A stretch of 62,156 nucleotides of DNA, the filler included, from an uncultured bacterium (lineage in GTDB: Bacteria > DAOPZR01): assembly GCA_964637655.1 (NCBI GenBank). It is 4 parts of 4 records of this genome, joined end to end, with 100 filler letters (N's around TTAATTAATTAA, not from the genome) between each part and the next. Parts side by side here need not be neighbours in the genome. Positions count along the whole stretch, not along the records: positions 47,100 to 62,156 come from CAZWUZ010000059.1; 3 more parts are not named here. One strand, written 5' to 3'. The notes under the pieces were generated by a model. That model did not search any database. It was given only the letters and a program-made list of their open reading frames with translations, and was not told the DNA's origin. Positions 1-62,156 of the stretch are shown in pieces. Within the stretch, counting starts at the first letter, position 1. Every line of letters starts with the position of its first letter. A program made the position numbers and the translations under genes.

Positions 1-2
1 CG

Positions 3-926
3 GGGTTCGTCGACCGGCTGGTGGCGACGGGCGCCAACCTCTACCACGACCTGCACTTTGCCTTCAATTTCCCGCTGCATGTCGGCACGCACATGGTTGA
101 CGACCGCGACCTGCGGGTCAACGACGTGGTGCGCATCTACGATGTGTTTCTCGGCTATTCCGACTGCCTGATGAGCACGGACGAGATCCTGCGCTCGATC
201 ATCGTGCAGCCCGAATTCCAGCGCGAGATGGGGACCTGCGAGTTCCACTACCTGCTCGGGCGTTATGCGGCGGAATGGGAGCGCAAGGCGGGGCTCAAGG
301 ATGTTTCCGTGCTGGCCGCGGCCTACCGCTGCGGCGTGCCGGTGTTCACCAGTTCGCCGGGGGATTCGACCATCGGCATGAATATTGCCGGGCTCGAACT
401 CGAGGGGATCAAACTGCGCATCAACCCGTCCATCGACGTCAATGAGTCGACCTCGATCGTGCTCGATGCCAAGCGCTCGGGTGGCAAGTCGGCGGTCTTT
501 CTCATGGGGGGCGGCAGCCCGAAGAATTTCACGCTGCAGACGGAGCCGCAGATCCAGGAGATCCTGCGCATCAAGGAAGTGGGGCAGGATTACTTTTTGC
601 AGGTGACCGACGCGCGGCCGGACACGGGCGGCCTGTCGGGCGCCACGCCGCATGAGGCGGTGTCCTGGGGCAAGGTCGATCCGAACCGCCTGCCGGACGC
701 CATTGTCTGCTATGCCGACACGACCATCGCGCTGCCGCTGCTCACGCATTACGCGCTGAGCACGGTCAAGCCGCGCAAGCTGAAGCGGCTGTACGACCAG
801 CGCGGCGCGATGATGGACAAACTGGTCAAAGAGTACTTCAAGCACAACCCGACGCGCCGCGACAAGATTGCCAAGGCGCAGCTGGAACGCGAACTGGCGA
901 AGGCAGGCAAACGCGCCAAGCGGTAG
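3..926 (+). CDS. speY: Deoxyhypusine synthase-like homospermidine biosynthesis protein (5' truncated by window)
   Basis: DHS-family motifs [18 protein letters not shown] and [23 protein letters not shown]. The frame is open back to position 3. Confidence 0.8.
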
Positions 927-938
927 CATGACGACCAC

Positions 939-981
939 CAACAGCGTTGCCGGTTCGCTCCGGCAACGCTGTTGTTCTGTT
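939..981 (+). terminator. Intrinsic terminator
   Basis: Perfect 15-bp stem CAACAGCGTTGCCGG/CCGGCAACGCTGTTG with a 6-nt loop and T-rich tail, just after the stop at 926. Confidence 0.75.
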
Positions 982-1052
982 CCGGCAAACATGCGCGGCA
1001 TGCGGCGAATACGCAATTGAAGGACCAGGCCAATGCGGTCGCGGGGAAGAAG

Positions 1053-1868
1053 ATGAGCGTTCTACTCGTCGTGGGCGCGATATGTATCGCGCTGCTGCTG
1101 GGCGTCTGGCTGACGGGGTGTGCCTGGCAGCGCGCGATGATATTTTACCCGCGCCCGCTGGCGCCCGGCCGTGACGCGGAACTGAATTCCCGGCATGATG
1201 TCAGGCCGCTGACGGTCAGCGCGGCCGACGGCATGGTGTTGCGCGGTTGGCTGGTCGGGGCGGCGGACACGCCGGACATGCGGCCGGCGGTCATCTACTT
1301 CGGCGGCAACGCCGAGGAAATCTCGTGGCAGGCGGATGATACCGCGGTTTTTGCCGGGCAGGCGCTGGCACTGGTCTGCTATCGCGGCTACGGGAAGAGC
1401 GATGGTGAGCCGGGCGCGACGGAACTGCTGGCGGACGCGCTGGCGGTCTACGATGCGGTGGCGCAGCAGCCGGGCATCGATGCCCGGCGCATCGCCCTGA
1501 TGGGGCGCAGCATCGGCACCGGGCTGGCAGTGCATGTGGCCGCGCAGCGCCCCGTGACAGGGGTGGCGCTGGTCTCGCCGTATGACCGGTTCAGCCGCGT
1601 CGCGAAGGACCACTACCCGTATCTCCCGGTCGACCTGCTGCTCTGCCATAACATCGATGCCGAGGCGGATGCGCGGCAGGCAACGGCCCCGCTGCTGGCG
1701 GTTATCGGCTTGTCGGATGAGATAATTGCGCCGGCACGTTCACGCGCGCTGATCGATGCCTGGCAGGGGGAAAAACGCGTCGTCGAACTCGACGGGTGCG
1801 GCCACAACGACATGGAGCGTTTCCCGCGCTATACGGCGGCGCTGCGCGAATTCTTTGCCGGACTGTAG
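1053..1868 (+). CDS. Membrane-anchored alpha/beta hydrolase (ABHD13/Bem46-like)
   Basis: N-terminal TM, YFGGNAE, YRGYGKS, nucleophile GRSIG, DEII and GHND. Confidence 0.85.
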   Translation: MSVLLVVGAICIALLLGVWLTGCAWQRAMIFYPRPLAPGRDAELNSRHDVRPLTVSAADGMVLRGWLVGAADTPDMRPAVIYFGGNAEEISWQADDTAVFAGQALALVCYRGYGKSDGEPGATELLADALAVYDAVAQQPGIDARRIALMGRSIGTGLAVHVAAQRPVTGVALVSPYDRFSRVAKDHYPYLPVDLLLCHNIDAEADARQATAPLLAVIGLSDEIIAPARSRALIDAWQGEKRVVELDGCGHNDMERFPRYTAALREFFAGL

Positions 1869-1904
1869 CGCGGTCCGTGCCGCCCGCGGAAACGGTAAAC
1901 AGCG

Positions 1905-3110
1905 TCAGTGCGGTGGCGGAATGAAGGCGAAGCCGAGGGCGCCGAAGGGCGAATCACCGGTCGCGGCAGACCCGGCAAAGTTCATTTCCCGTTTTACCAG
2001 CGCGGCGGCGGCAGCGGGGGTCATGCCGCGCGACAGGATGCAATCCAGGTAGAGAAACTCGAACCCGGCGCTGGCGGCCCAGTCAATGCTCTCGGTGTAG
2101 CCGGAAACGGCACCGGGGTGGCTGCGCGGGAGCAGGGCGCGCACCTGACGCGGCGACTCGCCCGCCATGGCGGTGCAGCAGGAAAAGTTGAGCAGGATGA
2201 TTTCCGGGTTGCGCGCGAGCGCGTCGGCAATGTCGCGAGCGGGAACGTGTTCGCTGCCGGCAATAAAACCGTCGCGGTCGCCATGCCCGGAGAGGAGCAC
2301 GACGACGGGCCCGGTGAGGAAGGCCAGGTCACGTGCCGCGCGGCGGAAATCGGCGGCGCTGGTGACGGTGCGGCGGCGGACGCGGACCGACGGCGCGCGC
2401 TTGAAGAAGACCTCGAGCATCTCCCCGAAAGCGTAGGGAGCGTCACGCAGCGATTCCTCCCACGGACTCTCCAACACGACCAGCCACTTCTCGTCGGCGG
2501 CCGGCACGACGCGCGTGCCCGTCCACGACGACCATGCGCTGCTGTTGTCGGCTTTCCATTTGCCGGCAAAGGAATTGCCGTTGGCTGACAGTTCGAACCA
2601 CCCCTCGCCGGTGGCGGCGGGTTCGGCGTAGCGGAACGTGAGTTTGCTGCCGCTTACCGTACCGGAGAGCGAACTGCTGTCGCTGTAGGCATAGAGGCCG
2701 CTGACGCGGTCGCCGTCGCGCTGCAGGCGCATCATGCCGTACGAGGTGGCAAAGACGCCGGCAAAACCGCCGGCGGCAGTTATGACAACTGCCTCGCCGC
2801 GAGTGCCGTCCCAGTGCGACCACTCCGTGACACCATTGGCCCGCCAGGTGCCGGTGAATGACTGCCCGTCATCAGCAAAGGTAAACGTGCCTTCGCCCTG
2901 CACGGTGTTTTCGTCGTAGGTGAAGGAGAGACAGGTGCCGCCCAGCGTTCCGGCAATGGTGGCACCGCCGTCGTAATAGGTGCCGGTGACACGGTCGCCA
3001 TCCTGCTGCAGCACGAGTTCGCCGTAGGTGGTCTGCCAGGTGCCGCTGCAGTCAAAGGCAAGGGCGGGAACAGCACAGAGCAGCAGGCAGAGAGCAAGGA
3101 ACAGTTTCAT
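1905..3110 (-). CDS. Secreted protein: two repeated beta-barrel modules plus a C-terminal caspase/CHAT-like domain
   Basis: Signal peptide ending PALA. Two ~95-aa repeats (TxYGxxxLQxDGDRVxG...F.G.W). C-terminal LSGHG and NFSCC motifs. Confidence 0.6.
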   Translation of the reverse strand: MKLFLALCLLLCAVPALAFDCSGTWQTTYGELVLQQDGDRVTGTYYDGGATIAGTLGGTCLSFTYDENTVQGEGTFTFADDGQSFTGTWRANGVTEWSHWDGTRGEAVVITAAGGFAGVFATSYGMMRLQRDGDRVSGLYAYSDSSSLSGTVSGSKLTFRYAEPAATGEGWFELSANGNSFAGKWKADNSSAWSSWTGTRVVPAADEKWLVVLESPWEESLRDAPYAFGEMLEVFFKRAPSVRVRRRTVTSAADFRRAARDLAFLTGPVVVLLSGHGDRDGFIAGSEHVPARDIADALARNPEIILLNFSCCTAMAGESPRQVRALLPRSHPGAVSGYTESIDWAASAGFEFLYLDCILSRGMTPAAAAALVKREMNFAGSAATGDSPFGALGFAFIPPPH

Positions 3111-3230
3111 GGCAGCACCTCATGACAGGATGCGGGAAGTGTATCCTGCCCGTCGAGCAACGTCAATCTCCGTTTGCCCGCTGCGCCGGTCATGTTGAGC
3201 GGCAGAGGCAGGCATAGTAGAATGCGCGCC

Positions 3231-5054
3231 ATGGGCAGGAAGAGGAAAACCACGCCGGCGCCGGTTGCACCTGCGGTATCCGCGCCGGCAGCTACTCCGC
3301 CCGCGTTCCGGGCATGGGCGGCGGCCATCATCGTTGTGGCGCTGCTGCTGCGCCTGCTGGTGCTCTGGCAGACGCAGACGAACGACCCGTTTGCCGACCG
3401 GTTGCTCCCTGACGGCGACGAGCATTCTTTCCAGCGCTGGGCGGAACGCATCGCGGATGGTGACGTACGCGGCGACGGCTACTATGTGCAGGCGCCGCTC
3501 TATCCCTATGCCATGGCGGCGTTGTTCGCGGCCTCCGGCAAATCGCTAATGGCGATGCGCGCGGCGCAGGCGCTGCTCGACGCGGGGACGACGGGGCTGG
3601 TCATCGCATTCGGCACCCGGCTGCTGCCGCCCGGCGGCGGGCTGCTGGCGGGTGCGCTCTACGCGCTGCATCCCGTGGCATGGTTCTTCCCGACACGCAT
3701 CCTGCGCGACAGCCCCATGCCCTTCCTGTTTATGCTCGTGCTGCTGCTGGCAGTACGGGCGGAGGAAAAAAAGACGGGACGCTGCTGGTTTGCCGCGGGC
3801 TGCGCGCTGGGTCTGGCGCATCTCTGCCGCGAAAACGTATTGACGCTGACGGCGCTGCTGGCGGGCTGGACGTTGTGGCGGCGCTACCCGGTGCGGCAGG
3901 CGCTGTTGCCGCTGCTGGCGGGCGCGCTGCTGCTGCTCTCCCCGGTCGGGCTGCGCAACCTGTCGCTCGGGCTGTCACCGTTCACCATCACGCAGAACGG
4001 GGCGGTGGCGCTGGTGATGGGGAACGCGGCGGACGCGTCGGGTGTCGGCTATATCGTGCCGCCGTCGAACGAAACAATCACCCCGCAGGCAACGGGACTG
4101 TGGAGCACGGCGCGCGGCATTCTCGCCACCTATGACGGTATTCCTTTCGGGTTGGGGCCGCTTTACCTGCGCAAAGTGCACGGGCTGCTGACCAACCTCG
4201 AAATCGCCAACAACGAGAATTTCTATCTGGCGCGCGAACACAGTATGCTGTTGCATTTCCCGTACGGGTTCGGCGCTGTCTGGCTGCTGGCGCTGGCAGG
4301 TATCGCCGTGGTGCTGACACAGCGGACACTGCGGCAGCGGCATGCCGTGCCGCTGCTGCTGGGCGCGGTCTATGCCGCGACCGTGCTGCTCTTTTTCCAG
4401 CTCGCGCGGTTCCGGTTGCCGCTGCTGCCGCTGCTCTGCGTGTATGCGGCGCTGCTGCTGCAGGTACTGCCGCGCCTGCGGCGCGACGGGAAGCGGGCGG
4501 TGCTGGCGGGTGGCGTGGCGGCACTGACGGCAGCGGCGGCATTCATCCCGACGGCCTACGAACGCGCCCACGGGACGCAGCTGCCGCGCGAACAGGTGAC
4601 GCGGGCGCAGCTGGCGATGGCGGCGCAGGACTGGAACGCCGCAACAGCCCTGCTGCAGCAGGCGCTGGCAGCGGAACCGGGAAACGCGACGGCACACCTC
4701 AAACTCGGCATCGTGCGGCAGCAGCAGGGTGATACCGTCGCGGCACAGGCGGCCTATGCGCAGGCGCTGGCACTCAACCCGAACCTGTTCGAGGCATGGA
4801 TGAATATTGGCGGCTTGCTGCTGGAGCAGCAGAACTATCGCGACGCGGCGGAGCATTTTGCGACGGCGGCGCGGTTGCAGCCGCAATCGGCACTGGCATG
4901 GCGGCAGCAGGGAATTGCGCTGCTGCTGGCCGGGGATCCGCGGGGGGCGGTGCCGGCGCTGCAGCAGGCGCTGGCATGTGACCCTTCAGACCAGGAAGTG
5001 GCGGAACAACTGGAAATACTCAAACGTGCCGGCATACCCGCAGTTCTCCCGTAA
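3231..5054 (+). CDS. GT-C fold (PMT_2/ArnT-like) glycosyltransferase with C-terminal TPRs
   Basis: DE motif after TM1 (PDGDE), APLYPY, many TM helices, ARFRLP, and ~4 TPR repeats. Confidence 0.8.
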   Translation: MGRKRKTTPAPVAPAVSAPAATPPAFRAWAAAIIVVALLLRLLVLWQTQTNDPFADRLLPDGDEHSFQRWAERIADGDVRGDGYYVQAPLYPYAMAALFAASGKSLMAMRAAQALLDAGTTGLVIAFGTRLLPPGGGLLAGALYALHPVAWFFPTRILRDSPMPFLFMLVLLLAVRAEEKKTGRCWFAAGCALGLAHLCRENVLTLTALLAGWTLWRRYPVRQALLPLLAGALLLLSPVGLRNLSLGLSPFTITQNGAVALVMGNAADASGVGYIVPPSNETITPQATGLWSTARGILATYDGIPFGLGPLYLRKVHGLLTNLEIANNENFYLAREHSMLLHFPYGFGAVWLLALAGIAVVLTQRTLRQRHAVPLLLGAVYAATVLLFFQLARFRLPLLPLLCVYAALLLQVLPRLRRDGKRAVLAGGVAALTAAAAFIPTAYERAHGTQLPREQVTRAQLAMAAQDWNAATALLQQALAAEPGNATAHLKLGIVRQQQGDTVAAQAAYAQALALNPNLFEAWMNIGGLLLEQQNYRDAAEHFATAARLQPQSALAWRQQGIALLLAGDPRGAVPALQQALACDPSDQEVAEQLEILKRAGIPAVLP

Positions 5055-5090
5055 TTCCATTAGTTGAGTGCCTGGCACCGGAAGAAGGGA

Positions 5091-5119
5091 TTGACGGGGA
5101 TACGACAGCAACCTATACT
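5091..5119 (+). promoter_or_regulatory. Sigma70-type promoter, likely leaderless transcript
   Basis: TTGACG-N17-TATACT ending 6 nt before ATG 5126. Confidence 0.6.
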
Positions 5120-5125
5120 CGCACT

Positions 5126-6547
5126 ATGATGATGACGGAGAGCGGACGGACGATGCTGCGGCTGGCGGTGCTGGCACTGGTGGTGGCGGGCGGTTGTGCG
5201 GCGCTCGGCTATCAGGGACTGATGTTGTCCCCTGATCCCGACGTGCCACCTGATTTCAGCGATTTTGCGGTCACCAGCGGTGCGGCCCACCGGCTGGCAG
5301 CGGTGGCGGTGTCGGCAGTGTCACCGGTTGCCGGCGTGTGCGCCACGGTGCTGCTGACGCTGCTGACGGCATGGAGCGCGGGACAACTCGGCGGAGAAAG
5401 AGCGCGGTGGTGGGCGGGTTTGCTCACTGCGGTGAGTGCGGCGGTCATCCTGCCGGCACTGGCGTCCCCGTGGGTCGCGCTGCTGCTGACGGCGTGGGGT
5501 GTGCTGCTGGCCTCGGCGGTGGCGTATGACGTGCACCCGTCGGCATCACGCAGCGCGCTGGCCGGCGCGGCAGCGGGTGTGCTGGCCGGACTGCATATCT
5601 GGCTGCTGGTTGCCGGACTGTGGCTCCTGTGGCGGCTGCGGCGTCACGGCATCGTCTACCTCATTGCGGCGCTGCTGGCCGGCGGGGGCACGGTGCTGGC
5701 GGGCGGCACGGCGCTGCGCAGCGACGCGTATGATGTCGCGGGCATGCTGCCGGCGGCGATGGCGTGCGACTGGCAGCAGCAACTGGCGCTGCTGGCGGAG
5801 GTCAAACCGGCGGCAACGCTTCCCGCGGCGCTCGGCCTGGTCGCGGCAGAGTGGCGGACGGGTGAGCAGATGGTGCGGCTGGCGGACAATCTCGCGCGTT
5901 TCCTGCATCCGGCGGAAAGCGACGACGCCTACCCGTGGACGGCGGTGCGACTTCATTATTTTGTGCTGCGCCTGCTGGTCGGGTGGGTGCCGCTGGCGGT
6001 GCTGGCGCTGCTCGGGTGGCGGACGCTGCCGGACGCGCAGCGCGCCCTGCTGCTCCCCTTCGTGACGGTGCCGCTGCTGGCGGGGATGCTGTTCGCCCCG
6101 GCGTTGCTGTGGCGGGGTTTGCTGACGGTAGCGCTGTCGTACAGCGCGGCGCGCGGCATCGCGCGGCTGCGGGAAGCGGAGGCACCGCGCCTGGCCTGGA
6201 TGCTGGTGCTGGGCGCGATGCTGCTGTGGCAGTTCTGGCCGGCGGAAGCGACATCGTTGCGGACCTGGCGCGGGGCGGCGCAGCTGGCAATCCGGCACGG
6301 CGACACGGAGACAATGCTGCGGTTCGCCGAGGCCTGGGCAACGCGGGCAGCGACCGACGACGAGGCGTGGTGGCTGGCGCATTACGCGGCGCGCTGCCAC
6401 GGCAACCCGGCGCTGGCCCAGCAGTACCTGCTGCGCGCCTGCCTGTATGCGCCGAACGCGTACCGGCTGCGGGCGTACGCCATCGCGGAAGACGAACTGG
6501 CGGAAGCACTGGCACAGCAGGCGGCGTTCCTGCGGGGAGAGCGATGA
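5126..6547 (+). CDS. Polytopic membrane protein, possibly a divergent GT-C/TPR paralog
   Basis: Many hydrophobic helices and a helical TPR-like C-terminus. Stop overlaps the next ATG. Confidence 0.55.
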   Translation: MMMTESGRTMLRLAVLALVVAGGCAALGYQGLMLSPDPDVPPDFSDFAVTSGAAHRLAAVAVSAVSPVAGVCATVLLTLLTAWSAGQLGGERARWWAGLLTAVSAAVILPALASPWVALLLTAWGVLLASAVAYDVHPSASRSALAGAAAGVLAGLHIWLLVAGLWLLWRLRRHGIVYLIAALLAGGGTVLAGGTALRSDAYDVAGMLPAAMACDWQQQLALLAEVKPAATLPAALGLVAAEWRTGEQMVRLADNLARFLHPAESDDAYPWTAVRLHYFVLRLLVGWVPLAVLALLGWRTLPDAQRALLLPFVTVPLLAGMLFAPALLWRGLLTVALSYSAARGIARLREAEAPRLAWMLVLGAMLLWQFWPAEATSLRTWRGAAQLAIRHGDTETMLRFAEAWATRAATDDEAWWLAHYAARCHGNPALAQQYLLRACLYAPNAYRLRAYAIAEDELAEALAQQAAFLRGER

Positions 6548-9500
6548 TGGCACTGCATGACACGGGCGAGCCGCTGTTTGCCTTAGCGGAACGCCTCGCG
6601 CGTGACGGGGCGTATCGTTTCCCGTTCGACGGGGCGCCCCTCGAGGAGAAAATCGCCGGGCTGCTGCCGGCTGCGGAAGTGGCGCGGCGCGCGGCGGTGC
6701 TGGCGGCACTGCCGGTGGCGGAGTACATCGCCGCGGCAGTGGCGCCGTCGGAGGACAGCCGCCGGCCCGGGGCGCGGGCGCTGCTCGCGGCACTGCCGGC
6801 ACAGCGGCTGCGCGTGGTGGAGGACGGTCCGCTCTACGCGGCGGAACTGGAACTGGCGGTCGGGGAGACGCGCCGTCGGGTCGGAGTGCTCGCACAGGAG
6901 CGGACGGTCAACCACGGGGTGTGGGGCCCGCAGCATCACCGTCATGCCATCGCGCTGGCGCGCACCTTCGCCACGCACAAGATGCCGATCATCACCTTTA
7001 TCGACACCCCCGGGGCGGACGCGGGGGAGGAAGCCAACCGCGCCTGCCAGGCGCACAGTATCTCGCACTTCATCGCGGAGAGGGCGCAGATTGATGTGCC
7101 GGTGATCGGCGTCATCATCGGCGCGGGCGACTCGGGCGGCGCCAGCCCGCTGGGGACGGCGACNNNNNNNNNNCCGCACGCAATGCATCGGCGAGCGCCT
7201 GCACGTCGATCAGCGCGCCGCGCGCGGAATCCGCGCCATCCCGCTGGGGACGGCGAACGTGCTGCTGAGCGTGCGTGACGGCATCTGCAACACCATCCAG
7301 CCGCGCGGGCTGGCGAGCATCGCGCGCAAGCAGGGACTGTCCTGGCAGGAATGCGCGCGCATCGTCGGCCTGTCGGCGTACGAACTCTGCCGGCAGGGGG
7401 CGGTGGACGGGGTCATCGACTTCGTCCCGGGCGAGGAACCGGCGAATCTCGCGCGGGCGCTGGTGAGTGCGGTGTTGGCGGTGGAGGAGGATGCGCGGCA
7501 GTTCGCCGCGGCCCACCCGCAGTTCCTCGACCATTACGCGCGCAGCGTGCAGCGCTTCCTGCAGCCCTCGACCGAGCTGCGCAAGGTGCAGGCGCTGTCG
7601 TCGCTGTCGCTGGGGAGCGACCCGACCTCCTATCTCAACGTGTTCGGCACGGTCTTCCGCTTCACGCGGCATCTCGGGCTGCGGCGGCGGCTGAAATACG
7701 CGACGCGGTCACGCTACGCGGCGCTGGCGGCGGAGACGGCGCCGGCCACGGCGGCACGGCGTGCGGCCCGGCAGCAGGGTGGACTGGAGCGCTGGCTGGC
7801 GCAGCCGCTGGTCATCCGCTACGACGAGGAACTGCTGGCGGCGTGGCGCGCCTTCACGGCCAAGCAGCATGTGTTGGGCGAGCAGCGCGGGGCGCTGGCG
7901 CGGTTCATCTTCGGCAACCCGCGGCAGAATTACCGGCGGACGCTGCGGCGGCTGACGCTGACCTGTGCCTTCCATCTCTACACGCTGTGGAAGGCGGACG
8001 CCCCGGCACAGGTGCGGGAACTGATGCACTGGCTGCGCGCGCAGCCGCTGCAGCGGCTGCCGGCGGACGGCGACCTGACCGTGCCCGACCTGCTGCGCAC
8101 CCCGGCGGTGCGCGACGATTTTCTCGGCGAATGCGACAACCTGCTGCTGTTCGACGCGGTCTACGAGGGGCTGCTGGCGCGCATGCCGCTGCTGGCGCGC
8201 AGCGCGGTGCGCGAGGCGGCCATCCCGGCGCCGGCATTGCAGGAACTGCTCGACGCGGTGTTCATCGATATCTCGTCACGCACGGGGGGGAGCGTGACGG
8301 CGGAGGTACTGGCCACGCGCTTCTTCCAGTGGCTCGACCTGCTGCAGCGGCATGCGGGACGGGTGGCATGGCTGCGGCGCACGCAGGCATGGAAACTGCA
8401 GGCGCATCCGCGGCTGGCGCCCCCGCTGGTGGCGATGGCCACCTACCTGTGCGAGCGGCTGATTCCCGAGTATGCGGCGGCGCAGGCCGGGCGGGGGCGG
8501 TACACGGGCGAAGTCAACCTGCGCGACATCGGCATGCGCGACTTCTGGCACCGGCTGGTGCGCGCCTACCAGGACGTGCTGATCAGCGAGGAGCTGCTGC
8601 AGGCGAAGCGGGCAACGCCGGTGACGGCGGAAGGGCTGCGCGAAGCGTTCTTCACGGAGTTCCGCGAACTGGACACCGACCTGATGACGGCGGACCCGGC
8701 GCGTTTTCCGGGGTTCCGCGAGTCGCTGGCCGCGGCGCTGGACAAGGGGATCACCCCGTGCGGCATCATCACCGGCATCGGCACGCTGCGCGCGGGGGGA
8801 CGGCAGGTCGGGGTGGTGCTGTCGAACGCGGCGTTCCAGGCGGGGGCGTTCGACATGGCGAGCGCGGAGAAGTTCTGCCGCCTGCTGGCGCGCTGCGCCC
8901 GTGCGTCGCTCCCTGTGGTCTGCTTCATCTCGTCGGGCGGCATGCAGACGAAGGAGGGGGCGGGGGCGCTGTTCGCCATGCCGCTGCTCAACGACCGGCT
9001 GACGCGGTTTATCCGCGACCACGAACTGCCGGTCATCTGCTTCGGTTACGGCGACTGCACGGGCGGGGCGCAGGCGAGTTTCGTCACGCATCCGCTGGTG
9101 CAGACGTACTATTTTTCGGGCACCAACATGCCGTTTGCCGGGCAGGTGGTGGTGCCCGCGCACCTGCCGCAGGAGGTGACGCTGTCCAACTACCTGGCGC
9201 AGACGGCGGGGGCGATGCGCGGACTGGTGCAGCATCCCTTCCTGCCGGAACTGGATGCGCGGCTGCGCGAAATCGATCCGCAGATTCCGGTGGCGCAGAC
9301 GACGGTGGCGGAGCTCATTACCCGGATCATCGCCTGGGACCTGCTCCCCGCGCCCGCGGCGGCGCCCGAGCCGCCGGCGGAGGAAGAGGTGCTCTGCCGC
9401 CCGCTGCGCAAGGTGCTGGTGCATGCGCGCGGCTGCGCGGCGGTAAAAATCGTGCTGCGGGCGCAGGCACTCGGACTGCAGGTGATGCTGGTGCAGTCGG

Positions 9501-11158
9501 ACGCGGATATGCGCTCGGCGGCGGCGCAACTGCTGCGCCCGGAGGACCGGCTCGTCTGCCTCGGCGGGAACACCCCGGCGGAGAGCTACCTCAATGCGCG
9601 GAGCGTCATCCGCATCGCCGAGCGCGAGGGGGCGGACGCGCTGCATCCCGGCATCGGCTTCCTTTCGGAGAGTCCGGAGTTCGCGGCGCTGGTGCGGCGG
9701 CACCACCTGGTGTTCATCGGCCCGCGCGTACGCAGCATGGAACTGATGGGGAACAAGGCCAACGCCATCGCCACGGCGCAGCGGCTGCGCATCCCGGTGG
9801 TGCCCGGCAGCCACGGGGTGGTACCCGACGCGGCGACGGCGGCGGAACTGGCGGAACACATCGGCTTTCCCGTGCTGCTCAAGGCGGTATATGGCGGCGG
9901 CGGGAAGGGCATCGCGGTAGCGCGCAGCGCGGACAAGGTGCGCGAAAAGTTCGCGGCCATCGCCACCGAAGCGCAGAACGCCTTCGGCAACGGCGACATC
10001 TACCTGGAGAAGTATGTCGAGTCGCTGCGGCACATCGAGGTGCAGGTGCTGCGCGACCGCGCGGGATGCACCCTGGTGCCCGGGCTGCGCGACTGCAGCG
10101 TGCAGCGCAACAATCAGAAGGTGGTGGAGGAGTCGGACTCGACGCTGCTCCCGGCGCACCTGCGCGCGGAGGCGCTGCGGTATGCGGCGGCCATTGCTGA
10201 CGGCATCGACTACCTCGGGGCGGGAACGGTCGAGTTCATCTATGACCTGCCGGCGCAGGCGCTCTACTTCATGGAGATGAACACGCGCCTGCAGGTGGAA
10301 CACCCGGTGACGGAACTGGTGAGCGGGGTGGATATCGTCGGGGCACAGTTCGCCATCGCGGCGGGGGGGAGCATCGCGGACCTGCAGCCGCGGGCGGAGG
10401 GGTACGCCATCGAGGTGCGGCTGAACGCCGACCGCCCGGTGGCGGCGGCTGACGGCACGCTGACGCTGCGCCCGAACGCGGGGACAGTGACGGAGTGCAT
10501 GCTGCCGGAGGCGGACGGGATCACGGTGCTGGCGACGCTGCGGCGCGGCGGCACGGTATCGCCTTTTTATGACAGCATGGTCGGGCAGCTTATTGCGCAC
10601 GGGCAGGACCGCGCGCAGACCATCGACCGGCTGGCAGCGTATCTGGCGACAGTACGCGTCGAGGGGGTGGCGACGAATCTGGCGCTGCTGCGCCTGATTC
10701 TCGCGGATGCGACCTATCGCGGCGGCGACTATGACACCACGTTTCTGCCGCGCCTGCTGGCGCGCTGCAATCGGGCGGCACTGGTGGCGGCGACGGAAGC
10801 GGCGGCGGCGCAGGTGCCGGCAGCGGACCTGGCGGAACGCATTCGCATCGCGGGGAGTGACGAATTGCGCGTGGTGGCGCCCGGGGCGGGAGTGTTCTAC
10901 CGCACCGCGTCGCCGGGTGAACCCGAACTGGTGCGCGAGGGTGAGACCATTACCCCGGATCAGCCGCTGGGGTATCTCGAAGTGATGAAGACGTTCACCC
11001 CGCTGACGCTGGCGCAGTACCGGGCAGGGGAGCAGCCGCTCTACCCGGCGGCGCGCTACACGGTAGTGCGCATCAGCGCCGCAGGGGGGGGGCAGGTGAA
11101 TCCCGGCGATCTGCTGTGTGTCGTCAGGCCATTGACAGTACAGGCGGAGTTGTGCTAA
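6544..11158 (+). CDS. Single-chain biotin-dependent acyl-CoA carboxylase (CT-alpha, linker, CT-beta, BC, BCCP), split by an assembly gap
   Basis: AccA-like PIITFIDTPGA; AccD-like AGAFD..SAEK, SSGGMQTKEG and TGGAQASF; biotin carboxylase HPGIGFLSE, GGGGKG, RDCSVQR and EMNTRLQVEHPVTE; biotinyl motif EVMK. The frame changes across the N gap at 7164-7173, where PLGTA is duplicated. Confidence 0.8.
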
Positions 11159-11169
11159 AATCGTCCACC

Positions 11170-11592
11170 ATGGAAACGGTCATTCCGCGCAAGGAACTGC
11201 GCATCTTCGGCATCGGACTCGGCGTGATCCTGCTGCTGCTGGCCGCGCTCTTTTTCTGGCGGGCCGGGCATCACCCGGAATCGGTGTGGCGGCATTATGT
11301 CTGGCAGGTGGCGGGGAGTTGCGGGGTCATTTTCCTGATTTTCGGGGCAGCCATGCCGGCCAGGCTCGCCCCGGTCTACCGGGTCTGGATGCCGTTCGCG
11401 GAGAAGGTCGGGAACTTCAATACGCAGGTGCTGCTTTTCCTTACCTTCTGGCTGGTCATCGGCCCGGTGGCGGTGCTGCGCAAACTGACGGGGGCGGACG
11501 ACCTGCGGTTGCGCAACCGCGAGCAGCCCACGTACTTCAAGACCAAGGAACAGAAACCGGTAACCATCGCCACCTGCCGGAGGCAGTTCTGA
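11170..11592 (+). CDS. SxtJ-family membrane protein
   Basis: KELRIFG, YRVWMPFAEKVG and C-terminal RRQF. Lies upstream of a carbamoyltransferase. Confidence 0.75.
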   Translation: METVIPRKELRIFGIGLGVILLLLAALFFWRAGHHPESVWRHYVWQVAGSCGVIFLIFGAAMPARLAPVYRVWMPFAEKVGNFNTQVLLFLTFWLVIGPVAVLRKLTGADDLRLRNREQPTYFKTKEQKPVTIATCRRQF

Positions 11593-11593
11593 G

Positions 11594-13348
11594 ATGAACA
11601 TCCTCGGCATCTCCTGCTACTATCATGATGCGGCGGCCTGCCTGATCCGTGACGGCAAGGTTGTCGCGGCGGCGCAGGAGGAGCGGTTCACGCGCAAGCG
11701 GCACGACCCGGAATTTCCGCAACGGGCGGTGCAGTACTGCCTGCGGCAGGCGGGACTGACGGTCAAAGATATCGATTACGTCGGCTTTTACGACAAGCCG
11801 CTGATCAAGTTCGAGCGCCTGCTGCAGACCTATCTGGCGGTCTGGCCGAAGGGCTGGGAATCGTTCCGCATCGCCATGCCCGACTGGCTGAAGCGCAAGA
11901 TCCGCATCCCGCAGGTCATCCGCCAGGAACTGGGGTATGACGGCGAAGTGCTGATGATCGAGCATCACCTGGCGCATGCCGCGTCGACGTTTTTCTGCTC
12001 ACCGTTCAGCGAGGCGGCGGTACTGACGGTGGACGGGGTGGGCGAGTGGGCGACAACGACCTGCGGCACGGGGGAAGGCAACGACCTGCGCATCATGCAG
12101 GAGATCGATTTCCCGCATTCGCTCGGGCTGCTCTACTCGGCGTTTACCTACTACCTCGGTTTCAAGGTCAATTCGGCGGAATACAAGGTGATGGGCCTGG
12201 CGCCGTACGGCAAGCCCGTCTACTACGACAAAATCATGGGGAACCTGATCAAGGTGGCGGCAGACGGGTCATACTGGATGGACCAGTCGTATTTCGCCTA
12301 CACGCACGGACTGGTGATGACCACCCCGAAATTCCACGACCTGTTCGGCGCGCCGCCGGTACCGCCGGAAACGCGCCCGACGCAGCGCGAGATGGACCTG
12401 GCGGCATCGTTGCAGCAGGTGACGGACGAAATCATGCTCAAGCTGGCGCGCGGACTGCGCGCCTCCTCGGGGAAGCCCAACCTCTGCCTGGCGGGGGGCG
12501 TGGCGCTGAACTGCGTGGCCAACGCGAAAATCCTCGAGGCGAAGATTTTCGACAACATCTTCATCAAGCCGGCGGCGGGTGACGCGGGCGGGGCGCTGGG
12601 GGTGGCGCTGTACATCGACCATGCGCTGCTGCGCACGGCGCGCGGCCCGGGGCTCAATGACGTTTATTTCGGCCCGGAATTCGCCGACGACGAAATTGAG
12701 GCTTATCTGACGAAGAACCAGATTGCCTATACGAAGCACGGGCGCGAAGAATTGCTGGAGCGGACGGCGCAGCTGATCAGCGAGCAGGCGGTTATCGGCT
12801 GGCACCAGGGGCGGATGGAATTCGGGCCGCGCGCGCTGGGCAACCGCAGCATCATCGCCGACGCGCGCAACAAGGAAAACTGGCAGCGGGTGAACCTGAA
12901 AATCAAGTACCGCGAGTCGTTCCGTCCGTTTGCCCCCTCGGTGCTCGAAGACAAGGTGGGGGAGTACTTCGCCATCGACGTGCCCTCGCCTTACATGCTG
13001 CTGACGGCACAGGTGCACGACCGCATTCAGCAGGACCCGGTGAAGGCGATCCCGGCGGTGACGCACGTGGACGGCTCGGCGCGACTGCAGACGGTGAGCC
13101 GCGCGCAGAACGCGCTGTATTACGACCTGATCAAAAAATTCGAGGAGAAGACCGGGTGCGCGGTGATCATCAACACCTCGTTCAACGTGCGCGGCGAGCC
13201 GATCGTCTGCACCCCGCACGACGCCTACCTCTGCTTCATGCGCACGGAGATGGACTACCTGGTGGTCGGCAGTTTCATACTCGACAAAAAGCAGATGCAG
13301 CCGCTGCGCGAGGACATCAACTGGCGCGACGTGTACCAGCTCGATTAG
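11594..13348 (+). CDS. O-carbamoyltransferase (NodU/CmcH/SxtI family)
   Basis: ILGISCYYHDAAA, QEERFTR, EHHLAHAAS, DGVGE, EYKVMGLAPYG, EFGPRALGNRS, RESFRPFAP and NTSFNVRGEP. Confidence 0.93.
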   Translation: MNILGISCYYHDAAACLIRDGKVVAAAQEERFTRKRHDPEFPQRAVQYCLRQAGLTVKDIDYVGFYDKPLIKFERLLQTYLAVWPKGWESFRIAMPDWLKRKIRIPQVIRQELGYDGEVLMIEHHLAHAASTFFCSPFSEAAVLTVDGVGEWATTTCGTGEGNDLRIMQEIDFPHSLGLLYSAFTYYLGFKVNSAEYKVMGLAPYGKPVYYDKIMGNLIKVAADGSYWMDQSYFAYTHGLVMTTPKFHDLFGAPPVPPETRPTQREMDLAASLQQVTDEIMLKLARGLRASSGKPNLCLAGGVALNCVANAKILEAKIFDNIFIKPAAGDAGGALGVALYIDHALLRTARGPGLNDVYFGPEFADDEIEAYLTKNQIAYTKHGREELLERTAQLISEQAVIGWHQGRMEFGPRALGNRSIIADARNKENWQRVNLKIKYRESFRPFAPSVLEDKVGEYFAIDVPSPYMLLTAQVHDRIQQDPVKAIPAVTHVDGSARLQTVSRAQNALYYDLIKKFEEKTGCAVIINTSFNVRGEPIVCTPHDAYLCFMRTEMDYLVVGSFILDKKQMQPLREDINWRDVYQLD

Positions 13349-13358
13349 GACGGTAACC

Positions 13359-13508
13359 ATGCAACTCATCCGGGAATTCGCCGCGTTTCTCTGGGAACGC
13401 AAACTCTGGTGGATGGCGCCCATCGTCATAGTGCTGCTGGCGCTGAGTGCGCTCATCGTCTTTACCCAGGGCTCATCGCTGGCACCCTTCATCTACGCCG
13501 TGTTCTAA
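13359..13508 (+). CDS. DUF5989/SxtK-family small protein (49 aa, missing from the ORF track)
   Basis: Translates as MQLIREFAAFLWERKLWWMAPIVIVLLALSALIVFTQGSSLAPFIYAVF, with an AGGA SD upstream. Confidence 0.85.
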   Translation: MQLIREFAAFLWERKLWWMAPIVIVLLALSALIVFTQGSSLAPFIYAVF

Positions 13509-13514
13509 CCCCTG

Positions 13515-14042
13515 ATGGGCGAGGCGGGAACCGCACCGCGGGTACTGCCGCTGCTGGCGCTGTTCTCTCCTGACCGGGAACTGCTGCGCGCGGAGGGGGA
13601 ACGCTGGCTGGCGGCGCATGGCGGTCTGTTCGCGCGGTTCGGCCCCTATCCCTTCACGGTCAGCACCTACTATCATGACGAACTGGGCGGGGAACCGCAC
13701 AAGGAGCTTCTCGTCGGGGCACAGCCCTGCGCGGCGGATTTTCTGGCTGCGGCCAAGGGTGCGGGCAACGCGCGCGAGCGGGCACTGGCGGCGGACGGGC
13801 GGCGGCGTATCAACCTCGACCCGGGGTGGCTCGACGGGGAACAACTGGTGCTGGCGACGACCAAGCGGGCGGGACACCGCCTCTACCTGCGTGACGGCAT
13901 CTATGCCGAGGTGACGCTGCAGCATCATCACGGGGCATGGCAGGCGGCACGGTGGACCTATCCGGACTTTCGTGATGACGCAGTGCGGGCGTGGCTGCAG
14001 GCGCTGCGGGGGCAGGTGCGCGCGCGGCTGGCGGACGCATGA
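13515..14042 (+). CDS. DUF4416-family protein
   Basis: STYYHDELG, RRINLDPGW, LVLATTK, HRLYLRDGIYAE and WTYPDF. Confidence 0.8.
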   Translation: MGEAGTAPRVLPLLALFSPDRELLRAEGERWLAAHGGLFARFGPYPFTVSTYYHDELGGEPHKELLVGAQPCAADFLAAAKGAGNARERALAADGRRRINLDPGWLDGEQLVLATTKRAGHRLYLRDGIYAEVTLQHHHGAWQAARWTYPDFRDDAVRAWLQALRGQVRARLADA

Positions 14043-14677
14043 AAAAGCACGCACGGTTGCTGCTGCTGCTGGCCTGCGTGCTGGCGGGGTGTGCCATTGC
14101 GGGGCAGGGTGTGTATCACCGCGTGCAGCGCGGGGAGACGGTCTGGGGACTGGCGCGGCTGTATGAACTGGAACCGGCGCGCATCCTGCGCTACAACAGC
14201 ATCCGCGATCCTGACCGGCTGCAGGCGGGTGACGAACTGTTTATCGTCGGGGCGACGCGGGTGCGGCGCGGGAATACGACGGGCAGCCCCCCGCGTCCGG
14301 CGGCGACGCTGCCGGCGCTGACGCTGCAGTGGCCGGTGGCGGGCGCGGTGACACAGACGTTCGGACGGCACGGGCAGATTTTCAACAACGGCGTTGACCT
14401 GGCGGCAGCGGCGGGAACGACGGTGCACGCGGCGAGTGCAGGAACCGTGGCCTACATCGGCGGGATGCAGGGACTCGGGACGGTGGTGCTCGTCGAGCAC
14501 GGGCGCGGTTTTCTGACGGTGTACGCGCGACTGGGCGTGGTGAGCGTGCAGCAGGATGCGCGCGTGGCGGCGGGGGCGGCGGTCGGCAGCGTCGGGAATA
14601 TGGGGCGCGGCCTGCATTTCGAGGTGCGGCATCAGGGTGAACCGCATGACCCGCAGCGGTTCCTGCCGCGACGGTGA
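14039..14677 (+). CDS. LysM plus M23-family lipoprotein (NlpD-like)
   Basis: Lipobox LAGC, LysM YHRVQRGET, and M23 motifs NNGVD...LHFEVR with degenerate Zn ligands. Confidence 0.85.
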   Translation: MKKHARLLLLLACVLAGCAIAGQGVYHRVQRGETVWGLARLYELEPARILRYNSIRDPDRLQAGDELFIVGATRVRRGNTTGSPPRPAATLPALTLQWPVAGAVTQTFGRHGQIFNNGVDLAAAAGTTVHAASAGTVAYIGGMQGLGTVVLVEHGRGFLTVYARLGVVSVQQDARVAAGAAVGSVGNMGRGLHFEVRHQGEPHDPQRFLPRR

Positions 14678-14892
14678 AGGCGGCGTATGCCACAGATTAT
14701 TTTCCCGGTTGCCTGCCGTCAGGCAGGCGGCAATCCCTACCACCAACCGGCAAACGGCAACACCTGAAAAAACAGACATACCGATATAAAAAGAGATGCC
14801 GTGATACAGTTTATGTGTTAGTTTTAGAATTCCTCCCACTTTTCCAATATCGCATAACCTACTGAAAATCGGGAAAAAACAATAAATTTCGC

Positions 14893-14956
14893 TTGACATA
14901 CTGCCTGTTTTATGGGTATAATCGAGCAATGTTGGGAAAAAGTGGGATGAAGTGGT
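14893..14956 (+). promoter_or_regulatory. dcw/mraZ promoter with MraZ boxes
   Basis: TTGACA-N18-TATAAT (14893-14922) followed by TTGGG, GTGGG and GTGGT at a 10-bp period (14932, 14942, 14952). Confidence 0.8.
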
Positions 14957-15001
14957 AAACGGTCTGCGCACGGTGCGCGGCAGAGAGGGGGAGCGACAAC
15001 G

Positions 15002-15436
15002 GTGCTGATGCTCGGTAATTTTCTGCGCAAGCTCGACAGCAAGAACCGGCTCGTCCTCCCGGCGACGCTGCGGCGCGCCCTGCCGCAGGCGGGGAGCGAG
15101 GTGGTGCTGACGCGCGGCCTCGACCCGTGTCTTTACCTGATCACCAGCGACTACTGGCAGACCTACGTGAGCAATCTCGTCGCCGACCTGTCGGACCGTT
15201 CCGTCGAGCGGCGTGCGCTGGTGCACCGGCTCGCCTCGCAGGCGGAGAGTTTTGCGCTCGACAAGGTGGGGCGCATCCTGCTGCCGTCGTCGCTGAAAGA
15301 GGCGGCGGGCATCCGGCAGGAGGCGATGGTTGTCGGGGTGGTGGACCGCATCGAACTGTGGGAACCGGCGGCGTGGCGCCGCTACCTGGCGGGGGTGGAG
15401 CAGCGCATCGGGGCGGCGCTGCCGGGCGACGGTTGA
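15002..15436 (+). CDS. mraZ: Transcriptional regulator MraZ
   Basis: [29 protein letters not shown] and DRIELW. Precedes rsmH. Confidence 0.9.
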
Positions 15437-15458
15437 GTTGGCGGCGGTACGTGCCGAT

Positions 15459-15717
15459 ATGAAGAGCAGCGTGTCACCCGGCCATGTGCCGGTGCTCTGC
15501 GCGCGGGTGACGGAACTGCTGGTGACGGACCCGGCGGGCACCTACGTCGACGGGACACTGGGCGGCGGCGGGCACAGCGCGGCGCTGCTGGCGCGGGTCA
15601 CGGGTCCGGTCGTCGGCATCGACCGCGATCCCGAGGCGGTGGCGGCGGCGGCGGCGCGGCTGGCGGCACACGTGAATTTCCGCGCGGTGCCGGGCGACTG
15701 GCGGCAGGCGTGGCGTA
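15459..15717 (+). CDS. rsmH: 16S rRNA m4C1402 methyltransferase (3' truncated at contig end)
   Basis: [16 protein letters not shown] and GIDRDP. Confidence 0.9.
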
Positions 15718-15817
15718 NNNNNNNNNNNNNNNNNNNNNNNNNNNNNNNNNNNNNNNNNNNNTTAATTAATTAANNNNNNNNNNNNNNNNNNNNNNNNNNN
15801 NNNNNNNNNNNNNNNNN
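15718..15817. other. Artificial contig linker
   Basis: N run containing TTAATTAATTAA (stops in all frames). Confidence 0.95.
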
Positions 15818-15858
15818 TTGGCGTCAGCATGTTCGATAACCACGAGAAACCGATGCAT
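15818..15858 (-). CDS. hicB: HicB antitoxin, N-terminal fragment
   Basis: MHRFLVVIEHADA. ATG overlaps the hicA TAA and a GGAGG SD precedes it. Cut by the contig end. Confidence 0.65.
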
Positions 15859-16052
15859 TATTTCGCCTCCTTGAGGCCAGACTGTTTGAGGATGCTGTTG
15901 AGTGTTCCCGGCGCCAAATCAGCACCGGGATGCCCGGCAATGGTGACACGGCCCGGCTTGTGCGGGTGCTTGAATTGACGGTGACTTCCCTTGATGCAAA
16001 CCTGTAGCCACCCGTCTTCTTCTATACGTTTGAGAATGTCCCGTACTTTCAC
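15858..16052 (-). CDS. hicA: HicA toxin
   Basis: MKVRDILKRIEEDGW..KGSHRQFKHPHKPGRVTIAGHPGADLAPGTLNSILKQSGLK. TTGACG-N17-TATACT lies 6 nt upstream of the GTG. Confidence 0.9.
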   Translation of the reverse strand: MKVRDILKRIEEDGWLQVCIKGSHRQFKHPHKPGRVTIAGHPGADLAPGTLNSILKQSGLKEAK

Positions 16053-16197
16053 GCCAACAGTATAGCGCGTCATGAGTATAACGTCAAGCGTTGCATATCT
16101 CATTGACGGACAAAGGGATGCTTGGCAAACCAGACGAAACTTGCGGAAAAATGAAAAATGTGGTAGAATCCGCGCGTATACATGGCCGCAGCAGCGG

Positions 16198-16250
16198 TCC
16201 ACTCTCTGCCCGGTTCTCTGCAGGACCGGGCCGACAGACCGAAGGGAGGC
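16198..16250 (+). ncRNA. S6:S18 ribosomal protein leader (autoregulatory RNA)
   Basis: CTCTCTGCCCGGT..GACCGGGCCG..AGACC..AAGGGAGG hairpin that sequesters the SD, with an unpaired CCG, upstream of rpsF. Confidence 0.65.
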
Positions 16251-16256
16251 AGCAGA

Positions 16257-16775
16257 ATGAATCTGTATGAAGTCGTGGTGATCCTCAACCCCGCACTCAC
16301 GGGGGAGGGGAAGGATGCCCTGCTCGGCATCATCAAGGAAGTGAGCAACGCGCACGGTGGCGACATCGTGCGTACCGACGACTGGGGCGAGAAGCGCCTG
16401 CAGTTCCAGATCGGCCGGCACACCCAGGGACATTACTATCTGGTCTATGCCACGGCGTCGTCCGACGCGGTCAAGGAACTCGACCGCCGGCTGCGCCTCA
16501 AGGAGGACGTCATCCGTTTCATGACCGTCCGCCGGCCCATCGACTACTTCGAGCAGCAGAAGGCGCGCGAAGAGCGCATCGTGCAGAAGAAGATCGAGGC
16601 CGAGGAACGGGCGCGGGTGAAGGCGGAAGCGGCAGCGGCAGCAGCGGCGAAGTCCGAAGCGCGTTCGGCACCGCGGGCGGAAGCGGCACCTGCACCGGTC
16701 GCGGCACCGGCCCCGGCAGCGCCGGCGGCAGCCACTGAGGGAGGGAACAATGGCGAACCTGCGGTCACTCAATAA
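16257..16775 (+). CDS. rpsF: 30S ribosomal protein S6 with a long Ala/Pro-rich tail
   Basis: MNLYEVVVILNP, DWGEKRLQF, GHYYL and EDVIRFM. Confidence 0.93.
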   Translation: MNLYEVVVILNPALTGEGKDALLGIIKEVSNAHGGDIVRTDDWGEKRLQFQIGRHTQGHYYLVYATASSDAVKELDRRLRLKEDVIRFMTVRRPIDYFEQQKAREERIVQKKIEAEERARVKAEAAAAAAAKSEARSAPRAEAAPAPVAAPAPAAPAAATEGGNNGEPAVTQ

Positions 16776-17166
16776 GGTATTCCTGCTCGGCAACCTGACG
16801 CGCGAGCCCGAACTGAAGTACACGGGGACGGGGACGGCGGTGGTGAAACTCGGCCTCGCGGTCAACCGGCGCTTCAAGGTGCAGGGCGAATGGAAGGAAG
16901 AGCCGCTGTTCATCGATGTCGACGTCTGGGGCAAGCAGGCGGAGAACATCGCCAACTACTGCAAGAAGGGGAGCGGGGTGCTCGTCGAGGGTTCGCTGCG
17001 CCTGGACCAGTGGGAGAAGGACGGCGAGAAGCGCAGCAAAATCAAGGTGACGGCAGACCGCGTGCAGTTCGCGGATGACCGCAAGGCCGACGGTACGGGC
17101 GGCGGCGTCGCCGAGCCCGCGTCAGGCGCAGCAACCGACAACGTCGAAGAGGAGCCTTTCCACTAA
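16750..17166 (+). CDS. ssb: Single-stranded DNA-binding protein
   Basis: [29 protein letters not shown] and an acidic tail. Confidence 0.95.
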
Positions 17167-17465
17167 TGGCTGAGAGAGAAACCCGCAGCGGCGGCGGCCA
17201 CAGCCGCGGACCGCGTGACCGTGACAAGGAAGGCGGCGGCGGCAAGTTCCGCCGGTTCCGCCGCAAGAAGGTCTGCATTTTCTGCAAGGACCCGGAAATC
17301 GACATCGACTTCAAGCAGCTCGACCTGCTGAAACGCTACGTCTCCGACCGCGGGCGCATCTTCCCGCGCCGGCGCTCGGGCAACTGCGCCAAGCATCAGC
17401 GCGCCATTGCCGAGTGCGTGAAGAAGGCGCGGTTCGTCGCTCTGCTGCCGTACGTCGCTGAATAA
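17166..17465 (+). CDS. rpsR: 30S ribosomal protein S18 (Zn-binding form)
   Basis: [21 protein letters not shown] and GNCAKHQR. Confidence 0.95.
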
Positions 17466-17478
17466 CGCCCGCGGGCGG

Positions 17479-18447
17479 GTGCCCGCGCTGGTCGACGGCG
17501 CGTTCTTCGCGGCGTTGACCGTCGCGCTCTACCTGCTGCGCGAGCTGGTCCCGGTGGCCGGCATCGTCGGCGACCTGTTCGGCCCGGCGCCCCTGATCTA
17601 CGTCGGGGTGCGCCACGGCCTGCGCGTCAGTTTCCTCGCCACGCTGGTGGCGGCGGTGGTGCTGGCGGCGGTCAGCCCGCTCTTTGCGGGGCTGTTCCTC
17701 TGCCTGTTCGGCCTGCCCGCGCTGGCGCTGGGTGAGGCCATCCGCCGCGGCTGGGGCTGGGGCGCGGCGACGGTGCTCGGCGCCATCGTCGCGCTGGCGA
17801 TGACAGCGCCCACGTACGAGATGTACCGTATGTGGGCGGACGGCGACCCGGCGGCGAAACTGGCGCAGGTGTACGACCGCACGGTCGAGCAGTTCATCAT
17901 GCAGGCGGAGCAGTCGCCCGACGCGGCGACGCGGCAGGCGGCGGCAACCATCCGCGCCTGGAAGTTCCTGCCGCTGGCGGCGAGTCCGGCGCTGTTTGCG
18001 TTCGGCACGCTGGCGCTGACGCTGCTCAATCTCGGGGCGGCGGTCTGGCTGCTGACGCGGCTCGGCTGGCGGCCGGCACAACTGCCGCCGCTGGGCCATC
18101 CGCGGCAGTGGCGCTGCTACGACGCCTGCCTCGGCGGGCTGGCGCTGGGCGGCGCGCTGCTGCTCAACGACCGCACGCAGCAGCCGTGGCTCTGGGTGCT
18201 GGGGCTGAACCTGGCGCTCTTTTTCGGGCTGCTCTACCTGCTGCAGGGATTGGCGGTGGTCGGGCACTGGTTCGACCGCTACCGGGTGCATCCGCTGCTG
18301 CGCCTGGCGGGCATTGTGCTGATCGTGCTGCAGCTGCCGCTGCTCATGGCGACGCTGCTGCTCGGGGTTGCTGATACCTGGCTTGATTTCCGCCGTCCGG
18401 CCGGCCCGCAGCCGCCGCCGCGCGGCGGCGGGGGAGGGACACCATGA
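17479..18447 (+). CDS. YybS/DUF2232 membrane protein
   Basis: Polytopic membrane protein with YLLQGLAV and LGVADTWLDFR, in the conserved position between rpsR and rplI. Confidence 0.8.
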   Translation: MPALVDGAFFAALTVALYLLRELVPVAGIVGDLFGPAPLIYVGVRHGLRVSFLATLVAAVVLAAVSPLFAGLFLCLFGLPALALGEAIRRGWGWGAATVLGAIVALAMTAPTYEMYRMWADGDPAAKLAQVYDRTVEQFIMQAEQSPDAATRQAAATIRAWKFLPLAASPALFAFGTLALTLLNLGAAVWLLTRLGWRPAQLPPLGHPRQWRCYDACLGGLALGGALLLNDRTQQPWLWVLGLNLALFFGLLYLLQGLAVVGHWFDRYRVHPLLRLAGIVLIVLQLPLLMATLLLGVADTWLDFRRPAGPQPPPRGGGGGTP

Positions 18448-18890
18448 AGGTCATCCTGCTGCAGGACGTGGCGAAGATCGGCCGCGCCGGTGAAGAACAC
18501 GATGTCAACGAGGGACACGCCCGCAACTACCTGATCCCGCGCGGCCTGGCGCAGGCGGCCACGCCCGGGATGGAGCGCGTCGTGCAGGAGAAGGCGGCAG
18601 CAAAAAAGCGCCAGCAGGAACAGGCGAAACAGGCGCGCCGCGACCTGGCGGCGAAACTCAAAAGCACAACCATCACCCTGACCCGGCGCAGCGCTGACGG
18701 CACCAAGCTGTTCGGCTCGGTCGCGGCCAAGGACATCGCCACGGCGCTGGCGGCGCAGGGGTTTGCCCTCGAGGCGCGCGCGCTGGAACTGAAGGAACCC
18801 ATCCGCACCACGGGCGCGCACCGCGTCACGGCCGCCCTCGGTGACGGGCTGGACGCGGAGTTCACGGTCACCGTCACGGCGGAGGCCTGA
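18444..18890 (+). CDS. rplI: 50S ribosomal protein L9
   Basis: MKVILLQDV, GHARNYLIPRGLA and KLFGSV. Confidence 0.95.
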   Translation: MKVILLQDVAKIGRAGEEHDVNEGHARNYLIPRGLAQAATPGMERVVQEKAAAKKRQQEQAKQARRDLAAKLKSTTITLTRRSADGTKLFGSVAAKDIATALAAQGFALEARALELKEPIRTTGAHRVTAALGDGLDAEFTVTVTAEA

Positions 18891-18891
18891 G

Positions 18892-20343
18892 ATGGCGGTG
18901 CAGAGCGCGCTGCCGCCGCGCAACCTCGAAGCGGAGCAGGCGCTGCTCGGCGCCATGCTCAAGTCGGAGCGCGCGGTCGCGGTGGCCATCGAGAACGTGC
19001 GCCAGACCGAGTGCTTCTACGACGACCGTCATCGCGTCCTCTACGACACGCTGCGCGAGATGTTCGCGCACAAGCGTTCCATCGACCTGACCACGGTGGC
19101 GGACGCGCTGCGCCAGCGGCGGCAGCTCGACGCCGTCGGCGGCACCCTCTACCTCTCGACGCTGCTCGAAAGCGTCCCCTCGGCGCTCAACGCCGACGAG
19201 TACGCGCGCATCGTGCGCGAAAAGCACCTGCTGCGCAAGCTCATCGGGGTCGGCCAGGAACTGACCGCCGGCGCCTACCGCGACACCGAAGAGGCGCAGG
19301 CGCTGATGAACACGGCGCAGAAGAACATCTGCGACCTCGCCTCGCAGGAGGACTCGACCCGCCTGTTCAGCGCCCGCGACCTCGTCCACGACGTGGTCGA
19401 GGAAATGGAACTGGTCTACAAGCACAAGGGGAGCCGTACGGGCGTGCGCACCGGCTTCGCCTGGCTCGACCACCACACGCGCGGCTTCCGCGGCGGCGAA
19501 CTGATCATCCTCGCGGCGCGCCCGTCGATGGGCAAGACGGCGCTGGCGCTCAACATCGCCACGCGCATCGCGCTCAACCGCGGCGAAAACGGCGAGAAAC
19601 TGCGCGACGACGACAAGCGCCTCCCGGTGCTTGTCTTCTCGCTGGAGATGTCGGCGGCGTCGCTGCTCACCCGCGTCATCTGCAGCGAGGCGCGGGTCGA
19701 CTGGGGCCGCCTCAACCGCGGGGTCGCCGACCCCAACGCCTTCGTGCGCATCACCGACGTCGCCTCCTGGCTGATGGAGAGCGACCTGCACATCAACGAC
19801 GCGTCGCTGATGACCCCGCTGGAGATCTCCGCGCAGGCGCGGCGGCTGGCGACGGACAAGGGGCAGCTCGGGCTGATTGTCATCGACTACCTGCAGCTGA
19901 TGCAGGCGGATGCCGCGGGCGGGCGGCGCGGAGCGCAGGAGAACCGCCAGCAGGAGATTTCGACCATCTCGCGCCAGCTCAAGGCACTGGCCCGCGACCT
20001 CAACGTCCCCGTGCTCGTCCTCTCGCAGCTCAGCCGGCAGGTGGAGCGGCGCGACGAGAAGCGCCCGCAGCTCTCCGACCTGCGCGAGTCGGGCGCCATC
20101 GAGCAGGACGCCGACCTGGTGCTCATGCTCTACCGCGAGGAGTACTACCTGCGCCAGCAGAACAAGATGGTGCCGCCCGATGTCGAGGGAACGGCGGAAC
20201 TGGCCATCGCCAAGCAGCGCAGCGGGCGTGCCGGCATCAGCGGCACGCTCACCTTCCACGGCCAGTACACGCGTTTCGAGACGCGCGAGATTCCGCAGGA
20301 GGAGCACCCCGAGGCGGAGTTCGTCACGGAGGAGCAGGGATGA
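18892..20343 (+). CDS. dnaB: Replicative DNA helicase
   Basis: PPRNLEAEQALLG, AARPSMGKT, FSLEMS, IDYLQL and DLRESGAIEQDAD. No intein. Confidence 0.96.
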   Translation: MAVQSALPPRNLEAEQALLGAMLKSERAVAVAIENVRQTECFYDDRHRVLYDTLREMFAHKRSIDLTTVADALRQRRQLDAVGGTLYLSTLLESVPSALNADEYARIVREKHLLRKLIGVGQELTAGAYRDTEEAQALMNTAQKNICDLASQEDSTRLFSARDLVHDVVEEMELVYKHKGSRTGVRTGFAWLDHHTRGFRGGELIILAARPSMGKTALALNIATRIALNRGENGEKLRDDDKRLPVLVFSLEMSAASLLTRVICSEARVDWGRLNRGVADPNAFVRITDVASWLMESDLHINDASLMTPLEISAQARRLATDKGQLGLIVIDYLQLMQADAAGGRRGAQENRQQEISTISRQLKALARDLNVPVLVLSQLSRQVERRDEKRPQLSDLRESGAIEQDADLVLMLYREEYYLRQQNKMVPPDVEGTAELAIAKQRSGRAGISGTLTFHGQYTRFETREIPQEEHPEAEFVTEEQG

Positions 20344-21110
20344 ATCCCGCGCTGCTGCCGGCGCCGGTGCGCGGGTTTATCGAAGCGACGGGCGACTTCG
20401 CGCTGCTCACGCGCGACACCGCGCGCAGCGCGCTGGTCCGTCCCTTCCGCCACGGCGAGGTGGTGCGGCAGATGTACCTCGCCGGGGTGAAATCGATGCC
20501 CATCGCGCTGGTGACCGCGCTGTTCACCGGCATGGTGCTCGCCCTGCAGACCGCCTACCAGCTCAAGAAGTTCGGGGCGGAGATTTACGTCGGCGGCATC
20601 GTCGGCCTGTCGATGGCGCGCGAACTGGGCCCGGTGCTCACCGGGCTGATGGTCGCGGGCCGCGTCGGGGCGGGGATGGCGGCGAATCTCGGCACCATGG
20701 CGGTCACCGAGCAGCTCGACGCGCTGCGCACCATGGGGACCGACCCGGTGAAATACCTCGTGCTGCCGCGCACCCTGGCGCTGGCGCTGATGCTCCCCGT
20801 ACTCACCATCTATGCCGACCTGGTCGGCTGTCTCAGCGGCTATTTCGTCAGCACGGTCTCGCTCGGCATCAACGGCGACATGTACATCAACACCGCCACC
20901 GACATCGTCCGGGTGAGCGACGTGCTCAACGGCCTCATCAAGTCAGCGGTCTTCGGCGCGCTCATCGCGCTGGCCGGGTGCCATGCAGGACTCACCTGCC
21001 GCGGCGGGGCGGAAGGGGTGGGGCTGGCGACGACTAAGGCCGTCGTGCTCGCCTGCATGCTTATCCTCGCGGCCAACTACTTCCTTACCGCGCTGATGGC
21101 GAACCTGTGA
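20340..21110 (+). CDS. mlaE: MlaE-family ABC permease
   Basis: RELGPVLTGLMVAGRVGA, EQLDAL and GAEGVGLATT. Confidence 0.9.
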   Translation: MNPALLPAPVRGFIEATGDFALLTRDTARSALVRPFRHGEVVRQMYLAGVKSMPIALVTALFTGMVLALQTAYQLKKFGAEIYVGGIVGLSMARELGPVLTGLMVAGRVGAGMAANLGTMAVTEQLDALRTMGTDPVKYLVLPRTLALALMLPVLTIYADLVGCLSGYFVSTVSLGINGDMYINTATDIVRVSDVLNGLIKSAVFGALIALAGCHAGLTCRGGAEGVGLATTKAVVLACMLILAANYFLTALMANL

Positions 21111-21853
21111 CCGGCACCGCGGCGGTTATCGCCGATATCCACGGCAACCGCGAAGCGCTGGCGGCGGTGCTCGCCGCGGTCGACGCGGCCGGCCACGGCA
21201 CGATTTACTGCCTCGGCGACCTCGTCGGCTACGGGCCCGACCCGGACTGGTGCGTCGAGACCATTCGCGCCCGCAAGTGCGTCTGCCTGCTCGGCAACCA
21301 CGACGCCGTGGCGGCCGGCCTGCGCGACGGCAGCGATTTCAGTCCGCCCGCCCTGCAGGCGATGCACTGGACCCGCCGCCGGCTCAGCCCTGAGCAGCTG
21401 ACGTACCTCGCCGCGCTCCCCACGCGGCGCGAAGTGAGCACCATGACCGGCAACGCGCACCTCGTGCATGCCAGTCTCGTTGACGACTACCTGACCTATA
21501 TCAGCACGCCGGAGCCGGCGCTCGCCTCGCTGCAGCGGCTGCGGCTCGGGCATTTCGCCTGCATCGGACATACGCACAAGCCGGCGCTCTGGACGCTGGC
21601 CGGAGGCACGGCGGTGTTGCAGCCGACACCGGACGGCTGGTGGGAGATACCCATGCAGCCGGTACTGCTCAATCCCGGGAGTTGCGGGCAGCCGCGCGAC
21701 CATGACCAGCGTGCCGCATACCTCGTCTGGGATGTTGCCGGGCGGCGCTGCCGCTGGGAGCGCGTTGCCTATGACGTGACGACAACCCAGCAGAAGATGC
21801 GCGATGCGGGCCTGCCCGACTTTCTCGCCGAGCGCCTCGCCGAAGGCCGCTGA
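21107..21853 (+). CDS. Metallophosphoesterase (calcineurin-like)
   Basis: DIHGN, GDLVGYG, GNHD, GHTH and NPGSCGQPRD. Confidence 0.9.
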   Translation: MTGTAAVIADIHGNREALAAVLAAVDAAGHGTIYCLGDLVGYGPDPDWCVETIRARKCVCLLGNHDAVAAGLRDGSDFSPPALQAMHWTRRRLSPEQLTYLAALPTRREVSTMTGNAHLVHASLVDDYLTYISTPEPALASLQRLRLGHFACIGHTHKPALWTLAGGTAVLQPTPDGWWEIPMQPVLLNPGSCGQPRDHDQRAAYLVWDVAGRRCRWERVAYDVTTTQQKMRDAGLPDFLAERLAEGR

Positions 21854-21910
21854 CCCCATGCCGACGCACGCGGTTGTCAATCCGGCGTTCACCACCGGCG
21901 GCAACGGCTC

Positions 21911-22050
21911 CACCACGGAGCACACGGAGTACACAGAGCGCGCACGCAATGCCGGCGGTTGTACTCTGTTGTCTTCGCGGTTCTGCAAACTGATGGGAGT
22001 TTCGGAGAACGTGCGGGGTATGCTCCGTGCGCTCCGTGTTCTCCGTGGTG
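21911..22050. repeat. MITE/REP-like element with inverted arms built from 9-nt units
   Basis: CACCACGGAGCACACGGAGTACACAGAGC on the left versus GCTCCGTGCGCTCCGTGTTCTCCGTGGTG on the right. Confidence 0.7.
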
Positions 22051-22079
22051 AAATTAGTAATGTGGTGAGTTGCTGAACG

Positions 22080-22532
22080 ATGGCGGCACCGGTGACGCCG
22101 AAACTGACGGTGGACATCATCATCCCGGCGCGCGCCGCGGATGGCAGCGACGGAGTGGTACTCATTGAGCGGAAGAACCCGCCGCATGGCTGGGCGCTCC
22201 CGGGCGGCTTTGTCGATGTCGGCGAGTCGTGCGAGCAGGCGGCGGTGCGCGAGGCGCAGGAGGAGACCGCGCTCGACGTCGTGCTGCAAGGTCAGCTGGC
22301 CACCTACTCGGCGCCGGAGCGCGACCCGCGCGGCCATTCGGTGAGCGTGGTCTATATCGCCCGCCCGGTGACAGAGACGCCGCGCGGACAGGACGATGCA
22401 AAGCAGGCAAAGGTATTCCCGCTGACTGACCTGCCGGCGCTGGCTTTTGATCATGCGCGGCTTTTAGACGATTACCGGGCATGGCGCGCGGGGCAACTGC
22501 CCGCGCTTATCGCCATGCCGGGGAGGAACTGA
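22080..22532 (+). CDS. NUDIX hydrolase
   Basis: Nudix box [22 protein letters not shown], plus RDPRGH and AFDH. Confidence 0.92.
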
Positions 22533-23446
22533 TGGGACGCTACACCGAATGCGACCTGACGGGCGTACGCACCGTCGAACTGGCCACGCGCGAGAACAAG
22601 GTGAGCACCGCTGACTTCGTGCAGCCGCAACCGGGGGAACTGCGCTTCCCGCGCGTGCTCAAGGGGGTAGACTTCTACGCGCTCGTCGACGCGCTGCGTG
22701 CGGCGAAGGCGGCGGGCAGGCCGGTTCTCTGGGGGATGGGCGGGCACGTGCTCAAGGTCGGCTGCACCCCGCTGTTTTTCGACCTCATCGCCCGCGGCTG
22801 GGTGCAGGGGATCGCGGTCAACGGTTCGGTTACCATCCACGACAGCGAGATCGCGCTCTGCGGCGCTACCTCGGAGGACGTCGGGAAGAACATGGTCGAC
22901 GGCTCCTTCGGCATGTCGAAAGAAACGGCGGCCTTCATCAGCAGCGCGCTGGCCCGCGGGCGCGCGCAGGGGCTCGGCTACGGCGAAGCACTGGGCAAGG
23001 CCATCGACGAGGACGGACTCCCGTACCGCGACAGTTCGCTGCTCGCGCAGGCGTATCGCGCCGGGGTGCCGGTGACGGCGCACGTCGGGGTTGGCACGGA
23101 TATCGTCCACCAGCACCCGAACATCGACGGGGCGACGGTGGGGGAACTGTCACTGCGCGATTTCCGCATCTTCACCCACCTGCTCTGCGGCATCGAAGGG
23201 GGCGCCTATCTCAACTGGGGGAGCGCGGTGCTGCTGCCGGAAGTGTTTCTCAAGGCGCTGACCGTGGCGCGCAATCTCGGGCACCGCGCGCACAACTTCA
23301 CTGCCGCGGTCTTCGATATGAATGTCCACTACCGCGCGGGGGAAAACGTGGCGCGTCGTCCGACCAAGGACGGTGGCCAGGGCTATTACTTTGTCGGGCA
23401 TCATGAACTGATGCTCCCGCTGCTCCATTATCACCTGACCCGTTGA
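22532..23446 (+). CDS. DHS-like fold protein of unknown function
   Basis: MGGHVLKVG, HDSEIAL, GSFGMSKET, TAHVGVGTDIVH, GSAVLLPEVFLKAL and GHHELM. Lacks the EAVSWGK motif. Confidence 0.65.
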   Translation: MGRYTECDLTGVRTVELATRENKVSTADFVQPQPGELRFPRVLKGVDFYALVDALRAAKAAGRPVLWGMGGHVLKVGCTPLFFDLIARGWVQGIAVNGSVTIHDSEIALCGATSEDVGKNMVDGSFGMSKETAAFISSALARGRAQGLGYGEALGKAIDEDGLPYRDSSLLAQAYRAGVPVTAHVGVGTDIVHQHPNIDGATVGELSLRDFRIFTHLLCGIEGGAYLNWGSAVLLPEVFLKALTVARNLGHRAHNFTAAVFDMNVHYRAGENVARRPTKDGGQGYYFVGHHELMLPLLHYHLTR

Positions 23447-23488
23447 CAGCAGCGACGGGGCGTGCTATGCTGCGCGCGGGAGAGGGAA

Positions 23489-24463
23489 ATGGACATCTAT
23501 CTCAATAACGAACGCTTGGAGTTCACCCTGAACGGGGAGAAAACCGCGGCTGAGGTGCGTGCGGCGCTGACCGCGACGCTGACCCCGCACGACCGCATCC
23601 TCACCGCCTTTGCTGTCGATGGCGACAGCAGCGAGTCGGTGCTGGCCAAAGCCGTCGACGCCATCAGCGAGATCCGCGCCGAGGCGGAGAGTGTCGGCGA
23701 CCTCGTCGGCGCGTCGCTGCGCAGTGCCGCCGAGTATGTCGAAAAAATGGAACGTGCCGGCAGCGAAATCGCCGGGTTCGACCCGCAGCAGCAGGCGGTC
23801 GAGGCGGGGCTTATCCGCCCGATGCTCGCTGAAGGGCTCGAATGGGTCTGCCGCGTGCTGCAATACTCCGCCACGCTGACCCGCCAGCAGCCGGCGGGGC
23901 TGGCCGAAGCGTGCAGCGAAGGCACTGCGGTGGCACAGGCGCTCAAGGACGCTGACGACGCGCAGGCGCGTGACCTTATCATGCAGCGGGTGCGCCCGCT
24001 GACCGGGAAACTCAAGCAGGCGCAGGCGGCGCTGGCGCTGGTCGGGAATGCCGGCAAGGTGCGCCAGCGGCAGCTGCGCGAGCAGGTGGCGCGCTTCATC
24101 GGTGAGCTCCCCGTGCTCAACGCGGAGTTCCGCCAGACCGCCACCCTGCTGCAGACGGGCGAAGAGCTGCGCGGACTGCAGTCGTTCCAGGAGGCGGTGA
24201 CCAAACTGCAGGACCTTATTGCCGTGCTGCAGGACGTGCAGCGACTCAGCGGGCTCGACTTCAACGCGGAACGGGTCGACGACAAGCCGCTGGCCCACTG
24301 GGTGCAGGATTTTCTCGACACGCTCAAGCAGGTGGTCGACACCTTCGGCAACCGCGACTTCGTCCTGCTGGCCGACCTGCTCGAGTACGAGATGGTGCCG
24401 CGTCTCGAACGCTGGCAGCGCGTGCTGCAGCAGGTGCAGACGCAACTCCCCCCGGTCGACTGA
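23489..24463 (+). CDS. Hypothetical helical-bundle protein
   Basis: SD plus TTGACA-N17-TATGCT at 23443-23471. C-terminal DFVLLADLLEYE motif. Confidence 0.7.
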   Translation: MDIYLNNERLEFTLNGEKTAAEVRAALTATLTPHDRILTAFAVDGDSSESVLAKAVDAISEIRAEAESVGDLVGASLRSAAEYVEKMERAGSEIAGFDPQQQAVEAGLIRPMLAEGLEWVCRVLQYSATLTRQQPAGLAEACSEGTAVAQALKDADDAQARDLIMQRVRPLTGKLKQAQAALALVGNAGKVRQRQLREQVARFIGELPVLNAEFRQTATLLQTGEELRGLQSFQEAVTKLQDLIAVLQDVQRLSGLDFNAERVDDKPLAHWVQDFLDTLKQVVDTFGNRDFVLLADLLEYEMVPRLERWQRVLQQVQTQLPPVD

Positions 24464-24464
24464 C

Positions 24465-25244
24465 GTGCGCGTCTGTTCGCTGGCGAGCGGCAGCGCGGGA
24501 AACGCCATTCTCGTGCAGGGACATACTACGACCGTCATGATCGATGCCGGGCTGAGCGGCAGCAAACTCGCCGCGCGCGCGGCGCAGGTTGGCATTGACC
24601 TCGCCCGTCTTGATGCCATTCTCGTCACCCATGAGCATGGCGACCATATCGGCGGTGTCGGGGTGCTGGCCCGCCGCCACGGCACACCGGTCTATATCGA
24701 CCCGCAGACGCTTGCGGCCGGCGCGGAAAAACTGGGGCGCCTGCCCGACTGCCGGAAAATCGAAACCCCGCTGTTTACCGTGGGCGAATTCACTGTCACG
24801 GCCTTCCCGCTGCCGCATGACGCGGTCAACCCGTGCGGGTTCTCGCTCAGCGACGGGGTCTCGACGGCGACGGTGATGACCGACTGCGGCGCGCTCAACC
24901 AGGTGCTGACCGTGCGCGCGCGGGAAAGCGACATCCTCGTACTCGAGGCGAATTACGAATACGACCTCGTGCTCGAATCGGACCGTCCGTGGCCCAACAA
25001 GCAGCGCGTGCTGGGCAACCGTGGCCATCTGTCGAATGAGGACGCGGCGAAACTGGTCGGCATGCTGGCGGGGAGCCGGGTACAGACCGTCATTCTCGCC
25101 CATCTCAGCGATGATCACAATACGAACGCCCATGCGCTGGCCCGCCTCGACAGCGGCGGGCTGCCGCGCATCATCATCGCGGAGCAGGATACGGTGAGCG
25201 AATGGGTCGAGGCGCGGGTACATCCGGAGGCCAAGGTATGCTGA
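24465..25244 (+). CDS. MBL-fold hydrolase (YycJ/WalJ-like)
   Basis: LASGSAGNA, THEHGDH, PHDA, LEANY, GHLSN and AHLS. Confidence 0.88.
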   Translation: MRVCSLASGSAGNAILVQGHTTTVMIDAGLSGSKLAARAAQVGIDLARLDAILVTHEHGDHIGGVGVLARRHGTPVYIDPQTLAAGAEKLGRLPDCRKIETPLFTVGEFTVTAFPLPHDAVNPCGFSLSDGVSTATVMTDCGALNQVLTVRARESDILVLEANYEYDLVLESDRPWPNKQRVLGNRGHLSNEDAAKLVGMLAGSRVQTVILAHLSDDHNTNAHALARLDSGGLPRIIIAEQDTVSEWVEARVHPEAKVC

Positions 25245-26878
25245 ACGCACGCGAGGAACTCAAACAGCGGCTGGCCGCGGCGGCGCAGGCCTGCGCCGGG
25301 CCGGCGGCCAACATCGGTAGCGCGCGGGCGCGGCAGCCGGAACATGGCGCCTATTCAACCAACCTCGCCATGACGCTGGCGAAAGCGGCGAAATGCGCGC
25401 CGCGGGCGCTGGCGGAAAAAATCGTGGCGGCGTTCGACAGCGGCGACCTGTTTGCTGTGCCGGAGATTGCCGGGCCGGGTTTCATCAATTTTCGCCTGAC
25501 GGAAGCGGCCCTGCAGGGATTGGCGCGGGAAATTGTCGACGCCGGCGGAAACTACGGCCGCACGGACGCGGGCCGGGGCCGGAAGGTGCTGGTTGAATTC
25601 GTCAGTGCCAACCCGACCGGGCCGCTGCATATCGGCACCGGGCGCAATGCCGCCTATGGCGATGCCGTGGCGCGTCTGCTCGCTGCCACCGGCTACGCGG
25701 TGACCCGCGAATACTATCTCAACGATACGGGCAACCAGACGAAACTGCTGGGCGAGTCGCTCTGGGTCAGGTACCGGCAGGCGCAGGGTCAGGCGGCACA
25801 GCTCCCGGAAGAAGGGTATCAGGGCGAGTACCTGAAGGAAATCGCGCAGCGGGCAGTGCGCGATTTGGGCGCAGGATACGAAAAACTCGACGAGCAGACG
25901 AATGAAATCTTCAGTGAATACGCCTGTAAAGTGATACTTGAAGAGATAACCGGCGACCTGAAAAAGTTCGGCGTAACCTTCGACCGGTGGCAGAGCGAGA
26001 AGCAGCTGTATGCCGATGGCGAAGTGGATAAGGCAGTTGCCCGCCTGCAGCAGGCGGGGGCGCTGGAGGAGAAGGATGGCGCCCTTTGGCTGAAGTCCGA
26101 CCTGCATGGTGACGAGAAACCGCGCGTGGTCAGGCGCGAGGACAGGCGCTATACCTATCTCGCTTCCGATATTGCCTATCATGCGCAGAAATTCGCCCGC
26201 GGCTTCGACCGCTGCATCGATGTCTGGGGGTACGACCATCATGGCTACGAGGGGCGCATCCGCGCCGCGCTGCGCTTTCTCGCGCTGGACGACAGCGCGC
26301 TGGCCATCCGTTTCTATCAGCTGGTCAACCTGATGGAAAACGGGCAGAAAGTGGCCATGGGAAAGCGCTCGGGAAGCTTCGTCACCCTGCGGCAGGTGAC
26401 CGACGAGGTCTCCACCGATGTGGCGCGCTGGTTCTTCCTCATGCGCAGCCATGACAGCCACCTCGATTTCGACCTGGCGCTGGCCAAACAGCAATCCAAC
26501 GACAACCCCGTCTACTACGTGCAGTACGCGCATGCCCGTATCGCCAGCATCTGCCGGCAGGAGGCAGCCGCGGCGCTGGGAGAGGCCACTCCGGCTGACT
26601 GCGCGCTGCTTACCGACCCGGCCGAGCGTGCCCTGCTGCTCGCTTTGCTGCGCTTCCCGGACGAGGTGGCCGATGCCGCCGCCGCGCTCGAACCGCAACG
26701 GCTGACCGTCTACCTGCACGATCTGACGGGCGCCTACCATCAGTTTTACGACCGCTGCCGCGTGCTGGGCGATGATGCCGCGCTGTCGCGCGCCCGCCTG
26801 CTGCTCTGCCGCGCCGCCCAGCAGACCATCGCCAACGGCCTTTCCCTGCTCGGCATCTCCGCCCCCAGCCAGATGTAA
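25238..26878 (+). CDS. argS: Arginine--tRNA ligase
   Basis: AGPGFINF, VEFVSANPTGPLHIG, YLASDIAYH, NPVYYVQYAHARI and LGISAP. Confidence 0.95.
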   Translation: MLNAREELKQRLAAAAQACAGPAANIGSARARQPEHGAYSTNLAMTLAKAAKCAPRALAEKIVAAFDSGDLFAVPEIAGPGFINFRLTEAALQGLAREIVDAGGNYGRTDAGRGRKVLVEFVSANPTGPLHIGTGRNAAYGDAVARLLAATGYAVTREYYLNDTGNQTKLLGESLWVRYRQAQGQAAQLPEEGYQGEYLKEIAQRAVRDLGAGYEKLDEQTNEIFSEYACKVILEEITGDLKKFGVTFDRWQSEKQLYADGEVDKAVARLQQAGALEEKDGALWLKSDLHGDEKPRVVRREDRRYTYLASDIAYHAQKFARGFDRCIDVWGYDHHGYEGRIRAALRFLALDDSALAIRFYQLVNLMENGQKVAMGKRSGSFVTLRQVTDEVSTDVARWFFLMRSHDSHLDFDLALAKQQSNDNPVYYVQYAHARIASICRQEAAAALGEATPADCALLTDPAERALLLALLRFPDEVADAAAALEPQRLTVYLHDLTGAYHQFYDRCRVLGDDAALSRARLLLCRAAQQTIANGLSLLGISAPSQM

Positions 26879-26881
26879 TGG

Positions 26882-27082
26882 ATGGGGACAGGTGTTTACA
26901 AATTAACTAACTTTTCTGTAGGTGCCGTAAAACACGTTTTCCCGGGGTTTGCTCCCGTTTTCGTGGATAGCGCGGGCAGATGTTGCCTATCAACTGACCC
27001 CTCCTTTTTGAAGATTTGCCGTTTGGAGCCATTATAAGCCACTTTCAGGAAAGTTTGTAAGTTTGTAAACACCCGTCCCCAT
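26882..27082. mobile_element. MITE-like non-coding element with ~33-bp imperfect terminal inverted repeats
   Basis: ATGGGGACAGGTGTTTACAAATTAACTAACTTT versus the reverse complement of the right end, ATGGGGACGGGTGTTTACAAACTTACAAACTTT. AT-rich interior. Confidence 0.65.
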
Positions 27083-27105
27083 AAAGGGATCATTTTCTCT
27101 GACGC

Positions 27106-27133
27106 TCAATATGTAGCCCTTTTCAGCCGATAA
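27106..27133 (+). promoter_or_regulatory. Sigma28 (FliA/SigD)-type promoter
   Basis: TCAA-N16-GCCGATAA upstream of flgE. Confidence 0.65.
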
Positions 27134-27165
27134 GGAGGGCAGAAACGGCGGGAGGGGATACGCCC

Positions 27166-29292
27166 ATGATGCGGATTCTGTATACATCGACCACGGGAAT
27201 GCGGCAGAGCGAGAACGGGCTCGACGTTATCGGGAACAATCTCGCCAATGTCAATACGGTCGGCTTCAAACGCAGCGCCGTCCATTTCAGCGACCTGATG
27301 TCGCAGACATTGAGCATAGCGCGCGAAACGCAGGGGGCAAAGCAGGTCGGGCTCGGGGTGGGCATGTCGGCCATCAACCCGGTCTTCACGCAGGGTTCCG
27401 CGCAGGTGACGGGCAGCACGCTCGACATGATGCTCAACGGGGACGGGATGTTTATTGTCAAGGGGCCTGCTACCGCGGGCGGTGAAGGTATCCGCTACAC
27501 GCGGGCCGGACACTTCGCGCTCGACAGCGGCGTGACGGACGAAGCGAGCGGCACCCCGCAGAATTCCACCACGGGTGAACTGCTGTATCATCTTACCGAC
27601 CCGACCTACAGCACCCCGGTGTCGCTGGTCGACAGCACCTCGGGGTATATCGTGCAGGGGTGGCTGGCCGACGCCAACGGCACCATAACTACCGGCGCCG
27701 GCGTGGTCGATATCCAGTTCGACAGCGGGGTGCGGACCCTGGCGGCCGCGGCCAGCACACGGGTGGCGCTGGCGGGCAATCTCGACGCCACGAGTACCGA
27801 CCGCTACACGCTGCTCAGCAGTTCGGCAACCGCGGCTGACGCGGCAGTACCCGTGCTCAGCGACCTGACCGGACACCCGGAAGCGAAAGCGGCAGGCATC
27901 TACCGGTTGCAAAGTGCTGCTGACGGTTCCTACCGGCTGACCTATGTGCCGGACAACAACAGCCCGCAACTGCTGTCTTCGGATGTGGTCAGCGCCCTCA
28001 GCGGGTCGAGCACCGCGGGGCGCATCGGGACCTATACCGTGGTCACACAAAACGACGGGTCGGCCGCGGTCACCTTCAACGACGGGGTCAACCCGCCGGA
28101 AGTGACGAATTTCGCGGCCGGCACGGTCAGCGCAGGAACGGTGTCCGGGCTCATCCCGGGCGTGTCGCTCACCTTCGGCAACACCCTTGCCGGCACGACC
28201 GCCGTACAGGTGACCGGCGACACGACCACCGGCGCACCCGGGGTCATCACTGCGGGCAGCACGAAGTATGACCTCATCGACGGGGTGGCGCTGACCTTCG
28301 GAGCGGATATCGCGGGGACGACCGTCATCGACACCACCGGGTCAGCGACCGCGGGTGAATACCTCATCCCGTCAAGCATCTACGACGCCAACGGCATTGC
28401 CTACCGACTCGAAACCCGGGTGAACCACCTCGGGCAGAACCGCTGGGGCTATCATATGCGCGTGGCGGATGAGCAGACCTTCACCGCGCAGGGGACGGCT
28501 GGCGGTGAAACCTTCATCCTGCGGCACGCGCCCGAACCGGGAACGGTGGAAATCTACGTCGGAGCGAGCAGCACGCCGCTCGACAGCAGCCGGTTCGCCA
28601 TCAGCGGCAACCAGATCGTTCCGGTCGATACGGATGGCGACACAGTCAACGATTCACCGGCGATGACCGCGGGACAGAGCGTGCGCATCGCCTACAAACT
28701 CGCGGAGAGCGGCAGTACGAACCATCGCGGCACCATCGAGTTTGACGCCGACGGTCAGCTGGACGGGCTCTACGACACCACCGGCGCGGCAGTGGTCTCG
28801 CCGTTTACCGCCACGTTCGGCACGGCGGCCTTTTCGCTGGCCACGGATTTCAGCGACCTGGTGCAATATGCGGGAAGCAGTGAGGCGGAAACCGCGGCAG
28901 TGGACGGCAATCCGTCGGGGACGCTGCTCGGGGTCTCGGTGGACAGTGCCGGGCGTATCGTTGGCGCCTACACCAACGGGCAGACACGGGCGCTGGCGCA
29001 GGTGGCGGTAGCGCATTTTGCCAACCCGCAGGGCCTGCTGCGCATGGGTGATAACTACTTTACGGAAACGGAAAACAGTGGCGAGGCGCAGGCCCTCCCC
29101 GCGCTTGGTGACCCGGTGCTCGGCACGGCCAGCGGCACGTGGATTCGCGGCAGCGCGCTCGAGGTGTCGAATGTCGACACGGCGACGGAAATGATCGACA
29201 TGATCGCCTTCCAGCGCGCGTATCAGCTCAATTCGCGCGGCATTTCGACGGCGGATACCATGATCAAGACCGCGGTGGACATGAAGCGGTAG
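27166..29292 (+). CDS. flgE: Flagellar hook protein FlgE (long form)
   Basis: LDVIGNNLANVNTVGFK, FTQGS, GDGMF, YTRAGHF, LAGNL, FANPQGL, LEVSNVD and FQRAYQLNSR. Confidence 0.9.
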   Translation: MMRILYTSTTGMRQSENGLDVIGNNLANVNTVGFKRSAVHFSDLMSQTLSIARETQGAKQVGLGVGMSAINPVFTQGSAQVTGSTLDMMLNGDGMFIVKGPATAGGEGIRYTRAGHFALDSGVTDEASGTPQNSTTGELLYHLTDPTYSTPVSLVDSTSGYIVQGWLADANGTITTGAGVVDIQFDSGVRTLAAAASTRVALAGNLDATSTDRYTLLSSSATAADAAVPVLSDLTGHPEAKAAGIYRLQSAADGSYRLTYVPDNNSPQLLSSDVVSALSGSSTAGRIGTYTVVTQNDGSAAVTFNDGVNPPEVTNFAAGTVSAGTVSGLIPGVSLTFGNTLAGTTAVQVTGDTTTGAPGVITAGSTKYDLIDGVALTFGADIAGTTVIDTTGSATAGEYLIPSSIYDANGIAYRLETRVNHLGQNRWGYHMRVADEQTFTAQGTAGGETFILRHAPEPGTVEIYVGASSTPLDSSRFAISGNQIVPVDTDGDTVNDSPAMTAGQSVRIAYKLAESGSTNHRGTIEFDADGQLDGLYDTTGAAVVSPFTATFGTAAFSLATDFSDLVQYAGSSEAETAAVDGNPSGTLLGVSVDSAGRIVGAYTNGQTRALAQVAVAHFANPQGLLRMGDNYFTETENSGEAQALPALGDPVLGTASGTWIRGSALEVSNVDTATEMIDMIAFQRAYQLNSRGISTADTMIKTAVDMKR

Positions 29293-29341
29293 GCGGCGGC
29301 AGCTCCCGGCCGCACCGACCGGGAGTGACGGAGACACAACA

Positions 29342-29372
29342 ACGGCCTGACGGAGAAAATCCGTCAGGCCGT
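29342..29372. terminator. Bidirectional terminator hairpin
   Basis: Perfect 13-bp stem ACGGCCTGACGGA/TCCGTCAGGCCGT between convergent genes. Confidence 0.7.
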
Positions 29373-29394
29373 CAGTATCTGCTGCGGAAACGGT

Positions 29395-29688
29395 TTAGTG
29401 CTGCTCTTTCGACTTGCGGTAGGCGTCCTTGCCGGCCGCCACCGCGGCGCCGAGTTCTTCCTTGCGATCCGCGACGAACGACTTGCCCTGGTCGAGCCGG
29501 TCGGCGAGATAATCCTTCGCCTGCTCGTAGCGGTCCTCGCTCTCATCGCGCAGCCGCGCGGCGGCATCCGCCAGCTTGCGGCGCGTTTCGCTGCCGGCCG
29601 ACGGCGCGTAAAGCAGCGCCACGGCAGATCCCACCACTGCCCCCAGCAGGAAGGCCAGCGTCACATCACCATACGATTCGCGTGACAT
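29395..29688 (-). CDS. YtxH-domain protein
   Basis: FLLGAVVGSAVALLYAPSAGSETR. Confidence 0.85.
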   Translation of the reverse strand: MSRESYGDVTLAFLLGAVVGSAVALLYAPSAGSETRRKLADAAARLRDESEDRYEQAKDYLADRLDQGKSFVADRKEELGAAVAAGKDAYRKSKEQH

Positions 29689-29702
29689 AGTCAACTCTCC
29701 TT

Positions 29703-30068
29703 TCAGGATTGTTCCGTTTTTTTGCGGAAGAACTGCATCCCGCTTTTGATGCCGGCCACCAGGCCGGCTGCTTTCACGAACGGTACTGCCAGCTTGTCGG
29801 TGGCGCCGATGACCTTGCTGGCCACCGCATCCACCTGTGCGGAGATGTGCGCGATATGCGCGACCGGCTCATTGAGGCGCTCGGTGGCGCGGTCGATATT
29901 GGCCGCCACGCGCCTGACTTCAGGGATGACGGTCTGCACATCAGTGACGGTCTCTTCCAGCGCCCCGAGCGTACGGCGCAGTTGCGCCAGCACCTGGTAC
30001 AACTGGAATGCAAGCGCAGCCAGGATGATAGTGATGACCAGCAGGCAGAATTGCGTGACTGTCAGCAT
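29703..30068 (-). CDS. DUF948-family protein
   Basis: N-terminal TM plus coiled coil, paired with YtxH. Confidence 0.7.
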   Translation of the reverse strand: MLTVTQFCLLVITIILAALAFQLYQVLAQLRRTLGALEETVTDVQTVIPEVRRVAANIDRATERLNEPVAHIAHISAQVDAVASKVIGATDKLAVPFVKAAGLVAGIKSGMQFFRKKTEQS

Positions 30069-30124
30069 GAGCGCACCTCCCTGCCACCCACCTTATCTTG
30101 CCGCTCCGGCTTTGTCAACACGCG

Positions 30125-31210
30125 TCAGCGGCGCACCTGCCGCCACAGGCCCCACAGGCCGGCGCCGGAGAACACGAGGTTCGGGAGCCACATCGACTGC
30201 GGCGGCAGCGTGCCGGCGGTGCAGACGGGAGTCAGCCCGATGCTCATCAGGTAGTAGGCGAAGAGCAGCAGCAGGGAGAGCCCGAAGCCCATCGCCCGCC
30301 CGCTCTTTTTCGCCAGCATGCCGAGCGGCACCCCGGCGAGGGCAAAGGCGAGGCAGGCGAAGGGGAGCGCCAGCTTGCGGTGGTACTCGGTGGCGCATTC
30401 CCGCGCCAGCGCGTAATCCTCCGCGGCCAGCGCCTGCTGCCGGCGCTGGCGCAGTTCGCGGATGGCAATCTCGTTGATCCCCGCTTCGCGGGCCCCGAGC
30501 ATCGGCCCGGCGAGCGCGATGCGGAAGGTGAATTCCGCCGCCTTCGAAGCGTAGTAGGTGCTCCCGTCGACCGTGCGGTGCATCACCGCGTTGTAGAGTT
30601 TGAATACCATCGCCTCGTCACCCTCGCGGTACCAGATGCCGGTATCGGCATAAATCGACCGGCGTTCACTGGCCAGTTCCTCGAGCCGCACCCCGCCCAT
30701 GACCTGCCGCTCATTGTCCGCGCTGTCGACATAGAGCAGCGTACCACCCAGTTTGAGCTGCACGTGCGGCTGGATGGTGACATACCGGCCCCGCTGCAGG
30801 ACGCGGTACATCAGGTCCTTGAACTGCGCGTAGGCGGTGACGGCGACGCTGTCACTGAGCCACAGCGTGCCGAGCGAGAGCAGCAGGCCGAGCCCGATAA
30901 CCGGCACAGCGAGACGGGCGAGGTTGAAGCCGCAGGCACGCAGCACGAGGATCTCATTGTCCGCCGCGAGCCGCCCGAAAGCCATGAGCACCGCCATGAG
31001 CAGCGCCATGGGGATGGTCAGGGTCAGGGTGAAGGGGAAAAAGAGGAGCAGCAGTTCCACCGCCAGGTCGAGCGGCAGGTCCTTCTCCATGACCAGGTCG
31101 ACCAGTTTGAGCACCCGTTCGAGCATGACCAGCGACGAGAAGAGCACGAAGCCGAGCAGGAACGGGGGGATGATCTCGCGGATGATGTAGCGGCTGAGAA
31201 CGCGGAACAT
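30125..31210 (-). CDS. lptF: LptF/LptG-family LPS export permease
   Basis: RYIIREI, GRLAADNEILVLRACG, RKLALPFACL and WLPN. Confidence 0.85.
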   Translation of the reverse strand: MFRVLSRYIIREIIPPFLLGFVLFSSLVMLERVLKLVDLVMEKDLPLDLAVELLLLFFPFTLTLTIPMALLMAVLMAFGRLAADNEILVLRACGFNLARLAVPVIGLGLLLSLGTLWLSDSVAVTAYAQFKDLMYRVLQRGRYVTIQPHVQLKLGGTLLYVDSADNERQVMGGVRLEELASERRSIYADTGIWYREGDEAMVFKLYNAVMHRTVDGSTYYASKAAEFTFRIALAGPMLGAREAGINEIAIRELRQRRQQALAAEDYALARECATEYHRKLALPFACLAFALAGVPLGMLAKKSGRAMGFGLSLLLLFAYYLMSIGLTPVCTAGTLPPQSMWLPNLVFSGAGLWGLWRQVRR

Positions 31211-31304
31211 GCAGCGAGTGTAGCACACGCTGGCAGCGCTTGACAAGGCATCGCCGGAGTGCTACTATCGCGCTGCACACGGGGATTCCCGCAGGGGGAC
31301 GACG

Positions 31305-31424
31305 ATGCTGGTAAAACGTCTGGAAGACGCGTACGAGTTCAGCAGCATGACCAATGACGGGGCGTTCATGATTTCGCTGACGCTCAAGGATGACGGCAGC
31401 GAGACGCTGTATACCATGCCGCTC
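31305..31424 (+). CDS. Hypothetical protein, N-terminal fragment
   Basis: SD and ATG, with TTGACA-N17-TACTAT at 31240-31268. Cut by the contig end. Confidence 0.5.
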
Positions 31425-31524
31425 NNNNNNNNNNNNNNNNNNNNNNNNNNNNNNNNNNNNNNNNNNNNTTAATTAATTAANNNNNNNNNNNNNNNNNNNN
31501 NNNNNNNNNNNNNNNNNNNNNNNN
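31425..31524. other. Artificial contig linker
   Basis: N run containing TTAATTAATTAA. Confidence 0.95.
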
Positions 31525-31526
31525 GG

Positions 31527-32132
31527 CGCGGACTCCCCGAGGCGGTCTTCTGCGCGGACAAGACCGACACGCAGGCACAGCGCATCATCGCCGCGCTGCT
31601 GCAGCGCCAGCGGCGCGCCTTTGCCACGCGCGTCAGCCCGGAACTGGCGGCGCAGCTTGTCGCGCAGTACGGCCGGCGGGCCCGCCACAATGAACTTGCC
31701 CGCACGGTGCGCGTCGGCACCTTTCCCGCACCGCGCCAGGGGCGCATCGGCATCGTCACTGCCGGCACGGCAGACATTCCGGTGGCGGAGGAAGCGGCGG
31801 AAACCTGCCGCGCGCTCGGCTGCCGCGTCGAGTGCTGCTATGATGTCGGCGTAGCCGGACTGCACCGCGCGCTGGCCGCCATCCCGCGTCTGCGCCGCTG
31901 CCGCGTCGTCATCGTCGTGGCCGGCATGGACGGCGCGCTCCCGGCCGTCATCGCCGGCATGCTCCCCTGCCCCGTGGTGGCGGTACCGACCAGCATCGGC
32001 TACGGCGCTTCATTCCACGGACTGGCAGCACTGCTCAACATGCTCAACGCCTGCGCCGAGGGGATCGGCGTGGTCAATATCGATAACGGTTACGGCGCGG
32101 GCTGTCTCGCCGCGCTGATCAACCGCCGCTGA
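31527..32132 (+). CDS. larB: Nickel pincer cofactor biosynthesis protein LarB (5' truncated)
   Basis: GLPEAVF, TAGTADIPVAEEA, DVGVAGLHR, AGMDGAL, VPTSIGYG and VVNIDNGYGA. Confidence 0.92.
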   Translation, partial: RGLPEAVFCADKTDTQAQRIIAALLQRQRRAFATRVSPELAAQLVAQYGRRARHNELARTVRVGTFPAPRQGRIGIVTAGTADIPVAEEAAETCRALGCRVECCYDVGVAGLHRALAAIPRLRRCRVVIVVAGMDGALPAVIAGMLPCPVVAVPTSIGYGASFHGLAALLNMLNACAEGIGVVNIDNGYGAGCLAALINRR

Positions 32133-32134
32133 CC

Positions 32135-33292
32135 ATGCGCCTGCTCTGCGGCGATTTCGCGCTCGGCGCCAGCGGCGACATGCTGCTGGGCGCGCTGCTC
32201 GGGCTGGGCGCGCCGGTTGACGCGCTGGCCGCGCTCGGCCGCGACTGGCTGCAGGCGGAACTCCGGGTGCTGCCCCCCGGCGCGGAGCACCCGGCATGGC
32301 GCGTGCGCCTCGTCGACGACCGGCACGACCATCATCACCACGGGTTGCATCCGCACGAGATGCGCGAGCGGCTTGCGCAGGCACCGGTCAGCAACAGCGT
32401 ACGGGCAACCGCCCTGCGCCTGCTCGACCGTCTCGTCGCCGCGGAAGCGCAGGCGCATAACGTGCCGCCGGACAAGGTCCACTTCCACGAACTGGGCAAT
32501 CTCGACACGCTGCTCGACCTCGCCGGCGTGCCGCTACTACTCGAACAGCTGCGCCTTGATGCTCTGTACGGCAGCCCGCTCGAAGTTGGACGCGGCACGG
32601 TCTCGACCGCGCACGGCCTGCTCGCGGTGCCGGCACCCGCGACACGCCACCTGCTGGGACCGTATCCGGTAACCATGCGGCTCGACGGCGAGCGCTGCAC
32701 CCCGACGGGCGCCGTGCTGGTGACGGAACTGTTTGCCCCCGCGCCGCCACCGCCGGGCCGCCTGCTGGCCACCGGCAGCGGGCAGGGCGAACGCCCGTAC
32801 GACCCGGTCAGCCGCGTGACACTGCACCTGCTGGAAGCAGCAACGACGGAAACGCTCTGGCAGCTGGAAACCAATCTCGACGACTGCGACCCGCGCCTGG
32901 TGGCCGATACTGCCGACCGCCTGCGCAACGCCGGCGCGAAGGATGCCTGGCTGGTACCGCTGACGATGAAAAAGGGGCGGGCGGGGCAGCAGCTGACCGT
33001 ACTGACGGACGGCGCGCACCGCGCCACGTGCGAGGACCTCGTGCTGCGCGCGCTCCCCGCCTTCGGCATCCGGGCTTTTCCCGTCGAGCGCCGCCTGGCC
33101 GACAGCCGCGTACAGGAAGCCGTCACCCCCTACGGGCAGGTGCGGGTACGCGTCAGTCGCGACCCGGACGGGAGTATCATCCACGCCACTCCGGAATACG
33201 CGGACTGCCGCACCCGGGCCGATGCACACGGCGTGACCACGGCGACCGTCGACGCTGCAGCCCGTGCCACCGTCGCTGCCGGCAGCCGGTGA
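32135..33292 (+). CDS. larC: Nickel insertion protein LarC
   Basis: GASGDMLLGAL, His-rich patch, VHFHELG, TPTGA, LETNLDD, MKKGR and PEYADC. Confidence 0.9.
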   Translation: MRLLCGDFALGASGDMLLGALLGLGAPVDALAALGRDWLQAELRVLPPGAEHPAWRVRLVDDRHDHHHHGLHPHEMRERLAQAPVSNSVRATALRLLDRLVAAEAQAHNVPPDKVHFHELGNLDTLLDLAGVPLLLEQLRLDALYGSPLEVGRGTVSTAHGLLAVPAPATRHLLGPYPVTMRLDGERCTPTGAVLVTELFAPAPPPPGRLLATGSGQGERPYDPVSRVTLHLLEAATTETLWQLETNLDDCDPRLVADTADRLRNAGAKDAWLVPLTMKKGRAGQQLTVLTDGAHRATCEDLVLRALPAFGIRAFPVERRLADSRVQEAVTPYGQVRVRVSRDPDGSIIHATPEYADCRTRADAHGVTTATVDAAARATVAAGSR

Positions 33293-33386
33293 ACCCCGTC
33301 CGCGTCGTGCAACGGACCCACCGCGGCCGATGAAACCCGTCCGCGTCGTGCAACGGACCCACCGCGGCCGATGAAACCCGTCCGCG
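33289..33386 (+). repeat. 41-bp tandem repeat (~2.4 copies) bridging the larC stop and polA start
   Basis: Unit ATGAAACCCGTCCGCGTCGTGCAACGGACCCACCGCGGCCG starts at 33289, 33330 and 33371 (partial). Confidence 0.9.
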
Positions 33387-35899
33387 GAGGATTCTGGATC
33401 CTTGACGGGCATGCGCTGCTGTACCGCGCCTTTCACGCCATTCAGGAGCTGAGCACCGCCGGCGGCGTCCCGACCAATGCGTTGTTCGGTTTCGTCCGCA
33501 TTCTCACCCGCATCCGTGACGAGTATCAGCCCGAGGCCTGGACAGTGGCGATGGACAGCCACGCCCCGACCTTCCGCCATGCGGAGAGCGCCGACTACAA
33601 GGCCACGCGCAAACCGATGCCCGACACGCTGCGCCCGCAGGTAAGCATGCTGCGCGACTTTCTCGCCGCGGCGCGCATCCCCTGCCTGCTGCAGGACGGC
33701 TACGAGGCGGACGACCTGATTGCCACCGTCGTGGCGAAGTTCCGCGGCACGCTGCCGCTGGTCATCGTCAGCAGCGACAAGGACCTGCACCAGCTGGTCG
33801 GCGACGACGGGGTGAGCATCTTCGCCTTCAAGACGGGGATCAGCGAGGCGGAGTGGCGCGACCCGGCGGCGGTCACGGCAAAATTCGGCGTCCCCCCCGC
33901 GCAGGTGCGCGACCTGCTGGCGCTGACCGGTGACGGCAGCGACAACGTCAAGGGGGTGCCGGGCATCGGCCCGAAGACCGCGAGCGCGCTGCTGCAGCAG
34001 TTCGGCGACATCGACACGCTCTATACGCGGCTGGAGGAAGCGGGCACCCCGGCACGGGTCAAGGCGTTGCGTGAAGCGCGCGACGTGGTGCAGCAGGCGG
34101 TGCGGCTGGTCACGCTGCGCACCGACGCGACCGTGCCGGCCGCACTGGCTGACTACGCGCGGCAGCAGCCGGACACCGCCCGCCTGCGCGAGTTTCTCGC
34201 CACCTATGAACTGGTGACGCTCAGCGGCAAATGGCTCGAGGGAGAGGTCACTGCCACCACCGCCGCACCACCGGCAGCGGTGATGCCCGCAGGCGAATTG
34301 TCGCTCACGCATCTGCCGGCACTCCTCTACCTGCACGCGACCGCGGACGGGTGGCACCTGAGCGACGGGCACGGCACGGCGCTGCTCGCTGATGCCCCCG
34401 CCCGGAGCGACTGGCAGCGCTGGTGGGCGCAGCCGGGGCATACGCTGGTTGGTGACGGGCTCAAGGATATCTGGCAGGCCTGCTACCATCTCGGGCGCGG
34501 CCCGGCCCTCTATGACGTGCGGCTCGCCGCCTACGTGCGCGACCCGGACGACGGCACCCGCCCGCTCGCCACACTCGCCGCGCACGTGCTCGGGCATCCC
34601 GTGGCGGAACCGGAAACACCGGCCGCCACACTCGCCCTGCTGGCGGAGCTGCACACGGCGCTCAGGGCAGCCGACCTGCCGGCCGCGGTGCTGGAACTGG
34701 AGACCGCGCTGATTCCCGTGCTGGGCGCGATGGAACTGGCCGGCGTGCGGGTGGACCGCGTCTGTCTGGAACAGCTGCGCGACCGCTACCGCGCGGAACT
34801 TGACAGCATCGCCGCGACCATTGCCGGACTCGCCGGCAGCACCATCAACCTCAATTCACCGAAGCAGCTGGCCACGCTGCTGTTTGAAACGCTCGGCCTG
34901 AAAGCGGGAAAAAAGACGGGAAAGAAAACCGCCTACAGCACGGACAATTCCGTGCTGGAAGCCCTGTACGACGCGCATCCGGTCATCCCGCTCATCATCC
35001 GCCATCGCCATCTCGCCAAGCTGCTGGCCACCTACGTCGAGGGACTGCTCACCGCGGCGGACAGCGGGGGGATCATCGCCACGACGTTCAACCAGACCGC
35101 AACCGCCACGGGACGGCTGTCGAGCAGTGAGCCGAACCTGCAGAATCTCCCCATCCGCGCGGAGGAGGACCTCGACATCCGCGCCGCGTTTCTGCCCGAC
35201 GAACCCGACCGCGTGCTGCTCTGCGCCGACTACTCGCAGATCGAACTGCGCGTGCTCGCGCACCTGGCGCAGGAGGAAGCGCTCATCGCCGCGTTCCGGG
35301 CGGGTGAGGACATTCATACCGCCACGGCCGCGGCGGTGCACGGTGTACCCGCCGGGCAGGTGACGCGCGAACAGCGGCGGCAGGCGAAGGTGATCAACTT
35401 CGGGCTGCTCTACGGCATGACCGAGTTCCGCCTCGCGCGCGACCTCGGACTGCCGCGCGCGGAGGCGAAGGCATTCATCGCCGCCTACTTCGCGCGCTAC
35501 CCGCAGCTGCGCGCATGGCTGGATGCCACCATCGCGCAGGTGCGCGCGCAGGGGCGGGTGGAGACGCTGCTCGGGCGGCGCCGCTACTTCCGCGGCCTGG
35601 AGAGCGGCACGCGGCTGGCACAGCAGGCGCAGGAGCGGGCCGCGGTCAATATGCCGGTACAGGGGACTGCCGCCGACATCATCAAGCTGGCGATGCGCGC
35701 GGTGCAGCCGCTGCAGGCGGCGCACGGCGCCATCCTCGTCCTGCAGATCCACGACGAACTGGTCTTCACCGTCGGGCGCGACGAAGCGCCCGCGTTTGCC
35801 ACCGCGCTCAAGCCGGTGATGGAACAGGTGCTGCCGCTGGCGGTGCCGCTGGTGGTCGACCTCCGCCGCGGCAGCAATCTCCGTGACCTCGCCCACTGA
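33371..35899 (+). CDS. polA: DNA polymerase I
   Basis: LDGHALLYRAF, YEADD, GIGPKTA, TGRLSSSEPNLQN, DYSQIELR, INFGLLYG and QIHDE. The 3'-5' exo region is short and degenerate. Confidence 0.95.
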   Translation: MKPVRGGFWILDGHALLYRAFHAIQELSTAGGVPTNALFGFVRILTRIRDEYQPEAWTVAMDSHAPTFRHAESADYKATRKPMPDTLRPQVSMLRDFLAAARIPCLLQDGYEADDLIATVVAKFRGTLPLVIVSSDKDLHQLVGDDGVSIFAFKTGISEAEWRDPAAVTAKFGVPPAQVRDLLALTGDGSDNVKGVPGIGPKTASALLQQFGDIDTLYTRLEEAGTPARVKALREARDVVQQAVRLVTLRTDATVPAALADYARQQPDTARLREFLATYELVTLSGKWLEGEVTATTAAPPAAVMPAGELSLTHLPALLYLHATADGWHLSDGHGTALLADAPARSDWQRWWAQPGHTLVGDGLKDIWQACYHLGRGPALYDVRLAAYVRDPDDGTRPLATLAAHVLGHPVAEPETPAATLALLAELHTALRAADLPAAVLELETALIPVLGAMELAGVRVDRVCLEQLRDRYRAELDSIAATIAGLAGSTINLNSPKQLATLLFETLGLKAGKKTGKKTAYSTDNSVLEALYDAHPVIPLIIRHRHLAKLLATYVEGLLTAADSGGIIATTFNQTATATGRLSSSEPNLQNLPIRAEEDLDIRAAFLPDEPDRVLLCADYSQIELRVLAHLAQEEALIAAFRAGEDIHTATAAAVHGVPAGQVTREQRRQAKVINFGLLYGMTEFRLARDLGLPRAEAKAFIAAYFARYPQLRAWLDATIAQVRAQGRVETLLGRRRYFRGLESGTRLAQQAQERAAVNMPVQGTAADIIKLAMRAVQPLQAAHGAILVLQIHDELVFTVGRDEAPAFATALKPVMEQVLPLAVPLVVDLRRGSNLRDLAH

Positions 35900-36470
35900 A
35901 CCGCGGCCGCGCGCCATCGGCCTGACCGGCACCGTCGGCAGCGGCAAGAGCACCGTGGCGCGGCTGCTCACCGCCCCGCACGTCACCGTCATCCTGGCGG
36001 ACGAGGTCGCGCGCGAACTGGCGCAGCCGGGGGCGCCGCTGCACGACGCGCTGCGCCGCATCTTTCCGGACACCAGCAACCGGGCCGCCATCGCGCACCG
36101 CCTCTTCACCGACCCGGCCGCGCGGACGCGCCTGCAGGCGGCCACCGACCCGGTGCTGGCCGCGGCCCTGCGCGCCCGGCTGGCGGCAGTCACCACCCCC
36201 TATGCCGTCATCGAAGCGGCCAACCTCTTCACGCTGATCCCTGAGGCGATAGACGAGTGGGTCGAAGTGACTGCACCCGTTGCTGCCTGCCGCGCCCGCG
36301 CGCTGGCCGCGCACCGCTGGCCACCCGCCACCGTCGACGCCTGCCTCGACTGGCAGCAGACGCTGCCGCAGCCGTCAAGGCGCCACCGTCTGGTCAACGA
36401 CGGCGATGCCGACGCCCTGACGCGTGCTGTCGCCGCCCTCGCCGTTCGGCTCTGCTCGCCATTGCCCTGA
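35883..36470 (+). CDS. coaE: Dephospho-CoA kinase
   Basis: IGLTGTVGSGKSTVA. Directly follows polA. Confidence 0.85.
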   Translation: MTSPTEPRPRAIGLTGTVGSGKSTVARLLTAPHVTVILADEVARELAQPGAPLHDALRRIFPDTSNRAAIAHRLFTDPAARTRLQAATDPVLAAALRARLAAVTTPYAVIEAANLFTLIPEAIDEWVEVTAPVAACRARALAAHRWPPATVDACLDWQQTLPQPSRRHRLVNDGDADALTRAVAALAVRLCSPLP

Positions 36471-36515
36471 CCGCGAATTTCTGTTATGCTTTGGTGTTGC
36501 ACGGAGGTGGCAGCC

Positions 36516-37385
36516 ATGAGTTCGTCGCCCGCACAACTGCACGCGCTGGTCAACCGCATCGACAAGCTGCCGACGCTGCCGATGGTTGTCTCGCAGCTGC
36601 TGGCGCTGGTGGAGAGCCCCGAAACCTCTGCCGTCGACGTCAACCGCGTGATTTCCACCGACCAGGCGCTGACCGGCAAGGTGCTGAAACTGGTCAATTC
36701 CCCCTTCTACGGCTTTTCCCGGCAGATTTCGACCGTCACGCAGGCAGTGGTCATTCTCGGGTTCAAGACCATCAAGTCGCTGGCGCTGTCGGCAACGGTG
36801 TTCGAGATTTTCGGCGGGCGGGGGAGCCAGGCCTTCAACCGCACCGCCTTCTGGGAACACTCGATCGGCACGGGGGTGGCGGCGCAGATCGTCGCCAAGA
36901 AGATGCGCTACCCGCTGGCTGAGGAAGCGTTCATCGCCGGCATCATCCATGACCTCGGCAAGGTGGTGCTCGACCAGTACCTGGCGGAGGATTTCGCGCG
37001 CGTGCTCGAACACCGCGACACGCACAACGTGGCGCTGCGTGCAGCGGAGCGGGCGGTGCTGGGGCTTGACCACAGCGCCATCGGCGGCTGGCTGGCGGAA
37101 CGCTGGCACCTGCCGCTGCCGCTGCAGCACGCCATCGAACACCACCATGACATCACCCGCGGCAGCGCCGAGGAGTCGCTCCCCGCCATCGTCCACCTCG
37201 CGGACATCCTCGCGCGCACGCACCGCGTCGGCAGCGGCGGTGACGACACCGTGCCCGAACTGCAGGAGGCGGCGTGGGACCGCCTGCAGCTCGACCGCAC
37301 CGACCTCGAAGCCATCCTGCGCGACCTGGCGCGCGACATGCACACCGTGCAGGAATTCATCCAGATGACCCAGGCGTCGCGCTGA
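36516..37385 (+). CDS. HDOD-domain protein
   Basis: LPTLP, DQALTGKVLKLVNS, FWEHS, IHDLGK and WHLP. Confidence 0.9.
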   Translation: MSSSPAQLHALVNRIDKLPTLPMVVSQLLALVESPETSAVDVNRVISTDQALTGKVLKLVNSPFYGFSRQISTVTQAVVILGFKTIKSLALSATVFEIFGGRGSQAFNRTAFWEHSIGTGVAAQIVAKKMRYPLAEEAFIAGIIHDLGKVVLDQYLAEDFARVLEHRDTHNVALRAAERAVLGLDHSAIGGWLAERWHLPLPLQHAIEHHHDITRGSAEESLPAIVHLADILARTHRVGSGGDDTVPELQEAAWDRLQLDRTDLEAILRDLARDMHTVQEFIQMTQASR

Positions 37386-37455
37386 CCGCCACGACGCGGA
37401 TATGCTATACTGACCAGCATCATCGCCGGCCGGGTGCCGGCGGCAAGGACGAACT

Positions 37456-38742
37456 ATGCGCACCATCACCGTCGGCCTGATCGGCCTCGGCACCGTCGGC
37501 ACCGGTGTCGTCAAACTGCTGCGCCAGCAGCAGGAAGCGCTCGCGGCGCGACTCGGGTTCCGCGTCGAACTGGCGCGGGTCTGCGACCGTGACGCGGCAC
37601 GGGCGGCCGCACTCGGCCTGCCGGCCGACCTGTGCACCACTGACGCGGCGGCGCTGCTCGCCACCCCGCTCGACGTCATCATCGAGCTGATCGGCGGCAT
37701 CGAACCGGCCCGCACCTTCATCCTTACCGCGCTGCGCGCCGGGCGTCACGTCATCACCGCCAACAAGGCGCTGCTCGCCGAACACGGCCCGGAGCTGTTT
37801 GCCACGGCCCAGGAGATGGGCGTGTCGCTGCGCTGCGACGCGAGCGTGGCGGGCGGCATCCCCATCCTCAACGTCCTCGACAACTGCCTGACCGCCAACC
37901 ATATCCCGTCGCTGTACGGCATCATCAACGGGACCACCAATTTTATCCTCACGCGCATGGCGGAAAGCGGCCTGACGCTCGACGCGGCACTGGCGGAGGC
38001 GCAGCAGCTCGGCTTCGCCGAGGCGGACCCGACACTCGACCTGCGCGGCCACGACGCCGCGCACAAGCTGACCGTGCTGGCGATGCTGATGTACGGCCAG
38101 CAGGTGGACTTCGCCGCGGTCTACTGCGAGGGGATCGAAGCGGTCACCCCGACCGACCTGCGGCACGCCGCGAATCTCGGCTACGTGCTCAAGCTGCTGG
38201 CCGTGGCCAAGTGCGGCGGCAACGGCAGCGGCCCGCTCGAGCTGCGCGTGCACCCGACCCTGGTGCCGGCCACGTCGCCGCTGGCGAGCGTGCGGCGCGA
38301 ATACAACGCGATTTTCCTCGCCGGGGACGCGGTCGGCAACCAGATGTTCTACGGGCGCGGGGCAGGGGAACTGCCGACGGCCAGCGCCGTGGTCGGCGAC
38401 CTGCTCCTCGTCGGGCGCGAGCTGGCCCCGGCGCGCATCTTCTACCGCACGCAACCGCTGCCGCTGGCGCCGATGGCCGACACCCGCTGCGAGTACTACC
38501 TGCGCTTCTCGACGGTCGACCGGCCCGGCGTGCTCGGGCGCCTCTGCACGCTGCTCGGCGAACATGGCATCAGCATCCTCTCCTGCCTGCAGCAGGAGCA
38601 GCAGGAAGCGACGGATTATGTGCACATCGTCATCAGCACGCACACCGCGCGTGAGGGTGACGTGCGCGCCGCACTCGCCGCCATCGACCGGCTTGACCTT
38701 ATCCGCCAGCCGTCGCGTTTCATCCGCATCGAGCGCGTGTAG
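37456..38742 (+). CDS. hom: Homoserine dehydrogenase with ACT domain
   Basis: GLGTVGTG, TANKA, VAGGIP, INGTTN, FAEADPT and GAGELPTASAV. Confidence 0.95.
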   Translation: MRTITVGLIGLGTVGTGVVKLLRQQQEALAARLGFRVELARVCDRDAARAAALGLPADLCTTDAAALLATPLDVIIELIGGIEPARTFILTALRAGRHVITANKALLAEHGPELFATAQEMGVSLRCDASVAGGIPILNVLDNCLTANHIPSLYGIINGTTNFILTRMAESGLTLDAALAEAQQLGFAEADPTLDLRGHDAAHKLTVLAMLMYGQQVDFAAVYCEGIEAVTPTDLRHAANLGYVLKLLAVAKCGGNGSGPLELRVHPTLVPATSPLASVRREYNAIFLAGDAVGNQMFYGRGAGELPTASAVVGDLLLVGRELAPARIFYRTQPLPLAPMADTRCEYYLRFSTVDRPGVLGRLCTLLGEHGISILSCLQQEQQEATDYVHIVISTHTAREGDVRAALAAIDRLDLIRQPSRFIRIERV

Positions 38743-38743
38743 C

Positions 38744-39232
38744 ATGTCCGGACGTCAGCGCAACTACACCGTTATCGCCGCGCTCTGCCTGCTGCTGGCC
38801 GGAACGCAGTGGTGGACACTCGACCGGTTCGAGGATGCGGACGCCCGCGCCGCCCAGGCCTACGCCTTCGCCCGCTGCAACTGGGACACCCATGACTGGC
38901 CGGCAGCAGCGTCGGGTTTGCGCAGCGTCATCAGCGATTTTCCCGAGAGCCAGTGGTCCGTCGTCGCCTCAGCCGACCTCGTCGCGGCACTGATGAACCA
39001 GGGGAATGACACGGATGCCCTGCACGCTGCCGAGGATCTCGCCGACCGCTACCGCGGCACCGACGGCGAGTCGCAGCTCTGGTACCTGCAGGGACGCTGC
39101 CTGCAGCGCCTCGGGCGCCTGCAGGACGCGCGCGCTCCGCTCACCTGGTGTGTCGAACAGTTTCCTGATGACCGTGCCGCTGGCGACGCACGCGCCGTGC
39201 TGGCCGTGCTGCCGCCGGAACCGGCGGCATGA
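38744..39232 (+). CDS. Membrane-anchored TPR protein (CpoB/BamD-like repeats)
   Basis: N-terminal TM and TPR-like helices with xxFP/YR motifs. Confidence 0.65.
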   Translation: MSGRQRNYTVIAALCLLLAGTQWWTLDRFEDADARAAQAYAFARCNWDTHDWPAAASGLRSVISDFPESQWSVVASADLVAALMNQGNDTDALHAAEDLADRYRGTDGESQLWYLQGRCLQRLGRLQDARAPLTWCVEQFPDDRAAGDARAVLAVLPPEPAA

Positions 39233-40383
39233 CCATGACCCGCGCTGACGTCATCGTCGCGGGGGGCGGTCCGGCCGGGAGCATTGCCGCGCGCGACCTG
39301 GCCCGCGGCGGGGCGCGGGTCATTCTGCTTGATAAGGCGCGTCATCCGCGGGTCAAGATCTGTGCCGGGGGGATCCCCCCGCACCTGCTGGCCATCACCG
39401 GCCCGCTCCCCCCCGGACTGGGCGAATGCACCGCCGACACCACCGTCTTCACCTACCGTTTCGGTGATCCGGTAACCGTGCACAGCGACGGACCGGGCAT
39501 CATCATGGTCATGCGCAGCGCGTTCGACCACTGGCTGCTGGAGCAGGCACGGGCCGCCGGCGTGGACGTGCGCGAGGAGGGTGAACTCACCGGCGTCACG
39601 GAAATGCCGGACGGGGTTGCCGTCACGCTCGCCGACGGCAGCACCGGCCGGGCGGCGCACCTGATCGGCGCCGACGGCGCCCACAGCCGCGTCGCGCGGG
39701 CGCTCGGGCTCACCCCGCACCGCTTTCTCGGCGTCGCCGTCAATGCCGAGGTGCGCGTGCGCGCGGAGGACCGGGCGGCGCAGGGGACGGCGGCGTCCAT
39801 GGATGTCGGCTGCATTCCCGAGGGGTACGGCTGGATTTTCCCGAAACGCGACCATCTCTCCTGCGGCATCGGTTCCGCCCGCTGCCGCCTGCCGGGCGCC
39901 CGCGACCTGCTGCAGCGGTTTCTCGACAGCATGCCGGCCACCAGGGCGCGGACCGGTGCGGACATCCGCGGCTGGCCGCTCCCCTACTGCATGGAACGCG
40001 ACCCGCTGACCGCGCGCCGCACGCTGCTCTGCGGCGATGCGGCCTGCCTCGTCGACCCGCTGTCCGGGGAGGGAATCTACTTCGCGGCCCGCTCCGGGCA
40101 GGCGGCGGCAGCGACGCTGCTGGCCGGTGACCCGCTGCCGCGCTACGGCGCGCTGATCGACGCGGAAATCCGCGACGATCTCGCCTATGCGCGGCGACTC
40201 GCCGACATTTTTTTCGCCCATCCCTATATCGCGTATAAACTGGGGGTGAAAAACCGCACGGTGGTCGGATACTTCGAGGAACTGCTGCGCGGAGAGCGCA
40301 CCTACCGTTCGGTGTTCAGTGAACTGAAGCGGGAGTTTTCCGCCCCGTTCCGTGCCCTGCTGCCGAAGTTCGGGGGCAAATAG
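39229..40383 (+). CDS. Geranylgeranyl reductase-family flavoprotein
   Basis: GGGPAG, PRVKICAGG, GADG, GYGWIFPK and GDAACLVDPLSGEGI. Confidence 0.88.
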   Translation: MTMTRADVIVAGGGPAGSIAARDLARGGARVILLDKARHPRVKICAGGIPPHLLAITGPLPPGLGECTADTTVFTYRFGDPVTVHSDGPGIIMVMRSAFDHWLLEQARAAGVDVREEGELTGVTEMPDGVAVTLADGSTGRAAHLIGADGAHSRVARALGLTPHRFLGVAVNAEVRVRAEDRAAQGTAASMDVGCIPEGYGWIFPKRDHLSCGIGSARCRLPGARDLLQRFLDSMPATRARTGADIRGWPLPYCMERDPLTARRTLLCGDAACLVDPLSGEGIYFAARSGQAAAATLLAGDPLPRYGALIDAEIRDDLAYARRLADIFFAHPYIAYKLGVKNRTVVGYFEELLRGERTYRSVFSELKREFSAPFRALLPKFGGK

Positions 40384-40409
40384 CCCCGTCCGCCGGACAG
40401 CGGACGGGG
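40384..40409. terminator. Bidirectional terminator hairpin
   Basis: 10-bp stem CCCCGTCCGC/GCGGACGGGG between convergent genes. Confidence 0.6.
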
Positions 40410-40421
40410 AATGCGTATCGG

Positions 40422-40742
40422 CTACTGCTGTTGACGCAGTTCGAGCGGCGTGCCGTCAACCGGGCAGTATGACGCCTCGCTGGTGTAGGTGGCGCCGCAT
40501 TTCGGGCAGTACTTCACCTGGTCCATCTGGTCGCCAACGTAGTAGCCCGCCGCACCACCGGCCACACCGCCGATAACCGCGTTGCGCTGCCGCTCTTCGC
40601 GGCTGTCACCGACCTGGTAGCCAATGACCGCGCCCGCCGCCGTTCCCGCCACCGTCCCCGCCTGCGTGTTGGTGCACGCCGTCAGGCCGAGCGCCGATAC
40701 CGTCAGCAGTCCCGCCAGTACCCCCGTCATCATCCTGCCCAT
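40422..40742 (-). CDS. Glycine-zipper lipoprotein with C-terminal zinc ribbon
   Basis: Lipobox LTAC, GxxxG zipper and CPKCG..YCPVDG. Confidence 0.8.
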   Translation of the reverse strand: MGRMMTGVLAGLLTVSALGLTACTNTQAGTVAGTAAGAVIGYQVGDSREERQRNAVIGGVAGGAAGYYVGDQMDQVKYCPKCGATYTSEASYCPVDGTPLELRQQQ

Positions 40743-40755
40743 GGTCAGCCTCCCG

Positions 40756-41238
40756 CTATTTTTTGAGCAGATCGTGAATCGTCTGCAGTTTGAGAATCTT
40801 CACCTTGCGCGTGCCGAACGGCAGCGTAATATCGACTTCCTCGCCGGCGACATGCCCCTTGAGCGCCTTGCCGAAGGGTGAGCCGATGGTCACCTGCGTC
40901 GCACTGGCGTCGCGGCTCTCGCCGCCGCTCATCACCAGTTCGACGTTTTCCTCCTCGTTATCCTCGAGGTCGAGCACCGTCACCAGCGACCCGAGACCGG
41001 CCACCCCGGTGGGGATATCATCCTCCCTGATATCCTGCAGCATGGCCGAGCGGCGCATCAGCTGCCCCATGCGCGCCTTGCAGAAGTCACGGCGCTCGAG
41101 CGCAGCGCTGTAGTCGGCATTTTCGCTCAAATCACCGTGACCGCGCGCGATTTCGATCTGCCTGGGCAGCGTCACTTCCAGTTCGTGCTGCAACTGGTTG
41201 AGTTCATCTATAATCTGCTTGCGGATCTGCTCAATCAT
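40756..41238 (-). CDS. greA: Transcription elongation factor GreA/GreB family
   Basis: ARGHGDLSENADY and SPFGKALKG. Confidence 0.88.
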   Translation of the reverse strand: MIEQIRKQIIDELNQLQHELEVTLPRQIEIARGHGDLSENADYSAALERRDFCKARMGQLMRRSAMLQDIREDDIPTGVAGLGSLVTVLDLEDNEEENVELVMSGGESRDASATQVTIGSPFGKALKGHVAGEEVDITLPFGTRKVKILKLQTIHDLLKK

Positions 41239-41342
41239 CGCGCACCTCTCATTAGACAGGCAATCCCCACTCCCGGTTGCATTGTAGCGCTTTGTCAGGA
41301 CAAAGTCAACGCGGTTGACCAGTGGTATAACCGGCTGTTACA

Positions 41343-42107
41343 ATGACGGCTGTGAACCTCATCCGGGCCGGCCTGCTCGAACAGCACCAGTGCCGCGCGT
41401 TTTTCACCACGCGTGATGGCGGCGTTTCGCGTCCCCCTTACGACACGTTGAATCTCGGGTTTCATGTCGGTGACGACGACGGAGCCACGGCAGAAAACCT
41501 CCGTCGGGTGGCTGCCGCCGGCGGGCTTACTCCGGACGTCGTCCATTTCGCCACGCAGGTGCACGGACGCGACCTGGCCGGGGTGACCGCGGCCACGCCG
41601 CCGGGGCGGGTCGGGCTGGTCGACGGCATGTACACCACCATACCGGGCAGAATGCTGATGGTGCGCACCGCCGACTGCCTGCCGCTGCTGCTGCTCGACC
41701 CGCACCGCCGGCTGATCGCCGCCGTGCATGCCGGGCGCAAGGGAACTTTCCTGAACATCGGAGGGGCCGCGGTGGCGCAGCTGGTGGCGGCTGGCTCCAC
41801 CCCGGGCGACCTGCTGGCCGCCATCGGGCCGGCCGCGGGGAAATGCTGCTACGCGGTGAATGACGCGGCCATCACGGAGCTGCGCGCGCGGCGCCCGCAC
41901 GACGCAGGCGCATTCATCGGGCAGTCAGCTGACGGGCAGCCGACAATCGACCTGTGCGGCCTCAACCGGCAGCAGCTGCGTGAGGCCGGGCTGCCCGACG
42001 CGCAGATCGCCCTGCACCATGCCTGCACCATCTGCGACCGGCGCTTCTTCTCCTACCGGCGTGACGGCATCACCGGGCGCCAGGCGGGCATCATCTGCCT
42101 GACCTGA
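41343..42107 (+). CDS. pgeF: PgeF/YfiH family protein
   Basis: FTTRDGGVS, LNLG, QVHG, TADCLP, HAG and FFSYRR. Confidence 0.9.
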   Translation: MTAVNLIRAGLLEQHQCRAFFTTRDGGVSRPPYDTLNLGFHVGDDDGATAENLRRVAAAGGLTPDVVHFATQVHGRDLAGVTAATPPGRVGLVDGMYTTIPGRMLMVRTADCLPLLLLDPHRRLIAAVHAGRKGTFLNIGGAAVAQLVAAGSTPGDLLAAIGPAAGKCCYAVNDAAITELRARRPHDAGAFIGQSADGQPTIDLCGLNRQQLREAGLPDAQIALHHACTICDRRFFSYRRDGITGRQAGIICLT

Positions 42108-42112
42108 GCAGT

Positions 42113-43243
42113 TCAGCGACGGACAATATCGAAGACGGCGATTTCGGGTGGCGCCCCGAGGCGGAGCGGCGGCCCCCAGGTGCCGGCGCCGCGACTGACA
42201 TAGAGCAGCGAGCCGTCCCCGAGGTCGTGCAGGCCGGTATCCCACCCGTTGACCAGCAGCACCAGCAGGCGCAGGGGAAAAACCTGCCCGCGATGCGTAT
42301 GCCCCGACAGCTGCAGGTCGAACAGTCCGCGCGTGGCGGGGGTGACGGTCGGCCGGTGCCGCAGCAGGATGGTGAACCGCTCCTGCGGGCGCAACGTCAG
42401 CAGCAGTTCGCGCTCATCCACCGCGCGCGGCGGCGGCGGGCCATGCCCGTAGTCGTCGATGCCGGCAAGGTTGCAGACCCCCTGCACGTTGACGGATTCG
42501 CCGCGCAGCACGGCAAACCCGGCCTCGTAGAGAAAGGCCATGGCCTGGTCGATACCCGCGTAGAATTCATGGTTGCCGGTAATGGCATACTTGCCGTAGC
42601 GCGCTGACATGCCGGCCAGCGGCGCCGCCTCGCCATGCAGTTCCATATCACCGTCAACGATATCACCGGTAAAAACGATCAGGTCCGGCGCCTGCGCCAT
42701 GACCAGGTCCGCCACTGCCTGCGCCATGCCGCGCCCGTGAATGACCCCGAGATGCAGGTCGGAAACCTGCACCACGCGCAGGCGGTCGATCCGGGAGGAG
42801 AGCTTATCCGTGGCAATCGTAAACCGCTCAACGCCGATATGGTGCGCCTCCCAGGCGGCATACGCACTGAGCAGCGCGGCCAGGAGCAGCGCGACCGGCA
42901 CCGTCCAGCCCACCTGCACCGGCGGCGCCTCCGGCCGGCGATGGCGGCGCCAGAGCACCAGCCCGGCCACCGTCCCGCGCAGCAGCAATGCCACCCAGAA
43001 GAGAATGAAGACCACGCCCATCCAGAGATAGGCGGGCCAGGCAATGACCGTGGCGAGGAACGGATACTCGTGGCGTTCCGCAACGCGGGTCAGGAGCGGT
43101 CCGAGGACAAGCAGGCCGAGTGCCGCCGCCAGCGCCAGCCGCACCCGGCGCGGTGCGCCGCGCCCGGCGAGCAGTTTCCAGGCATACCAGTTGATGCTGC
43201 CATAGAGCAGCAGGTAGACGCTGATGAAGACGAGGTACGCCAT
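42113..43243 (-). CDS. Membrane-anchored metallophosphoesterase (YkuE-like)
   Basis: 4 TMs plus SDLHLG, TGD, GNHE, SGHTHRGQ and GTWGPPLR. Confidence 0.88.
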   Translation of the reverse strand: MAYLVFISVYLLLYGSINWYAWKLLAGRGAPRRVRLALAAALGLLVLGPLLTRVAERHEYPFLATVIAWPAYLWMGVVFILFWVALLLRGTVAGLVLWRRHRRPEAPPVQVGWTVPVALLLAALLSAYAAWEAHHIGVERFTIATDKLSSRIDRLRVVQVSDLHLGVIHGRGMAQAVADLVMAQAPDLIVFTGDIVDGDMELHGEAAPLAGMSARYGKYAITGNHEFYAGIDQAMAFLYEAGFAVLRGESVNVQGVCNLAGIDDYGHGPPPPRAVDERELLLTLRPQERFTILLRHRPTVTPATRGLFDLQLSGHTHRGQVFPLRLLVLLVNGWDTGLHDLGDGSLLYVSRGAGTWGPPLRLGAPPEIAVFDIVRR

Positions 43244-43252
43244 ACTGCGTGC

Positions 43253-43831
43253 TTACGCGAGTTCGCGCCCGGCGGCAAACGCGGCGCGGTTGAGCGCCAG
43301 CGCCTTTTCCCGCACTGCCTGCTGCAGCGCGGTGGCCCACGCCGCTTCCGGCAGCTCAAGCCCGCGTGACAGGGCGCCCAGCACCACGACATTGGCGGCG
43401 CGGATATCGCCCAGCTGGGTGGCGACGGTTACCGCGTCGAGCAGGCAGAGGCGCGGAAACGCCGCGCGCAGGCGCGCTTCCGTGTCGACCGGATAGACCG
43501 CGCCGCCCGAAGAGACAGTCACCGGAACGATCTGCTGGCGCGACACCACGGCCAGCCCGTCGGGCGCGAGGTAGGGAACGACACGCAGCCCCTCGATTTC
43601 CTCGAAGGCACCGAGCACGCGCGCCGTGCCCTCCTCGACCAGCGGGCTGTGTACCTCGCGGCCGTAGCGGATCTGCGCGATGACCGAACCGCCGCGCTGC
43701 GCCATGCCGTGCACCTCATTGGTCTTGACCGCGTACCCGGCGGCGAGGGCCGCCCGCGCGACGATCTCGCTGGCCAGCAAAATACCCTGCCCGCCCACCC
43801 CGGCCAGGACCACGCTTACCGTCGTGTTCAT
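43253..43831 (-). CDS. iorB: Indolepyruvate:ferredoxin oxidoreductase beta subunit
   Basis: GVGGQG, EVHGMAQRGGSV and ANVVVLGAL. Confidence 0.92.
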   Translation of the reverse strand: MNTTVSVVLAGVGGQGILLASEIVARAALAAGYAVKTNEVHGMAQRGGSVIAQIRYGREVHSPLVEEGTARVLGAFEEIEGLRVVPYLAPDGLAVVSRQQIVPVTVSSGGAVYPVDTEARLRAAFPRLCLLDAVTVATQLGDIRAANVVVLGALSRGLELPEAAWATALQQAVREKALALNRAAFAAGRELA

Positions 43832-45594
43832 GCCTGTTCCTCCACCGCCGCGATGGCCTTGAATCTGCACGCCTGCTGGCACAGGCCGCAGCCGCTGCAC
43901 AGCTGTGCATTGATGCGCGGCTTTTCCGTCTTCCCCGCGCTCTCGATGGCCGGGCAGCCGAGCCGCAGGCAGGCGCGGCAGTTGGTGCACACCGCCGTGT
44001 CGATGACGCGGCGGGGTCCGACCCGCTGCTTCGTGTTGAGCGGACAGGCGCCGCGCGAGATGATCAGCGACGGCTCCTCCGCCGCCAGTTCCTCGGTCAG
44101 CACCCGCTGCGTCTGCGCCGCATCGTAGGGATTGACCACGACGACACGGCGGATGCCGCAGGCCCGGGCGATATCCTCGATACTGGCGGACATCGTCGTC
44201 ATCCCCATGAGGGTCAGCCCGGTCCCGGGATGCTCCTGGTGCCCGGTCATCGCCGTGGTGCGGTTATCGACGACAATAATCGTGCTCGTCCCGCGGTTGT
44301 AGGCGATGTTGAGCAGTCCGGTCATTCCCGAGTGGAAGAAGGTCGAATCGCCGACCATGCCGACCACCTGCTTCGGCTCGCCGGCGCGGTTCATGCCGTG
44401 CGCGAGCGTGATGCCCCCGCCCATGCAGATGATGGTGTCCATACGCGACAGCGGCGGCAGCACCCCGAGGGCATAGCAGCCGATATCGCCGGTGACCACC
44501 ACCTCATGCTTCCCCAGCGCGCTGAAGATACCGCGATGCGGACAGCCGGGGCAGAGCACCGGCGGCCGGCCGGGGAGGTCAGCCGGAACAGCCGCCACCG
44601 GCGGGAGCGCGGTGCCCTCCCGGCGCGCGCGCACTTCGCGCAGGCGGCGCGGGGTCAGTTCCCCGATGCCGGGGACGAGGTCGCGCCCGTGCACCGCCAG
44701 CCCGAGGACGCGGCAGTGCTCCTCGATGAGCGGATCGAGTTCCTCGACCACCAGCACCTCGTCGCAGCGGGCCGCCAGCTCGCGCAGCAGCGCGTCGGGC
44801 AGCGGGAAGGTCAGCCCGAGTTTCAGCACGCTGCATTCGGGGAAGACCTCGCGCACGTACTGGTAGGCGCTCCCCGCGGTGATGATGCCGAGTTTCGTAT
44901 CGCGCCACTCGAGGCGGTTGAGCGGCGAGGTGTCCGCCATGGCGCGCAGCGCCGCCAGGCGTTCCTCGACGCGCACGCGCATCGGGCGGGCCCAGGCGGG
45001 AATGGCGGCAAAACGCGGCGGGTCCTTGACGAACCCGACCGGCAGCGGCGCCGCGGTGCGCGGCGCGAGCGTCACCGGGCTGCGCGAATGACAGACGCGC
45101 GTCGTGCCGCGCAGGATAACCGGGGTACGGAACTGTTCGCTCAGCGCGAACCCGGCAATGGTGAAATCCTTCGCCTCCTGCGCGTCAGCCGGTTCGAGGC
45201 AGGGAATGCGCGCGAACCGCGCGAAATTGCGCGTGTCCTGCTCATTCTGCGAGCTGTGCATGCCCGGGTCGTCCGCCACCACGGCGACAAACCCGCCCAC
45301 CGTGCCGGTATAGGCCATGGTCATCAGCGGGTCAGCCGCGACGTTGAGCCCGACATGTTTCATCGTGCAGAGCGCCCGCGCCCCGGTGAAGGCGGCCCCG
45401 CAGGCGACCTCGAACGCCACTTTCTCGTTCGGCGCCCACTCGGCATAGACCGCGTCACGGTAGCGCGCGGCGACATTTTCCAGGATCTCCGTCGAGGGTG
45501 TCCCGGGATAGCCGGAGGCGACCGTCACCCCCGCCTCGTAGGCGCCGCGGGCAATGGCCTCGTTGCCGGAATAGAGTTCACGCTGGTCGTTCAT
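43828..45594 (-). CDS. iorA: Indolepyruvate:ferredoxin oxidoreductase alpha subunit
   Basis: GNEAIARGA, YPGTPSTE, MKHVGLNVA, SSQNEQD, CPGCPHR, GDSTFFHSG and a 2[4Fe-4S] C-terminus. Confidence 0.94.
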   Translation of the reverse strand: MNDQRELYSGNEAIARGAYEAGVTVASGYPGTPSTEILENVAARYRDAVYAEWAPNEKVAFEVACGAAFTGARALCTMKHVGLNVAADPLMTMAYTGTVGGFVAVVADDPGMHSSQNEQDTRNFARFARIPCLEPADAQEAKDFTIAGFALSEQFRTPVILRGTTRVCHSRSPVTLAPRTAAPLPVGFVKDPPRFAAIPAWARPMRVRVEERLAALRAMADTSPLNRLEWRDTKLGIITAGSAYQYVREVFPECSVLKLGLTFPLPDALLRELAARCDEVLVVEELDPLIEEHCRVLGLAVHGRDLVPGIGELTPRRLREVRARREGTALPPVAAVPADLPGRPPVLCPGCPHRGIFSALGKHEVVVTGDIGCYALGVLPPLSRMDTIICMGGGITLAHGMNRAGEPKQVVGMVGDSTFFHSGMTGLLNIAYNRGTSTIIVVDNRTTAMTGHQEHPGTGLTLMGMTTMSASIEDIARACGIRRVVVVNPYDAAQTQRVLTEELAAEEPSLIISRGACPLNTKQRVGPRRVIDTAVCTNCRACLRLGCPAIESAGKTEKPRINAQLCSGCGLCQQACRFKAIAAVEEQA

Positions 45595-45619
45595 GGCTGT
45601 TTCTCCACGGGAATCGGGG

Positions 45620-46477
45620 TCAGGCAGCGCGCGGCGGTTGGCTGGGCAGCGGGGTGAAACGCTTGGTCATCAGGCAGACATTGCCGCGCTCGTTGAAATC
45701 AACTTCGTCCATCATCTGGCGGACAAGGAAAATACCGCGCCCGCGCGAATGGTCGATGCGGTCGTCGTCGAGCGGGTTGCGCACCTTGTGCACGTCGAAG
45801 CCCGTGCCTTCGTCCGCGACCCGGATGATCAGCTTGTCCTCGAAGATCAGGTAGCTGATCTCTACCAGTTTCTCGGGGTTGCCCATGTTGCCGTGCTCGA
45901 CCGCGTTGTTGCCGATTTCGAGGAAGGCATACTGGATGTCCTCGATCTCCGCCGCGGTCAGCGTGGTCATATACTGCAGGCGCGAAATGAAGAAGTTGAC
46001 CTCGCGCACGAAACTGTACTCGCTCTTGAACTGGAAGGAGACCCAGCCCTCCATGTGGCGGCTGATGCGGCAGTTGCGGTAGAAGTCGACCGTCAGCCCG
46101 ATCTTCTTGCGCGTGCGTTCCTCGTCGTCGAACTGCAGGTATTCCCAGTAGCCGCGGCGCAGGACGGCAACCCGGCGGTTATAATCCGCCTCCGTGCCGA
46201 AGACCAGCCAGGGGAGCAGTTTCCACTGCGCATGCGCGCGCAGGCGTTCCGCCTGCGCTTCGAGGTACACGTCCCCCTCGTCAACGATGGCGACGACATC
46301 CGCCATCTGCGGCTGCGTGATGGTCGCGGTCTGGTTCGTCTCAATCAGTTCGATTTCGCGCACGCCGCCGGCGCGCAGCAGCGGCAGGACGGGCGGCGGC
46401 AGCGGCTGGCCGTGAAACACGAGGCAGCGGGTGGTATGCGCCGCGCCGCTGCCGGCCGCGGCGGAAAGGTCGCTCAT
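45620..46477 (-). CDS. RsbW-type anti-sigma/HATPase with degenerate receiver-like N-terminus
   Basis: EIGNNAVEHGN, DEGTGFD, GRGIFLVRQMMD and NERGN. Confidence 0.8.
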   Translation of the reverse strand: MSDLSAAAGSGAAHTTRCLVFHGQPLPPPVLPLLRAGGVREIELIETNQTATITQPQMADVVAIVDEGDVYLEAQAERLRAHAQWKLLPWLVFGTEADYNRRVAVLRRGYWEYLQFDDEERTRKKIGLTVDFYRNCRISRHMEGWVSFQFKSEYSFVREVNFFISRLQYMTTLTAAEIEDIQYAFLEIGNNAVEHGNMGNPEKLVEISYLIFEDKLIIRVADEGTGFDVHKVRNPLDDDRIDHSRGRGIFLVRQMMDEVDFNERGNVCLMTKRFTPLPSQPPRAA

Positions 46478-46821
46478 TACGACGGCAGCTGGAAGCGCTC
46501 GCGGAGGTCCTTTTCTTCCTGCAGGATGTCGAGGATCTTGTTGAGCCGGGTCAGTTCGAACAGCTTGAGGATGCGCCCGGCGGGATTGAGGATCTTGATG
46601 TCGCCGCCGCGCTCGCGGATGATCTTGAGCGAGGAAGTGATGGTGCCGAGTCCCTGGCTGCAGAAATACTGGATGCGGTGCATGTCGATGACGATGCGGT
46701 CGTTCTCCTTGGTGATCAGTTCCTCGAGCACGGTCTTGAGTTCCTGGAAATTCTCGACCAGCACGTCCTCATTGAGCCGCAGGATGACGATGCCGTCCTT
46801 TTCCTCGCGCGTGATGTCCAT
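46477..46821 (-). CDS. STAS-domain anti-sigma antagonist
   Basis: IVIDM..IQYFCSQGLG and LFELTRL. Coupled to the anti-sigma kinase. Confidence 0.85.
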   Translation of the reverse strand: MDITREEKDGIVILRLNEDVLVENFQELKTVLEELITKENDRIVIDMHRIQYFCSQGLGTITSSLKIIRERGGDIKILNPAGRILKLFELTRLNKILDILQEEKDLRERFQLPS

Positions 46822-46999
46822 GACCGCCTCCTCCGCGTGGTCCGCCTACCGGTCGAAAAACGGGTTTTTCCCGCCGACCGCTAAGGGTATGCCGTACGCA
46901 AGTATAACATTTTTGTCAAATAAATGCATCTGCAGCGCCGCGTACCCAGCGATTCCGCATCTGGGTATAATTGCCAACGCCAGGTTTCACCCGCAGGTT

Positions 47000-47099
47000 N
47001 NNNNNNNNNNNNNNNNNNNNNNNNNNNNNNNNNNNNNNNNNNNTTAATTAATTAANNNNNNNNNNNNNNNNNNNNNNNNNNNNNNNNNNNNNNNNNNNN
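47000..47099. other. Artificial contig linker
   Basis: N run containing TTAATTAATTAA. Confidence 0.95.
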
Positions 47100-47108
47100 G
47101 AATAACGT

Positions 47109-48806
47109 TCAGGAGACAGCCGGTGCCGGTGCTGCGCCGCCATGGCGGCGCAGCAGCCAGACCGTCGGCAGGTGATAGCGCATGTGCCAGGTGGGGTTGT
47201 CCGGCCAGGTGAAGCCACCCCAGGTGCTGCGCCGCGCAAAGGTGCGCACCGGCGAATAGCGTGACCCGTCGCCAAGCGCACGGAAAAAAACGCTGCTGCC
47301 CAGTTCCGGACGGTACGCCGGGTGCAGCAGACGATTCCCCATCGAAAACTCGAAATCGCACAGCAGGAAATAATCGGGACGCTCGCGGTCGAGCCGGGCC
47401 AGGTCAAAGTTGTAGATGCCGATCCGGTAAGGGGTGTCACGCTGCTGCACCGCCGGTACGGAATAGAAATAGACCTGGTTCACCCCGATGGTCGTGCCGG
47501 GTGGAAGATGCGCGAGCAGCCAGTCGGAAGCGGCGGTGCGCGGATCCGTGCCGTGCAGCAGCCGCAGCAGCATGACGCTGCAGACGAGCAACTGTGCCAG
47601 AACGATACCGGTCACGACCAGCCTGACGCGCGGCCATACCGGCCGCTGCAGCAGATCCGCCAGGGCGACAGCAAGCGCGGGCAGCAGCAGCGTCAGGTAA
47701 TGGGACAGGTAGACGTTGTTCATCGCCAGCAGCAGGCCGTTGAGCACAAGCGCCGCCAGCAGCAGACCGCGCGCCGGTGTCACCGGCATAACCAGGGCCG
47801 CGACTGCCAGCCAGACCGCCGGCGCGACCAGCGGCCCATAGGCCTCGGGCAGGGCGATCATTCCGTAAAACCGGAACACGTTTTCCTGAAAATCGCGGGG
47901 CTGCATTTGCGTGGTGCGCGCGAAATGGCTGGCAAACACGCCGCGGAATTCATGCAGAAAGCCACCGGGATCGAAACAGGCCTGCGGACAGCCCAACAGG
48001 CAGCCGGCAACAGTTCCCGCCGCCAGCCAGCGCACGGCCGTACGCCACGGCCAGAACGGCAGGCGCAGGCGCCAGCGGAAAAACACCGCTGCCGGCAGCA
48101 GAAAGAAAATGATGCCCGCGTTCAGCTGGGTGAAAACAGCCAGCATGGTGCTGAGCCCGACGGTGAAAAAATCCAGCCGGCGCGGCTGCGGCCGCAGGGC
48201 ACAACGGCTCAGCGCCAGCCAGCCCAGCAGGCCCCAGAACAGGTGGGGCGCGGTCACGTAGAAATAGTGCGCGTCGATGACCGCCAGCGGCGTGAGCGCC
48301 AGCACTGCCGCCGCCAGCATCCCGGCCGTCCGGCCGGCATACACCTTGCCGAAATGGTAGGCAACAGCCACGGTGAGCGCGCTGAGCAGCGCGGACAGCG
48401 CGCGACCGCAGCGGTACAGGCCGTCAAGCGCGGGCAGGTTGCTCTCGTAGTAGCTGCGGTCGCGCACCACCTCGATAAAGCCGAGGGCGTCGGCCGCCTG
48501 CAGCGTGGCGCCGGACAACAGCATGTGCCAGCTGCCGAGGGCCAGCCGGGTGTCCCGGTAGTGGAACAGGTCGGCCGCCAGCGGAATGGCATTCATGAAC
48601 GCGCCTTCGTCCGGATGGTACGAGCGCAGGGTTCGGGTTTCCGACGGCAAGCCCCACCCGATCCCGCTGAGGCGCAAGACCAGTGCCAGCAGGGTCAGCA
48701 GCAGCAGGGCCAGGCCGCGCCGGCGGCGCGTTGCCAGCCAGGCAGACGGCGACAGCGGGTTCATGCGTGGCGGCCGGCACCGCGACCGGGGTGCGGGGTC
48801 CGGCAT
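47109..48806 (-). CDS. GT-C fold (PMT_2/ArnT-like) glycosyltransferase (start uncertain: 48806 or 48764)
   Basis: LRLSGIGWGLP..YHPDE, many TMs, and DPRTAASDWL..LPPG. Confidence 0.8.
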   Translation of the reverse strand: MPDPAPRSRCRPPRMNPLSPSAWLATRRRRGLALLLLTLLALVLRLSGIGWGLPSETRTLRSYHPDEGAFMNAIPLAADLFHYRDTRLALGSWHMLLSGATLQAADALGFIEVVRDRSYYESNLPALDGLYRCGRALSALLSALTVAVAYHFGKVYAGRTAGMLAAAVLALTPLAVIDAHYFYVTAPHLFWGLLGWLALSRCALRPQPRRLDFFTVGLSTMLAVFTQLNAGIIFFLLPAAVFFRWRLRLPFWPWRTAVRWLAAGTVAGCLLGCPQACFDPGGFLHEFRGVFASHFARTTQMQPRDFQENVFRFYGMIALPEAYGPLVAPAVWLAVAALVMPVTPARGLLLAALVLNGLLLAMNNVYLSHYLTLLLPALAVALADLLQRPVWPRVRLVVTGIVLAQLLVCSVMLLRLLHGTDPRTAASDWLLAHLPPGTTIGVNQVYFYSVPAVQQRDTPYRIGIYNFDLARLDRERPDYFLLCDFEFSMGNRLLHPAYRPELGSSVFFRALGDGSRYSPVRTFARRSTWGGFTWPDNPTWHMRYHLPTVWLLRRHGGAAPAPAVS

Positions 48807-48918
48807 ATGTATTTCCGGTATCTCACCATGTACGGCTGTATAACAGACCCGTTGCCGTATTGCCAGTTGCCCGTCAGTGCGACACATGCTATAAACGCTG
48901 GCAGGAGACTGTGCCGCT

Positions 48919-49944
48919 ATGGGTGTAACCGATCTTATCGAAGCCTCACGCCTGCTGCTGACCTGCGCACAACGCGGCTACCTGACCCCGTACAAGGTCG
49001 TGAACCTGCTGCGCAATGCCTGGGCCATGCTGTGCCGCCAGCCGGAATTGAGCACCCTGCCGTCTGCCGTCATTCTGGAGCCGAACAATTTCTGCCAGCT
49101 CGACTGCGTCGGTTGCGCCGTGCCGCAACCGCAAGCCGACCCGATTGCGGACAAGGGCTGCCTCGACCCGCAGCTGGCCGAAACCATCCTTGACGATTGC
49201 AGCCGCGCCCTGCTCATCACCGTCATCTACCTCGGCGGCGAGCCGTTTCTCAACCGTGACCTCCTGCGCATTGTCGCCGCCGCGCATCAGCGCCGCGTCT
49301 TCACGGTCGTCAGCACCAACGGGTCCTTTCCCACCCCCGACGACTGGGGCGCGCAGGTTACCGCCAGCGGCCTTGACCTCATCATTTTCTCCTTCTCCGG
49401 GCTTGATCAGGAAACCCACGGACAATACCATCGCCAGGGCAGCCTCGAGCAGACGCTCGCCAATATCCGCAAGCTGCTGGCCGTACCGCGCCATCCCCGC
49501 ATCCTGCTCCGCTACATCCGCAACCGGAACAACCGGCACGAAACCAACGCGGCCGTGCGGGCGTTCGTCCGACAACTCGGCAGGGTGTCGCTGGAAATCC
49601 GCGAGGGCTTCAAGGAGATCGATTTCACCAATCTGTTCGCCAATGAGTCAGCCATCCGCACACAGCTGGCTGACCAGCCGGTGACCAACCATTGCCACAA
49701 CCTCTGGTTCCTCCCGGTCGTGCGCTGGACAGGTGACGTCATCCCCTGCTGTTTCTTCTTCTACCGCGTGGCAACGCTCGGTTCGGTGCGGGAGCAGCCG
49801 CTCTCCGCCATCTGGCGTTCGCCGCGCTACACCGGGTTCCGCCGCCTGCTGCTCACCGACCGCCGCAAACTGCTCGGCTGCCTGCTGTGCGACGGCAAGA
49901 TGGGCTTCCAGTACAACTGCTTCAAGCGCGAACTGCCGAAGTAG
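48919..49944 (+). CDS. Radical SAM protein with SPASM/twitch domain
   Basis: CQLDCVGC, GGEPFL, STNG, and C-terminal CHNLW..GDVIPCC..CLLC. Confidence 0.88.
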   Translation: MGVTDLIEASRLLLTCAQRGYLTPYKVVNLLRNAWAMLCRQPELSTLPSAVILEPNNFCQLDCVGCAVPQPQADPIADKGCLDPQLAETILDDCSRALLITVIYLGGEPFLNRDLLRIVAAAHQRRVFTVVSTNGSFPTPDDWGAQVTASGLDLIIFSFSGLDQETHGQYHRQGSLEQTLANIRKLLAVPRHPRILLRYIRNRNNRHETNAAVRAFVRQLGRVSLEIREGFKEIDFTNLFANESAIRTQLADQPVTNHCHNLWFLPVVRWTGDVIPCCFFFYRVATLGSVREQPLSAIWRSPRYTGFRRLLLTDRRKLLGCLLCDGKMGFQYNCFKRELPK

Positions 49945-49951
49945 CCGCCGG

Positions 49952-50015
49952 CTGCAACGATTAGCGCTCAACGGGCGCTATGTTTCCAAGCGCCTGTTGC
50001 AGCGCGAAGTTGGCC
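49952..50015 (-). repeat. attC-like site of cassette 5 (64 bp, divergent loop)
   Basis: Minus strand: GGCCAAC-TTCGC-GCTGCAAC-AGGCGCTTGGAAACATAGCGCCC-GTTGAGC-GCTAATC-GTTGCAG. Confidence 0.85.
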
Positions 50016-50145
50016 GCCATATTTTCTGATTTCATCGGTTCTGTACCCCCACGCCATGCCAGTAACCGTATCCGACCATCACCCCCGATTGCCATCAACA
50101 CAAGCATGCCTTCGGAGTGCACGCCACTATGGCGGCGACTATTCT

Positions 50146-51294
50146 TCATTTCAGCACCTCGAAAATATAATCCCCTTCATTGCTGTGAATTCGAATTGTG
50201 TTATCTACCAGTGTCAAACGATAATTTGGCGCGGCGGAAAATCTCACAAATTCACTATTGGTCGTTTTGTATTCTCCAATAATACATCCTTGGTTATCAA
50301 GCACTATTATCGATTTGATTAACTTGATGCCATTCCTGGTAATCAATTCACCAACGAAAAAACTCGCATTTTCTGCGATTTGTAAATTATCAATCCTTCC
50401 CGGAACATCGAATTGATGGATAACGGAAAATCCACTACTCTCGTAAATATTAACCTGATACTTAATGGGCTCAATGCTGATAAGCTTTTCGATAGCAAAA
50501 TATCCGAAATCACTTGTGCTGCCAATAATGCATATATCAGAGAAATTAGTGTCTCTAAATTGCTTGATAAGTACACCATTTTCATCGTAAATCGATACTT
50601 CATCACTATTTTCATTTCGTAAACTAGTTTCAGTACAAATAATTTTCCCATCATGAAATACTTGTACTCTATGAGCTGTCGATGGTTTTGACCAAACAAT
50701 TTCTCCGGTCCCGCTGATTTTCATCAGATTGGAATTTGTCAATATTATTAATTTCCCATCCTGCAGTAACACAATTTGCGAAATCCCTCTCGTCTGCGAT
50801 TTATCTACAGTCGCCATCAACTTTCCTTGAAAATCATACTGATATAATCCTGCATTTATAACCGGGTCAATCTGAAATTCCCATTCGCCATTTAATCGTC
50901 CAACAACCCAGATGAAATTCTTATCTTTAGGAATGAATATCAATTCAGATTGTACTGGAAATGCCGCAATTGTTTCTCCATCTTTAGTAAGTATAGTCAG
51001 ATGATGTCTGCCGGTTCCTGTGCTTACCGCCGCATAAATATTCGGATTTTCCGTTGGTATCACGCGCCCGTATTGTGAAATGTCCACCATGGTACCCGAT
51101 ATGGAACCTGATTGCATTCCGATAAATCTAATTTTGTCGCCTTGAACAGTTATTCCTGCGGGAAGATTGCTTTGTTCTACCGTTCTAACCGGGGTATCAG
51201 TTTGTTCTCCTTGTTCTTGGCACCCTGAATAAACGACGAGCGATAGTATTAGCAATAAGGTAATATATGTTTTAGGGAGAATCGCTCGCATCAC
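50146..51294 (-). CDS. Cassette 5: putative lipoprotein, probable beta-propeller
   Basis: Signal ending VYSGC, repeated YDxxG beta-strand units, AT-rich codons. Confidence 0.75.
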   Translation of the reverse strand: MMRAILPKTYITLLLILSLVVYSGCQEQGEQTDTPVRTVEQSNLPAGITVQGDKIRFIGMQSGSISGTMVDISQYGRVIPTENPNIYAAVSTGTGRHHLTILTKDGETIAAFPVQSELIFIPKDKNFIWVVGRLNGEWEFQIDPVINAGLYQYDFQGKLMATVDKSQTRGISQIVLLQDGKLIILTNSNLMKISGTGEIVWSKPSTAHRVQVFHDGKIICTETSLRNENSDEVSIYDENGVLIKQFRDTNFSDICIIGSTSDFGYFAIEKLISIEPIKYQVNIYESSGFSVIHQFDVPGRIDNLQIAENASFFVGELITRNGIKLIKSIIVLDNQGCIIGEYKTTNSEFVRFSAAPNYRLTLVDNTIRIHSNEGDYIFEVLK

Positions 51295-51337
51295 ATTTTC
51301 GCTCCATATTGTCGTTAAGTATTAATCATCGCCGTAA

Positions 51338-51402
51338 GGCCAACGATGAGCGCTCTGCGTTGAGCCGCGCCAGCGGCGAAGCGCAGGAGCGCAATGTTAT
51401 CC
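51338..51402 (-). repeat. attC-like site of cassette 4 (65 bp)
   Basis: R'' GGATAAC, L'' GCTCCTGC, L' GCAGAGC and R' GTTGGCC. Confidence 0.9.
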
Positions 51403-51494
51403 GACGCATCCTTTGATTATATCACTGCCTGACCTCTAGCACATGTAATAGCTAATATACTATATCCAGTCCATGATAGCCATACAGGCTTGTG

Positions 51495-52958
51495 TCATGG
51501 ACCATCGAGTGTCGGGTTAGCATATGTATGGCGTCTGCGAGTTTCTGCCGGGGACAACTGCCGACGGCTAGTAGGAATCCTGGTAATAGTTGAGGCTCGT
51601 CGCATATATTCAGCAATCCAGTCGTTAATAGAAACGGTGTTGCGCTGTCGCATCACATCAAGAAACTCACGATAGGCAAAATCATTAGCTGGTTGTCGTT
51701 CAATAATGCCACCGTTTGATACATACACACAAAACGGCCCATCTTCGCCATAGCGTATGCTCCAGTCAATATTTCCCTGCTCATCATAGGCACCGATGCA
51801 TTTGAGCAGATAAAGTCTCCCGCGGCGCGAAGAAACAAGTGTTTTCCATAGTTGTTCTTCATTATTTCCCTGTGTGACGTATTCGCAAATTCGGGTATAT
51901 GCTCCGTCACGAGTGAGATAATACACCGTTTCTCTCGTTTCCTGCCATTCCCATCCGCCATCATCCGTAACGACGATGAATTCAGGTACCGGCGTCCCGA
52001 TCACATTCTGCAGACGGCATGATATGACTTTCGTGATCCGAGCCTGCTCACTATAGGAACAGGCATCGTAATACAGTGAAAGCTTGGCCAGCAAATCAAT
52101 GAATGCTGGAGGGATACCAAACTGTGATAAATCTGTATCGGGTTGGCGTATCGCGAGTTGTCGTAGAATATATGCTACGTTGATGTAATCATGCTTTTTC
52201 CAGGCATGCTGTAATGCGTTTGTAAGTTGGACCGGGCTGCTGTCCAGGAAACTTAGTGATGTAAGCGGGACCCATCCTGTAAGATAACGTTCGTGATTGA
52301 TGAGCGCGAGATTTTCTGCTGTAGCAACGGCAATAACCGTGACTGAATCACCGCGGGTCAATAGACCAGCCGGTGCTCCTGCAGCATAATAGTTTGAACG
52401 AACATTCAGTGTATTGTCGATACACAAGGCTAGATGGTTATCCCGTGCTGCAGGCTGTTGAAACCATCCTCTCGCTTCAAGTTCCATCGCCGGTTTAAGC
52501 ATCTGCCAGCAGCTCGGAGTTTCGTTTCGCATCTCGATCTTGAATTCATCGTTGAAACGGCGACAGTCAGCGGCAAATTGCTGACGGACAAATTCAGATT
52601 CACCGAGAATATCAAGCGCAATTACCAGTTCACGCCCGACTTCCAACTTATCAAGCGCTAGCCTCGGGACATCTTTGTTGATATTCTGTCCCGCTAAGGT
52701 CATTAAGGTGTCACTGGCAATGATTGTTTTGATTCGGGAAACCAACGCCTCGGTAACTGGCTCGTGCAATAGCGGCAGACGCGGAGAAAAATGAGCTGTG
52801 TTCAAAATGTCGGGATAATCTCGATTTGCCTGTGGTGGCAGTGGCGACGGATCATCAGGGGGTTCCGTACAATTCCATCCCATCAGCGCCATGGTTAGAT
52901 AGAATGCGAATATCCAGAACATCCCCCATCGCCCGGGACAATTCATCGGGAAAGTCAA
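51495..52958 (-). CDS. Cassette 4: exported protein with a bacterial SH3b-like domain (start uncertain)
   Basis: Hydrophobic N-terminus ending in Cys plus a Pro linker. LNVRS..GLLTRGDSVTVI..TGWVP. Confidence 0.7.
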   Translation of the reverse strand: MTFPMNCPGRWGMFWIFAFYLTMALMGWNCTEPPDDPSPLPPQANRDYPDILNTAHFSPRLPLLHEPVTEALVSRIKTIIASDTLMTLAGQNINKDVPRLALDKLEVGRELVIALDILGESEFVRQQFAADCRRFNDEFKIEMRNETPSCWQMLKPAMELEARGWFQQPAARDNHLALCIDNTLNVRSNYYAAGAPAGLLTRGDSVTVIAVATAENLALINHERYLTGWVPLTSLSFLDSSPVQLTNALQHAWKKHDYINVAYILRQLAIRQPDTDLSQFGIPPAFIDLLAKLSLYYDACSYSEQARITKVISCRLQNVIGTPVPEFIVVTDDGGWEWQETRETVYYLTRDGAYTRICEYVTQGNNEEQLWKTLVSSRRGRLYLLKCIGAYDEQGNIDWSIRYGEDGPFCVYVSNGGIIERQPANDFAYREFLDVMRQRNTVSINDWIAEYMRRASTITRIPTSRRQLSPAETRRRHTYANPTLDGP

Positions 52959-53039
52959 ACGATATTTCCCACATACTGAATAGCTGCCAATCGCATCACA
53001 TCACCGCCCAATACTCCGGCTTCATTATCGTCATCGCGA

Positions 53040-53104
53040 GGATAACGATTAGCGCTCTGCGTTGAGCCGCGCCAGCGGCGAAGCGCAGAAGCGCGAAGTT
53101 CGCA
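53040..53104 (-). repeat. attC-like site of cassette 3 (65 bp)
   Basis: R'' TGCGAAC, L'' GCTTCTGC, L' GCAGAGC and R' GTTATCC. Confidence 0.9.
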
Positions 53105-53109
53105 GTTCA

Positions 53110-53439
53110 CTATTTGGTGTCCATATCAGCTACATCTGCGGCCCAGAATTCAATTCCACCTGGTCCTGCCTCGAAATCACCAACGCGAACTCGCAAGCCA
53201 TCTAATCCCCGCTCGGAAACATCTTTAATGAAAAGACCCGGACATGCAGGAAAACCCTTATGCACCGCAATATCCTGCGGGCGCAGGAATCGAAGACGAC
53301 GCACAACTGACCCATTTTTTAGGACCAAATCAATCCAAGAATCATTCGGCTCATCCGGTGATCGATAAAAGTGATACTCAACAATCTGATATTCCCAAGG
53401 CTTATCGATAATAGTATGGTCCGGATCTTCTTTATTCAT
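53110..53439 (-). CDS. Cassette 3: hypothetical protein (109 aa)
   Basis: Fills the cassette. AGGTG SD next to the core site, stop 5 nt before R''. Confidence 0.8.
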   Translation of the reverse strand: MNKEDPDHTIIDKPWEYQIVEYHFYRSPDEPNDSWIDLVLKNGSVVRRLRFLRPQDIAVHKGFPACPGLFIKDVSERGLDGLRVRVGDFEAGPGGIEFWAADVADMDTK

Positions 53440-53447
53440 ATTTCACC

Positions 53448-53512
53448 TGCGAACGATTAGCGTTCTGCGTTGAGCCGCGCCAGCGGCGAAGCGCAGCAAC
53501 GCGAAGTTAGCT
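53448..53512 (-). repeat. attC-like site of cassette 2 (65 bp)
   Basis: R'' AGCTAAC, L'' GTTGCTGC, L' GCAGAAC and R' GTTCGCA. Confidence 0.9.
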
Positions 53513-53518
53513 GGGATT

Positions 53519-53797
53519 TTAGCATATTTCTGTTGCTGTGAACCCAAGAGAGTGTACCTCGTCATCTGTAGAAATCCGAAAATCTACAATTTCGGATTTG
53601 CCGCAGGCGGGGCACTTTTTCCCTTTATAGGTTTGATCAGGTGATATTTTACGTGGGTCTGGAAATACCGATTCGTCTTCATCGCAGGTAATCAGAATTT
53701 TACCGCATGATGGGCAGGTCGAAAATATCAACGATTGACCTTGTGTGCAAATCGGGCAATCCTTGCGCAAATACCATATCGGTTTGTTAAATTCCAT
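53519..53797 (-). CDS. Cassette 2: small Cys-rich zinc-ribbon-like protein (92 aa)
   Basis: CPIC, CPSC, CDED and CPAC. Fills the cassette. Confidence 0.78.
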   Translation of the reverse strand: MEFNKPIWYLRKDCPICTQGQSLIFSTCPSCGKILITCDEDESVFPDPRKISPDQTYKGKKCPACGKSEIVDFRISTDDEVHSLGFTATEIC

Positions 53798-53812
53798 ATC
53801 ATCTCTCTCTAC

Positions 53813-53878
53813 AGCTAACGATTAGCGTTCTGCGTTGAAGCCGCGCCAGCGGCGAAGCACAGCAACGCGAAGTTGAGC
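53813..53878 (-). repeat. attC-like site of cassette 1 (66 bp)
   Basis: R'' GCTCAAC, L'' GTTGCTGT, L' GCAGAAC and R' GTTAGCT. Confidence 0.9.
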
Positions 53879-53925
53879 ATTTAGATTCTGGAATCATTGC
53901 TTCGCACCTCTCAACATAATATCAG

Positions 53926-54264
53926 TCACCACCACCATGTGCCAATCATTAATCCCAGCCAATATGCTAATACGGACACATACAGCAAACCAAAAAGTAA
54001 CGCTGGCACTCTAGTCCTGATGTTTTCTCCTGGTGTTATCGCTTTTGCCACACGCTGCCGATAGTGGCGAACCAGTGCCCAATAACCTGCCACAATCAAC
54101 CATAATGAAGTAACAATCGGAACGATGTTGCGCTGCAATCGTTCGAAATTGATGGTGATAATATTCGATTCATCTCCGCTAACATCTACCGTTGCCAGTA
54201 CGATAGAAGGCGACAACAGCATTATGCCAGTCATGGCTACAATGATCAGTGCGAGAAATCGCAT
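53926..54264 (-). CDS. Cassette 1: small membrane protein (signal peptide plus 2 TM)
   Basis: Three hydrophobic segments, in the first cassette. Confidence 0.7.
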   Translation of the reverse strand: MRFLALIIVAMTGIMLLSPSIVLATVDVSGDESNIITINFERLQRNIVPIVTSLWLIVAGYWALVRHYRQRVAKAITPGENIRTRVPALLFGLLYVSVLAYWLGLMIGTWWW

Positions 54265-54308
54265 GTCATCTCTGATGTAATATTCATTCGTGCCTCAATC
54301 ATTATCGT

Positions 54309-54342
54309 ATGCCCAACATTCATATTGTACACATGTGTATAA
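54309..54342 (-). other. attI-like crossover site (G/TTGGGC) with adjacent palindrome
   Basis: GTTGGGCAT matches cassette 1 R'' ATGCTCAAC at 8/9 positions, with no attC hairpin upstream. Palindrome TACACATGTGTA at 54328-54339. Confidence 0.7.
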
Positions 54343-54347
54343 CACAG

Positions 54348-54376
54348 ATTGTACTGCTACTTTCGGGGAATGTCAA
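54348..54376 (-). promoter_or_regulatory. Pc-like sigma70 promoter reading into the cassette array
   Basis: TTGACA (54376-54371)-N17-TACAAT (54353-54348). Confidence 0.8.
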
Positions 54377-54500
54377 TAGGGCAGGCAAAAACAGTGCAAA
54401 ACAGAGTATTCATGTAATTTACTGCCGGCAGAGATATTGCAACAACATCATAGAATTTCGACCGCCGGGCAAAATCGGAACGGCAGCAGTATGCATGCCC

Positions 54501-54538
54501 CCGGGGGTTGTTACACACAAGTGTGTAACAACTGCCGG
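54501..54538 (-). terminator. Hairpin immediately after hydG (terminator or operator)
   Basis: 18-bp arms matching at 16/18, with perfect core GTTGTTACACAC-AA-GTGTGTAACAAC. Confidence 0.55.
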
Positions 54539-54542
54539 AGCA

Positions 54543-55952
54543 TCAGTAGGGACAGTCGCGCACTGTGCCGGTGCGGATGGCCGCGAGGCGGGAGGCAACT
54601 TCATCCCGCTGCGCGTCAGGGAGTTGCGCCAGTTCGCGTGCGATAAGCATTTCGCCCGCGGCGAGCACGTCCGCCGGCGCATAGTCGATGAGGTATTCCT
54701 GGAAGGTCAGCAGCGCGTTGGGGGTGCAGAAGCGCTTGATGAAGCCGGGAATCGCCTGCTCCATGAAGTGCTCGCCCGTGCGGCCGCGGCGGTAGCAGGA
54801 GGTGCAGAAACTCGGCAGGTAGCCGTCGCGGATCAGTTCCCCGATAACCGCGTCGAGCGTGCGCGCATCACCGAGCGCAAACTGCTCGCGCTCCAGTCGC
54901 TGTGCCCCGTCGGTATCGGTATAGCCGCCCAGTTCGATATTCGAGCCCGCATCGATCTGCGACACCCCGACCGCGAGCGCGGCGCGGCGCACCGCGGGGT
55001 TTTCGCGTGCGGTGCAGATGAGGCCGGTGTAAGGAACGGCGAGGCGCAGCACCGCGACAAGATGCAGGAAATCATCGTCGCTGACCAGCCACTGCGGGTC
55101 GTGCGCCACCCCGTGGGCCGGCTGCAGGCGCGGGAAACTGATGGTGTGCGGCCCCACGCCGCCGCGCTCCTGCAGGTGGCAGGCATGGCTGACCAGGCCA
55201 AGCACCTCGAAGCGCCAGTCATACAACCCGAAGAGCGCGCCCAGACCGACATCGTCGCACCCCGCGCGCATGGCGCGCAGCAGCCCGTCGAGCCGCCAGG
55301 CGTAGTCCGCCTTCGGCCCCGACGGATGCACCTGCGCGTAGGTCGCATGATGGTAGGTTTCCTGAAAGATCTGGTAGGTACCGATGCCCGCGGCCTTGAC
55401 GGTGCGGTAACCCGCGTCGTCGAGCGGCGCGGCATTGATATTGATGCGGCGGATTTCCCCGCGCCCCTCTTTCACCGCGTAGGCACTGCGCACCGCGTCA
55501 GCAATGAAGTCCGCGCCGTAGTCGGGATGCTCGCCGAAGACGAGGATGAGCCGCTTATGTCCCGCCCGCTCCAGCGCCACCACCTGCGCGCGCAGTGCCT
55601 GATCGTCGAGCGTACGGCGCACCGCGCTGGTGTTCGAGCGGCGGAAGCCGCAGTAAGCGCAGTCGTTGACGCATTCGTTGCCGACGTAGAGCGGGGCAAA
55701 GAGAACGATGCGGTTGCCGTAGATGCGGTCCTTGAGTTCCTGCGCCGCGGCGCGGATGGCTGCGCGCGGTTCCGGGGCGGACGCGGTGACCAGGCGCGCG
55801 GTTTGCGCCGGGGTCAGCGGCTGTTTGGCCAGCGACTGCGCGCAGAGGTCGCGCACCTCGGCGGCATCCGCCGGCGGCTGTGCCAGCAGCGCCTGCAGGC
55901 GGGCCTCGTCGATGAAATCGGTGAAATCGTCGCTCAGTCGGCGCTCTGCCAC
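54543..55952 (-). CDS. hydG: [FeFe]-hydrogenase maturase HydG
   Basis: YGNRIVLFAPLY, CVNDCAYC, FQETYH, GPHTISFPR and second cluster SFCTSCYR..FCTPNA. Confidence 0.95.
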   Translation of the reverse strand: MAERRLSDDFTDFIDEARLQALLAQPPADAAEVRDLCAQSLAKQPLTPAQTARLVTASAPEPRAAIRAAAQELKDRIYGNRIVLFAPLYVGNECVNDCAYCGFRRSNTSAVRRTLDDQALRAQVVALERAGHKRLILVFGEHPDYGADFIADAVRSAYAVKEGRGEIRRININAAPLDDAGYRTVKAAGIGTYQIFQETYHHATYAQVHPSGPKADYAWRLDGLLRAMRAGCDDVGLGALFGLYDWRFEVLGLVSHACHLQERGGVGPHTISFPRLQPAHGVAHDPQWLVSDDDFLHLVAVLRLAVPYTGLICTARENPAVRRAALAVGVSQIDAGSNIELGGYTDTDGAQRLEREQFALGDARTLDAVIGELIRDGYLPSFCTSCYRRGRTGEHFMEQAIPGFIKRFCTPNALLTFQEYLIDYAPADVLAAGEMLIARELAQLPDAQRDEVASRLAAIRTGTVRDCPY

Positions 55953-57010
55953 GTGATCCCCCCCTGCAGTTGCCGCCGGCGGCGATAGCGCGCTGACGAA
56001 CCCGCCCCCGTGCCGACGGTGCGCCCGAGTGACGCGAGCATTTCGCGCAGGCGACAGTCAGCACCGGTGGCATCGTCATGCGGTGCCGGCTTCCCCGGGT
56101 AGACCAGGTACTGCGCGCGATACTGTGCCGGCGTGACATTCGGCATCACTACGTTGGCGCCCCACTGCAGTCCCGCGGCATAGCCCGCCTCCGGATCGAG
56201 CGTCGCCAGCGCGGTAGTACTCGGGATATTGGCATCGGGAAGGAGCAGGCGGGTCAGCGCAATGGCAGCCAGCGCCATGGCGGCGGTGTGCGGGACCTGC
56301 TCCGCATCCGTCGGCACAGGCCGCTGCCCGAGCGGCGTGTCCGGATGCGGAATGAACGGCCCGATACCGACCATGTCGAGATCGAGCGCGGCAAAGAGCT
56401 GGATGTCGGCCGCCAGGTCGTCGAAGGTCTGTCCCGGCAGCCCGACCATGACCCCGCTCCCCACCTCGTAGCCGAGGTCGCGCAGCAACGCAAGCTGCGC
56501 GATGCGGTCGCTCGGCTTGCCGCCAAGCGGCGGATGGTAGCGGTCGTACAGTTCGCGGTTTCCCGTTTCGAAACGGAGCAGGTAGCGGTCCGCACCCTGC
56601 GCGCGCCACTCGATGAGGTCGTCGCGGTCGCGCTCACCCAGCGACAGGGTGACCGCCAGCCCCGTCTCCCGGCGCACGGCGCGAATGGCTTCGCTGACCA
56701 GCGCGCGCGTCAGGCCCGGGTCTTCCCCGCCCTGCATAACGACGGTGCCATAGCCGCACGCGGCCGCGCGCTGCGCCGCGGCAACGGTCTCGTCCAGCGT
56801 CAGGCGATAGCGGGACAGGGCGCGATTGTTCGCGCGCAACCCGCAATAGTAACAGTCGCGGGCGCAGGTGCTGGAGATCTCGATCAGCCCGCGCAGGTGA
56901 ACGGCATCGCCCACGGTGGCGGCGCGCACGCGATCCGCCTCCTCGCGCAGCGCCGCGCGGGACGCGGGATCGGCGGCACGCAGCCGTGCCGCCAGTTCGT
57001 CGTAGTTCAT
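55934..57010 (-). CDS. hydE: [FeFe]-hydrogenase maturase HydE
   Basis: RGLIEIS..CARDCYYCGLR, YLLRFET, GIGPFIPHPDTP, ANVVMPN and YLVYPGK. Confidence 0.93.
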   Translation of the reverse strand: MNYDELAARLRAADPASRAALREEADRVRAATVGDAVHLRGLIEISSTCARDCYYCGLRANNRALSRYRLTLDETVAAAQRAAACGYGTVVMQGGEDPGLTRALVSEAIRAVRRETGLAVTLSLGERDRDDLIEWRAQGADRYLLRFETGNRELYDRYHPPLGGKPSDRIAQLALLRDLGYEVGSGVMVGLPGQTFDDLAADIQLFAALDLDMVGIGPFIPHPDTPLGQRPVPTDAEQVPHTAAMALAAIALTRLLLPDANIPSTTALATLDPEAGYAAGLQWGANVVMPNVTPAQYRAQYLVYPGKPAPHDDATGADCRLREMLASLGRTVGTGAGSSARYRRRRQLQGGITWQSAD

Positions 57011-58173
57011 GCCGCCGGCGGCTGCTCCGGCAGGGTGACCGTGAACGTCGTGCCCACGTCGGGCTCGCTCGCCACGGTGACGCTGCCGCCATAGAGTTCC
57101 GCCAGTTTCTTGACGATGGAGAGTCCCAACCCGCTGCCAAGGATGCTGGCGGTTTTGCGGTTGCGGATGCGCACGAATTCGCCGAAGAGGCGCCCGACTT
57201 CCTGCACGTTCATGCCGATGCCGGTATCCGCGACCCGCAGCATGACGCCGGCGGCTTCGCGGCGCAGGGTGACGGTGACGCTGCCCTGGTCGCGGTTGTA
57301 CTTGACCGCGTTGGTCAGCAGGTTGTTGCAGATAATGGAGAGTTCGAGCCGGTCGGCGGTGAGCAGCACGCGCTCCGGCCCGTCGACCGTGACGGTGATG
57401 CTGCGCGCCTGCGCCGCGGGCTGCACGGTTTCCACCGCCTCGCGCACCACGGCGGCGAGATCCTGTTCCTGCAGTTCGCGCGCGCGCAGCCCCGACTCGA
57501 TCTTCGTCAGCTGCAGCAGGTCGCCGATGAGCTTGCGCATCTGCTCGGCGCGGACGATGGAGCGGTTGACCGCGTCGTCATAGGCGGAAAGCTCGCTCCC
57601 CGCCACGCGGTCGCGGATGATGCGCAGGTAGCCGTCAATGGCGTCGAGCGGCGCCTTGAGTTCATGCCCGAGCACGGAGAGAAACTTGAACCGCACCTGC
57701 TTTTTTTCCGCCGCCAGCCGGCGCGCATGGCGGGCGAGGACGACGGAGCGCGACGCCTTGCGCACCACCGCGCGCAGTTCGTCCGGGGTGAAGGGCTTGG
57801 CGAGGAAATCGTAGGCGCCGCGCTTGATGGCGGCGACCGCGGTCTCGAGCGAGGCGTAGGCGGTGATCATCACCGTCTGCATGCCGCTCTCCCCCGCCGG
57901 CAATTGTTCGAGCACGTCCAGCCCGGTCATGCCCGGCAGCTTGTGGTCGAGCAGCAGCAGGTCGGGGAGCCCGCGGCGGAGGATGGCGAGCGCCTCCTCC
58001 CCGCTCGCCGCCTGCTCGACGGCAAAGGTGATGCTCAGATCGAGGTCCGTCTCGGCAACGGTGAAGCGCTCAAGCGCGCGGGTGATCCCCTGGCGCATCC
58101 CGGGTTCGTCGTCGACCACCAGCACGCGCAGCCGCGTGCCGCTGTCCGCGGGTACCGCGTCGGGCCTATCCAT
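57007..58173 (-). CDS. Hybrid receiver-histidine kinase
   Basis: VVDDE, LLDHKLP, KPF, HELKAPL, NAVKYN, DTGIG and GSGLGL. Confidence 0.92.
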   Translation of the reverse strand: MDRPDAVPADSGTRLRVLVVDDEPGMRQGITRALERFTVAETDLDLSITFAVEQAASGEEALAILRRGLPDLLLLDHKLPGMTGLDVLEQLPAGESGMQTVMITAYASLETAVAAIKRGAYDFLAKPFTPDELRAVVRKASRSVVLARHARRLAAEKKQVRFKFLSVLGHELKAPLDAIDGYLRIIRDRVAGSELSAYDDAVNRSIVRAEQMRKLIGDLLQLTKIESGLRARELQEQDLAAVVREAVETVQPAAQARSITVTVDGPERVLLTADRLELSIICNNLLTNAVKYNRDQGSVTVTLRREAAGVMLRVADTGIGMNVQEVGRLFGEFVRIRNRKTASILGSGLGLSIVKKLAELYGGSVTVASEPDVGTTFTVTLPEQPPAA

Positions 58174-58523
58174 GGAGGAGGTACTCCATCTGCGCCAGGC
58201 AGCCGGCCTGCGGCCTGCTGCTCCCGGCACGTTCGTTATGTTTTTGGGGGCGCAGCCGGGCCTGCGGCCCGGCAGTGCCCGACACCGTCAGGTAGTCAGC
58301 CATGGAGGAGGTGCTCCATCTGCGCCAGGCAGCCGGCCTGCGGCCTGCTGCTCCCGGCACGTTCGTTANNNNNNNNNNNNNNNNNNNNNNNNNNNNNNNN
58401 NNNNNNNNNNNNNNNNNNNNNNNNNNNNNNNNNNNNNNNNNNNNNNNNNNNNNNNNNNNNNNNNNNNNGTGCCCGACACCGTCAGGTAGTCAGCCATGGA
58501 GGAGGTGCTCCATCTGCGCCAGG
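58170..58523. repeat. 130-bp tandem repeat: 30-bp gene-end copy plus 100-bp GC hairpin unit (copy number unresolved)
   Basis: CCATGGAGGAGGT(A/G)CTCCATCTGCGCCAGG at 58170, 58300 and 58494. N gap at 58369-58468. Confidence 0.85.
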
Positions 58524-58900
58524 AGCTGCTCGAAGCGCACCGGTTTGGCGAACATGGCGTCCGCCTTGACCCACGAGCGCTCCTCGGCAGTGGCGGCGTC
58601 AATCGAGATGCCGGTGTCGGCGCTGACCGCGGTGACGAGGATGACGGGGATTTTCACGTCCAGCTTTTTGATGTGGTAGCAGAGGGTGAACCCCGAGTCC
58701 CAGTTTTCCATCATCACGTCAACGATGGCGAGGTTGACCGGTTCCGTGCGCAGCACCTCCTCGGCGGCAGCGGCGCTGTTCGCTTCGAGCACGCGGAACC
58801 CCGCGCCGCGCAGCCGCAGCACCAGCTGCAGGCGGTAATCCTCGTCGTCATCGACCACCAGCACGGTCGCATCGTGGGCTTTCGCCTTTGTCTCAGTCAT
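58490..58900 (-). CDS. Single-domain response regulator
   Basis: LVVDDD, IVDVMME, LVTAV and KPV. Confidence 0.9.
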   Translation of the reverse strand: MTETKAKAHDATVLVVDDDEDYRLQLVLRLRGAGFRVLEANSAAAAEEVLRTEPVNLAIVDVMMENWDSGFTLCYHIKKLDVKIPVILVTAVSADTGISIDAATAEERSWVKADAMFAKPVRFEQLLAQMEHLLHG

Positions 58901-60929
58901 TGCGTTCCTCCGCGGCGGCCGGCGGCCGCCGTCTGTCCGTATCGCTCAGCGCGGCGCCGCTGCGCGGCAGCACCACGGTAAAGGTCGTCCCCGTCGGCCC
59001 GGCCGCCGGGTCGTTGTTGGACACCACGCGGATATCGCCGCGGTGCATCTTGACGATGCCGTAGCTGACCGCCAGCCCCAGCCCCGTTCCCTTCCCCGCC
59101 GGCTTGGTGGTGAAGAACGGTTCGAAGATGCGCGTCAGGTCGCCCGCGGGGATACCGGTACCCGTATCGCGCACAGCCAGGAAGATGCGCTCGCCGCGCA
59201 CCTCGCTGCGCACGGTCAGGGACCCGCCCGACGGCATGGCGGCATAGGCATTGACGACGAGGTTGGTGAGCACCTGCAGCAGGCGGTCGCCGTCAGCGGC
59301 GAGCACCGGGTCGGCCAGCGTCAGCTCGGTCTGCACGGTGATGCCCGGCGGCGGCTGATGGCAGTCGAGCACCTCGCGCACCAGCGCGTGCAGGTCGGTC
59401 GGCACGCTCTCCACTGTGTTGTTCTGCCGGGCGAAGTGCAGCAGCCCGGCAACGATCTTCTTGCAGCGCTCCGCCTGCCGCGCGATCAGGTCGAGGTCGG
59501 CGAACTGTTCCGAGTCCGGCTGGCTGGCATCGCGCAGCAGGTGCGCATACATGAGGACCACCCCGAGCGGGTTGTTGACCTCGTGGGCGATGCCGGCGGC
59601 CAGCTGGCCCAGCCCGGCGAGTTTCTCCGACTGCACCAGCGCCTCCTGCGTGGTCGCCAGTTCCGTGACCGTGGCGCGCAGCTGCTCGATCGTATGCGGC
59701 AGGCACATCTCGTTTTCCGCCAGTCCGAGGCGGATGGCGGCGGCATGCTCACGGCAGGTTTCGTAGCCGCAGGCCCCGCAATTGAGTTCATCCTCCGGCC
59801 CGCGCTGCCCGAGCCGGCGCAGCACCGCGGTCAACTCAGCGTCGTCGGGAACGGGGAGACGCTGGTCAGCGGCCGCATAGGTGCGCGTCAGGTCGAGGGC
59901 CGCGTCAGCCGCCAGTTCGCGCTGCCAGGCGACGCGGTCGAACGCTTTCTGCTGCCGGCGCACGTAGTCGCCGATGCGGGAGCGGCGGCGGAAGAGCGGC
60001 TCGGTGCAGGTCATGCCGGCGCCGGCGAGACAGCCCTGGCAGCAGAGCACCTCGAGCAGGCGGGCGGAGAGGTCGCCGCTCTCGAATTCGCGCACCGCCT
60101 CGACGAACTCGGCGCGCCCGGCGGCGGTGACGATCTCGTTGGTGGTGAGATCCTCATTCAGCGCCGCGGCCTGCAGCAGTCCGCGGCTGACGGCAAAGAG
60201 TCCGCCCAATCCGCCATGCGGCGGGTCGAACTCCGCGGGCGGGGCGGCGGCCGGGTCGAGACCGCGCTCCTGCCACAATTCGCGCAGTTCGCGGAAAGTA
60301 AGCGCGGCATCAACATCACGGTGCCCCGCGGCGTCGGTGACCTCCCCCTTCTTGGCGATGCACGGCCCGATGAAGACCAGCGGCATGGCGCCGTGCCGGC
60401 GGCGCACCGCGCGCGCCATCGCCACCATCGGCGAGACGATGGGCGCGAGCACCGGCACCAGTTCCGGGTGGTAGCGTTCGACGTAGCCGACGATACCGGG
60501 ACAGGAGGTGGCGATATAGCGCCGGTCCGGTTCCTCCGCCAGCAGCCGCGCATAGGCGGCGGCGACGAGGTCGGCCCCGTAGGCGACGGCAAACACGCGG
60601 GCGAAGCCGAGCGCATGCAACGCCCCGATGACCTGCCGCGCGTCGAGTTCCCCGAACTCGGCGGCAAAACTCGGGGCGAGAAGCGCGCCGACCGGCGCGG
60701 GGGCGGCAAGCAGCGTTCGCACCGCGGCGGTGCCGTCGAGCACCACCTTCGCCCCCTGGCTGCAGACGCGCACGCAGTTGCCGCAGGCGATGCAGCGCTC
60801 GGGCATGACCTCCGCCTGCCCGTCGACGATGCGGATGGCCTTGGCCGGGCATTCGCGCACGCAGGTAAAGCAGGTGCGACAGCGTTCGCGCAGCGTGCGG
60901 ATGAGCGGCTCGGCGGGCGTCTGGCGCAT
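58893..60929 (-). CDS. Sensory [FeFe]-hydrogenase-like domain fused to a histidine kinase (group C type)
   Basis: 2[4Fe-4S], variant H-cluster motifs ATSCPG, GPCIAKKGE and EVLCCQGC, an FeS domain LNCGACGYETC, HisKA AHEVNNPL and HATPase. Confidence 0.88.
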   Translation of the reverse strand: MRQTPAEPLIRTLRERCRTCFTCVRECPAKAIRIVDGQAEVMPERCIACGNCVRVCSQGAKVVLDGTAAVRTLLAAPAPVGALLAPSFAAEFGELDARQVIGALHALGFARVFAVAYGADLVAAAYARLLAEEPDRRYIATSCPGIVGYVERYHPELVPVLAPIVSPMVAMARAVRRRHGAMPLVFIGPCIAKKGEVTDAAGHRDVDAALTFRELRELWQERGLDPAAAPPAEFDPPHGGLGGLFAVSRGLLQAAALNEDLTTNEIVTAAGRAEFVEAVREFESGDLSARLLEVLCCQGCLAGAGMTCTEPLFRRRSRIGDYVRRQQKAFDRVAWQRELAADAALDLTRTYAAADQRLPVPDDAELTAVLRRLGQRGPEDELNCGACGYETCREHAAAIRLGLAENEMCLPHTIEQLRATVTELATTQEALVQSEKLAGLGQLAAGIAHEVNNPLGVVLMYAHLLRDASQPDSEQFADLDLIARQAERCKKIVAGLLHFARQNNTVESVPTDLHALVREVLDCHQPPPGITVQTELTLADPVLAADGDRLLQVLTNLVVNAYAAMPSGGSLTVRSEVRGERIFLAVRDTGTGIPAGDLTRIFEPFFTTKPAGKGTGLGLAVSYGIVKMHRGDIRVVSNNDPAAGPTGTTFTVVLPRSGAALSDTDRRRPPAAAEERND

Positions 60930-60938
60930 GACCGGCCC

Positions 60939-62156
60939 TCAGTGCACCGTATCGCGCTTGTGGTAGCGCGTATGCAGCAGGCGGTGCGCCTGTTCCCCGC
61001 CCGGTTCGCCGAGGTACTGCGTGTAGAGGCGGCGGATCTCGGGGTTGTTGTGCGACACGCGCAACGCCTCCTTCTGGTCGAGTTCGTAGAGTGCCTGCAG
61101 CCGCGCGCGCACCGCGTCGGGCTTGACCCCGATCGGCTGCCCGCCGCCGTTGATGCAGCCGCCCGGGCAGGTCATCACCTCGATGAAGTGCAGGTCCTGC
61201 CGCCCGGCGCGCAGCTGTTCGAGCAGGGCGCGGGCATTGCCCAGGCCGCTGACCACGGCAATGCCGAGTTCCTTCCCGTCGACCGTCACCTTCGTCTCCT
61301 TGATGCCGTCGAAGCCGCGGATGGCCTTGAGCGCGGGCACCTTGAGTTCCTTACCGGTGAGCAGGAAATGCGCGGTGCGCAGCGCCGCCTCCATGACCCC
61401 GCCGCTGCCGCCGAACAGCTTGCCCGCGGTGCTGCGCGTGCCGAACGGACTGTCGGCGAATTCCGGCTCGAGCGAGGCGAAGTCGATGCCGTTCATGCGG
61501 ATCATGCGCACCAGCTCGCGCACGGTGAGCACCGCGTCGATATCCGGTTCATCCTGCTGCGTCATCTCCTCGCGCCCCGCCTCGAACTTCTTGGCGGTGC
61601 AGGGCATGACGGCAACGCTGAAGATCTCCTGCGGCGGACGGTTGATCTCCTGCGCGAAGAACGACTTGATGACCGCACCGAGCATCTGCTGCGGGCTCTT
61701 GCAGGACGAAAGGTGCGGGATGAACTCGGGGTAGAACTGCTCGAGGAACTTGACCCAGCCGGGCGAACAGGAGGTGAACATCGGCAGTTTCCCGCCCTGT
61801 CGGATGCGGTTGACCAGCTCGGTCGCCTCCTCCATGATGGTCAGGTCGGCGGAGAACGAGGTGTCGAAGACGTAGTTAAACCCGAGGCGGCGCAGCGCGG
61901 CGTTGAGCAGCCCGCTGACGTCGCTGCCGGCGGGCAGCCCGAACTCCTCGGCGATGGTCACCGAAACGCTCGGCGCATGCTGCACGACCACCGTCTTCTC
62001 CGGGTGGCGCAGGGCGTCGACGACCTCCTTGATGCTGCTCTGCTCGCGCAGCGCCCCGGTCGGGCAGGCCATGATGCACTGCCCGCAGTTGACGCACGAC
62101 GACAGGTTGAGTCCCTGGTCGAACGTGGTGGCGACGTAGGCGTTGCAGCCGCGCCC
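60939..62156 (-). CDS. hydA: [FeFe]-hydrogenase group A catalytic subunit (5' part outside window)
   Basis: FTSCSPGW, MPCTAKKFE, EVMTCPGGCINGGG, preceding ferredoxin motif CVNCGQC..CPTGAL and C-terminal LLHT. Confidence 0.93.
   Translation of the reverse strand, partial: GRGCNAYVATTFDQGLNLSSCVNCGQCIMACPTGALREQSSIKEVVDALRHPEKTVVVQHAPSVSVTIAEEFGLPAGSDVSGLLNAALRRLGFNYVFDTSFSADLTIMEEATELVNRIRQGGKLPMFTSCSPGWVKFLEQFYPEFIPHLSSCKSPQQMLGAVIKSFFAQEINRPPQEIFSVAVMPCTAKKFEAGREEMTQQDEPDIDAVLTVRELVRMIRMNGIDFASLEPEFADSPFGTRSTAGKLFGGSGGVMEAALRTAHFLLTGKELKVPALKAIRGFDGIKETKVTVDGKELGIAVVSGLGNARALLEQLRAGRQDLHFIEVMTCPGGCINGGGQPIGVKPDAVRARLQALYELDQKEALRVSHNNPEIRRLYTQYLGEPGGEQAHRLLHTRYHKRDTVH

Follow-up and report, generated by a model that had tools for sequence, protein, structure and literature searches.

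A probable CALIN with its attI site and Pc-like promoter retained, from an uncultured wastewater bacterium

Five cassettes in an AT-rich island

The window analysed here, 62,156 nt in all from an uncultured wastewater bacterium, consists of joined contigs (two of them are separated by a run of N at 47000-47099, with a TTAATTAATTAA linker). Within it, five minus-strand cassettes and five attC-type sites form an island flanked by a radical SAM/SPASM gene on one side and by hydG on the other (Table 1), on a contig (47100-62156; 15,057 nt) that extends 2.9 kb past the distal end of the island and 7.6 kb past its head. The two host genes are convergent, the radical SAM/SPASM stop codon (49942-49944) lying 7 nt from the last attC site, and the hydG stop (54543-54545) directly adjoining the head. 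As the preliminary description had it, the island is AT-rich (GC of 0.36-0.52 vs. 0.60-0.74 in the flanks), and its five-cassette array, palindromes, boxes and coordinates stand as first written, with cassette coordinates that fit G/TT crossovers.

Table 1. Coordinates of the island features in the window.
Feature	Position	Strand	Description
attC site A (last, distal)	49952-50015	-	64 nt; R'' GGCCAAC, R' GTTGCAG; R1 60.3 bits
Cassette 5	49958-51343	-	382-aa ORF 51294-50146; 62-aa ORF 50149-49961
attC site B	51338-51402	-	65 nt; R'' GGATAAC, R' GTTGGCC; R1 76.9 bits
Cassette 4	51344-53045	-	487-aa ORF 52958-51495; G001 copy begins at residue 5
attC site C	53040-53104	-	65 nt; R'' TGCGAAC, R' GTTATCC; R1 86 bits
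Cassette 3	53046-53453	-	109-aa ORF 53439-53110
attC site D	53448-53512	-	65 nt; R'' AGCTAAC, R' GTTCGCA; R1 84.4 bits
Cassette 2	53454-53818	-	92-aa ORF 53797-53519, CxxC pairs
attC site E	53813-53878	-	66 nt; R'' GCTCAAC, R' GTTAGCT; R1 78.7 bits
Cassette 1 (adjoining attI)	53819-54316	-	112-aa hydrophobic ORF 54264-53926
attI core	54311-54342	-	Crossover box GTTGGGC at 54317-54311, then ~25 nt conserved in every related head
Head, whole	54317-54538	-	~220 nt; homologous to attI-to-intI intergenic region of related integrons
Pc-like promoter (facing cassettes)	54348-54376	-	TTGACA, 17 nt, TACAAT
Inverted-repeat arms	54501-54538		Two x 18 nt, 89% complementary; integrase-proximal head end, at most 10 nt from hydG stop

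All of the cargo is ORFan. The larger protein of cassette 5 has a signal peptide and a lipobox-like N-terminus and is predicted to be all-beta, and the smaller ORF extends into site A; the proteins of this cassette have no match in Pfam, NCBIfam or PADLOC, and their sole database match is to themselves. The cassette 3 protein likewise has no match in Pfam, NCBIfam or PADLOC, the cassette 2 protein gives weak zinc-ribbon matches, every one under the Pfam cut-offs, and the sole relative of the cassette 4 protein, among 5.8 billion proteins and 1.84 billion representatives, is its copy in a related MAG (hereafter G001). Two of the cargo proteins have no relatives outside this integron system among billions of database proteins.

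A homogeneous family of attC sites

The five sites have the organization of attC, i.e., each is an imperfect palindrome of 64-66 nt in which a brief spacer stays unpaired, a single base bulges out and the loop is variable. In the outer R boxes, AAC and GTT are invariant across all 16 aligned sites, and AAC pairs with GTT in 7 of 10 minimum-energy folds (five sites, two strands). The spacer reads TTC vs. TAATC, the bulge falls at alignment column 16, and the terminal loop is of two types. Base pairing holds in 89.3% of the aligned cells vs. 22.6-42.3% when the partner is slid, with changes on both sides in 4 of 20 stem pairs. Site A has an inner stem unlike that of the other four sites, folds as an imperfect hairpin (z of -2.8 for the minus strand, -4.1 for the plus), and carries an R' box without a partner cassette, right beside the host stop codon. 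The extrahelical attC base on the recombining (bottom) strand is usually a G. Here, the bulged base on the presumptive recombining strand is C, G or A depending on the site, and relative to the usual G this variability was counted against the integron reading.

The five window sites and 11 G001 sites went into a covariance model (R1), which was searched with filters off. The window sites score 60.3-86 bits, a match by construction since these sites built the model, and the same five are found on the opposite strand at 10.9-25.4 bits. The preliminary description had proposed such a search over the whole assembly as a check; over all 62,156 nt of the window and both strands, the best unrelated match reaches 14 bits (E 0.055). 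In pattern searches without the model, all exact matches fell inside the island, 5 of 5 for a left-arm pattern of 14 nt and 4 of 4 for a core of 19 nt, and Rfam returned no match in the window.

GC-rich hairpins 3' of ORFs are also what terminators and REP elements look like, and the palindromes could be host repeats of that sort, with a coincidental complementarity and no integron at all. We consider this exceedingly improbable, as R1 found no dispersed REP/BIME-style site outside the island in 62 kb, the G001 copies are clustered too and confined to arrays associated with IntI and heads, and a terminator scan of 53800-54700 returned 0 sites. Together with this clustering, the complementarity and the breakpoints at AAC/GTT described below already contradict such host repeats.

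Offset complementarity and cassette exchange

The preliminary description had pointed out that each cassette begins with the complement of its own R''. In all four internal cassettes this complementarity covers 4 of 4 nt (e.g., TTGGCC with GGCCAAC in cassette 5, TTCGCA with TGCGAAC in cassette 3, and TTAGCT with AGCTAAC in cassette 2), and in cassette 1, at the attI junction, it covers 3 of 4 nt, with one mismatch. When the window, G001 and metagenome loci are pooled, there are 45 distinct consecutive pairs, of which 34 match at 4 of 4 nt; shuffling the pairings 2,000 times yields 2.9 matching pairs on average and never more than 10, and a same-site comparison matches at 4 of 4 nt in 9 of 78 cases. 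The other 11 consecutive pairs lack perfect complementarity, but in 6 of those the two sites lie over 1.2 kb from each other, and missed sites may be hidden between them. Judged from the sequence pattern, this start-to-own-R'' complementarity is the footprint of a circular cassette intermediate. It is also the reverse of what the preliminary description had set against its own reading, namely scattered REP palindromes with no complementarity elsewhere.

Comparison with G001 adds the boundaries of the exchanged units. Cassette 4 is 97% identical in nucleotides to G001:C115:44-1809, with homology ending at AAC 51342 and GTT 53100, whereas core DNA is only 68-78% identical between the two genomes (79% for hydG). 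This excess identity, the different neighbours and the breaks at AAC/GTT triplets argue for the mobility of cassette 4. Cassette 1 is 85% identical to G001:C46:15308-15816, and its homology begins at (G)TTGGGC, i.e., at the G/TT of the window attI junction; the G001 copy has a perfectly complementary R'' (GCCCAAC), and the upstream neighbour is attI in the window and attC in G001. At sites C and D, contigs of the runs X1, X2 and X3 depart from the window sequence at the edges of the R boxes, which shows that other cassettes carry the same attC family. The contig from X3, an independent run, is equivalent to window 49120-50055 with 0 differences and runs from the radical SAM gene through site A into cassette 5. 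The cassettes were thus placed by integron-integrase chemistry, with a crossover at G/TT, and act as units of exchange between genomes.

A head with attI and a Pc-like promoter

The head aligns over its full length with G001 attI-to-intI intergenic regions and stops at the expected position of the intI start codon. Its homology ends within ~10 nt of the hydG stop, and the head-host junction is localised to 54530-54542, no finer. All 9 of the aligned heads, which fall into two types that diverge elsewhere, carry the block RYYYAAC-(A/T)TTC(A/T)T(A/G)TT.TAC, and the window core matches the attI beside an intI pseudogene on G001 C1. Because the head is homologous to intI-adjacent regions and cassette 1 homology begins at its G/TT, we identify it as the attI site used for cassette insertion. 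The Pc-like promoter matches the consensus at 11 of 12 positions, and both hexamers and the 17-nt spacing are retained in 4 of 4 type-B heads (by eye, on the head alignment), in line with the attI-like head and promoter first proposed for this locus; the cassettes would presumably be read from it on the minus strand. The same inverted-repeat arms occur in G001 heads (C1:14757-14783, C134:921-949).

The missing integrase

With the G001 IntI as query, tblastn detected no IntI-like coding sequence in the whole 62-kb window (best E 2.0). The window being several contigs, the earlier statement that no recombinase is adjacent holds for the contig of the island (47100-62156). In a complete integron intI adjoins attI and is divergent, and here the hydG stop comes straight after the head.

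In G001, 52 sites of the window's attC family are arranged in arrays over 16 contigs, divergent from intI on C115 and C1. The G001 integron integrase scores 378 bits vs. an NCBIfam cut-off of 265 and aligns end to end with VchIntIA/IntI4 of Vibrio cholerae (PDB 2a3v; E 7.7e-78), covering IntI4 residues 7-318 and with them the segment that separates the two catalytic regions; it differs by ~115 extra N-terminal residues with no Pfam match, and the window encodes no such protein. Only one of the seven G001 heads has an intact intI, which suggests that decay is common in this lineage. Four heads without usable intI lie within longer contigs (C1:14.6k, C134, C28 and C65), an intI 5' remnant being kept in three of them (clear on C65, faint on C1:14.6k and C134), and the break on C28 is 5 nt off G/TT.

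Since heads are repeated in this lineage (seven in G001), the contig may be misjoined at the head, or binning may have split off the contig with intI, so that a complete integron would be hidden by the assembly. Draft assemblies are reported to inflate CALIN counts (PMC9024848), and among the contig pieces listed none bridges the head-hydG joint (position 54540) with at least 31 letters on each side, X1 ending at 54545 and X2 starting at 54535. However, such a join would still require a head abutting hydG, head homology ends ~10 nt from the hydG stop with no intI remnant, and the four G001 heads lacking usable intI inside longer contigs are independent cases. An assembly artefact is therefore quite improbable.

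Identity and proposed history of the array

We conclude, with a probability of about 0.88, that the island is a genuine integron cassette array, i.e., a CALIN retaining attI and a Pc-like promoter but missing intI. As intI is absent (five sites, and no IntI up to the contig ends, which lie 2.9 kb away on the distal side and 7.6 kb away on the proximal side), CALIN is its name in current nomenclature, and this kind of element is already well described, with 2,961 CALINs counted in RefSeq complete genomes (PMC9024848). The island would represent the cassette side of a chromosomal integron, with attI, the Pc-like promoter and five promoterless cassettes each ending in attC, probably built through successive insertions at attI, in which case cassette 1 would be the newest.

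The array may still be serviceable in trans, should its genome carry the gene for a G001-type IntI, as suggested by analogy with this relative (68-79% core identity, intact IntI, related head, same attC family); otherwise it would be a frozen relic, which is a sub-case of the same identity. Such a relic, i.e., vertically inherited cargo with a promoter by chance in a genome without functional IntI, is possible though we favour it less: the window encodes no IntI, the single intact intI among seven G001 heads indicates common decay, and in the listed pieces runs X1-X3 show no differences at the locus. Yet cassette 4 is only 3% from its G001 copy while in fourth position, which, with insertion at attI, would imply three insertions after its arrival, and in the same metagenomes many other cassettes carry this attC family.

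As to why intI is missing, about half of our expectation goes to its deletion in place, a process whose stages can be seen in G001. A translocated circle of head and array, inserted into a secondary GTT site between the convergent host genes, is a somewhat weaker candidate, and other routes share the rest. It is tempting to speculate that the unit of head, Pc and array is itself movable in this lineage, with one integrase and many platforms, although we regard this as unlikely. Recombination by IntI between a distal attC and the GTT abutting the intI start codon would free head and array as a circle, which would then insert into secondary GTT sites, in the window within a small hairpin between convergent host genes. 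One integrase would in this way come to serve several satellite platforms, each with a promoter. This is consistent with a GTT at the intI-start position in 7 of 8 distinct aligned heads (the window and seven from G001), with a window head ending at GTT and a last attC ending in an orphan box, with host flanks (49945-49957 and 54532-54542) that together would form a 5-bp stem, and with the seven heads for one intact intI in G001. Against it, the head palindrome appears to run 6 nt beyond GTT, and the intI 5' remnants in three G001 heads and the C28 break 5 nt from G/TT do not fit.

Comparison with known systems

[quoted passage not shown] It differs in keeping attI and a Pc-like promoter, whereas that paper regards split-derived CALINs as cut off from Pc, and in its very homogeneous attC sites, CALINs being reported there with particularly low attC similarity. 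With the sedentary chromosomal integrons of Vibrio and Xanthomonas (as presented in PMC9024848 and PMC4889954) it shares a chromosomal location, lineage-specific and highly similar attC sites, and ORFan cassettes in a single orientation with a putative promoter in the attI region. In contrast, it has only five cassettes, no integrase at the locus, and a cassette GC (36-52%) far under that of the host flanks (60-74%); its five sites, and the 52 of G001 over 16 contigs, also compare with a sedentary criterion, given by Cury et al., of more than 19 attC sites or a species-wide presence, which the array does not reach.

The attG/SALIN route of Loot et al. (bioRxiv 10.1101/2022.09.11.507474), by which IntI places attC-bearing DNA outside integrons, with excision reported even beyond the insertion point, offers another parallel, the last attC here ending in a partnerless box beside a host stop codon. 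The elements moved there are single cassettes without attI, whereas here a whole head and five cassettes would need to travel together.

The locus is an unusually clean natural case, in which the whole integron model is legible from sequence: the attI junction, the G/TT breakpoints, the offset complementarity, and one cassette common to two genomes in different neighbourhoods. Some filed CALINs can be platforms with an insertion site and a promoter, beyond mere fragments, and with both in place such platforms might go on acquiring and expressing cassettes wherever an integrase is supplied in trans. This bears on how cassette reservoirs are counted and interpreted in uncultured wastewater and digester bacteria.

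An attC array next to a hydrogenase locus

The region reads as the preliminary description had it, with five palindromes and five minus-strand ORFs in an AT-rich island (window 49952-54376), i.e., an array numbered here from cassette 1, beside attI, to the distal cassette 5. All five attC sites lie on the minus strand, with NNNNAAC at the start and GTTNNNN at the end, and an imperfect hairpin is predicted for each; sites B-E are near-identical, and site A is the divergent one. A 14-nt left-arm pattern has five exact matches in the window and a 19-nt core pattern four, all of them inside the island (5/5 and 4/4), and the left-arm pattern with up to two mismatches has 8 matches vs. a shuffle mean of 1.9. 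When checked with R1, a covariance model trained on the five window sites plus 11 sites of a related MAG (G001) and run with filters off, the five scored 60.3-86 bits (10.9-25.4 bits on the opposite strand of the same sites). As these sites match by construction, the telling outcome is that the scan of both strands of the 62,156 nt found no further attC copy; the top unrelated match reached 14 bits. In the 16-site alignment, 89.3% of cells were paired (vs. 22.6-42.3% with slid partners), with two-sided changes in 4 of 20 pairs. The island passes every attC test run; Rfam and tRNA scans of the whole window gave no matches.

On the left, the island is flanked by a radical SAM/SPASM gene with its stop codon 7 nt from site A; on the right lie hydG (TIGR03955, 451 bits vs. 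a cut-off of 312) and then hydE. The window is stitched, with an N run at 47000-47099 carrying a central TTAATTAATTAA six-frame stop linker that joins two contigs, and it holds a 99-N gap at 58370-58468 between copies of a ~120-nt direct repeat (period read off); ORFs listed across either interval are artefacts. Because the window is a concatenation, the earlier claim that no recombinase is adjacent reaches only 2.9 kb past the distal end and 7.6 kb past the head, and it holds over this contig (47100-62156). Its 15,057 nt agree with the length recorded for the contig that encodes the cassette-5 protein. A tblastn search with a cognate IntI over all window parts found nothing (best E 2.0).

The island borders an [FeFe]-hydrogenase locus (window 54543-62156). 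Elsewhere there are two long fused ORFs, one for a 1,299-aa protein that combines carboxyl-transferase and biotin-carboxylase domains (window 7259-11158) and one for a 699-aa protein with MlaE as its C-terminal 212 residues (window 19011-21110).

Coordinates of the attC sites and hydrogenase-locus genes in the window, and heads found in G001 (contigs C1 to C280)
Feature	Position	Strand	Remarks
attC site A (distal)	49952-50015	minus	64 nt; inner stem unlike the other four, pairing kept
attC site B	51338-51402	minus	65 nt
attC site C	53040-53104	minus	65 nt
attC site D	53448-53512	minus	65 nt
attC site E	53813-53878	minus	66 nt
hydG, hydE	from 54543		[FeFe]-hydrogenase locus
Response-regulator/histidine-kinase hybrid	57007..58230		[FeFe]-hydrogenase locus
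Hydrogenase-like domain fused to HisKA + HATPase	58893..60929		sensory-hydrogenase-like kinase
hydA-like gene	60939..62072		[FeFe]-hydrogenase locus
Type A heads, G001	C280, C115, C28, C65		intI intact in C280, internally deleted in C115
Type B heads, G001	C1:14.6k, C134, C1:26.5k		intI pseudogene at C1:26.5k

The island is a CALIN (a cluster of attC sites without an integron integrase) in the sense given in the excerpted text of Cury et al. 2016 (PMC4889954). Such clusters are common, with 2,961 in RefSeq complete genomes according to an excerpt of PMC9024848. A complete integron was also considered and rejected, as intI is not adjacent to attI. Unlike the typical CALIN as described in these excerpts, however, the array keeps an attI and a promoter-like site, its attC sites are homogeneous as in a sedentary integron, and its lineage has many heads and few integrases. 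The kind of element is already known, and a CALIN retaining attI and a promoter-like site is an atypical member.

Related arrays and integrases

A gapped attC-site pattern matched 19 stretches in 185,579 species genomes, 11 of them in G001, and 56 stretches in metagenomes, most of the latter being short contigs that carry one to five sites. Judged by sequence, G001 is a real relative; its contig C1 and the first contig of the window share ~10 kb of synteny (68-78% nucleotide identity), and hydG is 79% identical. A DNA polymerase I protein search returned matches from mixed phyla. In G001, R1 finds 52 matches (E up to 0.01), in arrays on 16 contigs, and across 60 relatives the R1 family was found only in G001 (47 matches, E up to 1e-6), plus one match in G059.

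A single G001 integron integrase, on C280, exceeds the NCBIfam cut-off (378 bits vs. 265), and its alignment with IntI4 (PDB 2a3v) covers IntI4 residues 7-318 (E 7.7e-78). The intI of C115 has an internal deletion that leaves residues 1-42 and 268-431, and that of C1 is a frameshifted pseudogene; among relatives of G001, 6/40 have an IntI above cut-off. On C115 and C1 the arrays diverge from intI (R1 orientation), which makes the window minus strand the cassette-sense strand, in agreement with the ORFs. The C280 integrase (L020 273-1574) has a ~115-residue N-terminal extension with no Pfam match, kept at 59% identity in the C1 pseudogene (residues 1-74) and at 65% in the C65 remnant (residues 1-43).

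Among the 60 relatives of G001, and in the metagenome contigs searched, no orthologue of the radical SAM gene was found; G001 itself gave the only match, a 34% paralogue. In G001 the convergent neighbour of hydG is an acetyl-CoA hydrolase/transferase family gene across a 61-nt spacer, and this different neighbour makes G001 a weak comparator for an empty or variant site.

Cassettes as exchanged units

A site HMM built from the 16-site alignment gave 190 hits, with both boxes inside a locus in 161; de-duplication left 78 distinct sites, and these gave 45 unique consecutive pairs at most 4 kb apart (4 from the window, 16 from G001, 25 from metagenomes). The four nucleotides after the upstream GTT were perfectly complementary to the four before the downstream AAC in 34/45 pairs, vs. 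a mean of 2.9 and a maximum of 10 perfect pairs in 2,000 shuffles of partners; within single sites, complementarity was perfect in 9/78. The 11 imperfect pairs matched at one, two or three positions in 5, 3 and 3 cases, and six of them are spaced by >1.2 kb and may span a site missed by the HMM.

Whole cassettes have been exchanged between genomes. Cassette 4 (51338-53100) is 97% identical to G001:C115:44-1809. Pairwise identity per 100 nt is 0.94-1.0 inside it, and outside falls to 0.28 at one end and to 0.36-0.58 at the other; the break points are the AAC triplet (51342) and the GTT triplet (53100), with different boxes next to them in the two genomes. Similarly, cassette 1 is 85% identical to G001:C46:15308-15816, its homology beginning at (G)TTGGGC; what precedes this box is the attI head in the window and an attC in G001. 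Since the R'' of the G001 copy, GCCCAAC, is the exact complement, the single mismatch first reported for cassette 1 is a later substitution in the window's cassette 1. Metagenome contigs L064 (96.8%) and L070 (84.7%) also hold parts of these two cassettes.

Parts of the window were present in 13 public runs from 8 studies, with four runs of one wastewater study holding 0.42-0.52 of the sampled words; the four runs compared in detail are assembled contigs, in which circles, excision and empty sites do not show. A 936-nt contig of run X3 covers 49120-50055 with 0 differences, which confirms the distal junction. At the other end, X1 spans 54278-54545 and X2 54535-54780, and no contig among those listed bridges the head-to-hydG joint. 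Depth is ~ten-fold higher over sites C and D, and loose ends of varied sequence start at 53100/53103, 53448/53453 and 53508/53510, i.e., at R-box edges. In run X5, from a digester study, cassette 4 shows 17 differences over 660 nt and 11 over 504 nt. The "skip" joints of this run link pieces that resemble attC sites or heads, and fit further arrays of an organism like G001.

Cassette composition and cargo

From the attI-proximal to the distal end, the cassette ORFs encode 112, 92, 109, 487 and 382 aa, all on the minus strand, and an extra 62-aa ORF extends into site A. None of these six gave a match above threshold in Pfam, NCBIfam or PADLOC (zinc-ribbon matches were sub-threshold). The sole relative of the 487-aa protein is the G001 copy (96% aa identity; 5.8 billion proteins, 1.84 billion representatives), and a database search with the 382-aa protein returned only itself. 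Single-sequence AlphaFold models of the cargo had mean pLDDT values of 42.0 and 35.3, too poor for a fold search.

GC content is 0.36-0.52 within the island vs. 0.60-0.74 outside. By element, cassette bodies are at 36-50%, attC sites at 59-66% and host flanks at 60-74%, and G001 (C1 8500-15000) shows this contrast too. The cassette pool appears to be unameliorated to the host or to come from low-GC donors.

The head and the absence of intI

The head, i.e., attI and the Pc-like promoter region up to where intI would start, is 220 nt long, from the attI box (54311-54317) to ~54538, and aligns over its full length with the stretches of G001 that separate an intI start codon from the first cassette. 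There are seven heads of this kind in G001, and the window head is of type B. A ~25-nt block beside the crossover is kept in 9/9 aligned heads of both types. A promoter-like site facing the cassettes (TTGACA-17 nt-TACAAT, 54376..54348) matches 11/12 consensus positions, its hexamers and spacing being kept in 4/4 type-B heads (by eye from the alignment). Two 18-nt inverted-repeat arms (54501-54538) close the head, and are present also in two G001 heads. This palindrome is better kept in the window and in C1:14.6k, both without intI, than in heads with intI, and its outer pairs covary between the two (window 54501-54538 vs. L046 14749-14794); in C134, also without intI, it is imperfect and has no outer extension. 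The palindrome may be an operator or a terminator.

The decay of intI is seen in stages in G001: the first 43 codons are left on C65 and faint 5' pieces on C1:14.6k and C134, and the C28 break falls right after the ATG. One model that fits the window is a deletion of intI on the spot, as in G001, to which we assign a probability of about 0.5. In the window there is no intI remnant, and the hydG stop at 54543 follows the head. The remnants of C115 (5417-6032) and C65 (6600-6728) share a break at codon 42/43: residues 43-267 are missing from within the first, and the second is truncated. They are independent, and this codon may be a deletion hot spot.

Somewhat less probable, though a serious contender, is a translocation in which head and array moved as a circle, closed at site A, into a secondary site. 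In its cassette sense the head starts with GTT, a triplet that in other heads sits directly against the start codon of intI; site A ends in GTTGCAG without a partner cassette, and no cassette starting with this orphan box was found among the collected loci; and the two flanks (49945-49957 and 54532-54542), once joined, would pair as a 5-bp stem that has GTT in its loop. All three are the product expected if such a circle had recombined with a secondary site, and the excerpted text of Loot et al. (bioRxiv 10.1101/2022.09.11.507474) reports insertions outside att sites and imprecise excisions. However, the head inverted repeat runs 6 nt beyond this GTT, with a covarying extension in the C1:14.6k head, and these nucleotides may thus be part of the head; in C28 the break is 5 nt off G|TT, and other heads have kept intI remnants. 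The head-flank junction is resolved to 54530-54542 only. Other routes to the intI-less state seem unlikely.

Proposed working of the array

IntI-type insertion has taken place at the window attI. Transcription would run from the head promoter through the co-oriented, promoterless cassettes, and insertion would have proceeded from cassette 5, the oldest, to cassette 1, the newest. This order would place three insertions after that of cassette 4, whose divergence from its G001 copy is only 3%. An integrase encoded elsewhere may go on servicing the array.

Follow-up and report, generated by a model that had tools for sequence, protein, structure and literature searches.

The locus described here raises the question of whether five hairpin repeats of unusual geometry are sites of the integron system, or whether they point to a recombinase of a different kind. 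The repeats lie in a window of 62,156 nt (the whole stretch of DNA analysed), which consists of four contigs from an uncultured bacterium joined by runs of N, with the array residing wholly inside contig C59 (window 47100–62156). A sequence-only reading had described them as attC sites of non-canonical geometry, and had proposed that a divergent class of recombinase may act upon them. The five repeats are integron gene-cassette recombination sites (attC hairpins); very probably, they are functional-type attC sites of a lineage-specific family, closing five of six cassettes in an array with an attI site and a Pc-like promoter, the integrase gene having been lost. Herein, G000 denotes the genome of the window, and G001 one other genome of the same phylum, used for comparison.

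Cassette-end sites and array layout

The array in C59 contains six promoterless cassettes, five of which are closed by an attC site, and starts at an attI core positioned behind a TTGACA-N17-TACAAT promoter (Table 1). The motif TACAANANGAANGTT occurs once in G000, at this attI core, and in five copies in G001, each at the head of an attC array, with a reversed control returning 0 matches. All 15 nt of the C59 core are the same as those of the copy on G001 contig C1, where both hexamers of the Pc-like promoter are also kept. No IntI match is present among the genes of contig C59, and no recombinase gene is found beside the array in this contig; the gap from the attI core to the stop codon of a radical-SAM gene (54543) is about 230 nt, intI having been deleted beside attI. 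As the contig holds no intI, the element is a CALIN that keeps its attI, and not a complete integron (intI, attI and attC).

Table 1. Features of the cassette array in contig C59, with positions counted along the window.
Feature	Position	Strand	Details
attC site 1, last of array	49952..50015	-	R'' GGCCAAC, R' GTTGCAG, extra L'' base G; R1 56.8 bits, E 3.1e-14
attC site 2	51338..51402	-	R'' GGATAAC, R' GTTGGCC, extra base C, L'-R' spacer GCTCATC; R1 73.2 bits
attC site 3	53040..53104	-	R'' TGCGAAC, R' GTTATCC, extra base T, L'-R' spacer GCTAATC; R1 78.2 bits
attC site 4	53448..53512	-	R'' AGCTAAC, R' GTTCGCA, extra base G; R1 78.0 bits
attC site 5, first of array	53813..53878	-	R'' GCTCAAC, R' GTTAGCT, extra base G; R1 69.6 bits
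attI core	54315..54329	-	TACAATATGAATG followed by TT; putative crossover between 54317 and 54316
Pc-like promoter	54348..54376	-	TTGACA-N17-TACAAT; points into cassettes; 11/12 consensus positions
Cassette A	53819..54316	-	498 nt, attI to G of site 5 R'; ORF 53926-54264, 112 aa, no family match
Cassette B	53454..53818	-	365 nt; ORF 53519-53797, 92 aa; weak sub-cut-off zinc-ribbon hints only
Cassette C	53046..53453	-	408 nt; ORF 53110-53439, 109 aa; no family match
Cassette D	51344..53045	-	1702 nt; ORF 51495-52958, 487 aa; no family match
Cassette E	49958..51343	-	1386 nt; ORF 50146-51294, 382 aa; 62-aa ORF 49961-50149 running into attC site 1

On the cassette-coding (minus) strand, each site is laid out as NNNNAAC, a 5-nt spacer, an L'' box of 3 nt, one extra base and 4 nt, a loop, a 7-nt L' box, a 7-nt spacer and GTTNNNN, measuring 56–58 nt from AAC to GTT. 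The R''-L'' spacer is TTCGC in four sites and ATTGC in site 2, whilst the L'-R' spacer is GCTAATC in four sites and GCTCATC in site 2; the loop of site 1 is unlike those of the other four. A descriptor modelled on the consensus structure (SS_cons) of IntegronFinder returns 5/7 spacers, seven of seven L pairs and a bulge at L'' position 4 for all five sites. The alternative solutions listed (3/5, 4/6 and 6/8, for sites 2 and 3 only) all have a 3' spacer that exceeds the 5' one by two. In this way, descriptor and direct reading bear out the earlier account of where the sites lie and of their 5-nt and 7-nt spacers, and the variable extra L'' base (G, C, T, G and G for sites 1–5) stands likewise. 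A covariance model built from 40 members of the attC family (R1) scores the five sites at 56.8–78.2 bits (E 3e-14 to 1e-20), with the runner-up in the 62-kb window reaching 19.6 bits, and folding of both strands gives the more stable structure to the bottom strand in all five.

With regard to the cores, these had been read as relaxed, keeping only AAC and GTT. Nine of the ten heptamers do deviate from RYYYAAC/GTTRRRY in at least one position, the R'' of site 5 being fully canonical RYYYAAC. The claim that nothing else is kept is overstated, however, because R' is the perfect reverse complement of the next site's R'' in four of the five cassettes (R' of sites 2 to 5; six of seven positions in the fifth) and because the family consensus, GGCYAAC/GTTRGCC, lies one position from canonical. 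The start of a cassette is complementary to its own R'' in four of the five, exactly so in cassette B; in cassette A, which begins with TTGGGC, five of six positions agree with the reverse complement of its R''. The ORFs of the array end just 5' of their R'', and mean GC content is 46.7 % for the cassettes, 64.2 % for the attC sites and 65.5 % for the genome. Cassette D is present at 90–99 % likeness in contigs from three other studies; in a contig from run X8, the end of this cassette and its attC are followed by sequence unlike that of the window.

Geometry of the site family

Recognition of integron sites is thought to be structure-dependent, involving two or three flipped-out bases with a 6-bp gap from first to last, and an unpaired spacer of 5–6 nt. 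The 5/7 shape of the five sites is common to about a hundred sister sites. At E ≤ 0.001 the model matches 49 sites in G000 and 50 in G001. It also gave 80 matches in 34 metagenome contigs, 7 of these matches being low-scoring reverse-strand duplicates of others; a search of Rfam for such a family gave 0 matches. Amongst the 40 aligned family sites AAC and GTT are invariant in all, save for GTA in two. In this alignment 85.3 % of cells pair, against 27.6–38.4 % when the partners are slid, and 10 of 19 pairs have changed on both sides. Across 102 distinct family sites, 85 fold more stably on the bottom strand than on the top, the difference averaging −1.57 kcal/mol.

A fold with a single bulge is adopted by 63 of these 102 sites, with arms of 10 + 8 nt in 43 and 11 + 9 nt in 9; the R'-L' arm is therefore always two longer. 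The two extra bases of this arm are predicted to give a 2-nt GA bulge immediately next to the cleavage triplet. The single bulge lies 8 nt from R'' in 43 of the 63. Read on the bottom strand, the bulged base is C in 30 sites, A in 23, G in 10 and T in none. Over all 102 sites, the R''-L'' arm carries a net surplus of one base (+1) in 81, of 0 in 12 and of some other value in 5, the remaining 4 being branched; the sequence-only reading had not remarked on this single net extrahelical base. An internal loop occupies the place where a second extrahelical base would stand. Thermodynamic folding also pairs TT with AA within the nominally unpaired spacer in 67 of the 102.

Set against what is described for other attC sites, these features are partly familiar. 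Nivina 2016 (PMC5027507) gives the central spacer as usually five to six bases per arm, whereas all five sites here display 5 + 7 nt, with the two-nucleotide excess being family-wide. Known attCs, according to the same paper and Bouvier 2009 (PMC2727003), have two or three extrahelical bases, one of them a distal T that is conserved on the bottom strand; in this family the distal extrahelical base is absent. The G that follows AAC on the bottom strand in most known attCs, according to Bouvier 2009 (PMC2727003), is found here as in the classical sites of aac(6')-Ib and aadA1. With these the family also shares inverse AAC...GTT cores, a 5-nt R''-L'' spacer, a 3 + 1 + 4 L'' box paired with a 7-nt L', an extra base on the R''-L'' arm, a more stable bottom strand and a place directly 3' of a promoterless ORF. 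It differs from them in its 7-nt L'-R' spacer and in its net count of +1 (81 of 102 sites), where the class 1 attC of aac(6')-Ib, folded identically, has +3.

The extent to which the geometry is non-canonical can be gauged from the IntegronFinder training alignment, in which the L'-R' spacer, counted by eye over 96 sites, is 4 nt in 1, 5 nt in 33, 6 nt in 59, 7 nt in 2 and 10 nt in 1. The description thus holds for the 7-nt spacer, which is rare there (2 of 96), but not for the variable extra base and the relaxed cores, which also occur in that alignment. The layout of the sites equals its SS_cons of '<<<-<<<<', and, as the alignment leaves spacers unaligned with up to 10 columns allowed for L'-R', a 7-nt spacer should cost little in model score. 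The equivalent of G makes up about two thirds of extra bases in the training set, whilst the bottom-strand extra base of this family is most often C, then A. A natural attC whose bottom-strand L'' extra base is likewise C and not G is that of dfrA1, with an extrahelical A-N7-8-C, which Larouche and Roy 2011 (PMC3053210) report as preferred by IntI2*179E and SonIntIA; this site illustrates how integrases differ in the extra bases and spacings that they accept, although the dfrA1 site keeps two extrahelical bases and the family here one. Dozens of near-identical attCs per lineage, cassettes mostly of unknown function and attC clusters with no nearby integrase in the genome are likewise described, in Cury et al. 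2016 (PMC4889954), for sedentary chromosomal integrons (such as Vibrio cholerae repeats) and CALINs; the C59 cluster differs from these in retaining an attI core and a Pc-like promoter, its sites are short, and a further difference is the low GC of the cassettes relative to genome and attC sites.

The integrase of the lineage

In G001 an array of the same attC family is headed by an attI core that directly abuts the start of an intI gene, array and gene diverging in the canonical manner. The encoded protein (P0001) scores 378.8 bits against TIGR02249 (cut-off 265) in one stretch, with residues 127–438 covering model positions 3–314 of 315. Its alignment with IntI1 spans 331 residues at 47 % identity, has 4 gap positions and takes in the whole of the integron-specific insertion. 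Alignment to IntI1 further reveals the HTLRH, LLGH and IYTHV motifs, the box I/II residues and RKYP...WPWFW, and equivalents of IntI1 K156, R168, K219, Y220, W229 and P242 are conserved in the IntI of this lineage. The protein also has an N-terminal extension of about 125 aa, which is common to most of its best 120 relatives, as these are mostly 380–453 aa in length and cover 85–98 % of the query. Given the TIGR02249 score of the G001 enzyme, its 47 % identity to IntI1 and its insertion, the proposal of a different recombinase class finds no support. The sequence-only reading had itself set strong hits to existing attC models and an ordinary IntI with this insertion against that proposal, and the second half of this is what G001 displays, the co-occurrence of family and enzyme coming from one sister genome and a metagenome contig (L128) nearly identical to it.

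What does stand of the claimed divergence is local. Residues H250/H251 of IntI1 (H240/H241 of VchIntIA) form a stacked histidine clamp for the distal extrahelical T, as set out in Larouche and Roy 2011 (PMC3053210). Their equivalents in the three lineage sequences are Pro-Gly (P0001 and P0002) or Pro-Cys (P0003), so that the G001 enzyme lacks the clamp of IntI1 and VchIntIA. Amongst 121 aligned IntIs the His-His pair is present in 102, and His occupies the first position in 116; a separate comparison with six other IntIs gave [H/Y]-H in all six. In these alignments, loss of both clamp histidines is confined to this IntI lineage. By its sequence, the enzyme is an ordinary integron integrase altered in one DNA-reading pocket, and not a new kind of enzyme.

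The attI-headed arrays of G001 show intI in various states: intact (C280), internally deleted (C115), partial (C1), reduced to its start (C65), or, in C28, with no trace upstream of the start codon. No intact intI is present in the G000 assembly, which contains three 3' fragments only (model positions 265–314), all at contig starts. On C168 and C215 a repeated element comes first and the intI sequence sets in at the box II Arg-His codons; on C446 these codons stand at base 1 of the contig. In a metagenome IntI with 67 % identity to the G001 enzyme, the integrase sequence breaks off at the same codon and the reading continues into the same repeated element. Other tyrosine recombinase genes are found in G000 on C353, C26 and C478.

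Mechanism, alternatives and meaning

If the five repeats are functional-type attC sites, the bottom strand (the plus strand of the window), judging from the family, would fold into a hairpin made up of an AAC/GTT R box, an asymmetric central spacer, an L box from which one base is flipped out, and a stem rich in GC. The IntI of the lineage, supplied in trans, would bind this hairpin and cut between G and TT of R', as the data in part indicate, with cut cassettes inserted at attI or excised between attC sites. The 5/7 spacer and the single extra base would be fixed traits of the family, both probably read by an IntI that keeps the L''-box base contacts and is without the His-His clamp. Because no intact intI is assembled in G000, the array may at present be static. 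Site anatomy and covariation, the cassette-end signature, the size and shared geometry of the family, the G001 IntI, the attI core with its promoter and the mobility of cassette D (the X8 contig, with its other neighbour) were counted for this explanation. Counted against it were the missing intact intI of G000, one net extrahelical base versus the two or three of the literature, an L'-R' spacer beyond the usual five to six, the TT-AA pairing inside the spacer, and a co-occurrence with IntI seen in one sister genome and contig L128.

It is possible, though less likely than not, that the array is a frozen relic, its sites true attCs by descent in which recombination ceased when every intI copy was broken; this is compatible with the explanation above, as it concerns present activity and not site identity. 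The G000 fragments, the metagenome IntI that stops at the same codon and runs into the same element, and the deletion of intI beside the C59 attI all speak for such a history. Then again, G000 is 90.55 % complete in 485 contigs, and an intact intI may therefore be unassembled. Long decay is argued against by perfect cassette-end complementarity in four of five cassettes together with stems held by compensatory changes, and cassette D occurs elsewhere beside another neighbour.

Far less credible, and indeed very improbable, is that the sites are served by an enzyme of a different class, be it Xer-like or some other tyrosine or serine recombinase, with the adjacency of IntI in G001 being incidental. 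Departure from the classical geometry, and a genome without intact intI that nonetheless possesses tyrosine recombinase genes on three contigs, would fit such an enzyme, but none is encoded beside the C59 array, and the five attI-headed arrays of G001 carry intI in states ranging from intact to absent. Moreover, the extrahelical base occupies L'' position 4, 8 nt away from R'', which is the very place where IntI reads it, and the residues contacting this base are conserved in the lineage IntI.

That the repeats are merely REP-like or terminator hairpins separating small genes, as GC-rich hairpins just 3' of ORFs might be, has next to no probability and was rejected because of the attI-intI context, arrays beginning at a conserved attI that adjoins intI, and there are also AAC...GTT flanks whose outer four bases are complementary cassette by cassette, a one-sided extra base and asymmetric spacer conserved in about 100 sites, and no terminator-like T tracts within 53850–54650, a stretch that includes site 5.

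Returning to the sites as attCs of a lineage-specific family, we tentatively suggest that IntI and attC of this candidate phylum may have co-evolved towards a simplified recognition, in which the distal extrahelical T and the His-His clamp were both lost, and strand choice falls to the single L''-box base and the lopsided spacer. That base would be of almost any identity, but never T on the bottom strand. If true, nature would here offer a test of how far the attC 'grammar' can be pared down.

No new recombination system is revealed by these sites: the integron attC/IntI system itself was already known, and what is new is a variant attC geometry accompanied by a clamp-less IntI. In about a hundred natural sites, R box, L box and proximal extra base are retained, whilst the distal base is dropped and one spacer arm is longer. 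These sites serve as a warning that models and rules fitted to class 1 cassettes cover only part of attC diversity, and, paired in nature with their integrase lineage, they offer a means of testing which features govern strand choice and synapsis.

The array, its sites and its head

The source genome, G000, is a metagenome-assembled genome of 3.99 Mb in 485 contigs (90.55 % complete), and the window is a concatenation of four of these (C55, C56, C57 and C59) with N runs between them and a further gap inside C59. As the N runs separate contigs, features on opposite sides of a run are not genomic neighbours; the entire finding is contained in C59 (Table). Within this contig, a stretch with a GC content of 39–48 % (about positions 49950–54300) is surrounded by DNA of 64–70 %, and is bordered by two radical-SAM genes. 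The radical-SAM/BATS gene has an orthologue (80 % identical) in G001, a sister genome of the same phylum; synteny between the two genomes stops ~10 nt beyond the stop codon of this gene, and G001 has no array there. When the array's left flank was compared with this G001 locus, to which the right flank is syntenic, no homology was found.

Table. Features of the window, and of recombinase genes elsewhere in G000 and in G001
Feature	Location	Strand	Remarks
N runs and gaps	7164–7173, 15718–15817, 31425–31524, 47000–47099, 58369–58468		
Contig C59	47100–62156		
Radical-SAM/SPASM gene	48919–49944	plus	One border of low-GC stretch
attC site 1	49952–50015	minus	
attC site 2	51338–51402	minus	
Cassette D	51344–53045		
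attC site 3	53040–53104	minus	
attC site 4	53448–53512	minus	
attC site 5	53813–53878	minus	
attI motif	54329–54315	minus	Single occurrence in G000; 498 nt upstream of G in site 5 R′
Promoter TTGACA-N17-TACAAT	precedes attI motif	minus	11/12 consensus positions
Radical-SAM/BATS gene	54543–55952	minus	Other border of low-GC stretch
intI-like 3′ ends, G000	C168 (L050:1–230), C215 (L049:1–210)		Begin R-H-S-F-A-T-H directly after repeated element
intI-like 3′ end, G000	C446 (L051:1–160)		Same codons at contig base 1; no element visible there
3′ ends of other recombinase genes, G000	C480, C130		
Recombinase 5′ part, G000	C478		Ends HWHDLRH, then same element inverted
intI beside attI motif, G001	C280 (L040)		Intact
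intI beside attI motif, G001	C115 (L039)		Internal deletion, out of frame
intI beside attI motif, G001	C1 (L041)		Partial
intI beside attI motif, G001	C65 (L036)		Start alone left
intI beside attI motif, G001	C28 (L031)		No trace upstream of start codon

All five repeats reported by the sequence-only reading were confirmed in position, as were their spacers of 5 nt (R″–L″) and 7 nt (L′–R′) and the extra L″ bases G, C, T, G and G, on the minus strand, which is the coding strand of all ORFs between the repeats. A descriptor modelled on the IntegronFinder consensus structure returned the 5/7 spacers with 7/7 L pairs in all five sites, and in the other registers listed at these coordinates the 3′ spacer was always two longer. 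This loose structural descriptor is unspecific (84 matches in the window vs 49–81 in 10 shuffles) and served solely for spacer lengths. Nine of the ten core heptamers miss RYYYAAC/GTTRRRY at one position or more. For sites 2–5, R′ is the exact reverse complement of R″ in the next downstream site, and thus the first bases of each cassette (TTNNNN) pair with its own R″; such pairing within a cassette is the mark of crossover at G↓TT. When scored with R1, a covariance model of sites of this family, the five sites reach 56.8–78.2 bits and the rest of the window at most 19.6 bits, whilst folding makes the bottom strand more stable than the top in all five.

At the head of the array lie an attI motif and a Pc-like promoter (Pc); the attI core and the two hexamers of the promoter are conserved with contig C1 of G001. 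The position of attI defines an array of six cassettes (A to E2) and five attC sites. Amongst the cassette proteins, none scored above a Pfam family cut-off and none matched any NCBIfam family. Some 170 nt, with an 18-nt inverted repeat inside, lie upstream of the promoter as far as the radical-SAM/BATS stop codon, and intI is absent from them.

Site geometry in the family and amongst known attC sites

The family extends well beyond the window, with 48 nhmmer copies at E < 0.01 carried on at least 15 G000 contigs. R1, built on 40 sites (alignment A1) from G000 and G001, matches 49 sites in the former and 50 in the latter at E ≤ 0.001, together with 80 in 34 short metagenome contigs, seven of these being low-scoring reverse-strand duplicates of other matches. 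A search of Rfam returned 0 matches at E ≤ 1. A contig scan across genomes returned 64 stretches, with arrays solely in G001 rows. In other genomes, 41 of 51 loci were matched at E ≤ 0.1, with one match each and two in locus L111; these matches were left unused, as they score 18.5–33.4 bits vs 57–87 for the family and ~17 chance matches are expected.

The hairpin of the family is maintained by compensatory change, and the bottom strand is the stabler in 85 of 102 distinct sites. A single bulge appears in the fold of 63 of the 102. On the bottom strand these bulges comprise 30 C, 23 A and 10 G, with no T. The arms measure 10 + 8 nt in 43 of the 63 and 11 + 9 nt in nine; 5/7 is therefore a geometry fixed across the family and no quirk of the five sites. 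The R″–L″ arm has one net extra base in 81/102 sites and none in 12/102. At the position of the second base, a symmetric 2 × 2 loop follows a stem with a G–T wobble on the bottom strand in the commonest subfamily, and in a second subfamily the extra base is embedded in a 3 × 4 loop. In 67 of the 102 sites, folding (a prediction for naked DNA only) also gives TT–AA pairing within the nominally unpaired spacer and leaves two nucleotides, GA, bulged next to the AAC triplet.

The five sites had been called non-canonical on account of their spacer, relaxed cores and variable extrahelical base. Our reference was the 96-site training alignment of the IntegronFinder model (Cury et al. 2016, supplementary file 013), counted by eye. 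Its R″–L″ spacer is 5 nt nearly throughout, as in the family, whilst the L′–R′ spacer is 4 nt in one site, 5 nt in 33, 6 nt in 59, 7 nt in two (gcu29 and gcu35) and 10 nt in one (gcu44). Cores resembling GGCTAAC/GTTAGCC, GCATAAC and ACAGAAC are common, and the bulge column on the top strand holds 64 C, 22 G, six T and four A. Known variation thus covers both the relaxed cores and the variable extra base, and of the proposed peculiarities it is the 7-nt spacer that stands, being rare (2/96). The description of the IntegronFinder model in Cury et al. (2016, PMC4889954) has spacers unaligned, with up to 10 columns for that between L′ and R′. As to the L″ base, passages of Bouvier et al. (2009, PMC2727003) put the effect of changing it at ≤2.7-fold in attI × attC recombination, and according to a passage of Larouche and Roy (2011, PMC3053210) some IntIs favour C there.

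A departure beyond those listed by the sequence-only reading is the single net extrahelical base. Sites described in passages of the literature have two or three, amongst them a conserved distal T (PMC5027507, PMC2727003); our control, one class 1 site in addition to that literature, was the aac(6′)-Ib attC, which has three extra bases on the R″–L″ arm vs one in most family sites. Spacers in the class 1 control array are 5/6 in this site and 5/5 in the IMP-1 attC. R1, a narrow family model, missed the attC sites of a class 1 integron on a plasmid (best match 10.1 bits, in the wrong place), which is uninformative on the reverse test.

The sister-genome integrase and its clamp position

G001, the sole other member of the phylum in the genome set compared, possesses the same attC family and five copies of the 15-nt motif TACAAYAWGAAWGTT, each at the head of an array (the reversed control had none), with intI in varying states of preservation. 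The attI–promoter region is nearly the same in four of these five platforms. Judging from its TIGR02249 score and its alignment to IntI1, the product of the intact gene, P0001, is a genuine integron integrase. It carries an N-terminal extension of ~125 aa (residues 1–125, L040:246–620), in which residues 40–93 show a weak likeness to the core-binding motif at the N-terminus of the same enzyme (26 % identity to IntI1 37–89, E 0.077). Its best 120 relatives are mostly 380–453 aa long and cover 85–98 % of the query, many being named ‘integron integrase’ by their source; the lengths and coverage of most of them make the extension a trait of the clade and no annotation artefact. The suggestion that a different class of recombinase acts on these sites is accordingly unsupported, as the family in G001 adjoins a bona fide IntI. 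Beside the IntIs of two further genomes, G034 and G015, no attC-like repeat families were found in 4.1 and 2.5 kb, respectively.

The distal extrahelical T is held, in the account given in parts of Larouche and Roy (2011, PMC3053210), by stacked histidines (H240/H241 in VchIntIA, H250/H251 in IntI1) and a proline, and the L″-box base is contacted by the equivalents of IntI1 K156, R168, K219, Y220 and W229. Alignment to IntI1 reveals that P0001 retains the proline and all five L″-base contact residues, and that the two histidines are replaced by Pro-Gly. Across P0001 and its best 120 relatives, the first clamp position holds His 116 times, Pro three times, and Tyr and Phe once each, and the His-His pair is found in 102. 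Proline at this position occurs in P0001, in its 99 % twin P0002 and in P0003 (67 % identical), both from the same lineage; six other IntIs, IntI1 amongst them, display [H/Y]-H. The enzyme's missing clamp thus parallels the missing clamped base in the sites, as a correlation within one lineage and no proof. The unusual geometry is upheld in a sharper form, now comprising the 7-nt arm, the single extrahelical base and the absence of the His-His clamp from the IntI lineage.

Broken recombinase genes, cassette movement and cassette origin

Within the G000 assembly, a search for intI yielded three 3′ ends of intI-like genes and no more. Outside the window, six different tyrosine-recombinase genes of this genome share one breakpoint, at the Leu-Arg-His codons of box II. 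The repeated element at these junctions ends in inverted repeats of ≥50 nt made of TTCGGCATAA copies; two of these copies lie in opposite orientation on either side of a 6-nt spacer, as in a dif-type core site, and GCGGCAT is present at both kinds of junction. The metagenome IntI P0003 has a stop at the same codon and the same read-through peptide. The pattern looks like that of an element which targets tyrosine recombinase genes at their most conserved codons; searches for it in G001, IMG/VR and the remaining loci compared found nothing.

Cassette D, whose 487-aa orphan ORF matches no Pfam or NCBIfam family, is found at 90–99 % likeness in contigs of sequencing runs from three other studies. 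The carrier runs are labelled anaerobic digester, activated sludge and freshwater sediment, the three studies being additional to that of the best holder. One contig (X8 record 26) runs through the attC of cassette D and then continues in sequence unlike the window, which suggests that cassettes may move. Contig joints linking repeated attC sites, with sides of 21–30 letters, were rejected as repeat artefacts, and the uncovered parts of the stretch in runs X5, X7 and X8 were excluded as evidence.

Activity of the array in G000 depends on an intact IntI, which is absent from the assembly. The structure and covariation of the sites, the pairing at cassette ends, the attI–Pc head and, in G001, an IntI beside the same sites are all observed. 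From the family we infer that the bottom strand would fold in vivo, that cleavage would occur at G↓TT, and that cassettes would be inserted at attI and expressed from Pc. The element is a real integron cassette array of a known kind, in a barely sampled phylum. Its cassettes are, in composition, set apart from their sites and are all of much lower GC content than the host: the 29 that are flanked by two attC sites, i.e. those of the window (49958–54316) and 24 on G000 contigs C5, C28, C29, C74, C170, C210 and C271, have a mean GC content of 46.7 % (range 39.0–55.0), the values for the genome and the attC sites being 65.5 % and 64.2 %, respectively. That sites of host-like composition enclose foreign-looking genes is relevant to the question of cassette formation.
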